A DNA stretch of 59,008 nucleotides, filler included, from Streblomastix strix (Eukaryota), in the NCBI GenBank assembly GCA_008636045.1. It is 3 parts of 3 records of this genome, joined end to end, with 100 filler letters (N's around TTAATTAATTAA, not from the genome) between each part and the next. Parts side by side here need not be neighbours in the genome. Positions count along the whole stretch, not along the records: positions 1 to 19,612 come from SNRW01000501.1; positions 19,713 to 39,323 come from SNRW01000502.1; 1 more part is not named here. One strand, given 5' to 3'. Of the stretch, positions 1 to 59,008 are shown piece after piece. Numbering within the stretch: position 1 is the first letter of the stretch; every line of letters begins with the position of its first letter. The position numbers were made by a program, and so were the translations under genes. The notes below the pieces were generated by a model. The model did not search any database, was not told the origin of the DNA, and saw nothing but the letters and a program-made list of their open reading frames with translations.

Positions 1-1550
1 TTTTCACTCATTTTACTGATAAATTATTTTCATTTTTTATTACGATTGATTATATCCACTATTGTTTTTCCGTTATTTTTAAGTTTTAATTCAATAGGGC
101 AGTGGGGTTCTTTTGCCTACTACTAATATTTGTACATATATTCGTTTGTAAATATTATTCGGGCTTTTAATTTTTTAAATTTGCACTTATTTTCATTTAA
201 TTCTTACTATTTTGCATATTAGAATATTTATCTTTCTACCTCTTTATTGATTTATTGATATTTATGTCGATATTAATTTTTTTTGAGGTTTATGTTGACA
301 GATCCTTATTCTTTGTTTTTTTCTTTTTTTACTCTGAAACTTCATTTTCATCGACACTACTAAAATCATCATCTTCATCGGTTGAACCCTCTCCCTTATC
401 TCCATCTTCACACAATTTTTCAAAATCTTCTTTCTTTGATTCTTAATCTTATATACTCTCATCATCGTCATCGTCGTCTGTTTATTCATCATTCTTCATC
501 CTATTTTTTTTTATCACTTTTTCTTTTTTTGTTTTTTTTCTTATATTCATTTTATTCACTGTATTCCACTATTAAATCTTATTTTTTTCTGAATCTTTTT
601 CCATTGCTTTTTTGGGTCTTATAGATTCTTCATTATTGAAATTCAATTTTTCCGCAAAATCTGCTTCTATTTATGGCTATCGCTTTGGCTACTGTTCGTA
701 TTTATTATATCATCTTCTGATATATCTTCATCTAATGTTATTAAATTCAGATCAATATGAATCAGCTATCTTCTCTTTTTCATATTTTTTTCAAATTAAT
801 TTTTTGCTTTTTAAGGATATTAATAGAATTGTTTCCTACAGTTTTCTAAACGGGAACTAACATTTTTCACTGTTTAGTAATAATATTTAAACAACTCAAA
901 ATTCTCCTTACAATCATCAGTTTGAATTATATATGTCTGATTTCCTTTTATCTGCTGCTAAAAATCATTGATATAGTCATATTGTTATTGATTTATACAT
1001 TGTTGAAATGTTTTCTGAATTTCGTCTATATTTTTTTATTTAAAATTCTCAATATCAAATGGATAATTGTCTATTTCGAGCATTTTCTCTTTTATTACTG
1101 TTTGCGATCTCTCAATGAAAGTTTTGTAAGCTTTTTAATATAATCTTACATCTTCACTATTATAATTATTAAGAATCTACTAGTGGTAATCTAATGAAAT
1201 AATATCTTAATCTTATATTTTGTTAAATTATTTCTAATCAACTGCCAACCGTTTGTACATTTATAATTCCTTTATCATTCGAATTTCTTTGTCTTTTAGA
1301 TTCTACGTGTCTACTGTATTAATTAACAGAATTAGTTTATCTCTATACTAAACATTCATCTGAATTATTTTTCATATAACATTCTTTGATTTTTGATCAT
1401 CCTTCAGTTTAAATCTTATTCTGTTGACCTTCATTTTAGTTTTCAGATAAAGAAATATCATTTCAATAACAGTTTCATTATTTCTCTTTTTTAGCAACTT
1501 TTTAATTTCAACATCATTTGTTTCTTAAATTAATGTAGTAGACGTTTGGA
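1..1550 (-). pseudogene. Low-complexity Q/E/N/K/D-rich coding-like region, probably the C-terminal tail of the adjacent transposase; runs off the contig end
   Basis: Minus strand reads as acidic/basic low-complexity protein with many TAA/TAG, downstream of and co-oriented with the DDE remnant. Frame continuity was not verified. Confidence 0.3.
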
Positions 1551-3130
1551 CTGTTTCTGTGCGAGGTTCCATAAACTTCTATTTGTTGCATAAAGATAGA
1601 TAATGAGCAGCTTCATAACTATAGTTATAGATTTCATGTTTAAAAATATATTCAGGGAAATCCATGATGAGAGTCTCATTTAAAATATTTTTTGTTCTTT
1701 CTTTATATTAATGGAACAGCTAAAATTCAAACAATATACTGATTACAATTACCACATAATAAGTCTCTGCATCGTTCATTTGTTCTCGGAGTTCTTTATA
1801 TGTTTGTCTTAAGCTTTTTTTTCAATCAAATTTTATTAAACATAATCATTTGCAAAAATCAACATTTGTTAATAAATTTTTTCCTTAACCGAAGAAGATA
1901 TTCGTTGAGTATAAACCACCCTGGGCGTACAAAGTTAATCATTTAATTTAGAAACGCTTTCTTATAATAATATTTATAAGATACAGTTTCATAGACCTAT
2001 GATTCTTAATTTATATATGCAAATTTAGACATTTTTTTCTTTTGCTTCAATATCAAGTATTTTAATTAGATTAATTACAGATAGTGAACCATAATTTCTA
2101 TTTTTGAAATGTTTCTATTCTTTTTCTTTATTTGTTTTTAACTGTTTTTTTTCTTTCTTATTGCCTATTTTAATTTCTCAAATTGTTAATTCTAAGTTAT
2201 GCTAATTGAATGATTGATTCTTATGTGTCATGATTATTATTGAACAATTAAGAAGCTATTCATCAGAAGGTGAATAAGTCAAAATTAATCCTTCATTCTC
2301 AGCTATATAAATGTCTTCCCTTGTCATGTACCAGTAATAAAATTAGCAAAATGATCAACTGATTAACGCTAAATTACAAAAGGAAGCATAAAATTGCATG
2401 ACTAAGCCGCATCTGCAATCAAGAACATTCAATTCTTACCTCAATCGACTGGATTATGTAAACCAAATTTTATATTTGCTTTTCAAACTATAATCATTCT
2501 TTTGTGCGAATCATTACACTACTTGTAATCGACCTCTTTTGCATTTGAATTAAACTCAACTAGAACTCCTTTTAGCTCCTTTTAAAGTAAGTCCTGAAAG
2601 TAGATAATTTCAGGTTCATCAATTATAATTCTTGATTCTTCTCCTGTTTTAGTTTCGAGTACTCCAAACTCATCTTCGTGTCATTTTTAATTATTTACGT
2701 ACCAACAGTGACCGACATCACAACCAGTTATCCTCGAAGCTCCAATTCTTATTTTTTGCGTTGTAATAAACCAAGTTGTATCAATTATATTTTGCATTCA
2801 TTATACCAATCTCTGTTTCTATTCGACTGTAATCAGAGCAGATTCATTATTTTCTGCTTTTTCATAACTAGTGTTATTCCTTACTTTCGAAAACATAGGA
2901 GTTGAGCATTTAGTGGCTTCAGCAAATATTGTTCTTGCTGGTTTTCAGATAAACCCTGCTTTGCAACTCTACTTTACCATGCATATAGCTTCAGTTGAAG
3001 AAGAAATTCCTATATTTCTAAAGACTTCAAAAATCAATAATAACTCAACTGAGTCAATTTTTCTTTCTGGTGTGTCCTCAAAAGTTTATTAGTCAAATTT
3101 ATTCCTCTATTAGTCTGTGTATTTTCTCAT
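1550..3130 (-). pseudogene. Degenerate pogo/Tigger-like (CENP-B HTH + DDE_1) transposase
   Basis: Hand translation from ATG at 3130: MRKYTDQQRNKF..., then after a frameshift GHCWYVNNQK*HEDEF (HTH_Tnp_Tc5 'W..F.KRH'-like), EESRIIIDEPEIIYFQDLLQKELKGVLVEFNSNAKEVD, LHNPVD*GKN*MFLIADAA...MLPFVI, ENEGLILTYSPS. Frameshifts are present and boundaries are approximate. Confidence 0.5.
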
Positions 3131-4304
3131 TTGAATTTTTGAATTAGTCCCACGAAAGAAAATTTAACCAATTTTCCAGTTTTTTATAATTCGACTACAA
3201 TTATTATGTGATAATAAAAATTTAAACATCCATTAAAAAATCAAAATCAAATAAAAACAGCAATTTTTATTATAAATAATAATTATAAAATCATATAAAT
3301 ATTTTAAATAAAATGCATCATATTACATTTTTTATCATGAATATTTTGGAAGATACATGCGAACAAGGAAATGAAATAATTATATCTTCTTTCAATTTGC
3401 TATTCAATAGTGCAACATAATACTGTTTTGATATTGTCTAGAAACGGTTATATGATAGCGAAATCATTAGTTTCGACTTTCTTGAAAGTGAATCAAGTGA
3501 ATATAATCATAACATCTTTTAAGCTAACCTTATTAAATGAAACTTTATTATAAGTAAAGAATTTCTTAAATTTACTAATTATTTATTCAAGATGTGTTTA
3601 ATTATTGTGCGTTAATTGCTTATATATCTTGAAAAACTTCTTTATTTATTGCTCTCTTTTAACGATGATTTTCAAACTGATTATCATTTCTAGTTTTGAT
3701 ATAATCTAAATCATCTTTGAGGCCAATATCCCCTCCTAAATTATTGATTAAATTATCGAAATAAGATATGCAATATGATTTCTATTCAATTGTATCTATA
3801 TCATAATCACAATCATTTATATTCTTACTATTATCTATATAGATATATTTATATTTATTTTTGTATTATTACTATAATTTTTTATCTAAATGCTTTATGA
3901 TCGAATAGAATCATTTATTTGACTACTCATCAAGAGAATTTTTCAAAATGATTTAGCAATTCCATTAAATTTTATTTATCAAACACGATAAAGTACCTCG
4001 AAAATTATTTCATTAAAGTGAACAACAGACGAATCAATCGATTCACTACGTCAAAAAGGGTAAATAAAAAATTATTTTTTTTTAAAACCATTATTTTATT
4101 TAAAATATACTACTTTCAAAAAAGCAAATATTTTACAAACTTTTTACTAATTGAAAATTGAATGAAAATATATATTGTTAAGAAAATTGGAAATTGTAAT
4201 TCTCTTTTAAAAAATATTTTTATTGTTTAACTATTTAAATTAAAAAAGGAAAAATTCAATTTTTTACAATTTTAAATGTTATTTTTTAATTTAATGATAT
4301 GAAT

Positions 4305-4877
4305 TCAGTCATCGGGAAGCTCTTGATTCTTTTTATCAAGGATCTTCGGTTGGAAATTTGTGTAGAAGTTGTATTAATAAATGAGATTTGGAATAGATGG
4401 TTTGAATAAAACTGGACTAACACCAAGAAGTTCTTTCAGCATGGCTGCATTCTCAGCTATTGAACTGCATATAAAGTGTGCATCACTCGTGCCAAGTAAT
4501 CTTCCAGCTTCTGCAAATTTGATCCAAGCATCTCGAGTAATGAATGGTGGATCAATCACAACTCCATCGAATGTGTGTTGCAAAGATCCTGGAATATCAA
4601 GAGGTTCTTTATAATCATATCGTATGAAGCCATGCTCTTTCTTCCACTGTGTATCAATATCCAAAAGTGTAGCTTTTTCATACAAATTTGGATAAAATTA
4701 TTTCAGACAGAAAAAGACCGACGGACATGCGATGCAAGCTATTTTCTAAGCGCCAACACTTTAAAACTCTGCGCATATTGCATTTATTGTTGCAGCTGAG
4801 TACCAGTACTGATTAAAATCTGCATTCTCGCGTGTTGCTGATAGGAACTTCACAGGTTTTTGTGTGGTAGTCTCCAT
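4305..4877 (-). CDS. EEF1AKMT1: EEF1A lysine methyltransferase 1 (N6AMT2/Efm5 family), intronless, 190 aa with TAR=Gln
   Basis: ENADFNQYWYS, IACIACPSVF, FIRYDYKEP, VVIDPPF, FKPSIPNLIY[TAA=Q]YNFYTNF. ATG at 4877 and TGA at 4305-4307 lie in one frame. Confidence 0.9.
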
Positions 4878-5345
4878 CTTCTACAAAAGAATAAAAAATT
4901 CAAATAAATAAAAATAATATTATTTAAAATTAATTAATTAATTAAAATTTTCAGAATAAAAGCGAATAATATCATTCAATATTTCGAGATATTACAAGTT
5001 ATTTGCAGAAAAAGTTAGGAATTGAATATCTTTCTTGCTTCTAATTTTGAATATAAAAATGTTATATTAATTATACATAAAATAATGCAATATTAGTAAA
5101 ATTATTATTTATTACAAGTTTATTCTAGAAGTTGATGAATTATTTGTAAAAATATGTATTTTGATAATATCCTTGCATATATACATACAGCATAATAATG
5201 AATGTAAAAATGCAAAATTATTTAGCATAAAAACAAAAATTTTCCACATTTTATAACAGTTTATTGTAACAGTGTTGAAAATAAACAAGAAAATAAAAGA
5301 TTAACCTATTAATATTGCATTGGAGTTTTACTAAGCACCTTTAGC

Positions 5346-8218
5346 TCAAGTTTATTTTATAAATTCAGCGGGTACATATCCAGCTTCTTCTTTACTTCCT
5401 TTCCCTTTTCTCTAACAATATACCCAACCTTGACTATTGCTACTAGAATTTTCTATGAGAAGTAATGTTTCTCCTTTTTTAACTGATAGTTCTATATCAG
5501 ATGAAGCTGTATAATCATAGAGTACTTTAACTTTCTTAACTTTGGTTGTTTTCTTCTGTCCCTCGAAGGGTGCATTGCTCATATCATGGAATGAAGGAGT
5601 ATCTGCAACAGAATCAGATGACTTCCCAATATTAGATCCAGAGTTACTATTGGATCCCTTCCCAACATTTGTACTTCCTATTCCACTCCCACTGTAACTA
5701 CCATATATATCATAACCATCATTAGTGCCATATGTAGAACTTGATTTAGAAGTTCCAGGGGTGTTTGAATAATTATTCAATGTATAAGGATCATCATATG
5801 CAGTTCCATATGATGATGATGATGATGAGGAAGATGATGATTATGGATAGCCGCTCGTTCTTCCAATTTCACCATATAAATCACTTGAACTGCCATAGAT
5901 ATCATTTTGTTTAGCTGTACCTGAACTATTAAAAGCCGCATTGAGTTTCAAATTCCCAGTTGAATCTGTTTAGTAATTGGGATTACTATAATATTCATCA
6001 TAAGGAGATGTTTCTGCTTATTTCTTAGTTGATGGTATTGATTATTAGCGAACAAGACCAAAATCAGAAGATTGAGAATCAGGAGCTTTCTACTGTTATT
6101 GTTGTGGTTAAGAGCTTTGAAGTGAAAATGGGTTTGTAAGAGGTGATTATTATAACTATGCCTATTTCTGCTACACTTTCTCTTGAAGTTCAAGTTAATG
6201 TTATTATATAGTGGCTGCTTGTTATTATTGTATAAATGCGAGTCCCTGTTATGCAGCTCCTCCAGCAGTTATGGCAGTTTTAGCATAAGGAGCCATTGTA
6301 GCTGAACTTATAGCAGGTTGACTTCGTATCTCTTAGTGATTATATATGAGGTATGAATAAGGTACAAATCCCATAAATATTCCATCAGGAAGAGGATCTT
6401 ATTATCCCTTTTTCTTACTCTTATCATCTTTCTTTGAACTCTTATCTTTCTTCTTATTATCTTGAAGTGCATTTGATCTCTATATCTTTACTCTTGCCCA
6501 TCCATTCAACTCTGCATTGTTATGATCATTATCTCCAATAATCTCAACAATCTCTCCTTCATTCATTGCAATCTCTTTCTCATTCTCTGGTTTAAATGCA
6601 TATTATGCTCTATAGAAGTATGATGTCATATTAATCATTCCTTACATTGTGGCTCCAAGATCTGATGCACCTGCACCAATGCCAGATCCAATAATGTTTC
6701 CATATCCATCTGTTGCATCAACAGGTAATGGTGTGATATTAGACAATAATTCAAGGTTAGCTAAGGATGAGGTATTCCCAGAAAAAGTTTGTCCACTGAA
6801 TCCCTTTGATGTTACTGATGACACAACTCCTTTCTATAAAGATGATCCAACTCCTTATGTTTAAATTTCTCGTGTTGGAAGTTGAACATTTTGAGGTGGG
6901 ACTACTTAGCCATTAGCCTATTAAAAGAATCAAATAAAAATGTACATATATAAATTTTATTGAACTTATTTGTAATGGGATATTAAACCCTCCTTTAGTA
7001 ATCTGGCTTAAGTCTCAGTGAATGAGGAGCACCTGTTACATTCTGTGTAGAAAATGCAAATAAATCTGCTAATGGATTGTGCATTTATATTGAGAGCAAG
7101 GAATTACGAACAGATTCATGTATGAGAATAAGCATCTGAATATTAATAATGTGAATGTGTGAGAAAATAAATAAATATAAAAGAATATATTCAAACGTTG
7201 TCCCATTTATTAAACATGTTTTTCAATTTGTCGCCAACTGATTTCATTCTTTTCATTTCAACTTCTTCAAATAATTAGAATTGGCGTGCCATCTTTTCCT
7301 TATTTTATAACAAATGTATATATAAATAAATATAATATATACGATAAACATACTTCATATTCTGATAGTGTGTTATTATATTCATTCACAGAAAGGGTAT
7401 AATTCTCTTCTGCAGTATTTTTTACTGCCATTTTATCATCAGCAGTTTTACGTATCTAAATGTCAGATAAATAAGGAAAATTGGATATATAATAAATAAA
7501 TTTATATACTTTAGCTAATTTTTCATGTTTGATATGCAAATCTCCTTTAATCTTCTCAAATGAATTTTCTGAGTCATCCCAATCTTTAAATGCACTAACA
7601 TATTTATCAAATTTCTATTAATTAATAATTATATAAAAATTATCATTAAAGCAAAGTAGTCAGAAATAGATACATTAACACACTTTCCCCATTTCATCTC
7701 CAACTTCCTTCCTCTTCTTCTGAAGTGCAGCCATTTCATCAACAATTCCTTTTGTAAGTCTTCCATATTCTTCAGATTCTTTGGTTGTCTCATCTAATAA
7801 CTCTTTATAGTGGGTGTATAACTCCTGCGAAAAGGACTCTATACTTTCCATATGCTTCTTAAGTTCTTACCAAGACTAAGCTAGTGTTCTACTCATTAAA
7901 ATAATAATAAGCGAGAAAAATATATGGAATAAAAATAAAAGCAATATATGCCCCTCTTCTGTAATTGGTATGAATTTTCGAGCTTTGATGTTCTTATAGA
8001 ACGCTTCCTCAGCCATAAAATTTTTAGTTAGTCGTACAATAATCTATTCATAGGTTCTAATAAATAAATATATGATGGCAATAATAATAAAGAAAAACAA
8101 ACAAAATCACAAACTACTTTCCTTTAGCAACACGATCACGCACAATCTGCACGCCCTCCCATAGTTTTCCTGCAAAATCCACAGCAGGATCAAGCACAAC
8201 AGGCTATGCGAAAGTCAT
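5346..8218 (-). CDS. F-BAR domain protein with two SH3 domains (FCHSD/Bzz1/PACSIN-like), multi-exon
   Basis: N-terminus DFAGKLWEGVQIVRDRVAKGK...EEGTLAQSWQEL (FCH/F-BAR). SH3-1 is YRAQYAFKPENEKEIAMNEGEIV...GWARV...GFVPYSYL. SH3-2 is VKVLYDYTASSDIELSVKKGETL...GWVYC...GYVPAEFI. Several short introns; ends at TGA 5346-5348. Confidence 0.85.
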
Positions 8219-8707
8219 TTCAACAAATTTATATAATTGAAATGTTTCTTGAGATAAAAAGATAAGTTAGAAGAAAAAATGAATGAAAAAGAATATAAAT
8301 TACATTTAAATTGTAAAAAATATAATAATTTATGTTGTGAATATAATTTATGAATTTTTATATTTAAAATTTGTTCTAATCTCTGTTTTATAAGCATTTT
8401 AAATTAAATGTTGATTTTGTAGGCTTTGATAAATTTAAAAGTTTTAATTGTTATGTTAATTGTCATATTATAATTTTAAAAACAATATTAGTTCTTTAAA
8501 TGTGATTAGTTATTTATGATTAATGAATAAAATCGAGTTTTGTAAAAATCTCCAGATAGTTGTATCCATCTGACAATTTCTAAGATATTGAATATATTTA
8601 TTTATTATAATTTTTTGCTTGTACAGATTAAAAGAATTGAATGAATTATAATTGTTTTTATAAAAAAATATTAATTTTTTGCAATAAATCTTATGCAACA
8701 TTCAAAT

Positions 8708-9374
8708 TCAGTTTTATTCTTCCTGATTTTAAGCAACTCGTGAAATAAATTCAGTAATTTATTCACTTTCTTCCCCCAAAACCTGAAAATATGAGTTTAT
8801 TTTATCTAAAAAAGTAAAAAATTAAAGGAACTTTTAATACCTTACAACATTTAACAACATCGCTTAGCTCATTAGATAGTTTTTATTTAAAATAAGATGT
8901 TGCATTCCCAACATTTTCAAAATCAGATAGTTTCTTTGCATCAGTATTTGAAAGTTAGTTATTGAAAGGCTAAATTCCATTGAGAGTTGCTATAACTTCG
9001 TCAAGTGCATGAAGTACGTCATCTTCTTTGAAAATAACCTGGTCGCTACATGGGATTTTATCCATACTTTATTAAAGTCCAGTTCGAAGAACTTAAAGTG
9101 ATTCTGACAGAGCTGCGAATTCTTCTGCAAAATTCAATATTTTATCTGCTTGTATTTGAATAGAGTTAACTGTTGTATTTAGCTTAGTCCTAATATTATT
9201 TGCCAGCTCAAGTTATCTTAATTCTATATTTTTCTCTTTTAATCTTATAGTTAGAGTATAGAACACATTATTTACATAATCCTCTCTTAATTTAATTGTT
9301 TTTTCGAGCAGCGAATTTAAATAGTACCATTATAGCATCTTGATATATTCAGAATGAGCTCTGGGAACAGACAT
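8708..9374 (-). CDS. Coiled-coil protein resembling the augmin subunit 8 / QWRF family
   Basis: MSVPRAHSEYIKMLQWYYLNSLLEK...LRTGLQQSMDKIP resembles the recalled 'LLQWRF.NA' ... 'aL....rlP' pattern. One intron near 8783-8840; ends at TGA 8708-8710. Confidence 0.5.
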
Positions 9375-10076
9375 TATCTATATTATGAAATAAATGATAA
9401 ATTATTATGTAAAAAATTCAAATTTACTAAGAAAATAATATTGCATGGAGGTAAATTAAGTTTAAATATTTGATTGTAATACTTTTAATTTATGCTACAA
9501 AAAATTTAATGTTTGTAAGATATGTATTTAAATTGTTTGGTAAACTATTTCCTGCTAAAAATTAAGTTTTAATTATAATTGTTACTAATCAATGAAACAA
9601 ACACTCAATTTAATGATTAAATGCTATTTATATAATTATTAAATATTGCAATATTTATACATAATTTAACTCACCAAATAAAAAATTGATAATTATTCCT
9701 CATATTGTACATATAATATAAAATATTATTAGTATGTAATTTAAATAATAATTTAAATCTTGTTTAAAGCTATAATAACTGAATTTGACCGAATTTATTT
9801 TTTTTGGCGCTATAGATTGCAATCTTGAAAATTGTAATTTTTTCCTTGCCATTTGCACTCCACAAAACATTATCATTTTCAATACATCAATATTTAAATA
9901 TATGTTTTTACTAATCCTGATTGCTGCTCTTGATATGGAATGAGAAAAACCGCACTTTTAAATATTGATGTGCTCCGCATTGGATTGCTATTAATAAACA
10001 TGCTTTAATAGATTTTTTCATTTTTAAACATCATCGTATCATTTTCTTTGTCTTTTTTTCTCGATATAGACTCTAA

Positions 10077-10660
10077 ATGAGCTTTGAAAACTTTAAGAGC
10101 GGATTTGACGTTAAGCCCGAAGAGTTCATTAAGTTGAAGAGTGGTGGCTTTAGCATGTATGATGTAATTTAGTTAACCTTTAGATTTACCTTAATCAATC
10201 ATTTAGCCCGAAAAACTACAATCGGAGATTCCAGGGCAATCTTTTGACCTTCCAGAGCTATTACTTCTCTATCCTCTTTGTATTCTCTTTGATTGCATCG
10301 TATGAATATTATTTAATAACATAAATAGTCAACTTATTATTAATTTTATATAGAATCATACAGCCCAAGAATCTTTTACCAGTCGCAGCTGTCGTTGCAT
10401 ACGTAGTTCTACGCCAACAGATTCCAAAAGACTATCGTGTATTTGGTGACGGAGGCATTGTTGTTGCTGCCATTCTGCTGTCATATTGGGCTTCACAATT
10501 CCTGATGGCATACTTCTTTGCAGCTTGGACATTTGTAGTTGCTGCACATGCATTTTTCAGAAGTAGAACAATTGCCAGACAGAGACCATGGATTGATGTA
10601 CTCAAAGAATTCGTCTTATGCAAACGCTCATTGACAGCAACAGATGACATTTTCAGTTGA
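10077..10660 (+). CDS. PRA1 (prenylated Rab acceptor) family membrane protein, 2 introns
   Basis: NRRFQGNLLTFQSYY (R..NL..FQ.NY motif), hydrophobic segments, and FVVAAHAFFR (HA.FR motif). Ends at TGA 10658-10660. Confidence 0.8.
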
Positions 10661-10868
10661 ATTTGATGACTTATCCAACTGAATTATGCAAAAAACAATA
10701 GTTTTTAAAATAATGATTTTAGATAGGTTCATTATTTTTTCAATTGAATGTTAGTATCGTACAATAAAACTCATTCTATTTAATCAAAGAAATGTTTTAT
10801 GATCTATTTTATATATTAAATAAATTAGTTATTAATTTTATTGAGCAAATTATCATATTAAAACACAT

Positions 10869-12437
10869 TCAACGCCGTATAAAATTATAATTATTATTAG
10901 GCGCACGATTTCCTGTTTGTGAATGATGAGCTTATAATTCAATGGGTAACGTTCTTGTAGTTGGTGGATATGGAGTAGGTATTATTTATTGTAACTGCTG
11001 TGTATATGGTATTGAAGGAGTAATTATTTCATTCTGAATATAGGGATTCATAAAGTCCTCAGGGAATGGAGATATGGGAGGAAGATCAAACTATTAAGAT
11101 TGAATCTATGCTTCGTGAGTTGCTTTTATTTAATTTCTTGACCTTGAAGGTGGTTACATCATTTGATCTTCATTTTGAATATTGTATTAAATTTAGTCTT
11201 ATTCTCTTTCTACATTTGGTCTTTGTGTCCTCTGGGCATATTCTTTGTTTTATACTTAATTATTATAATTTGGAATAGACCTACTTGTATAATTATTAAA
11301 TTGTTATTCATTTGGTTTGTTATTTTACCAATTTCTGATCTCGAAGCCATCATCAATATCAACATCAGACACAAATCCATCTTACTCGATTTCTTATCTG
11401 TGGTTTTCTAAATATTCAATAATCCTTCTCATCTTCTAAATCTTTCTTCTTTAATATTCTTCTTATGCTTTTTCTAATTTGAATGTTTCTTCATCTAAAT
11501 TCCATAAAGGATTCAATATTGGAAAGAAGGTTGGAACAATTCTTTTGTAAACAATGTATTTCTTTTGAAATCTAAATATCAGATCTTCCTCTTCCTGATG
11601 AAAAGCAAATTTTAAATAAAGTAAATAAATATAAAATTATGTATAAAAGCATGTTTATACATTATTTACAAGTTGAATGATTGGTAATATGGAAAGAATT
11701 GCATATAATAATAGTGTTAACGAATCTCTCCACAATGCTAAAGCATGGAAAATCAGCATCACACACAGTGCCTGTGGATGTCTCGTTCTTGTATATATTC
11801 CTTTGAAAAGATCTTATTCCAGTCTAGGAATTATAAATTCTGGAAATGATGCAAATAAAGAAGGAATAAAAAGTCCTATTGCACCTGCTACTAAAATAAA
11901 TGCAATTACTCTCGAGATATTAAAATTAAAAGGTAGAAATTCATTAATTACTTTGTCTATTGAATCGTCTGGAATGTAACGCTCAAGGAAGGAGAAGTGA
12001 AATGAATACAGAAACAAGAAAATTATTGAAATAATTCTCACAAGCCCACATTGTTAGTAAGCACGCTGTGGTGTATGTGAAATGCGAGAGAGTGCACATG
12101 GTCTACTTGACCATCCATAAAGAACATAAAATAATCCAAACCAACATATTGTAAACAGTAAATTTAGAACTGAGATTATTCTCGCATCTGACACTTTACC
12201 TTTTAAAAAAATAAATATTTTAAAAAGTAATAATTATTATTTGTAAAAATAAATATAATTTAACCAAATTAAATCAATACAAAATCAAATAAATCGGGTT
12301 TTAATTGTTTTTCAAAAAAAAGTGAAACTTAATTTTATTATTAGTTTAAATTGTTTGATATACATAGTTTATTGAGAATTAATAATATACATACCAACAA
12401 AATTCATAAGAAAACTGCCAGGCTTTCTGAAATCCAT
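10869..12437 (-). CDS. PEMT/ICMT-family membrane methyltransferase with a low-complexity C-terminal tail
   Basis: GIYTRTRHPQ...EEEDLIFRFQKKYIVYKRIVPTFFP matches G.Y...RHP / EE..L...F...Y..Y...VP.F.P. Transmembrane segments and two introns are present. Confidence 0.75.
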
Positions 12438-12521
12438 CTCAAATCAATATTATAAGACAATAATATTCAGTTCTTATAATAGAAATTTATTATTGTATTA
12501 TTTACAGATTTAATAAAAATT

Positions 12522-13931
12522 TCAATGTTCAAACAGAAATTTAAGTATTTAAAAAATTAATTCATGTTTTTTCTGATTATTCTTCGTAGCTCTTAATATT
12601 AAATGGTTGATTATTATTTAAATTTAAATCTTCTACACCACCCTGCCCAATGAGGAAGAGAGCTGAACTCGGTGGTAAACGTGGAGAATGTACTACTGAC
12701 ATTCTCCTAACAGTGCTCTCAATTCTTAAGAATCGAGGAGCGATCTTCTTTTAATCATTTTTATCCTCAGTTTCAGATGAATCATTAACTCTCACTCTGA
12801 GAGTTCTTGTATGTGGTGTACGTGTGAGGAGTAATCGCGTTGTCACACAGCTTGCCCATGCCAAACCAAGTGCAGGTCTGGATTGATCAAATTCTGAGGG
12901 AAGAGGAGCTAATTTGATGAAAAAAATATAATGTTCTTAAAAAATATGATTAGTTCATACCCATATTCATAAGATCATCTTCTTCATCTAGGAGAATTCT
13001 CTCTTAATAAATATCAATCTAATCTTATTTATCCAATTAAGTAGAAGTTTGTTATTCATCTTTACTTTTTTTATCATTCAATTTCGTTTATTCAGTTAAT
13101 TTCTTAAGTTTCTATTCGTAATCAATGGCTATAGAATGATAAAAGAATAGTCTATCATCAGCAAATGTCTCGCTCATGTTTGTTACAACTTAATTTACAA
13201 CTACCACAGCTATTTCGTGTTTATCACTTAATATCTATTAAATAAAAATAAATAATGTTAATAAATAAAATAAATATACTTTCAACTACTCCGCAATTTA
13301 AAATATTACATCAGCTCGATCCTTAATTTCATCTTTACCGAAATCAGAGCGTAAAACTAGAAGAAAATTAATCAAAAATTAAATAAATTATTCAAAAAAA
13401 AAAGAAATAAAATACCAGCAGCTATAGAATCAATAACTATAAGTTTAATTCCAACCTTTATAATTAATAATGGAAGTTCGGTATTAATAATATACAATAG
13501 TTCTTAAGCTGTGCTAGCTTTTTTCAAGTACACATTATCAGCAAGTTCCCAATCCACTGCAAAATTAAAGAAAAATAGTAAATACTTTAAAAGAATATGA
13601 TTGAAATACCTTTAAATTCTTATCTATCAGCAACACCATGGCTTATTTATATGAGTCAAGGAACAGAGATAGCACTCTCACTTCCAATATAACAGGCTGC
13701 TCCATTTAAACCTCCATTTTATTAGTGAAATTGGCATGTGCAACACAACTAAAAGCATAGCTGTGTCTTCCCAACAGCAGATTCTCCAACTATCTCAGTA
13801 ATCCCACGTGAATCAATACCTCCTCGTAGCAGTGCATCAATAGCTTCACAATCGGTCTTTAAAAACGCTCTTCCTCGTCTAATATCCACGGGGCGAATTT
13901 CTGCAATTTCTTGCTTCTAATTTTCTTCCAT
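12522..13931 (-). CDS. XRCC3: RAD51 paralogue XRCC3-like, multi-exon, with an in-frame TGA at 13656-13658
   Basis: IDALLRGGIDSRGITEIVGESAVGKTQLC (Walker A), GGLNGAACYI, IVIDSIA (Walker B), VVNQV, RPALGLAWASCVTTRLLL, RRMSVVHSPRLP. Confidence 0.85.
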
Positions 13932-14140
13932 TTGTGTGATATATAATCTAAAAATTAAATAAATAAGTAAATCATAATTAATTCAAACAATAAAAAATCA
14001 AATTATTGAATTATTACGATCAATAACTGGTATAGAACAAAAATATTTATATTTTAGTGATGGTTGATTATTAAATCTATTACATTATAATTTATCTGTA
14101 TTTGTGTTATTTTCTTCTTATATATTCAATAGATTCAATA

Positions 14141-17100
14141 ATGGATGTACCGTACAGCTTTCCTGGCGCATATTATCCAGGATAACTTGCGCTCATGAAT
14201 GCTATTCATGCCGCTGCGCAGGAAGGCAAACTGGCCTTTCTTGAAAGTCCAACAGGTACAGGAAAGACTTTGAGTTGTCTATGCGCTCTGAGTGAATGGG
14301 TGATCGGTGCAAACTGTGAAAATTAATCTGATGTTCCACAGAAAAGCATTTTATCTCAGACTCCTATTGATGAAATGGTGCTGATGCTATCATAAAGAAA
14401 AATCCTGTAAGATGTATAACGATAAAAAGACCTGAAATCTAGAAGAATCCTAGTGAGAAAAGAAAAAAACATGTTAGAAAGAGAAGAAATCCTTCAAGAA
14501 GAAGAAGAACCCGAACCGAACGATGCTGAGAATCAAGTGATTTATGCAACTCGCACACATGGTTAAATAGACCAAGTTGTTAGAGAAATGAGAAAGATTC
14601 ACAATGCGCGTCCAATCTCACTCAGCATTCTTGCAAGTCGGAGTCAAATGTGTATCAACGAGAGTGTTGTTAATAATGTTTGAAGTATAATAATTTTATT
14701 TTGATCTAATTTATTGCATTAAATTTATTATTTATATAGAGATTATCACAAATTGATGAAGAATGTGCTTATTTGAATAACAGAGGAAATAGAAAAAGTT
14801 TATTTTTTTGCATACAGAAAAACATTTTATAATTTTTTATAATTGTTCTTCTTCACTTTTTTTATTTATACAGATAAATGCCAATTTTACAATATGCGCA
14901 AGGTCAATAGCCTAAGAAACACAATAACAGTATTTATATTATTCTTTTTTATGATTCTATTTAATAATTTTTTACTTTTATAAGAGAGTTTAAATGAACA
15001 TTGAAGATTTATGTATTGAAGGAAAGAGATAAGGTACATTGAAATTCTAATCTTAATAACATTATAAACATATTTTACATTTATTATTGTTATTATTATT
15101 CAGGTGCATGTCCATATTATGCTTCGATGCAGGCATCTGCAAAAACAGACTTCATAATATGTCCATACAATTATATTCTGGACAACGGCATGAAATTATT
15201 CATTATATTCTTTATTTTGATATCTTATTATAATAATAACATTATATATACATCTTAGAAAGTCGTAAGAATACATCCTCCCTTTGGCCATTGGGTTCTT
15301 CATCAGTAATTGTTTTTGACGAAGCTCATAACATTCCTTCATCTGTAGATTAATGTAATTCATCTTAAATAACACTAAGAGAAGTTTGATATAAATTAAG
15401 TGAAGGAAAAACAAATGAATATTTAATAATCATTTTTATTTCATTTGTATTCATTCTTATTATATTCATATCTTTTTCAGTTAATTGCATCACAGGTTGC
15501 ATTTGTAATGGCCAGAGAAAGATTTATAAGGTGAAAGAGTTAAAGGGATATGAATGTTATCAGCAAATTAATGAAATAAAATTAATAATAAAATGCGAAT
15601 ATTCACAAAATTGATATAAATGAATAAAAAAGTGATGATAACAATTTAATATAAAATAAAACGATTGCTAATATAGAAGAATCAACTGTTTTTGATATTT
15701 GTGCTCAATTAACTCAAAAACTTATTGATTTTATCCTCAATCCAACAAATTCAATTTCATTTGGCCTCTAAGCACGTTAATCTTCATCATCATTTTCATC
15801 TCCTAAAATACCATCAAAATAATATGTTGATAATTCATTGGGAGGAATTGAACCAATTAGCGTATTTCTCAGAACAGCTCTTATAGAAGATATGAATCTA
15901 TTTAAGCTATTTGAGTCGTCGTTTGATAATTAATAGTAATAAACATTAAAAGATAATAAAAACCAGATAAAGTCGGTAGATAATTCTGAGAATATTAAGA
16001 ATGTATCTCAATCTGAGTTAGAGTAGAATATATTGAGAAGTGCAACAATAGCTCTTGATTGAGTTAGAAGAATATCCAGAGAAGTAGGAATGAAAAGAGA
16101 ATAAGAAATTGAAGATGATTAATATGATTAAGATGAGATTGATTTTAAATAAGAAAAGAATAGATTAATAAATAATAAAAATAATAATAGCAAATAAGAG
16201 AAAGATTTGGATGAAAATGAAGATATTAATTTAGATAAATTGTTTGATAATTAAGATCACTTAGATGATGATGAAGATGAAATACAATTTGATTAAAAGA
16301 AGAAAAGGAAGAGATAATAAGAAAATGATGAATAATTGAATGAATTATTGAATGATGATTAAGAAGAAGATGATTAAACTGGAAATAAGAGATTGAGATT
16401 GGCCTGTATAGATGAAAATGAGGATGAAATAAACGATGAATAATAAATTGATCAAAAAAATAATATTTCTTCAAAAGAAGAGTCTGATGATGGTAATGAT
16501 ATTATTAAAATTGGTTAAAAATCTCTTGAATCAAAAAAATTGCATACTTCTCCATTAAATACTGTAGTTGAATAAATAATATAATCTCCTAAAGAAGATC
16601 AGAATTCGCATCCTCTTAATCTTCCTTCATAAATGTCTTAATTTGCACAATTGCATCCACTTCCACACAACTCACCTCGTTCATTTATGAGATTTATTTC
16701 ATCTCTTAGATCTGGGAATGAAGAAGGATATGTTGTTGCTAAGTGGATAAAAAGGATAATGAAGGGGAAAGAAATGTTGGATGGAAAGAATGAGAAATAG
16801 GAAGGATAGGATAATAAGAAGAAATAATTGGAGAATTTTAGATCTAATGAAATTATTAATCTTGATTTAGACGATGATAATAATAACTAAAATTAAAAAT
16901 GTGAAAAAGAAGGATAATTTATTCAATAATCTTCCTATATAAATGCAATCGATGAAACTGCGAGAAGAACTGAAGAATCTCTTCTCGATCTTGATAACAC
17001 TTTACTCTAATTTGCAGTTGTTGATACAGCATCTAGATTTAAAGAACTTCTTAATGCAAGAGCTATCATTTTCATTGGAGGAACGATTTCACCTGTATGT

Positions 17101-18744
17101 TTATTTTTATTGGTAATTTAACTTTATTTTTTTATTATCTTTTAATAATATTTAAATATTAAAGGTGATGTCTCTTGCACTCCAGTTACTTCCACCTGAA
17201 TACATTCCATCAACTTCTAATAAATCTCCAGTCGTTTCTTATAAATAATAATCTCTCACACAAATTAATTAGTCAGTTGAGATAACAAATAATAGCAAAA
17301 TATTATAACCATCTATTTCTTAAACATAAATTCTCTCAAAATCAATGAGATTCACATCTCAAATATTTGATCATGTTCTTAAGAAAGACCATTTCAAAGC
17401 ATTAATCATCTCAACTTACTCACCTTTTATTCCTTCTTCTTCGTTCTATTAATCATCTTCATTAGGAAATAAATAACATTAACTTGATCAAAGACCTATT
17501 AAGTAATTTGTATGTTTATATTCTTAATTTATTTTATAAATTCATTCACTATTACTCCACATCAGATTTTCACACTTGAGAATCGGTAGAATCAAGAGCA
17601 AGCATAATATCTTTGGTAATTAATCTACAATGCAGCATCACAAATACCAGATGGAATTATTGTCTTCTTTTCTTCTTATGCTCTTATGGACAGTATGAAC
17701 CAAAATTTTAATTAATTATTCTTATTTCTTCTTTAGATATACTCGATAATTGGCGTAGAAAGGAATAAGACTAAATAAATAAAACTATTAAACCATCTAA
17801 ATTAGATTCATTGAACAGAATTAAGAGAGTTTTTATTGAAGAAAGAGGGAAAGGAGCGAATGTCAATAATCTGATACAAGATTATAAATAAGAAATAGAC
17901 AGTTCATGGAAATACACAGATAAAGATGGAATACAAATTGTATCCTTATTTTGTTAAGATATTTTAATGCCTCTTATATCTCATATTTTTATCTTAGAAT
18001 AGTGGACATAATGGAGCAATGCTTCTTTGTGTTACTGGAGGAAAATTGAGTGAAGGAATAAACTTTCCTGATGGTTATGCGAGGTTAATAAATTGTGAAT
18101 ATGTAGATAATTCCATTGAATAATTAATTAATATATTATTTATTATATGCAGAGCTGTATTTATAGTTGGACTGCCATTTGCAAATAGATTTGATCCAAT
18201 ACTCAAAGCAAGACTAAATTTTTGTGCAGTAAAACATGGTAAACAAATGGCAGGTATTGAATTATTTGTGAATCATAGTAATTAAATTTAATATAATTAC
18301 AATTCTAATTTTATGCTTTTTTTATGCTAATCTTTTAAGATTAATTATATGAAGATATGTGCATTCGCACAGTAAATCAAGCTGTTGGTATGTGTTTTAA
18401 TTTTTCACATTAAAAAATGATTATCGGTATATTTTTTCTTCACTTTCAAGGTCGTTGTATAAGACACAGCTAAGATTATGGAGCTGCTATCCTTGTTGAT
18501 GCAAGATATTCATAAGTTTGCAACATAATTAACCAATTTTATTATTTTTTATTATTTTTAATTATTGAAGGATAATATGAAGAAAAAATTACCTAATTGG
18601 GTAAAGGAATCACTTGTAATGTTGGTTGAATCACAGAAAATTGGATAAGAAATGAGGATTTTCTTCAAGCAATTTGAGAAAGAATAGCTTGAAGCTATGA
18701 TCAAGCGACATGTGCTATCAGACGAAAAATAAAATTCAACTTGA
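14141..18744 (+). CDS. DDX11: XPD-family Fe-S DNA helicase DDX11/Chl1, multi-exon, with in-frame TGAs at 15532-15534 and 16060-16062
   Basis: LESPTGTGKTLS, VIYATRTHGQ, ILASRSQMCIN, ACPYY, VFDEAHN, GGTISP, PDGIIVFFSSY, GGKLSEGINF, GLPFAN, VNQAVGRCIRHSQDYG, KLPNW. All motifs splice in frame; ends at TGA 18742-18744. Confidence 0.88.
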
Positions 18745-19383
18745 AGACGGAAAATACTGCGTCATATTATGTAACCAATATAAAATATTGTCAGTATGTA
18801 AAAAACAATCATTTGTTGATGGAAAGAGTAACCTTGACTTTTTGTTTTTTCGGCGCCATAGTTTGTTTGCTCCGAAGTTTTTTTAGCTGTTTACGCTCTC
18901 TCAAACATTCTCCAGCTTGACATATCAATATTTGGGTGGATATATTAATTAATTTTAATTGAAACGCACATTATTGAATACAGAAAATCGAGCAAACATT
19001 CAATCGCGTTTATCCTGCGCATTATCAATACATTCAAAGTACAAATATTCTACACTGCTATATGAATAAGATTTACATTGATTTACTAAGACTATTTGCT
19101 TATTATTCTTTGTTGTCAGTTAATATTGCCAACTTTTTACAATTTTGAAACAAGAATGCACTCTGCATGGAAATGACATTATATTAACTATCCTAATACA
19201 TTTTTTCATTTCCAAATAACGTCGTTTCATTCATATTATTATTGACAATTATAATATGACTCGAGATGAATTATCCATCATATATTATTGAGTCCTCTTT
19301 TTCTAATGAAACTTTCTTTATATTTATTTTATTTTTTGTTTATTTGTTATCAAATTAGGTGGTATAGCTACATTTTCATTGTG

Positions 19384-19612
19384 ATGGAAACTATAAACAC
19401 AAAGCGACTAAAATTAAAGTCGGAACAAGATAAAAAGCTTAATGAAAATGTTAAGAAGTGGATTTAGACGAACTTGAGCAAAGATGTTGATGTACCAGAA
19501 GGCCTGCGTGATGGAGTTGCAATTATTGAAGCCCTTAACCATTTGAAGCCCGGATCTATTGAAAAATATGAAAAAACGCCAAAGAACATTTTCTCCAAAG
19601 CAACTAATATCA
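19384..19612 (+). CDS. Calponin-homology (calponin/transgelin-like) domain protein, 5' part, truncated by the contig end
   Basis: VKKWIQ...EGLRDGVAIIEALNHLKPGSIEK...FSKATNI matches the CH-domain 'L.DGV.L..L.N.L.PG.I' motif. Confidence 0.75.
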
Positions 19613-19712
19613 NNNNNNNNNNNNNNNNNNNNNNNNNNNNNNNNNNNNNNNNNNNNTTAATTAATTAANNNNNNNNNNNNNNNNNNNNNNNNNNNNNNNN
19701 NNNNNNNNNNNN
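19613..19712. other. Artificial contig-joining linker
   Basis: 44 N + TTAATTAATTAA (19657-19668) + 44 N, a six-frame TAA stop linker. Confidence 0.97.
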
Positions 19713-20226
19713 ATCGAACATGATCAGAAGTTTGAATGCATCTTCAACTTTGTATTGTTCAAGAAGAATATGTTAATGATTCTGATTAAAGAGATTTTGA
19801 CTCGAATGAAAACTCTGATTCAAATGAAGAAGCTTAATATGATGATGATTCTGATTGAATTGAATTGTAACTACAATAAACAACTTGAGTTTCACTAAAA
19901 AATAATCTTGCAATATTATTGATTTAAGTTACATGATATTTTTTCTTTCAATTAATTAACCAATAATTAAACATAAAACTTTATAATAAACCACAAATAA
20001 ACTTTTGAAATCTTATCAAAATAAATCACGCATAGCGCCTGAGCTATAGAATATAGATCATTTTAAATTATTAAATTTCATATAACATAATTATAACAAA
20101 ACATTTAGCATACATTTACATATTAATTAATTTATTTATGGTTGTAAATTTAGTTTTTCTTTTTATTTTATATTTTTCTTATTTTATCCTGATTTTAATA
20201 GTAGTTAACTAAAAAAAGTTAATTTT

Positions 20227-22829
20227 ATGTCAATAAAATATTATATCCGCTCATTAGTCTCTTGTGCAGAAGACTTTGAACCATTTCTTGGGGTGATGTG
20301 TGGTGTGAAATTATTTTTATTTTTGCAATATCGATTTTACTCTTCATTCTTAGCCCCATTTTAGCGAAAAATAGAACCAGCAGGAATTGCTTATGAGAAA
20401 ACATATGGCAGACTTGTAGATGTTGATGATAATTAAGCCGCTGATGAAGCAAACAACTTCAAATCAAAAGCACAGAAAAGGAGAGAAAGAGCTGCCGAAG
20501 AATAAAAGAAAAAAACTTAGTAAAATAATGATGCTGACAGTAAAGGAGCTTCAGGCAACTCAAATGCAAGTCGTGTTGCAAAACTTGCCAAAGAATGCAG
20601 AAATCTCTATGAAGTCCTTGACCTAGAAGAAATAGGAGAGATGGCAGCACCAGATGACATAAAGAAATCATATCGAAAATTAGCACTAAAATATCACCCA
20701 GATAAAAACACGAAAGACTCAGGGTTCACTGATGCACAACTTGCAGAGCGCTTCCGAGAAGTTCAAGAAGCTTATGAAGTTCTGATGGATCCATTTCAGA
20801 AGAGATAATACGATTCAATGCTTCCCTTTGATGATAGAATCCCAAATGACAGAATTGTTATCGAGAAAGTAATACCTGTATGGCCTTAGATTGATATAGA
20901 TGTTGTATTATAGAATGAAGGAAAAGGTAAAGGGAAATAAAAGAAGGCGAAGAAAATCGATCTTTTGTTGGAACAGCACAATTATTCCAAGTTTGAACAA
21001 CAATGGACAGAATTTGAGCAAATCTTTGCACCTGTCTTCAAACGCAATGCAAAATGGTCCCTTAACAAACCTACCCTCCTTCTTGGTGGTCTTGGATCCA
21101 ACAAAGACGATATTTCCTCCTTCTACAAGTAATGGAGCAATTTCAGGTCCTGGCGTGAATTCCCATCAGAAGATGAGCTCAATGTATCTGATGCAGAATC
21201 CAGAGAAGAAAGAAGGTGGATGGAAAGAGAGAACGCGAAGATGAAACAGAATACTCGAAATGAGGAGCTCAAAAGGATCAGTAAACTGACTGAATTGGCT
21301 CAGAGATATGATCCAAGGCTCAGATGGTTGAGAGAAGAAGAGGATATTAACAGAGTCAGGGAATAGAATGATTATAATGAGAGGAAGAGATTGGAAGATG
21401 AGAAGATTCATGCTGCAAGAGTGGCTGCTGCTGAAGAAAAGAGGATTAATGAAGAGAAGGAACGCATTGAAAGAGAATAGAACAAGGTTGCATCTAAGAA
21501 ATCACGAGGAAGGGTTAAATCATCTTTTGTTTAATTGATCAAAGAATTGAATTCTCGAGATTCACTTCCAAAAGATGAAGATGGGAATAGTGAAAAGATT
21601 AGGAGAATTATTTATTGTTACTAAACATGGGATTTGGAGGATGAACATATATCATCTCGTATATCAGAATATCTAAATTCAATTACTTTAGAAGAGCTTT
21701 AATAACATGAGAAAGGTCTTGATATTAATTTAAAAGCAGTAAAATAAATTCCAATTTCTGCTTTATAAACACCAGATAGTCAGAATATTATTAAATCTGC
21801 CTAAGAATCTGCTGTAAACTTTACTTCAAACACAGAAAAGCATCATTTCAATATCGGTGAGCCAATTCCTGATACTTCTGATGAACAAAAGAATATTTCA
21901 GATGCAAAGAAAGAATCTAATCAATATGATCAAGAATAGAAACAAAACTAAATTTAATCAACAGAATGGTCAGTAGAAGAGATAACTTCTCTTATTGCAG
22001 CAATAAAGAGATTCCCACCTGGACTCCGCAACAGATGGACCAAGATTTCTGAACAGACAAAAAGAACAGAAGAAGAATGCATCTCTAAATCTCACAACTT
22101 GCATCAATCTGGAGGAAAACTCTCGACTGAAGCTTCAATACAACAATTTATTATTGAGAGACAAAGGCACATAAACAGAATAGAAGCGAGTGCAGGAATA
22201 GATAATACAAATGTAGATTAAGGATCATCACAAAATGTGCCAAATGTGAATATAAAAGGAGCAACTGGATTTATTCCATTTCAACACATACCTTTGTAAG
22301 CATATAATTTATAATCTAAGGATTCATAAAAACAATAATAATAATAACCATAAACTAAATAAAAAGAATAGCAAACTAAGTAGTAATAATAATAATAAAT
22401 AAAAGAGATTTCATCAACAAAGAATACTGACACAAAAATAACTTCAAATCCATAATAATCTCAAACTCCACAAATTTCACCTTCACTTCAATCAAAGGAA
22501 ACAGAACACAAATAATCAAATAATGAAACATCTGCATCTTCAGAATAGTAATAATTGAATTCTTCACTTAGTTGGTCTGTTGAGGAATAGAAACGATTGG
22601 AAGAGGGACTGCGAACATATCCAAATTCTTTAGGCAAAGAAAGGTCTGATTTTATCTTTATCTATTAATTTAATTTTTATGTTTATTTATACCGATTAGA
22701 TGGACTAAAATTGCTGAAATGGTCAAATCTAAGACAAAGAAAGAGTGCATTGAGAGATTCAAAGAGTTGGCAAACATTGTCAAAGCTGGTTAAACACCAG
22801 ATAATGGATCGGTAAAAACTCAAAATTGA
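20227..22829 (+). CDS. DNAJC2: Zuotin/MPP11-type ribosome-associated J-protein with two SANT/Myb domains
   Basis: RKIEPAG, J-domain NLYEVL...[31 protein letters not shown]...[28 protein letters not shown]...FPPGTRNRW and [17 protein letters not shown]. Two introns. Confidence 0.9.
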
Positions 22830-23280
22830 AAATTGAGGATTATTTTTATTTACTTTTTTACATTTGTATCATTTCACAAAAATCTAACGATAAAAATAAA
22901 GAGGGGGAAAAAATTAATAGATTTACATTTCAAGACTATCCTTTAAACTATTTATTATTATCAATAGTGGAAATGATGGGCGCATTCGTGAGTAAACTTG
23001 TGACTGTGAGATCAAAATTGATACTAAATAAAGATTTCCGAAGTAAAAAATTAAATAACCTTTGTTCCCCTCATAACTAAACAAAGATAATAAATATATC
23101 ACGATATTATCATACGTTAAAAGCCAATTAATATGCAGCAGGAGAATGCCAGCTGCAATATAAATTATGGGGTTAAAAATATGTGAGAGAATATATGAAT
23201 CAATATTTCATAATCAATGCCATAGTATTTTTTCATATATTATATCCTTTTTCAATCTCTTTCTCTTTCTCACTTTATTT

Positions 23281-25181
23281 TCATATTTCATTCAAAGAAT
23301 TTTTCAATGCCAATTAGAATTATTCTTCTTCAGTTAGACCTACTTATTGATATTAGCTTATATCTGGAGTAATCACTCTCGATTATCTATTATCATTCTA
23401 ATTCTAATTCTAATTATAATTTGCACCTCTTCCTCGAATAGATAAATCATCTTATGGAATTTCACCTCCATTCATATGATAATTTCCATTTGAATCGGCA
23501 TTGGATTAATTCTATTAATTTCCTTATTTAATTTCAGGTCTATTGGAATTAGCATTGTGATTTTCATTCATCATTTATGTTCTTTATTCTTATTGATGCA
23601 AAGTAAGTGGAAACGTATTAGAATTTATTTAAGTTTCTTATCTTCTTAATTCTTCAATTTATTATTAACTCATTTTTTAATCAGCTATTGACATTTATAA
23701 TGCTTTTTATAATTCATCTTATTCATCATCATTTTCATTAATATCTGCATTTTCTCTAAAGTCGGAAGTAGGTCCAACTCTTTCATCTCGATTATTGGAA
23801 GGTATTAAATTTCTTAATCTTCTTTCCAAATTTTCATCTTCAGTTTCATTGCCACTTTTAGTATCTTCTGGTATTGTTTCAAGTTGTGAGGATTATCCTT
23901 TAATAAGTTTATTTAAATCTGAGTTAAATTTTGGTTTTCCCATCTGATTAAGCTGATCTTTCAATTATTAATATACATCTTTTGGGATTTCGTTTTATTG
24001 ATTATTAATTTAATTCTGACATTATGATTATGGTAAAGAGCTTATATCAACTAATTAAATCATATTTATTTTATCTTTTCCACTATAATTATTATCACAG
24101 ACATTTAATGGACGAATATCATTTTCATCAGCATTTGAAATACGAGTTGACTGATGGTAATTTTCTAATCCTTTTATTGATCGATTCCTTCCATCTATCA
24201 GTCTAGAATAACCATTATTATTACTTCTATTAGCATCATATAAAGCAATCTCCATTGATTCATTGGAATTTGATGATCTGGGTCCAGAACCATCTTCAAT
24301 ACCACTATCATTAGAATATTATCTATTTTATATTTCTCCTGCAACTTATGATGGAATTCTAATAGGATACTATAATGCCTTATTTCCTGGTTCTGTTAAT
24401 ATATCATTAATTGATGAATCAGTTTATTGCAAAGGAGATGGGCGCATTGGTGTATGAGAAGATGAAGAAGATGATTATGAAGGAAATGATGGATATATTT
24501 TATTTCTCCTTCCTTCAATCTTTTTCCCATAGTCACTGAAACTTTAGTTTAATTAAAGTGATTTTGTGAATTTATCTGTGTATTATAATGTAAATAAAGA
24601 ATTGTTCTCACTGTATTCATTATCCAATCCAATCTCTCTCAAATCTCCCAATTAAAACATATCAAAGTCTTCTTTCAATTGAAATGGGAGATCTTTCTCT
24701 TTAACTATATATCTTGGATTGACTGGTGGATAAATCTAATTTGGTTAATTCTAAGATTATGAATGTGTATGTGATTGAGTATTAAGTTAAGGAGGGTGAA
24801 TGTGTATATTTGAATTATATGATGATGCATTTGGATTGGGATGTGAGGCTGAAGGTGTGAATTATGAAGGTTTGTGGAAAATTTGGATATTTTTATTTTA
24901 TTAAGATGAGGATTATTAAGATTAATTTATATTGCATAATGGATTTAATGTCCATTTTGCCTCTTAATTTTCGGTTTAAGTTTTATTTTCTTTATTTTTA
25001 ATATTTTTATTTGTATCTGTTTGATTAGATGAAGAAGAATGTTCATCATCAGGACTCAATTCAAGTTCAGAATCTGAAACATCATTTGCTTCTGTATTTA
25101 TTGCATTTACATTGTTTGAATTTGATGTGATTATTGTTTGTGGTGGTGAATAAGATGTTGATGATGATGTTGAAGAAGAAG

Positions 25182-25212
<31 letters not shown>

Positions 25213-28200
25213 TTGTTTTGGTGATGATGGAGGAAGAAGTGGAATATTCATCGCTTCATGAACTTTCTTCATTTATTATTAATATTCATCATTTACTATA
25301 TATTCTTCTTTTCCTTTATTATTACCATTTATATCTTTATTTTACTGTCTCTAATCTAAATCACTTTCAATTTCTTTTTGTTATTCTTTTATTTCGGACT
25401 ATAAATGCTCTTTATTTTCATTTGATGTTTCTGAAGATGAAGAAGATTAATCTGTAGATGAATCGGATTAAGTAGAAGATATTTGCTATTGAGGATCTCT
25501 TCCATTAATTTCATCTTTCTCTTTGATTTATCCATCAGTGTCTTTCTCTACAGATTCTTAATCAGCAATGAGATCTTTTTCATTTAATTTCTCTGGTTTT
25601 TCTTTTTCTTTTTCTTTCTCAATTTCTTTCTAATTTTCATTTTCTTTCTTTTTATCTTAATACTCTCTTTATTCTTTTTCATATTTCTTCTGCAAAAAGA
25701 ATTTTCTTGTAATTTCTCCTTCTTTCCGAGCAAAACAGATTTCTCGCCAATTCCAAGGAAGACCCCGACGACGGAAGAATAACATGTATGCATCTCTGAT
25801 GAAGAATGAGAAAGAAATAAAATAAAAATTATTAATAATTAATGCATTTAAAGATATATTAAATATAACTATTATCAATTTTGCAAACTTATTATTAACT
25901 ACCCCTTTTGGTTAAAGATTTAACATCGCTTCTGCTTAAGCATTCGAATTGATAGAATATGATTTATCATATGAACATTCACTAACTGACCCATCATTGC
26001 ACAGTTACCATTTCTAATTAGATATATTATATGTATATGCAGTATAATGACCTGATTCAGCTGTAGATCCTGAATGACAGCAGATTGCAAATAGGTCATA
26101 AATGGCAGGAAAATGTTCGTGTTCAAAATCTGGGAGTTCAAATTCAGGAGGGACACAAAGTGGTGGATATTTCGTACGTTGTATTTATATTTATTAATTT
26201 GAATAGGAAGAAGAAGATGGTTATGATTATGATGATGATGATTAACCCTATGATATATGTTGAGGGTAAGGAGGAAGATGAATATCTTCATTATATCTTC
26301 TATATTCTTCTTAATCCAAAAAGCTTTTTCTACTTTTTCCTTGATTCCAATCTCTATTTTAAATTTCATTTCCTCCTTTCAATCCTCCTTTATTTTCAAT
26401 GGGCTTTGGCTTTCCATTTAAAATTTAGATTAAAATTTAATTTTCATTTTCTTTAATATTTCCTTACGTTCCTTCCCCTTCTCGTTAATTAATATTTTCC
26501 TTATTATTTCCAATTTCATATGCATCACCTGGCTCTGAAACAGTAGTTGCGAGTTGAATTTATTGTATTTATTCTTTATTTTCTTCTACATAATTTAAAA
26601 AATCTTTTTTCATATATTGTGGAGTTGGCTCTTTCTAAACATCATTCACTATTATTTCTCCATCAGGTTTTGATCCAATGTTATTTATGTAATTATTTGG
26701 TTAATGACTTTATTAATGTATTTCATATTATGAAAAAAGAAAATATTTATGGCATATGTCACATTCTATTGCAGGATCATCATTCGAACTTTAATCTGGA
26801 TCAACTTCCTTAACATTATTTTATTATTCTAAATTTGAAATAATACTTTAATTGATTGTATTAATATCATTATTGTTTATATTATTATTTCTATTCTAAT
26901 TATAACGTGTAATAGCCCCTCCATTTGCTGTAGATCCAACGCTTATTTATGAACCTACACTAATTGTAGTAGTCCCATCTATATCATGAATTATGCCACC
27001 TTATTTTTGTTAATCAAATTTTAATTATTCTTCATATTCTTTTGGGTTTTCTTTTCTTAATTTCTCGGATAATGTTAATTATTCATCATTATTATTGTTA
27101 TTGTTTCCACTGCCATTACCATATTAAAATGCTGAAGATGGAGCAACACTAATTTCCTGATTTTAATATATTTGTGGATTTGGATTAGGATTATTTTATG
27201 CTCTTTCGTATTCATTTCCATAATACATTTCATCAAAGTTAGATTCAGATTCTTTATCTTCATCTTCATTCTAATTCTCATCTTAATTCTCTCTTTCTTA
27301 TTCTTATTCTTTCTCTTTGTCTATTTCTTTTTATTTTTCAATTACATTATTCTTATTTTCAATTTCTTTTTCTTTATCTTTTTATTATTTATTTAATTTT
27401 CGTGCTTCTTTTTCTGATTATTTTTTTGCAATATATTATTAATGAAGAAGTTCAATTGAATATTTCCTCCATATATTACGAATGAATTCATCAGTTTCTT
27501 CCTAAAAATAAAAATAAATAAATAATGGTTAAATAATAATAGAAAAATAAATCATACTTAAGGGCATAATTCATAATCAGTTAAAATAAGTTCAGTCAAT
27601 GGGTATTCAATAACAATTTCATTTTTTCTTGGTACTTAAACAGCAAGCATTTAATGATGAAGTTAAGATTTAGCTGCTGACTGTGTAGATGAAGATGGTT
27701 GTTCTAATCCAGGTGGAGGTGGACTTATTCTATTTTAATCTACTTATTATGGTGATTATATTGATGATTAATATGATGATGAAGATGATGAAGATTAAGA
27801 TGAGGAAGAAGAAGAAGAAGGTGAAGAAGGAGAAGGAGAAGCATTTGATGGAGAAGATAGTAAATAAGAGGATTAAGGTGATTATTATGAATAAGAAGCA
27901 GGTGGATTAATATTAAGCTGATTATTTGCTCTTTGTGGTGTTCTTATATTAGGAGCTGGAGGAGTTAGAAGTGAAGGTTGAACATTGGTTAAAGGTGAAA
28001 ATATTGATGGATTTGATGTTGAAGATTATGATGATGAATTTTGCAATATTTGTTATTACTGCAGCTAATGTGATATAACTGAAGGATATGGAGTTGAAGA
28101 TTCTTCATTTGCATTTGGATTTATTTGACTATCTGGAATTGGAGAAATCTATTCTTAGTTTCTATCGCTTTGTTATTATTCATAAATTTACTGAATTTCT

Positions 28201-31200
28201 GTTCCATTATGTTGTTAATTATTATTACTATGATTTTCATCTTCATTTGAATTTCTATCTGTGTTTTATTATGAATTTATAGGAGAAGAAGATGCATTTG
28301 ATGATTATTAAGAAATATTGTTTGGCATTGTAAGTGGAGCATATCCAGATTATTGGGTGAATGTTCCAACTGGTTATGAATTTGTTTATTAATTTTATTA
28401 TTGATTTAATAGCTATTGTTATTGTTAATATTCTTCATTTAATGTATGATTATCAGATGAAAGAATCTAAGATGATTAAGAAGGTGAAAGAGCTGTTTAT
28501 TAGTACTGATGTGTTTGTTAATCTTGATATTGTGATTAATTGAATTAATATTATTGAAGTTAGACAAATGGTTAAAGAGAAGGTGAATTTTAATTAACAA
28601 CTGAATTAGAAGTTGATTAATGCTATTATTAGGAAAATGGTTAATTAATGTTTATTTATATCAATTGATGTGGTTATGGTATTGATGAAATATTAATGGG
28701 AGAAGGAGAATTCAAATTTAGATTAATAGATGAAATTACATTTGCATCCATATTTATAGATTATGATTATGATTAAGATTAAGATTAAGTATTTGAAGGT
28801 GATAATGAAGGAGAAGTGTTCTATGATGGAGATGGAGATGTTGTATTGAATTATTATTATGATGAAGAAGAAGAAGAAGAAGAATATACTTATTATGAAG
28901 TTGTTTATATTGGTGATGTAGATTCGTGCATTGGTGATGATGATGGATTAGCATGTGTTGTATTTTAATCTTCATGAATATTGATTTATACTTCAACAGA
29001 TGGTGAATTAGAAGGTGAAGTAGATGGTGATGATGAAGATGAAGATAATGTATCTTATCCAATAATTGGTGGTGCGTTGACATTTACATCTATATCTGTA
29101 TTAGCATTAGCATTAACATTCATATTTGAAGTAGCATTTAATCCATTTTAAATATTAGTTCCTGATTATTATTATCCTTAAATTAAATTTCCTGCATTAT
29201 CTTAATTTGTCTATTCTACATTAGGAGTTGTAGTGCGAATTTCAGAATTAACTTGACTAGATCCTGAAACTGGTTCTTTTACATTATTAATATTATTCTC
29301 ATTCGTTTTTTTTTCTTAATTTTATACTTGTTCATCATCTACTTAATTAGTTATTTCTGGTGGAATCGTACGAAATCTATTTAATTATATCACAAATACG
29401 GGTGGAAATCTCCATATATCCAATTTCTTCTTTGCTCGTCGAAGTTAATTGCAAGTTGGACATTTCCATTGATTATCATACGACAACTTTTCTTCAGCTA
29501 AATAAAGATCTAAACAATCGTATAAAGAAGGGTTTCCTGAATTAGTTGAATGTGTTATTGGATATAATGATGAGGGTTATGAAGTAGAAGATGATGATGA
29601 TGAGGAAGATGATGATGAGGAAGATGAGGAAGAAGATGTTTAATGGTTTTTTTCTATTCTTTTAATTCTCTTCTTTTATAATTCTTCTTATTCTTTCTTC
29701 TTCTTTTATTCTTTTAATATATACTTTTTTACTGATTTATGGATTTTGATTTTAGTTATTTTCTCTTAATCAATAACATCTGGATGAAGCCAAATTATTG
29801 AAATTCGTTAAAATTCTTTTTTGAATTAATTAATAATATCAGAGTCTATAAGTGATGTCTTTGCCTCAGTAGCTGCTGATTCAATAATTTTTGATCGTTC
29901 AAATTAATTCAGATTGGAAAATTTCGATTATTACGAAGAATATAATGGTGAGGATTAAGAAGTTGAAGAAGAAGTTGAAGAAGTGGTTGAAGAAGAAGTT
30001 GAAGAAGAAGATGAAGAAGATAATGATGAAACATTTTCGTTCTGATCTTCCATTTCAATACGATTTCCTGGTGCTGTAAAACCTCTATTTTGTAGTAATA
30101 TTTGTTCATTGCTGATTTCTTTTTCTATTGTTTATTCTTTTTCTTTTATTAATTCTTATTCATAACCTCTTTTCTATAAAGCTCTCGATATTGAATCTGG
30201 GTCTGTTCCATCTAATGGTAGTTCAATCATTTCTGTATTGTAAGGTTTCATGTCTCCAATAATTATTCTGAAATGTGTATTTCATATTAGTTATTAATAA
30301 AAAAATAATTATATTTGTTAATGTATAAAAATATGTAATGCTTTAATATTCTTAACATATATATCTCAAATACAGTACATATTAAAATATAAAATATACC
30401 TGTATGGCAATAGATTCCTTGGAGGAAGAGGAAGAGATTGTAGCCATTTCTCAGTTTTCTTATTTGATACTTCTTCATCTTCATCTGAGTTATCATTTCC
30501 ATCTTATGTATTTTCATTAAAATTTCTTGTATATCTTTTTCTTTCAAATTTTTAATTATTGTATCTCAATTTATTTTTCTCCTTCTCTATTTATCTAATT
30601 TTCTTTATTTGGTTAGTTTTCATCTTATTCAATTAATAAAGTGATTATTTATTAAAAAAAACGGAATTATCATTATCAAATTCATTTTAACTATCAATTT
30701 CACTTTCACTGTTAGCATTATCAATGTTGGTATTATCTTTCTCTTTCTCTTTTTCTCTTCCATAGAAATTACTGATTCCCTCCAAATATTATTTTCTATA
30801 TAATTCATTATCTTTTTTTCTTTTTCTTAAATCGAATTCATAATCATCAAAACTAGAATCAATCATATTGTCAGTCAAATCAGATCCTGACTCACATTAA
30901 TCATCATCATCTTAATCTTGATCGTGGGAATTCTTATAATTTTTACTTTTAAAGTTTGATTTATTTTAATTTTCATTTGTTTATTATTCATCTTAATTAT
31001 TATTAAAATTATTCTCAATCAAAGATTTCTCTTTTAATTTCTATTTCTTTGATTTTAAAAACTTAATTCTCCCTCTCAATTATTTACGAATTTAAATCTC
31101 CCCTTACAATGACTCTTTCTTGTTATTATAATATGCTTATTCATTTCCCTAATAAAATGCATCTAATTATTTTTTATGAGGTTCCTTATACATTTCTGAA

Positions 31201-34200
31201 ATCTTTGTACTGTCGGCTTTCCATTATTTATTTGGATGACGATCAATTACTTCAATTTATTCACTCTAATCTTCTTCTTAGCCAAGATAGTTATCTTTTT
31301 CTTTTTGTAAACTTGTATATTTTAAATCTTATTTATATTTATTTATATTTATTTTTTTGTTTGTTTTAATTTATGGTTCTTTGTAATAATAATCTGAATT
31401 GCCAATAAAGCGACATTCATGACCATAGAATGGTTCAGGGTCATCTGTTATATCATATTCATCATCTTCAATTTCGGTTAGGATATTTTCTTATTCTTAT
31501 TCAACATTATTATTATCATCATTACTCATTATCAATTCATTATTCTATATTATTTATTGTCTCCTTTTATTTCTTTGTTATTTCCTTCTTTCGTTTTCTT
31601 TTTCTTTATCTTTCAACTTCGATTTCCATTTTTTCCAATTTGTTTCATCTATTTTTTCTTTATCTATCCAATATTTATATCCTTTTCCATTAATAATATG
31701 TTATTTAACATAATCCCAGATTCTTTAATGAATTGTAAAACACGAATCCCTTTATACATCAATAGAAATAGGAAATGGAACTCCAATAATTTTTGTAGTA
31801 ACTAAAATTTCATTATTTACTAAGAACTCTGATTGTAACACATAAGATGCTGTTTATTTCAATTATCCAGTGAGTATTGCATTTTGAATATTTAAAACAA
31901 TTGGCCATGATTTGTTCAATTCACTTTCTCTTTTCAATCTTAATTATTCTCTTTTCTTTTTTCGATCTTCTCTATCTACAGCATTTTTCGCTCTATAATT
32001 TTCATTGTTTTCTAAAATAGATATTTTTCTTTCAATTGATTTCTCGGGATCGCTTTTCAATTTATCTTAATCTTCATTTTATTGTTTTACATCATTTCTA
32101 TCTTCTAGTAAATAATAATTATTATCATTATTTTCATGGTTTTTATTAAATCTGGAACTATTATTCTCAATCATTTTATTGAAATTGGCTTCTCTTCTTT
32201 CTTTTTCATTAGTATTACTTTAATCATTAATATTAATTTCTTTTTCAAAATTTAAATCTTTCTAATCAAAAATTTAACTTACATTCTCTTTTTCTTTTTC
32301 TTTTTCTTCCTCTTTTTCTTTAGTTCTAAATGTCCTAATTTTATCAAGTTCCAATTAAAGCATTTTTAATTCTTCAGCATCTTTAATACTTTCTTTTTCA
32401 TCATTAGTCTTATTCATATTATCTCTTTCAATTTCATCAAACTCCTTTGTTAACTAATTATGAATATTATTCCATTCTTTTATAATTTTTTCATTTTGTT
32501 CAAAACCACTAAATAATATAATGAATATTTTGATAAATAAAATAAAATAAAATAGAAAATTTAATAAAATGAAAATTATATAAATAAAAAATTATTAAAA
32601 AAGTTACTGAAAAAAAATAAATATTTTCAAACTTAAATTTTCCTTCTGAAAGATCATGATTTACTTCAGCAATTGTTACGAAATATACTCCATTTTAATT
32701 TTGAAGACTTATGAAAATAAATGAATAAAATTTTAATTTTTAAAATAAAAACTAATCTAAACTAAAAAATATATCTTTATTCTTAAATTGTCAACTATAC
32801 CTCATCAAAGGTTTTGCTGGTTCATAAAAACCATAAAAATATCCATGAAAAATATCAAGAGCAACAAGATTACCTATTTTAAACAAAAAATATATAAAAT
32901 AAATAAATAAATTGTGATAAAAATATTATTTATTATTTTTTCGTTATTAATTTATTCAAATTATAATTCTAATGATATCTCACATCTATTTGCATACCAA
33001 CTCCAACCCCAACAATCTCACTTACTCTCTTCATTACTTACCAGACTGTATCATCACTTGCCATTTCAACAATCAGACAAAGTCTTCTATGTTTATTTTT
33101 CAATATTTCTCTCTGTTTATTCTTTATTGTTTTTTATTTAAATTATCGTTTTTATTTTTGTTTTAATTTATTTTATTGATTTTGTTTAGATTATGTTGAT
33201 TATATTTCTGAGCTAATTAAATCTGTTTCTATCTTTCTATCATTGTCATCTTTTTCAATTTAATTTTATTATGTATTACTACTTGGAGATTGAATTTTCA
33301 AAGAAGTTGAAAACCCAAGAAATGAACTTGGTTTCTTTGGTTTTGCACTTTGGACTTTAATTTTAATATTCTTTTCTTCCATTTTGATTTCATCCTTTTC
33401 TTAAGAAATTTTTTATTCTTTATATTCTTCATCTTATTCAGAATCATCTTCATCTTTTAATTATAGTGGTAGCCATGTAACATGAACTGCAACTCGTTAT
33501 TCCATAGGAATTGGAAGGCATAGTATACCTGTTGTATTGAATTAAACTGATCGATGTTAACATTAAACGCAATCAATTGTGGATTTTGATTCACCATAGA
33601 ACAATTCGGATATAAAAGAATCACTTCGATATTTCATATATTGTCGAGCTTAACTGGCAAGTTCTACTTCTGTTAATGAAAAATCTCCTCCACTTGTTAT
33701 ATTTGTAGCTTTATTCTTTGCTCTATTAAGATCTTCATGCTATAATTAATAAACGAAAATAATAATATAATAAGTATAAGAAAAGTTAAAAAAGATGTGA
33801 AAATTCACACAAGTCCATCAAGAAAAACAGTTACTAGCTCATGAGCATCATGCTGTTAATATCCTGCAAATTAACGATGGAATCAACCAACAACATTTTT
33901 CATTCTTTCTGGTCGAACAGCTCCTGATCCTTCTCCCCATAATCCCCAGATAAACTCACTGTATTCATAAGCTCCTTTCCCTTTCCATCCAAGAAGACTA
34001 TTAATGTTAAGATCTTATATGTATCGCATTGAAAGAAACTCACTCGAAAGTGGAACAACACTAGCAAGACATTAGAGTCCAGAGTTGAAGTAGCATGTAT
34101 TTCCTAAATTCACTAACCCATGAACTGCTAATTACTTTTATATTAAGTTTCTATTATGATCATCTCTCGATGTCTCTTAAACTTCATCATTTATTTGTTA

Positions 34201-35216
34201 ATCTAATTTTATTATTTATTCATTAAGAAAATTAAATATTGTTATAAAATATATTCAATATATTTATAGAAAAATTATACATTCTGCAGTTGAATTTCTT
34301 TAAGATTCCTTAACGCTTTCTCTCTTCAATTAGCAAGTTATAGCCGGATGTTAATCCAATCCACAATCAAAGCTATTCAATTCATAAATATATTAATAAA
34401 ATAGCGAATAAAATATAAAAAATTAAAACATAAAAAAATTCTTAATGAAAAATATACCAAAATAATTTTCCACATAAACATTTCACATCTTTTTGAAAGA
34501 ATCCTTATTTGCGCTATATTATTTATGAACATCCTACATTTGGACAGAAGACAAATTGATCTTTTTATGATTTGATATAATGGTCTTACAAAAATCGTTT
34601 GTATTCATCAGAAGCTTTTGTTCTGCATATTATATACAAGAATTAAAATTATTATTTAGCAAATATTATAACAAACCCAATTAATTGAATTTCAACTTCG
34701 CCAATTTATGTTGCACTAAGAAAATCAAGGACTTCCATAATCTTAGAGGGGTATATCTTGGCTATACAATTAACACCTGGGCATGCAATTTGGAATGAAG
34801 AATAGCCATCCAATAATCGAGTTTGAATCAGTTTTCCAAAACAATCTGAACAGAATTGGTGACCACATGGAAGATAAGTTATATTACCAGGTTTGAGTGG
34901 CTGAATGCAGATTTTGCAGTCTTATGTTTCAATTGATGATTCTATTGGCGAGTCGCTTATAATACCAGCAGCCAAAAATAGCGAATCTTTATCGTCAACA
35001 AATTAATTTGTAAGCCTTTCTTGATCCCACCTTTAAATAATAATTTTAATTTGATGAAAATCTAATAAAAAGTACATACTCTTAAGAAATCAGTAGAAGA
35101 ATAGCTTCATCTGTGGAAATATTAGTAAGTTCGCTAATTCCTTTTATTATTTCATCCATTTATTTCTATACGTCGTCTCGTTTGATAAATGTGAATGGAG
35201 TAGGGATGTCGACCAT
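23281..35216 (-). CDS. Very large USP (peptidase C19, USP4/15-like) deubiquitinase with an Ariadne-like RING1-IBR N-terminus and a C-terminal UIM; in-frame TGA at 33883-33885
   Basis: N-terminus WDQERL, CKIC...LPCGHQFCSDC...IACP (RING), FCPNVGC...VKCLCG..FCFDCGLDQHPAITC (IBR). Cys box GLVNLGNTCYFNSGLQCL, QHDAHE..FLDGLHEDLNR, SLYDCLDLY..EE...WKCPTC...KKLDIWRFPPVFVIQLNRF. His box YDLFAICCHSGS..SGHYTAY...W..CND, AYMLFFRRR. UIM LTEEEQFQLALKNSL. Confidence 0.85.
25172..25210. repeat. (GAA)13 microsatellite encoding poly-Ser inside the USP gene
   Basis: Perfect GAA run, read as TCT (Ser) codons on the minus strand. Confidence 0.9.
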
Positions 35217-35779
35217 TCTATTATATGAACTTTTATACTTCTATTATGTAATTAAACTGAAATTTAAGACGAATATAAATAGTTTAGAGGGAAGCAAAGC
35301 GAAAAAAAAATAAAGAAAATTCTAATAGTAATTGTAAAATGATCGAAAATAACTAAACAATATAATGCATGAATAATACTTTATAAAAAATATTTATGTT
35401 TAGAAAATGTGCAATTAAAAGGAAATACAACTTGTACGGCGCGAAACTACATTATTTTCGAGAGATAATTTTTTTCTTTGGAACTTTCAATAGAAAAGAA
35501 TTACATCGAATCTGCAAATATATTTAATAAATATATTCATATAAAATTATGTTTTAATAGTAAACATACTGTGATAATGTTAGGTTACTAAGAAACGAAC
35601 TGTGCCAATATTTTAATAGAAAAAAACACTAAACATGTATAAAGGATCAATATAATAAAAATAATTTTATTGATAATATTTTTTAAAATTTAATACTTTC
35701 ATAAATAGTAAAAAAAACGTGGTTTAAAATTTATTGAAAATGTTTTACAAAAAAATTTAAGTTTTCACCGATGCATTGA

Positions 35780-37840
35780 CACTATAATAATGTAATCTAA
35801 TTTTGTCAATTTAAATTGTATAGTGCTTCAGGTGCATCTTCCATTAATGCCTCATCATCATCTTCCTCTTATATAAAACAAACTATCTCAAACATTCAGG
35901 TTTAAGAACATTATGCCATTTCCTTTTTCTAATAATTGTTAATCGTTTATGTTCGCACTTGGCCTTAAGCAATATTTCAAATATTTTTAGTTGTATATTA
36001 ATAGGTTTTTATTATAATAGTTCTCTACATAAAATTCCTTTTTTAATTTTTAATAATTATTAACTATAATCTCTTCAGTTTATATAAGACTTGCTCTTTT
36101 CATACCGATTTTAGGCTATGTCAAATATATGTCATTTGCATCATATTTCAATACATCATGTTGCATTAAGAAAATAAATAAATTATCGTAAAATTTCTTA
36201 TCCATATTAAAACTTAATTTTATAAAATATAATCTATCTACCGCATATTTATTTTCACATTCGCATACAACAAATCTTCTATCACCTGTTTCAATTCTAA
36301 CAAATAATATATTGTTAATAACGAATATAAAATTAGCTACATTTTCTGCATATCTTCTCGGCTAACTTTTCTTATTAGTTCGTATAATCTGATCAGGTAT
36401 TATAATTTTTTTAATGTTTGACTACTCTATATCTTATTACCTTAACAATTATTCTTTCATTTGCTATAATTATTACCTTTCCTTCAACAGTTTAATTATA
36501 TTTATCAGTCAGTTCATATGTATCAGCGCAATTACGACAACTATATCCACTTGCTAGTTCACATAAAACTCAAGGTTTGATAAAATTTTATGCTACTTCG
36601 TCTTCTGTTTCATACTTTTTCATTATCACTGACCCAGGATCAAAATCATCCTTTATAACTAATTATTATGCACCAATCAGTTTGATTTTCATTATTTTAT
36701 GATTATTTTTTTACGCAAATAAGGCTTCTAAATTTTTTCATATAATTTTCTGTTACGATATTTGATTAATTTTTTAAAAATTAAATTTAATTTTTTTATT
36801 AATAAATAATTTCTTTTTTTTAAGTCCATTTTATTCTAGCATTATTAGATATTTTATTCAAATTATATACATTATCGTATATTTATTCTATATTTTCTTC
36901 GTTAAACCTGCATTCAATCAATCCATTTATGCTAGAAAATTATAATAATAGCGTTACTTTTTTCTCTACTGTTTATGCATCGTTACGGACTTTTAAATCG
37001 ACAAATTCTTTTACTAATGATTGTGCAAGTTCCCTCTCAATTCTTAAAATTTCTTCACTTATCATATACGATCGTTCTTCTTCATTTTTCTCTATAAGTA
37101 CAGAATCAAATTTATTAAGAGCATAACGTAATGGTTATAAAAATGTTTTTGAATAAAAATCATTCAAAATAATTTATTTTATTATGTTATATTAATTATC
37201 AGCTGCATCTCTAATACTTGAATCAGCTTGAGCAACTCCTCTAAAAGAATCATTAATCGTTGCAAATATATCGATATCGTATATTTTTGATTTATAAGCT
37301 TTAATAATAGAATTCGATTCCGACATATAGTTTTCCAAATCTCAATAAATATGTAAATCTATATTACAAGTTTGAACGAGACTTAATGACTTTTTGTAAC
37401 TTCTTTGAACTTATAAAATCTTATTTCGCATATCATCTTTTTACATTTCATCTAAGTTCTTATATAAATCAATATCAACTACTGATATATTTGGAATTTT
37501 ATATATCGACAATTTATCTTGAATTATGACTTGATTTATTATGGGTTGGAAACTTGACGTAATTACGAAAATGAACAAATACGTTGCCCATTCTTTACCT
37601 TAATGCTTCAGGTTGTTATATATCTCCCATTTATTCAACTACATTTAATAAATTTAGATACTCTAACGAAAATTTGTTTTTTAATCTATTTGCCAGAATT
37701 TGCATGTGTCATTTTTAGCAATTATTATTAAATAACAAATCAGATTTTTTTATGAGAAACAGGTTTAATTTTTCTACAAATGCGATTTCGTTAATACTTA
37801 TGATCAATTTAATTTCTAGTTATTCAATTTTTTAACTCAT
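35780..37840 (-). pseudogene. Degenerate prim-pol + SF3 (D5-like) primase-helicase, copy 3, with an internal deletion removing the Walker A region
   Basis: NYVKFPT...SVVDIDLY...LVQTCNIDLHIY...YDIDIF (prim-pol part), then VLCELASGYSC...QPRRYAENVANFIFV...IETGDRRFVV. Clearly homologous to the copy at 48.5-50.9 kb; frameshifts present. Confidence 0.75.
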
Positions 37841-37849
37841 TCTGAACAA

Positions 37850-38700
37850 CTGCATTAATGCAGTGGCATTTCAGATTTTCAGAGAATTTAAAGTGCTAGT
37901 GCACTATGAATACCAAGAACACATCACATTCATATATAAAATGAATCGTATTTCATCAATCTTTGACACTAGCATATAAAAATTTTGAGTTATCACATAG
38001 CTCATTATTCCTCAAAATTTTAACTAATTCTTCAATGTTCTCATAATCGCATTAAAATCAAATTTCACAGTTCGCTTTGAAATAATTATTCAATGTTTAG
38101 TGAATTTAATTTATTTTTTAATCAATTATTCATAAACTTATTTTTAAGACTTTTCAGAATTAAACGATAACTAAGTCATTTTGTTATCAAAAATAATATT
38201 AAAACATTCAATGCTTTAATGTAAGGTCAATAATTAATACGAAATCACCAACGCCATCATCATATATGTCATCATCACTAATAGTTTAGCAAATCTATTC
38301 AATCAAATATTAAAATTCAAATATATACTCATGTTATATATAATTATTTCATGATTTTTCACAACTTTAAGTAGCAAGATATTCAGTAAAAACATTAACT
38401 ACATCATCGTTTGGAAGTGAATTATCATCATCAGATTCGTCTTTCGACTCAATGTTATTTTCTTCATAATTATCATTGATTGACATATTCGTTGCATTCA
38501 TTTATTATTTAATAAAAAATTTAATAAAAAAAACATATTTTTACGGGTCTTTAACATTTTTAATCAAATCAATCAAATTTCTTTATTTTGCACACAAATT
38601 CGTCATCAACCAACCGCAAGATGGAACAGTTCGATCTAACATTTATACGTCATTTTCGTAATCATCACACATAATATCACTAGAACAACTTTTCATCAAA
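37850..38700 (-). pseudogene. One or two small degenerate intronless ORFs co-oriented with the primase-helicase (possible viral accessory genes)
   Basis: MKSCSSDIMCDDYEND... and MNATNMSINDNYEENNIESKDESDDD... followed by frameshifts. No recognisable family. Confidence 0.3.
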
Positions 38701-39323
38701 ATGTGAGAACTTTAATTTTTCTTCAATATTTCTCGTTACACATTATAAATAAATAAAAAAATTAAATTTTTTAAGAATTAACTTAAAAATTGGAAATGTT
38801 AGATTAATGTCAGTTACACAAATCAAACAGCTATTTTTTCTTCAACTTTTCTCCAACTTTTAACAAAATATAAATAATTATTTTGCAATAATTATTTTCA
38901 AAAAATGAGTATCTTCTCCTAAGCAATCATATTAGAAAATTGAAATATATCTTTTAATTTGAGATTAAAAGCGATTATAAAATCTATCTATCGAATTAAC
39001 CAAGACTATCATTTTGTAAAATCAGTTCTTGTCCACTAAATTTAGAACGATTTAAGAAATTACACAAATATTTATACTATTAATTCCTTTCGAAAAAATC
39101 AATTTAGTTTAATTTTATTAACCATTATAAATAAATTAATGCAAAAATTCAGCATATGTAGACATTTTGTTAAAAAAAATTTTAGTAAATTTAGCAAAAA
39201 ATTCAAGAGATAACAAATTCTCATCTATCGGAAATCATAAACTACAATTTTAAATTCTGAAATAAAATTATATATATAAGTAATTAGTAAAAAAAAAGCA
39301 ACAAATCTAAGAGATAAAAAATT

Positions 39324-39423
39324 NNNNNNNNNNNNNNNNNNNNNNNNNNNNNNNNNNNNNNNNNNNNTTAATTAATTAANNNNNNNNNNNNNNNNNNNNN
39401 NNNNNNNNNNNNNNNNNNNNNNN
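39324..39423. other. Artificial contig-joining linker
   Basis: 44 N + TTAATTAATTAA (39368-39379) + 44 N. Confidence 0.97.
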
Positions 39424-39799
39424 GGAATTCTGACCTATGATAAAATATTTATATTTTTAATATATAGTCAAATAAAAAGTGAAAAATATAAAGAAAAATG
39501 AATGTTTTCTGATTGACTTGAGAATATGTTCCAAGGATAATGTTGATATGTTGATCACGAATTTGATGTTAAAAGTGAGTATTGTAACTGTTGCATGAGG
39601 TAAATTATGCGGATTAATGCCATTGATTAAATTCGTAGATAAATTATATAGATTGACCATACATATTGAGTACTCAGATGGTTATGCTTGAAATCGTGGA
39701 TAAATTGAATGAATTGTCTATGTGTGCCAGTGTGCCGAGTTGGACCCCCTAAATTTGACCCATTTAGAGAAAGTCGGTCTGTCGGTCGGTTAATGAAAT

Positions 39800-40190
39800 A
39801 TGTCAGCCAAATGAAAGATGAGACAAAATTTTTGTCTTGTGTTAGTGCGTATGTGCTAGAGCTGTGGACGAATTGAATAATTATCCATATTAGACAAAAG
39901 ATAATACAAGACAAAAAATTTTGAGTCCGACGAAAACGCGTGATATATCGACATATTGACATATTTGAGAATTAATTTGCAAAGATAAGAATCACGGATA
40001 AATTGAATATAATGACCATACCAATAAATGTTGCAGATAAATTGGTGATAAGACAAAATTTCTGTCTCATGTTAGTTCATATGTGCTAGCGCTGTGGATG
40101 AATTGAATAATTATCTATATAAGACAAAAGACAAGACAAATCCTTTGAACGACAGCAATTTTTGTCTACCTTATGCCATATGCCATAAAT
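39800..40190 (+). repeat. Two tandem copies (about 39800-39915 and 40030-40190) of a ~160-bp repeat upstream of primase-helicase copy 1
   Basis: Shared AGACAAAATTT(T/C)TGTCT palindrome, GTTAGT..., TGTGCTAG(A/C)GCTGTGGA(C/T)GAATTGAATAATTATC, and AGACAAAAGA. Confidence 0.85.
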
Positions 40191-40243
40191 TAAATAAAAA
40201 TATTGTTTTAACAAACTATTTGAACTTTTTATCCGTAACCAAA

Positions 40244-43060
40244 ATGGCAACAGTAGAATCTTCAAGCATCAATTCAAACTCAAATGAATCCATAAACGTT
40301 AAATATGAGACACTCGAGAAAGGTTCATCGCGTAAGTATAATCGTAAATCGAAAACCAATGACAAAGCAAAAGCATTGATTGATTAAATGATTAGGGAAC
40401 AAATTATAGAATAATCTGTTGAATAACTTATTGATTAACCTAGTGAATAACTTATTAAATAAACCATATTTGTTCTATTAAATTCTGAAGTATGTATTGA
40501 AACAAGACTTGAAAAGTAATAAGAAGCATACAGATTAGAGAAGTTATAGAAACAAGCAGAATAAGTATAAAATGACAAAGTATAAGTAGAATAACTTCTA
40601 GATGTACTGGAACCGATATTTGAATAACATTACTAAGAATTCTAGAATAAAACAATTAGCGAAAGAGTAAAAAATGCAAATATTAACATTGTAAATTATA
40701 CTAAAATAGGATAATAATAAGGTCAGAAAAAATAAGTAACAGGTAACTTATTTGATTTAACTCTTGTTGAAGATGGTAATTTATGTGTAATTGATTTTGA
40801 TATTAATCATGAACTACCAAAAGAGAAGATTGATGAGATAAGCTAGAATATAATCGATAACATGCTTCCTATTAATGTTGGATTAGTTAAAACAGCTAAT
40901 GGAGGTCTACATGCTTATTGTAATAGAAGTTGATATATTTTACCTGCAAATCGATGTGTAAAATGTATTATATTAGATAATATTGAGATTGTTATATTTG
41001 GATAAATGTTTAAGAATAAAGATTATGCTGATGATCCTAAATAGAAAGAACTTGTATAGAATCGAGTTGTTGGACTTAATTCATCATTCCAAGAAATGAA
41101 AAATAATAAAAGAGAGACATTTAAATATGACATATTTAATGATTGAGGTAACATGACACATCTAGCAAATCTAAGAGATATATTGGATAAATGGAATGTC
41201 GATATTGAGATATCATATATTGATCACATCGAAAAGAAATAAAAACGAGAATTTGGATAATAGATTACGGATGTTGGAATTATTGAGTAAATGAATGATG
41301 AATTTTCATAAGCATGTATTGATGGTTTGAAGAATTTAACGATTCATAACTATCCTTAAGCAATAAATATGGAAGTATCTCTTGTAAGTATATTTTCAGG
41401 ACTATATGGAATCACTAATGAATCGATTCGACTATAAGGAATAAATAGTATTCGCAAATTTAACTAGCTAACTGCAAACGCTGATAAGAACTATGGATAA
41501 GCAGCTTCTAATGGAGATCGGAAACCAAATATATGAATCCATACAAATATCTTAAAATACCATAATAATGATTACTATGAATAAATAATTAAACTATTAT
41601 TGAAATAGAATTATGATGCAAAGAAAAAGGAAAAATAAATTTTAATTAACTAGACAATAATACCGAATAAGATTGATTTATCAGATGAATTCACTCTACT
41701 TGATATGCAAGAGAAAGCAGCTAATGGACAATATGAAAATGAAGAGTAAGTTTTAAAGGATTTAACTAGTATACTACGAAGGTGAAACTAAAGATTTATA
41801 CGCGATTTAAGGATATGATGCTATTTGTGACACATAAGTTTTATATCATAAATTAGAAGGAACAGTCTATAAATAGTTAGATAAAGTGATTAAAAATTAT
41901 AGTAACTAAAAGTCAAAGACTGAGCAAGCGAAGAAAGATCCTGAAAACGATAATAAAAAAATAACTAACTACAAAACATATCTTTAAGAAATACGCTTCA
42001 AAATTTGTGATGAAAGGATGAAAATTTATAAGTGAAGATCCTAAAATTCTCACAGTTTTCCAAGGGTACAAACATAAGAAATTAGATACAATCGGCTATG
42101 AATGCTTGCAAATGTACTTCGATTTAATTAAAGAAACTATTGCTGCAGGCGATGAAAAAGTTTATGAAAATATTCTTAATTGGATAGCATGGATGATACA
42201 AAATCCCGGAAAAAAGTCTAAAGCAGCAATTATATTACAAGGTTGATGAGGAATAGGCAAAAATAGATTCACTGGTATTATTGCTGAACTAACAAGTCGA
42301 TACAGCTGTCCAAATATAACAAACATAGATGAGTTCACAGGAAGGTTCAATTCAATAGTTGAGAATAAGATGTTTGCAGTATTGAATGAGATGATGAATT
42401 ACAACGATTCTAAGAAAGGAGTTGCAATAGCAATGAAATCGATATTTTCTGATCTAACTATAAGAATTAATGAAAAGAATTAACCAAGAAGAACTGCTGA
42501 GAATGTTATGAATATAATCTATGTAACAAACGCTGATATGCCTGTATAATTGGACACTGATGATAGACGTCATTTAGTATGTGCTTGTAAAACTGTCCAT
42601 CAAGTAACTGAAAAACATAAAGAAGATGCCGAATATTTTAAAGAGCTAAGTTAAAGCTATACATAAGAATTCTATGAGAATTTGAAGACATTTTTACTTG
42701 AAAGAGATATTTCATAGATCAGTCCTGCAATAATTTCAATGACTGAAGTTAAAAAATAATTGATGAATGTTAGTCGATCACCAGTAGATGATATAATTAT
42801 GGAGCATTATGAACAGTTCAAATAAGTAATTCCAATAGCTCCTACAAATTAATGTAAACCTTAAAATTGGCTATTAAAGAGATATAAGAATGCTTTGGAA
42901 CATAAATGCTCAACATCAAGACCATATATTAACGGAGCATAAACAAGAGTATATGTATTGAACAAAGATTAATAGACATATTATGATAATATGATGACTG
43001 AAGAAGATTTCGAAATTTCTAAAAAAACAATCAGAAATACAATAAATCAATGGGACAGTT
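40244..43060 (+). pseudogene. Prim-pol + SF3 (D5-like) primase-helicase, copy 1, intronless, several frameshifts and stops
   Basis: LCVIDFDIN (DxD) and GLVKTANGGLHAY (prim-pol His motif). NWIAWMIQNPGKKSKAAIILQG**GIGKNRFT (Walker A), FTGRFNSIVENKMFAVLNE (Walker B), RINEKNQPRRTAENVMNIIYVTN...DDRRH (motif C and Arg finger). Confidence 0.85.
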
Positions 43061-43529
43061 CTAAAGGTTTCATACTAGCGTTCCAATCTTTTTATTGGTT
43101 ATAATAACTAATTTTGATTTTATTATTAAATTACTAATATTTATGTATATAATAACTTTGCTTTAAGGAAGTTTCAAATATATTTAAATATAAAATTTTT
43201 TTTAAATATTATTACAATTTTTCAATTAAAATTTTTATTTAAAAATATTAAATATTTAAAAAATTTATAAGTATTTTTATTATTTAATTATTTTTTTGAA
43301 AAATGGTCCCTACGAATAGACTTCAAATATATTAAATTACATATAATTTCCTATAATAGTTAAATTTGAAAAGTTATCTAATATATCTTTTATATTTTAT
43401 GGAGTTCTTAAAGCCAAAAAGTATACAACCATTAGAACTGGCCTAATTGAAGATGATAGATTCGCTAATTAAATGGTATAGAATATAAAAAAAGAATGAA
43501 AATTGAATTTATTTTTTTTTCAAAGATTT

Positions 43530-43695
43530 ATGGCAGACAAATTGGCGATAAGACAAAAATTCTGTTTCATGTTAGTACGTGTTTGCTAGCGCTGTGGACG
43601 AATTAAATGAATTAATATATAAGACAAAAGACAAGACGAGACAAATCCTATGAAAGCCCGCTATTTTTGTCTGCCATCTGCCATATGCTATAAAT
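43530..43695 (+). repeat. Third copy of the ~160-bp repeat, downstream of primase-helicase copy 1 in direct orientation
   Basis: Aligns by eye with 40030-40190 over its full length. Its own ends are inverted (ATGGCAGACAAA ... TTTGTCTGCCAT). Confidence 0.85.
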
Positions 43696-43919
43696 GTCAT
43701 ATCCTTCAATTTGAATCAAAATTTGAAGGTCTAGCGAATAATTAATGAATGAGTCAATATATAGTCTGTCATAAAAATTATAAATATGGCATGACTCTTA
43801 AAATAAGTGAGACAAATATGTCTTATGGTTATTGAACATAGATATTAATTTTGAAAATAAATGATTCTATGGTTATCGAAAAAACTTCAATATATTTGTG
43901 AAAATGAGGATAAGACAAT

Positions 43920-46467
43920 TCTGAAAGTCGATCTTTGATTAGCCTTCAACAACAGAGCATCATCTTCTCCTTTAATGTATAAAACTCCTGAATTAGCTTT
44001 ACTATTGAGCAGATTATCGGCTTTTCCTTTAGTGTATGCATTTATCAATTATGTTTTATCAAACTTCAACAACAGCAGAGCATCATCTTCCTATTTGGTG
44101 TATGAATCAATCAATTACGTTTTATCAGCCGTCAATATCAACAAAGCGTCATCTTCCAATTTGGTGTATGAAACTCTTGAATTTGCTTTACTAATTAAAA
44201 GATTATTTGTTTCTATTTTTGTATATGCATCAATCAATTATGTTTTATCAGCCTTCAATAACAGCAGAGCATCATCTTCCTATTTGGTGTATGAATCAAT
44301 CAATTACGTTTTATCAGCCGTCAATATCAACAAAGCGCCATCTTCCAATTTGGTGTATGAAACTCTTGAATTTGCTTTATTAATTAAAAGATTATTTGTT
44401 TTTATTTTTGTATATGCATCAATCAATTATGTTTTATCAGCCTTCAATAACAGCAAAGCATCATCTTATGTCTAGGTATAACCATCGATTTAATCAGATA
44501 TAATTGATTTGTCGTCGAGTAGGGCATCGACTTCTATTTTATTGTAAGCATCGATTAGCTCTGTTTTATCAGCCTTCAATAACAGCAGAACATCATCTTA
44601 ATTCTTCGAATAAGCATCAATTTAATCGCTAAAGTTTAATTTTAGATTTAATTTTTAATCTGTCTCAGTTTATGAATGTGTTTATGATTTATTAAAATAA
44701 TTTGATAAATCAACGCTTGCATTTATGTCCTATATTGCCTTTACACCACCATCAGCTAATACTACGCTTAAATTGTCATAATTTTGAACTTAAATGCCAA
44801 CAGAATGAATAGTGCTGGTAAATGTTTTTGAACCGCTAAATATTTTAATTATAGTTTGCGGTAACAAGATTTATATTTTTCGCAGTTATTAATGTATTTC
44901 CACTGAATGACAAATCACTTATTGCATTACCTACACCTGTAGCTGTTCCAAGAGTTGTAATGACATTGGTCATATCAGGTTATTTAGTTTCTAATACTTT
45001 TAAATCAGTGCAATCCCACCAATAATCCACTACTTATTCATCAACTATATAAAAATTATCATCTGTCGCAAGTTTCGCAACATTGTCTTGAATTGCCATC
45101 CAATCATTCAAATCTGACTATATATCGAATTCATATGCTTTTGATTTTCCAGAAACAATATCTCGAACCTCTTATAATTCAGTTTAATTCACTAATGAAC
45201 TCACTAGCATATCTCCACCACCAGCAAGAAGAAAAGAAGCATTATTTTAACTCTATTTTGAAACACTTGCAACTGTTATAATATTGAACTATTTTTGACC
45301 TGCTTTTGTTTGAGCAGTGCCTAAATTAACGTAATCCGCAAGCTCTGTTTTACCAGCCTTCAATAGCAGCAGCGTATAATCTTCTGATTTGGTGTAAGCA
45401 TCCATTTAATCTGAAATATTTAATTTTTTATCGAGTAGGACATCGGCTTCAGTTTTATTATAAGCATCAATTTAATCTGTTATATTTAATTTGTCGTCTA
45501 GTAGGGCATCGACTTCGGTTTTATTGTAAGCATCAATTTAATCAGTAATATATAATTTGTCATCGAGTAGGGTATCGGCATCAGTTTTCGAATATGCATC
45601 AATTAGCTCTGTTTTATCTGCCTTCAACAACAGCAAAACATCATCTTCTTATTTAGAATAAGCACTAATTTAGTCTGAAATATTTAATTTTATTGCTAAC
45701 ATCTCATAATATTCTTATTTAGTGTATGCATCAATGAGCTCAATTTTATCAGCCTTCAACAACAACAGAACATCGTCTTCCTATTTAGTGTAAGCATCAA
45801 TTTAATCAGTAATATATAATTTGTCATCGAGTAGGGTATCATCTTCAGTCTTCGAATATGCATCAATGAGCTCCGTTTTATCTGCCTTCAACAACATCAG
45901 AGCACCTTCTTCTGTTTTTGAATAAAAGTAGATTTAATCAAATATATTTAATTTGTCATAAAGTAGGGTATCGGTTTCAGTTTTGTTATATGCATCGAGT
46001 TAATCGAAAATATTTAATTTTAATGCTAACAATTCATCATCTTCAGTCTTCGAATATGCATCAATGAGCTCTGATTTATCAGCATTCAACAACTGCAGAG
46101 CATCGTCTTCTTATTTAGTGTAAGCATCAATTTAATCAGTAATATATAATTTGTCATCGAGTAGGGTATCATCTTCAGTCTTCGAATATGCATCAATGAG
46201 CTCTGATTTATGAGCCTTCAACAGCAGCAGAGCATCATCTTCTATCTTTGAATATGCATCGATTTAATCAGAAATATTTAATTTTTTATCTAACATTGCA
46301 TCAATTTCTTAACGATTATAGGGTTTAGGTGCTTCATTAATTATATTTATTAAATTTTCAATATTTTTAACCACATTAATTAAACCAATTGTGTTATACT
46401 TACTAGAACCATAAAGTGCCTAATCATGATTTAAAAAAACATCAAACATATGTAAATCTCCGTCCAT
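43920..46467 (-). pseudogene. Tandem-repeat protein (IDAYSKTEDDALLLLKADKTEL / IDAYNKTE.DALLDDKL.I.DQ units) with a fibre-like central domain
   Basis: Many ~22-aa repeats flank SKAYEFD..SDLNDW...DYWWD...TTLGTATG.GNAISD and SGSKTF. One frameshift near 44845; near-exact 183-bp duplication at about 44045-44410; intronless. Confidence 0.7.
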
Positions 46468-46487
46468 TTTACAAAAATAAAAATATT

Positions 46488-47060
46488 TTATTAATTGTAT
46501 AAAATTTTATTTAACACAGTAATTAATGCTTTTGAGACTGCACCAATAATTTTACTTGTTATTTCTCCTAAATCTAAAATACTTGTTATTTTTCTTATTT
46601 TTTGTAAGCATATTTTATAACTATCCCTTACTAAATTTACTTTTTCGACGTTTAGCTTTAATATATTTGCGTTCCCAATTAATATCTCATTTAATGTTTG
46701 AATTGAGTCGTTGCAGAATTTACTACAACATCTTTCATCATCTATAGACAATTAAATTTAACTTTCTGGGACGTCAAAAGTGTATGCAACAACCTGAATC
46801 AATTAATCTTCAGATAATACGAAATGCACTGATTCTTTAACCTTATGCTCGTCCTCACTAATGATATCCAATAGCCAACGACACACTGATGGATCAGGAG
46901 TTAAAGTTTCTTCAAATATTGAACTTCTGCGCCTTGCTGACAAGGTTGGCGTTTCACATATGATAACCTGTTGCTGAAATGGTTGCCGAAATAGTTGTTA
47001 AAATGGATCAATTTCCTTTTCAAATTATGGTTCTACTTCTGGAATAGTTGGACTCTTCAT
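46488..47060 (-). CDS. Hypothetical intronless protein (~190 aa) immediately upstream of the repeat-protein gene
   Basis: Open with TAR=Gln from ATG 47060 (MKSPTIPEVEPQFEKEID...VHFVLSEDQLIQVVAYTFDV...DDERCCSKFC...LNKILYN). The 3' end is uncertain. Confidence 0.55.
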
Positions 47061-47259
47061 TTTAATTATGTTAATAATAATTAATTATTTGCGCAAAATA
47101 AAGCCATTAATTGAGCCTAATCAACAGTTTCAGATTAAGCTAAAAATTTTTATTTTCGGAATCAGCACATATGGATTGTGTATATATTTGATTATCAAAT
47201 GATTTTAAAATTTCTTGAAAATAAAGTTATTTTTTTATTTTTTAATTGTTTAATTTCTA

Positions 47260-47935
47260 CAGCCGGGCCTATTTCCCTATTAATTGTTAATATTTGCGAT
47301 AACTGGTGTTAACGTGCATGAATTCGCCTTGACAAATAGTACATTTTATATAATTGCAAATAAAATATTGAAATTAACAGTCAATATTATCAAAATTTAA
47401 TATTTATTTATACATATAATAATTATTACTGTAGAAAACATGGTCTTAATCTCCAAAAAATTTCAGAAATGAATAATATTTATAAAATATTATAAAAATA
47501 TAGTATGTTCATGATTAAAATAATATAATTTAATTAAAAACTTTAAAATTTAAAAGTAGACATTGTTTTGAATGTTTTCTGTGGTAAAATAATAAATTTT
47601 AATAATTGAAATTTAATTGATGCAAATCTAGCTAACATCAACCTGAGATTTAAATAATTTTTATTAATAAATTGTAAATAATATAAATTAAAAATACAAA
47701 AAATAACGTATTTCAAACTTTACAGACTGATAGGTCGCTATGGACGCATAAATGTTTATAATTTTCTCCAGCAGGCTTCATACTGTAATATTGGATGTAT
47801 TCGAAGGAAAATCACATAAAATCTACATTAAAATATATTTAAATATATGGCATATATTTTTATAACGTGTATATCGAGCGGGAATTTTTATAAGACCAAA
47901 TAAATTAACAATTAATAAGGAAATAGGCCCAGCTG
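47260..47935. mobile_element. Non-autonomous Tc1/mariner-pogo-type element (MITE), 676 bp
   Basis: TIRs CAGCCGGGCCTATTTCCCTATTAATTGTT and AACAATTAATAAGGAAATAGGCCCAGCTG, each flanked by TA (47258-59, 47936-37). Confidence 0.85.
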
Positions 47936-48225
47936 TATGAATAATAACATTAAAAATTTAAGCCAAAAAATAAGCCTAAAATTAATGTTTCTGATTAGCC
48001 TTGAGAATGATGTTTATATACAATATTGATACGTAAAATTCAAAAATGGCGTTTAAATCGAAATCTTTAACTGTTGATGAATCCGAATTTTTCAATATAA
48101 AAGTATATGTTTTTGGAGCGGGAAATTGAAGAGGATAGTGAATGACTTTTGACTGGACCGAGTGTTCCGAGTGTTTCGAGTAAAATAGGTTCTATAAAAA
48201 ATGCCAGCCGATCCGCCAGATAGTC

Positions 48226-48367
48226 GAAACATAAATGAAAAGCGTGAATTTGGCACGATGGTTTGGCTTCGTTAATGAATGACTTTAAAGTGGTCAAAGT
48301 GCTCATATCCTGAGGGCATTTTTAACTCATTTAAGAATTTAGCTGTCAATATACCAATATGCCAATT
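48226..48367 (+). repeat. Left inverted repeat flanking primase-helicase copy 2
   Basis: Reverse complement of 50936-51078. Core is TAATGAATGACTTTAAAGTGGTCA...CCTGAGGG...TTAGCTG.CAATATACCAATATG.CAATT. Confidence 0.85.
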
Positions 48368-48469
48368 TGCCAAATAAAAACTTTAAAAAATTAATAATTA
48401 AACTTAATTTAAAAATAAACGAGTTTTTTTTAAAAAAAATCTGAGATTTTTACTGGTAATAAATCGCAA

Positions 48470-50880
48470 GCAATAAGAATCCAACTTCTGACTATTCATT
48501 GAGTTCCATTTTGTTAACAATTGATGCTTTGAAATCTTCATAAAACATTTAATAAAATAAATAATTATATAAACAATTTGATTAAATTTATACCTAAACG
48601 CTAAGTGATAGAATCAGAGATGCAACAACAGATATATATAATTATGTTAAATTTCCAACGAATAAAAATATCGGTTATAAATCAGGATAGGCTATAGATA
48701 TTGCAAAATGTTAAGGGTTAGCAATTATCGATATTGATATAAATAAAATATTAAATGAAGAATAAAGGAAATAAATAAGAGATTAGGTAATTAAGCGACT
48801 TGGCTAAATGATTGATTAAAAACGGCTAGTTTAAACCGCCCATGGAGAACTACATTTATATAGAAATTTGTATAGTTATAATTTTAAAAATAATTCATAA
48901 ATTAAAGTTTATAAAAATGAAAATTATGGGATTGATTTATTTTGTTGCGTTAATGAAAAATAACATTTGATAGTATAAGCTGGTTCTACAATTAGAGAGT
49001 CAAAAAATAATGAAAGATAAGTATTAAAATATATTGATTTAAATAATTATAAATCTAAATAAATTATGGAACCTCTTGAATGTATATTGGATTTATTAGG
49101 CATTGTCTTGCAGCAATATGTCGATAAAGAAATACCTTATATATCTGATAAAGGGACTATTTAATTATCGCGTGATTATGCGGAGTTGTTGGTTAAAGGT
49201 ATAGAAGGATTATAGATTCATAATGAAGCATAGAAATAGAAAAAGAAATAATCTTATTAACTTTGTTTTCGGGACTCGATGGACTAATCAATTGCGGGTT
49301 TAATGAGGAAGAGATTAAGTAAGTTTATGAATATGTTAAAGAATCCAATTACTTAACAGATAATGCAATTCAAAATTTGGAACAGAAAAAGATAAGATCT
49401 AATGATAAAAAATTCATATTCAATTTATAGAAAATTATTAAATATCATAAAAAATAACATTATGAGAATGTAATACTACCAGAGCTCAGAACATCAAACA
49501 ATTTAAACAAAAATATATCCGAAATGTAAATATTTGATATCGATTTACATGATGAATTTAATTTTGTTGATATAAAAAAATAAACATACTAAGGATGAAG
49601 AAGTTATATCGGATTTGACTAAAATTATTCGATTTGTTGAGTCGAAAATGGATTTCATTGTCAAAGCATATGATGTCTATGCAAAAAGATATGAATTAGA
49701 ACATAAGACAAAGACGGGTATGTTTGATGTTTTAAAAACTACGTTTTTATGGAAAGATGGTAAAAAATAATTAACTGTATTTCATATATTCGAAAAATAT
49801 ACATTATTATTAAGTATATAAGGTATAAAGTTCAATGAAAAATAGCTACACGGCGAGAGTTAGACGATACAACAAATTTACCCAATATTTTAAGGATGGA
49901 AATATGAACTACTTGAAAAATATGATAAAAATATAATAAAATAATATTTAAATTTAATATTAAACGTTATTTGCTCAGGAAATGAAAAATTATGTAAATA
50001 TATAATAAATTGGATTGAATTTATTCTTTAAAATGCAGGGAAGAAGACTGAATCTGTTTTTGTTTTAAAGGGTATTTAAGGCATTGGTAAGAACAGATTT
50101 ACAGATGTTTTATGTGAGCTCATGGCGGGCTTTAGTTGTAAAAATTGCACAAATAATAAAGAATTGACTGGCAATTTCAATTCAATCATCAAAGGAAAGG
50201 TCTTGATTGTAGCCAATGAGATGACAAATTTTGGAGAGGATAAACGAGCAAATAATGAGGGATTAATATCAATAGAAACTGATTATATGATTAGAATAAA
50301 TGAAAAAATTAGCCTCGTCGTGATGCTGAAAATGTAGCAAATTATATATTCGTTTCAAATAACTTTTTTCCAATAAAAATTGAAGCAAGTTATAAGCGTT
50401 ATGTAATATTAAAATGTAGCTCAATTCATAAAGTAGACGGTTAATACTTTAAAGAATTATGTAATATATAAGATGATAATTTTTACAATAATTTATTTAC
50501 TTTCTTTATATAATAAGATTTGAAAGATTTTGATATGCGACAACTACTCATGACAGAGGCAAAACGTGATATAATTAAGGCTAGTAAATCATAAAAAGAA
50601 GATGTAATATTAATGCTTATCGATGAATTTAAATAAGATGTACCATGTTCAAGTACATTATAATTCAAGCCCAACAATATGAAATAATAATTCTTTGAAA
50701 TTGGAATAAAGTCATATTGCAATCATAAAAAAAGTATATAAATAATCAATTCTTAAATGGTGCTATGAATTAAAACAAGAATTTTATGCTCAGTTCGATT
50801 GATTAAAAAATATGATAGTAAAAAAGACACCAACGAAGATGCTAATGATGACAAGCCATAGCCATTAGACGTTTGAGCTG
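48470..50880 (+). pseudogene. Prim-pol + SF3 (D5-like) primase-helicase, copy 2, frameshifted
   Basis: YNYVKFPT...GLAIIDIDINK...QTAHGELHLY; NWIEFILQNAGKKTESVFVLKGIQGIGKNRFT, LTGNFNSIIKGKVLIVANE, RINEK/NQPRRDAENVANYIFVSNN. Boundaries are approximate. Confidence 0.85.
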
Positions 50881-50935
50881 ATAATCGACTTTATTTTTGA
50901 TTCTAGTCATGAGAAACACATTAATATTTCATATC

Positions 50936-51078
50936 AATTGACATATTGGTATATTGGCAGCTAATTTCTATAATAAGTTAAAAACACCCTCAGGGTATGG
51001 GCACCCTGACCACTTTAAAGTCATTCATTACCAAACTCAATTATCCGTTCCAATTCAACGCTTTTCATTAACGTTTTC
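50936..51078 (-). repeat. Right inverted repeat flanking primase-helicase copy 2
   Basis: Reverse complement of 48226-48367. Confidence 0.85.
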
Positions 51079-52079
51079 CATCAACATATTCAACGTTTTC
51101 ATCAACCAACTCCATCAACCTTTGCATGAAATCTTGTGAAAAAGGTGAGTGCCATACATTATAAGAATATCAATCTATAACGTACATCATTAATCTACTT
51201 CAATATCCCAGTATTCAATCATGTTTTATTATAATTGTACATCATTAATCTTATCCAAAGTGATTATTTTTATTTTATATTTTTTTTATATTATTTCTTT
51301 TCATTATTTTATTTTCATTAATTTAATTTATTTTTCAATGTGGGGCATTCACCTTTTTCACATAACTACTAACATCAATCTTTAAATATAAATAAATAAT
51401 CTAGAATAATAAAATAATTTAAAAATATATTATGATTTAATAAATTTAACATATATACACAAGGTATATCATATGAGACATAATCATTTATTTATGATTA
51501 TTAAAATTTATTTTTTTACTTTCCAGGTATCATCGAGAGCGTTTATCGATGTTATTCTTCAGCAAATCTCACAAAGGCCATGATTCAGGATATTTATTAT
51601 ATTTGTTCATCAAATTCAAACACTTTCTTATCATCTTAGCTAGTTCAAAGCTAGTACAATCAGTTCTAGGGATATAGAAACAACAAATTTTTATCACGAG
51701 AAATATTATTTAACACAATGTTCAATAAAATAAATGAATGTTAATATTTATACAACTATTTTTTATAATTACAATTACTTATTGAATAAATAGTTTTTTA
51801 TATGTGAATTGACTATCAAAATTGTGCTATATATAAATTGAACACGTATTTCTTTCACACTGTGTATCAGTTGTTTTTCATCAAATTTAATATTTTTTCT
51901 TAATAAGTTGATTTATCAATACGAATATGTACTCTTTCATATATCTATAATGACTAATTAATTGGTCGAAAATTGAAAAGTATTCTGATTTTTGATTTAC
52001 TTTTGATCAGAATGAATTGATCTCTCATATGTGATTTTAATCATTCAATGGTTCAAAAAAGTATGAAATTAACGAAATT

Positions 52080-53834
52080 TTTACTGTTGTTTGCAATTTT
52101 ATAAAAATTTTCTAATTCATTATTATATACAGATCTACATATAAGATATAATTGATGGAGTGCGTAAATGAGCTACTATAAACATTGATGAAATAGCTGT
52201 ATTTGCGGACGGGAATGCAAAAGTAGCAAAAAGAAGGGATAAAAACGAGCAGTAGCAGTAGAAAATGATGTTGATCCAGGGCACATCACATTATCATTAT
52301 CCATTGCTAGAGGAAACAAATAGTCACCTTTGTTCTTCATAATTAAGGATTTAACTTACTTGCCTTTACGAGAATAGGAAAAGGCAGAAGCTGAAGAATT
52401 CTTTGTATTTGATTTAAAGCGAGGTTTCATGACAAATTTATTATTCATAGATTTGTATATTATCCAAATAAATTGGGTTTTTGAATAAAAGCTAATAGTA
52501 TATTATGCATAAAATGAAAATTTAATTCTTTTCTTTGACAGTCATTCAAGTAGGAGCGATAGAGAGGCCAGAAAATTACTTAAAAAGGAAGATATTTTTC
52601 CATTAATGTATACTGGGGTACAAACATCTCATATGCAACTTCTTTACAAAGTGATTAGCGGGCCATTTCGAACAAACTATAGAAATATATTAGGAACTGT
52701 AAGAAGCAAGTTTCTGAAGAAGAAATAAGAAAATTTAAATGAGGAAGATGTGAGACTATGCAAGGAAGATAAAAGGGAAATAATTATCTAGTCATCAATT
52801 TAGGCTGTGCGATAAACTGTTATCTATGACAATAGAATATCATCTTATTTCGAAACTGGTTTATATCCTAGAGATTAAAACGTGGTTCTTAACAACGAAA
52901 ATGTTATATAAGATCAAGAATGTCCGAGATATAAGAACGGAAGATCAAGTCTTAAGTCACCTAAATGTTCAAGAATTTTCACTGATTATAGAAATTCTGA
53001 TCTATATAAGCTTTCAGATCCTGACTATTTACCTGAAAAAGACCTATTCATTTACTATAGCGACTACGAGGAGTCCGATGATGGCTTAGAATATGATTCA
53101 GACTGTTATGAACCAAATTAGAAGAGTGTGAAATTAAATAAAAACAAATCAAAGATGGAAATAAGCGAATTTTCAGTGTAAGAACTAAGCGCAACATATT
53201 CTGATGAGACAAATCACATAGAACAAACAGATCAATCAGATTCAGAATCGAATTTGTTTGAAGAATCAAGCAACATCAGAAACAAAAAATCTACTAAGGA
53301 AAAAAAGAAAAGAAAAAAATTACTTCGGATTTCCAGTTAATTACCTAGATCGCTGAAGAAATCAATTAGTCAATAATAAACAACTTAATAGGAGGCGAAT
53401 GTTACTTCAGAGCACTTTCTGTAGGACTTTATAATACAGAGTATGAACATATAAATATAAGATAACTTGCATGTGACTATTTGTAAAACCCTGCTATTGA
53501 TGATAATATTCGAGTTCAATTTGTGACATATGCAGATGCTAAATTGCAAAATAACAAAAAAGATGGAAATTTCAATCCAATTCCATGGCAACAGAGAGAA
53601 AGAGAAGAAACAATTGATTAATATATCATATGTATGCGTAACGTACTTCAGTGGGCTGATGGTCCAGTTCTTGAAGCAGCCGCAAGAGTAATTGGCAGAA
53701 AAGTAACAATTTTTTTACCAAATAGGCAATCATACACTCTTATCAATCCAACTCTTCTCGCTCCGAGGCTTAATATTACTCTTTCATTCATCAATAACAA
53801 CTTTTATGTTACATTTGTTAACAATTAATAGTGA
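52080..53834 (+). pseudogene. pogo/DDE_1-type transposase with an acidic linker and a C-terminal OTU cysteine-protease domain, frameshifted
   Basis: INIDE, GHITLSLSI...SPLFFII, KRGFMT, LILFFDSHSSR, TSHMQ.. (DDE_1). Then GGECYFRALSVGLYNTEYEHINIRQLACDYL...YIICMRNVLQWADGPVLEAAARVIGRKVTIF...LSFINNNFYV (OTU). The 5' boundary is approximate. Confidence 0.8.
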
Positions 53835-55195
53835 ATTTGACTCAAAAAATTTGATTGGAAAAATATTATGGAAATTTATTAAAAATATTGGAAAAATATC
53901 ACCCTGATATATTTTAAAAATTTTAATATTTTGTTTTATTTTTACTAGAATGTAAGTTAATGTACGTGAATACCGGTATGAATTGTGGCAAGAAAGATTT
54001 TAGAACGGAAAATTGCATTTATTAAGAATAAACATGAGTGCTATGGAAAAAACAAATTTTTTTTAAATATTTAGCATATTTTCTCTATATATTTCTGACC
54101 CAATACAAGAAATATTGTCTGATGGGTCGAAACATAAACCGAAAGAAAAAGCGATTTCGAGACTAGTAGCGATTTATTAAAGAAAAATTTTGCATGCATG
54201 TATTTAAAAAACATGTAATAAGATAAATGCATACATTTTACTAATAATTATTAATTTTTTACCACACAAATAAACATTTTATTAGATGAAAAGTGTTAAT
54301 GTCCAATTTAACGTTAAGCACCAATTCACTTAACTGTAATTTTATTATTTTAAATATTTTTTATTTAAAAAGTGATAGGTTGTTTGAGAATGGAAACACC
54401 CATATTTTTAAGAATATTTTCGTAATCTTCACTGTAATTAACAATTTTCAAATTAATAATCATAATCCGATTCTCTTTTCTTTCACTTTTTTTTCTTCGT
54501 TTTTTTTTCTTTTTTTAATAGGTCGATTTTATTTTATGATGTCTTTTAATTTATGCACTTCGTTCCACGATGATTGAATACTCTTTTTTGAAGTGTCAGT
54601 GTTATTTAATAAATTGATATCTTCCTCATTGTTTTTGTAATAATTTGAATTAATTTTTCAATCAATTTTGACTATTTTATTGATGTTTAAAAGTCATCAT
54701 CATATATTTCACAGACAAAATCTTTAGTTTGGCTGTCTTTTTCCATAGATTTCTTCGGCTATTTTTTCTATTTGAATTACTTTCTTCTATACAGTTCCGA
54801 ATCTCTCTAATATATCTGTTTTTCAACTTCATTATCGGAAATAGGAATTGTTTGTGTAGTTTTATTCAAAAATATATGTTCTCTATGCAATCCATCAATG
54901 CATGTAAACAATTTGAAGAACTATGTGACTCCTGGTTTATTATCTAAAAGAAATTTAAAGAAAAAAATTTTAAAATTAATATTAAAATGAAAAATTTCCA
55001 AAATTTATATTTATTTCTCTATGAAAGGTGTATCTTCATAACATGGAGAAAATCAAAAATTTATAATAATATATATAGAAAAAGACAAAGAAAAACATAT
55101 ATTTTCCTTTTTGGTTTAACAAGACGTGTATGAATAGAATAACAAGAATGAAATTAAGATTTTAATATGCAAAATGAGAATTCCTTCACTTTTTA

Positions 55196-56154
55196 CCGCT
55201 TAATGTCGAAATTTTTATGTTTCACTAAATTTTTTGCGAATATATCGCTTAAATGTTGCCTTAGTCTTTGATCTTATTAAATCTTACGAATCATCATCTA
55301 TAATCATTAACAGATTTTTCGATCATACACGGAACCCGAACCACTGTACTCATATTTTTCGGTGAATTGCCAGCCAATTTTTGGAAATAATCATCTTTAT
55401 ATTACAATATTGATTTTAATTCTGTCATATGATCCTATAGCTTTGCAACTTGACCACGTGACAATTGTTCTTCAAGGTTTTTTTTCATTTCAATTGATTT
55501 TTATTTAATTTTACAAAATATACAATTCAGATAAACAGGGCATGATAATATATTTTGAAGGTATTTGCTTTAAATATTTTTTTAATAATATATAATAATA
55601 TTGCTCTTTGATGTTTTCGTTTGAAAACGTCCAATTATCTAAAATTAAGTAATAAATTTATTAGAATAATTAATGAAATTCAGATTTCAAATAAATTCAC
55701 TTTCAATAATCAATAAAAAATCCAATTAAAATAATGTTTTCGCTAAAAATTTTTAAAGAATTTAATAATAAATGTATAATAAATGTAATTGGATTAATTC
55801 AATGGAAATTAGTAAGTAATGAATAATGTAATATAAAATTCGAAATTTGATAATTAAATGAAAGAAAAAATGGATGATAAATTCACAATGAATAATTTAT
55901 GTAGTAAATACTAATGAAATTTCAATAAATTTCATTTAAAATGTTAGCGCAACAAAAGAAATAAGTTTTAAAAGATAATTAGTAGCTAAAATAGAGAATG
56001 CGCCCAGGGGCATTATTTTATTAGAATCAATATTCCTAAAAAAATTATTATAAACAATTCATCTTTCATTAGTAATTATATTTTCAAAAATTTAACTTAA
56101 ATTTTTTTTATATGTAGAAATTTAGTGAAACATAAAAATTTCGACATTAAGCAG
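55196..56154. mobile_element. Non-autonomous TA-flanked TIR element (MITE-like), 959 bp
   Basis: 37-bp TIRs C(C/T)GCTTAATGTCGAAATTTTTATGTTTCACTAAATTT (55196-55232 and 56118-56154, 1 mismatch), flanked by TA. Confidence 0.85.
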
Positions 56155-59008
56155 TAAAAAATGTAGGATGTTTGTTAATAACTTCAACATTTTTATTATT
56201 TTTAATTTTTTCTTTATTAATTTTCAGCAAAAATGATGCAAACGGATTATAGGCTAAATGTACTTAAAAAATAAATGTATTATATATATGGATATAGAGT
56301 TTGGAACCACTTTTGGAGCTAATGCGGGCCAAACCGTGATACAATACAGCATCAAATGGCAGTAATCTTGGTCAAAAAGCTGAAAGTATGGTAAATACAA
56401 GTCATAAATTGCATGAACTATGTATGATTCTTATTTTAACTAAATTAAAATAAATATAAAATAAAAATGATAAAATTTAAACAATGAATTTAATTTTATT
56501 ATTAAGATTTATATATTAACAGACAGACTTTGTAATACTACGCAATAGAACATTTGTGGACAAGAACAAAAATATGACAGAGTCGTGCGTCGCTGTTGGC
56601 AATATGTAGGTTAGGGACATTATACAATCAGCTTTGGATGGAGAAGATTAGGACTATCTTTAAGATTATTTGATTTTAGAAGTTAATTCATTTTATAGTG
56701 TTGCAAGGAAACAAAACATAAATCAAAGGATTATGATTTCGGAGTATATCCTGCATTCACAGAATGATTCGACATAAGAACTGATTCAATAAATTAATAA
56801 AACTCATTGAATTGAATTGAATTGATGATCGAAATTATTAGAATATCTTTCGAACTTTAATCACCATCATGAAAACAATTATTCGTATAATAAAACAATT
56901 GGTTGCTTGTTCAGATTTGAATTTTAAAATTAATATAAAAAAATCGGTTATATAAATATTTACTTATAAAATAAAACCAATTAATAAAACAAAATTTACA
57001 TAAAATAGTAAATTTGCATTTGTGTAAAAAAATTTATATTATACAATTGAATTGATTTTTTTTATTTGATTATTTGAATAATTTTTTTTAAAAATTATTA
57101 TTTAATAAATTAATTCTTTAAATTGAATTTAAATAATATATATTTTATGATAAAATCCGTATGTTCATTAATTTAATATTGAAATTACTTCTTTATTTGT
57201 AAACCTTCAAAAATTTTAAAAATTTTGTTTAAAATTTTTTAGTAAATTATTCTGTATTTTATAGAAATTAATTAAATTTTTTTAAAGAAATTTTTCACTA
57301 TAATACTAAATCGAAAGTTTTATAAAATAACTAAGTTAATACAGCCAAGATGAATTTCGGATATATGTGTTATAATTGCCTTTCTTGACCAAAATTAATA
57401 TTTGATATTTCCTTTTAAAAAATCTACTCTAATGTTACATAAATTAAAGATTCAAAAACCAAAATAAATAGATTTAAACAATAATTAAAAATAAGGAATT
57501 TCTTCTAAGCACGACATAAATAATGAAAAAATGAATTTTTTTTAAAAAAATAAGATAGTAAAACATACGAGCAACTTCCTAGTGCAAACAGGGAAAGCCT
57601 GCGTAATCATAATAGTTGATAGCCGTAATACGTTCGTCAGAGCTCCTTGAAGTGTGACGGCTGTAAATCTCTATTAATCAAGAAATTCTTTTGCAGTTTC
57701 ATCATTTCTGGACTTGTGCCTATAATGTTAAAGCAACGTTATCTCGTTTTAAGTAAGATATTCCATTTGTTTATATTTTCATATCTATGCGCAAAATTCT
57801 CTGATCCTTTGCAAAGTAATAGGTTCACGTTATTCTATTCTTTAACGCAAAGAAATTGTATTTATTTTTATTAATTAATTTCAGGTATATATATGGAGTT
57901 TTATCTGGAAACTTTTCCTCATTTTCCATTAATCTCAATGTCAATTCGTCCCACACTTGAAATATGTCATTTTCAGCCAAAATTTTTCTCTGCTATCTAC
58001 AGAAATATATGAATTTAGTAATAATATATATTGTATCAAACATAAGTGATTAGATATTTAGACGATAATTATATATATATGAGTTAAACTGTACAGAACA
58101 TTATTCGTTACATTAGAAGCAATAGAAAATAGAAGATGAAGAAGTAATAAGTATATTTTCATTATTTTGATATAGATTTATAAATTAAATCCCAAATATA
58201 TATTTAGAACAAAAAGAAATAGAAGATGAAGATCAAAAATGAACATTAGAGAATCACGCATTAGACATCTAAGCAGCATAAGAGAGAGAAGAAGGTATTG
58301 TAGAGATGAAGAATTTGAACAGTTAAAACAACAGATCTAGAGTTGATGATGTTATTACATACAATGAATAGAGAAATGAAAAAAGAAAAAGTAGAAATAA
58401 ATAAAAAATTAGGAAGATAGATTAATATAAGTTGAAGAGGAAGATAATTCACTTCTACTTGTAAGAAGATTAGTCGATTCATTAAGATAAGAAATAATGA
58501 AAGAATAAGGAATTAATCAGAACGGAGCTGAAGAGGATTAGAAAAATGAAAATAAACTGAAAAATGCTAAGATTTAACTTGCTTACTTGCATAATTTGTA
58601 TGGAGGTGAAGAAATTGATAAAATGTAAAGAATTTTAAATGTTGCTTTTAGATAACAAATTTTTGTTAATAAAATGGTTTATTATTTCTCTAAATTGACT
58701 ATTTATATTAATTTTTAAACAATTTAGATATTTTACGATAATTTTCATGGGTTATTATCGTATTATCTGATAAAAATTTTGTTGTACATGGCTTTCGCTA
58801 AGTAAAGGAATAATTTATTCATAGATTATTTTAAACTATTTTATTATGGAAATTAAATCCAAATTTAACACTAAACTACTTTTTCAATATATTTGAAACC
58901 GAAAAATCTTAATTTTTTTGTAAATTTTGCTTTTTGACGTCATTTGTTCATTATTTTCTTTTAACAACAATATAACCAGATGCAATATTTTTATTATGTT
59001 TTTTTAAC

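Follow-up and report, generated by a model that had tools for sequence, protein, structure and literature searches.

In-frame TGA codons at probable arginine positions in three genes of the oxymonad Streblomastix strix

Stop codons with sense meaning in nuclear genomes

A nuclear code in which TAA, TAG and TGA are translated as Gln, Gln and Arg was proposed in 2023 for seven spirotrich ciliates, and the available parts of that study describe the combination that we find in S. strix, namely TAA and TAG as Gln together with a low frequency of in-frame TGA at Arg positions, inferred from alignments (PMC10089648). For U. setigera, 987 in-frame TGAs at Arg positions are given in the same text. An earlier note on the DNA studied here had suggested a new genetic code, on the view that no nuclear code with UGA as Arg was known, and this claim of novelty does not stand in light of the ciliate proposal. 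Streblomastix appears there in the reference list only and is not mentioned in the available supplement text.

For S. strix itself, the reading of TAA and TAG as Gln (NCBI table 6) has been published, as has the presence of spliceosomal introns, and both agree with our data; the accessible text of these papers gives no sense meaning to UGA (PMC1501061, PMC13002328, PMC11687900). The 2026 paper among them derived the code from tubulins and reported Streblomastix single-cell transcriptomes, and its available sections mention neither UGA, TGA nor arginine (PMC13002328). Elsewhere, the supplement of PMC8318970 lists S. strix tRNA-Arg as accession numbers only, without anticodons, the available supplements of PMC10703272 contain no mention of "stop codon", "in-frame" or "premature", and PMC8629427 names Streblomastix in its references only. 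A passage on "UGA to arginine" in the available text of 10.1101/014928 was set aside, as its subject is the replacement of codons in SPS genes of insects.

Internal TGA codons in three genes

The window, that is, the whole stretch of 59,008 nucleotides that was analysed, is made up of three contigs of the oxymonad S. strix, a termite-gut flagellate, and has a GC content of 26.9% (26.6% for the species; PMC10703272). In our reading UGA probably serves within genes as an infrequent codon for Arg and terminates translation close to gene ends. All three stop codons would thus likely have an amino acid meaning in S. strix, since TGAs lie in the middle of intact genes and three of the four stand at Arg. 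The genes concerned are an XRCC3-like gene, a DDX11-like gene and an RBR-USP fusion, whose models total 5,267 codons with four TGAs, no further internal TGA and no frameshift; the four TGAs lie exactly where the earlier note had placed them, and the intactness of the reading frames that it asserted was borne out. The 29 introns of these models measure 44 to 132 nt, and 28 are GT-AG and 1 is GC-AG.

The firmest site is in the XRCC3-like RAD51 paralogue (12562..13931, minus strand; 5 exons, 386 aa), where the TGA at codon 92 (13656..13658, minus strand), with 885 nt of coding sequence downstream, falls on a conserved Arg in the R-L helix of the RAD51 family. All four of the alignments that span the site, among five listed, have R in this column and run ungapped across it, and together they argue strongly for an Arg assignment. 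One search returned a single distant XRCC3-like fusion, and scans of viral contigs with the XRCC3 exon and with a primase gave no relatives.

The presumed DDX11/ChlR1-like Fe-S helicase (14141..18744, plus strand; 15 exons, one GC-AG intron, 1223 aa), which we take to be DDX11 from motifs of that family and an unnamed homologue set, carries TGAs at codons 321 and 497. The first (15532..15534, plus strand) aligns to a column with Arg in 35 of 52 DDX11-like homologues, in 36 of 87 when all matches having the DEAH segment are counted, and in only 7 of 23 pairwise BLAST matches; the neighbourhood of the TGA is divergent in sequence, and the alignments support Arg here moderately. The second (16060..16062, plus strand) lies in a lineage-specific insertion to which 0 of 52 homologues align, so that no residue can be assigned. 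The idea that it corresponds to the conserved Lys in the K-L-x-G-F block of DDX11 was dropped, since this block fits best at residue 371 and not 497.

The fourth TGA is codon 356 (33883..33885, minus strand) of the RING/IBR (RBR)-USP fusion gene (23281..35216, minus strand; 12 exons, 3658 aa), in which the Cys box and His box are intact and 9,909 nt of open coding sequence follow. It stands at the Arg of the V-G-R-F motif of USP15 in an ungapped alignment; USP15 and P0003 have R in this column, P0004 and P0005 both have T, and of 80 distant USPs 5 carry R, so that Arg may be assigned at the level of the subfamily only. A metagenome scan for USP relatives returned 80 distant USP loci, at most 39% identical and none from an oxymonad.

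All three assignable TGAs are therefore at Arg and none at Trp, a count of only three sites in a window picked for showing the pattern. The earlier statement that three of four TGAs occupy conserved Arg residues holds as a tally, with uneven strength among the sites. A Condylostoma-type reading of UGA as Trp finds no support in the three assignable sites, and neither does selenocysteine recoding, the TGAs aligning to Arg and C occurring in 1 of 52 homologues at DDX11 15532. A fifth candidate from the gene finder, TGA 10630 (minus strand), was dropped because Pfam places a PRA1 gene on the plus strand there.

Codon usage sets UGA apart from the other two codons. Of the 519 Gln codons, 394 are TAA or TAG, and these two stand opposite Q in the USP15 and XRCC3 alignments, confirming that they are sense codons, as claimed previously. 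TGA amounts to 4 of 7,679 codons (0.052%), a count that leaves out the gene model with candidate TGA 10630, and to about 1% relative to Arg codons (4 versus 321). The ratio of TGA to CGA is 4:44 while that of TAA to CAA is 447:152, making TGA about 30-fold rarer relative to CGA. The internal TGAs lie 885 to 9,909 nt upstream of the end of the coding sequence, and no flanking motif common to the four was found. Genes may also end in TGA, as had been claimed: eight modelled gene ends are TGA, partly by construction of the models; the sequence directly after is AT-rich in five and coding-like in three.

Other explanations for the internal TGAs

Two technical explanations, errors of amplification or assembly and a location of the TGAs inside introns that our models missed, are extremely unlikely. 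The intron view is that of the public annotation (P0002), which splices the USP TGA away, and frame-preserving GT..AG pairs can be found around each TGA, for example of 24 nt in USP and 108 nt in XRCC3. The P0002 intron, however, deletes a conserved Q-Q-x-D motif, no gap interrupts the alignments at the TGAs of XRCC3 and USP, and at each site the five candidates richest in T reach at most 75% AT, against 78% for the lowest real intron and real lengths of 44 to 132 nt. An error in the DNA is countered by independent contigs. The second-sample check covered XRCC3 13656 and DDX11 15532 and 16060, at each of which the X1 and X3 contigs have the same base as the window, and run X3, from another study and sample, thus carries TGA at three of three sites. 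X3 differs from the window at 11 of 661 nt (1.7%) with no difference at a TGA, and the presence of all three checked TGAs in so divergent a sample indicates that they are not artefacts. The X3 contigs are about 3x deep, contigs drop variants, and 15532 is just 2 nt from an X3 contig end; contigs of run X2 reach none of the TGA sites, and run X4 gave no contigs. The earlier preference for UGA as Arg inside genes remains the best reading, with artefacts and introns failing as explanations.

If the TGAs were ordinary nonsense mutations (CGA>TGA, AGA>TGA) that drift had fixed, the three genes would be young pseudogenes or null alleles, which we consider unlikely. Depending on the spectrum, 15 to 68% of the one-step changes that yield TGA start from Arg codons, and CpG is depleted (observed/expected 0.61 to 0.63, about 0.62). 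Among the X3 differences listed downstream of the TGAs, 3 are synonymous and 10 non-synonymous, most in poorly conserved stretches, a count that leaves out 21 rows of a single contig about 80% identical (12975 to 13127); this ratio gives no sign of purifying selection and is compatible with neutrality, at few sites. The probability that three of three neutral TGAs fall at Arg is 0.003 with a flat mutation spectrum, 0.04 with the observed one, and 0.10 and 0.31 with CpG weighted threefold and tenfold. Against this, decay would mean that, within about 35 kb, three of nine host genes had died, each through TGA and none through a frameshift. Four neutral TGAs would by our computation require about 120 to 220 substitutions, over which frameshifts would be expected; the 5,267 codons contain none, whereas decayed copies of a viral-type primase in the same window have about 6 changes of frame along with 7 stops, the latter opposite assorted residues (0 of 4 versus 6 of 13 lesions, not significant alone). 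Both DDX11 TGAs predate the 1.7% population split and DDX11 is still without a frameshift, and the sole X3 coding indel listed on a close-matching contig, 3 nt at 16360, keeps the frame. Nor do the other products of CpG decay (TGT, TGC, TGG or CAN) occur at the 13 Arg-conserved columns of DDX11.

Internal UGA could alternatively be a leaky stop with mixed insertion of Trp, Cys and Arg, the Arg sites reflecting mutational origin and a low yield of full-length protein being sufficient. The scarcity of TGA fits this idea, as do the shares for UGA readthrough in yeast given in the available text of PMC4967479, 86% W, 7% C and 7% R. Insertion dominated by Trp should favour Trp sites, of which there are none among the three despite 57 TGG codons, more than the 44 CGA codons. 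A C at position +4 favours UGA readthrough. This base follows the XRCC3 TGA alone, with A, G and T at the other three, and we regard leaky termination as a quite improbable account.

Site-specific U-to-C editing of the mRNA, converting UGA to CGA, is very improbable. Precedent exists in an organelle, the dinoflagellate plastid, where UGA in rpoB is edited to CGA (PMC12574857). The earlier note had offered such editing as a single principle for all three codons, and this fails because TAA and TAG occur in cDNA in the available text of PMC1501061, where they remain unedited, and of PMC13002328, and because T>C shows no excess at the conserved columns of DDX11, where it accounts for 4 of 76 mismatches while A>G and A>C each account for 9. 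We know of no nuclear U-to-C editing system of this kind.

A probable Gln/Gln/Arg code outside the ciliates

With UGA as a rare Arg codon, S. strix would have an ambiguous Gln/Gln/Arg code in which TAA and TAG stand at Gln positions, the rare internal TGA is likely read as Arg, and a TGA near the end of the message likely still terminates translation. It speaks for this reading that UGA readthrough incorporates three residues, Arg among them (bioRxiv 10.1101/2023.06.19.543857). Arginyl-tRNA would beat a UGA-only eRF1 where the poly(A) tail is distant. The tRNA could be tRNA-Arg(UCG), its G36 pairing with U at the first codon position, or else a tRNA-Arg(UCA) of derived origin; ARAGORN found no tRNAs in the window. 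Decoding of UGA may be imperfect or recent, since TGA is scarce beside CGA whereas TAA outnumbers CAA, and TGA would therefore be expected to persist chiefly in weakly expressed genes of this drift-prone genome of 27% GC. A more far-reaching version, which we hold to be doubtful, is a single rule by which a metamonad independently became stop-free with Gln/Gln/Arg: tRNAs with G36 (Gln UUG/CUG, Arg UCG) would read a first-position U as C, without a dedicated suppressor tRNA, and nearness of the poly(A) tail alone would decide where translation ends. Such a G36 rule would also explain the rise of UGA as Arg in ciliates with TAR as Gln.

If our reading is true, the accepted S. strix code is incomplete, and public gene models are truncated at TGA or contain spurious introns there, apparently the case in P0002. 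Our reading would also support the idea that reassignment of UAA and UAG to Gln predisposes UGA to Arg, and offer a testable case on two points: how translation terminates once even the last stop codon has a sense meaning, and which tRNA decodes UGA as Arg.

In-frame UGA at conserved Arg, putative as here, is described in the available parts of reports on Trentepohliales plastids (PMC8692980) and the Craticula vanensis mitochondrion (PMC13672107), which unlike S. strix use organelle ribosomes and release factors; in Craticula, UGA is moreover about a quarter of Arg codons (119 versus 341) and not about 1%. Among nuclear codes, Condylostoma magnum and Parduczia have all three stops inside genes and a rare sense UGA, as S. 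strix does, and the TGA frequency found here is within the 0.042 to 0.12% of codons given for Condylostoma, Blepharisma and Parduczia in the accessible text of PMC4967479. In Condylostoma and Parduczia, however, UGA is Trp, as shown for C. magnum by mass spectrometry and ribosome profiling, whereas Arg in S. strix comes from alignment only; Blastocrithidia nonstop (PMC12153298), another of the stop-free, context-dependent codes, likewise has UGA as Trp. The closest counterpart is the code of the spirotrich ciliates, which otherwise rests on the one computational ciliate study found (PMC10089648). S. strix is a metamonad, so its Gln/Gln/Arg code would have an independent, non-ciliate origin and would be the first such case outside ciliates in the literature that we found.

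Four internal TGA codons in three gene models

The window has a GC content of 26.9%, and its three contigs (1-19612, 19713-39323, and 39424-59008) are joined by N spacers. The runs containing this DNA are termite-gut metagenomes, the USP exon matches a public Streblomastix strix protein at 100%, and contig 1 carries an N6-adenine methyltransferase gene. TAA and TAG as Gln are published for this oxymonad (PMC1501061 and PMC13002328), and this half of the finding is therefore already known.

Internal TGAs were found at codon 92 of XRCC3 (13931-12562, minus strand), codons 321 and 497 of DDX11 (14141-18744, plus strand), and codon 356 of an RBR-USP fusion of 3,658 amino acids (35216-23281, minus strand). 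The three models have 29 introns of 44 to 132 nt, and their 5,267 codons contain exactly four internal TGAs and no frameshifts, as the earlier note had described at 13656, 15532, 16060, and 33883. A small gene finder recovered the XRCC3 and DDX11 exons; it was trained on the same models and so is not independent. Five further models (a ZRF1-like DnaJ protein, BAR-SH3, the methyltransferase, a PEMT-like protein, and an unknown gene at 8.7-9.4 kb) had no internal TGA, giving 4 in 7,679 codons (0.052%) for all modelled genes. The labels DDX11, ZRF1, and BAR-SH3 are presumed from motifs. The fusion combines RING/IBR ligase-type domains with a USP15-like deubiquitinase, its catalytic boxes set apart by long low-complexity insertions. 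The DDX11 intron at 15188-15258 (plus strand) is of the GC-AG type, and several other donors start with GTTTG.

Authenticity of the sites and the residues aligned with them

Contigs from run X1 cover all three contig-1 TGAs with no alternative letter, but X1 has a share of 0.95 and may be the window's own source, so this evidence is not independent. Run X3 comes from a different sample and study, with contigs about 3x deep. Its contigs at 13594-13756, 15530-15876, and 15951-16101 differ from the window at 3, 5, and 3 positions, the five all listed away from the TGA, and no difference is listed at any of the three contig-1 TGAs, which thus predate a 1.7% population split. The TGAs at 13656 and 16060 lie at least 39 bases inside the X3 contig ends. 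Another X3 contig matches XRCC3 exon 4 (12975-13127) at about 80% identity; it could stem from a divergent relative or from a paralogue, or the match may reflect low complexity. Unrecognised introns around the TGAs were rejected, as frame-preserving GT..AG pairs were too short or less AT-rich than every real intron. P0002, a public protein model spanning only 541 amino acids of the RBR-USP gene, splices out the USP TGA and with it a conserved Q-Q-x-D motif, illustrating how the internal-TGA signal could have escaped notice.

XRCC3 codon 92 lies opposite Arg in all four alignments reaching the site, of which three are to XRCC3 entries and one to RAD51. USP codon 356 aligns without gaps to an Arg of USP15, the three alignments displayed being constructs of one protein; close matches have R, T, and T, and distant USPs have Arg in 5 of 80, so this Arg is subfamily specific. 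At DDX11 codon 321, Arg occurs in 35 of 52 homologues judged DDX11-like by two other columns; across all hits the count is 36 of 87, and the noisier pairwise BLAST gave 7 of 23. Codon 497 lies within an insertion covered by no homologue. All three assignable sites thus fall on Arg and none on Trp or Cys, in agreement with the earlier count of three in four. The probability of this outcome under neutral mutation is 0.003-0.04, or 0.005-0.008 within 130 conserved DDX11 columns, and with CpG mutating at 3-10 times the rate it rises to 0.10-0.31; CpG observed/expected on the gene contigs is 0.61-0.63.

Dead genes, editing, and termination

It is unlikely that the three genes are dead and the TGAs ordinary nonsense mutations in pseudogenes or null alleles. 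Reaching four TGAs by neutral mutation would take 120-220 substitutions, and beyond its TGA the USP gene keeps 9.9 kb of repeat-rich coding sequence open, whereas decayed primase-like viral copies in the window carry 7 stops along with about 6 frame changes, a frameshift contrast that is not significant taken alone. The residues aligned with the viral stops are C, S, Y, I, Q, D, W, and R, in paralogues only 26-55% identical and with some matches possibly off-frame. The X3 differences give no sign of purifying selection: of those that could be placed, 5 are synonymous, 3 of them downstream of a TGA, and 10 are non-synonymous, all downstream, small counts mostly from variable stretches. Decayed viral-type elements (35900-37600, 39424-59008, and possibly 1-4300), written with TAA/TAG as Gln, carry frameshifts and stops and comprise repeat proteins as well as primase-helicase copies (DUF5906). 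CpG observed/expected on contig 3 is 0.94, compared with about 0.62 for the contigs bearing the genes.

U-to-C editing of UGA into CGA in the mRNA is very improbable, since conserved DDX11 columns hold 76 mismatches of which T>C would mend 4, no excess over other changes. For TAA and TAG, to which the earlier note had extended editing, both codons occur in Streblomastix cDNA (PMC1501061) and are therefore not edited.

We consider it probable that a tRNA reads UGA as Arg at a distance from the end of the message, and that UGA close to that end still stops translation. A position rule would fit better than a local signal, as no flanking motif is common to the four TGAs and the CDS continues for 885-9,909 nt beyond them. 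The reader would be tRNA-Arg(UCG) or else a derived tRNA-Arg(UCA); natural UGA readthrough inserts Arg, Cys, or Trp, and first-position wobble is tolerated (bioRxiv 10.1101/2023.06.19.543857). TGA:CGA is 4:44 while TAA:CAA is 447:152, so UGA-Arg would be inefficient or young. A coding-like score persists 30-90 nt past the first terminal TGA of DDX11 (18742-18840, plus), USP (23230-23283, minus), and BAR-SH3 (5310-5348, minus), and translation of these genes may really end at a TGA further on. Behind the apparent ends of a PRA1-like gene (about 9930-10660, plus) and of the unknown gene (8700-8710, minus), there are tandem in-frame TGAs that might act as backup stops.

Relation to known codes

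Our search, mostly without subscription papers, found no report of UGA as Arg for Streblomastix or any non-ciliate nuclear genome. Among organelles, Trentepohliales plastids (PMC8692980) and the mitochondrion of a diatom (PMC13672107) have been proposed to read UGA as Arg, and a dinoflagellate plastid is reported to edit UGA to CGA (PMC12574857); the ciliate-code list, in the portion available, gives UGA only as Cys and Trp (PMC11687900). The feature is real, but it is not the new code that had been claimed: TAA/TAG/TGA as Gln/Gln/Arg was already assigned to seven spirotrich ciliates with Codetta and manual checks (PMC10089648). Judging from three assignable sites in the sequence, Streblomastix is likely an independent, non-ciliate member of that code.
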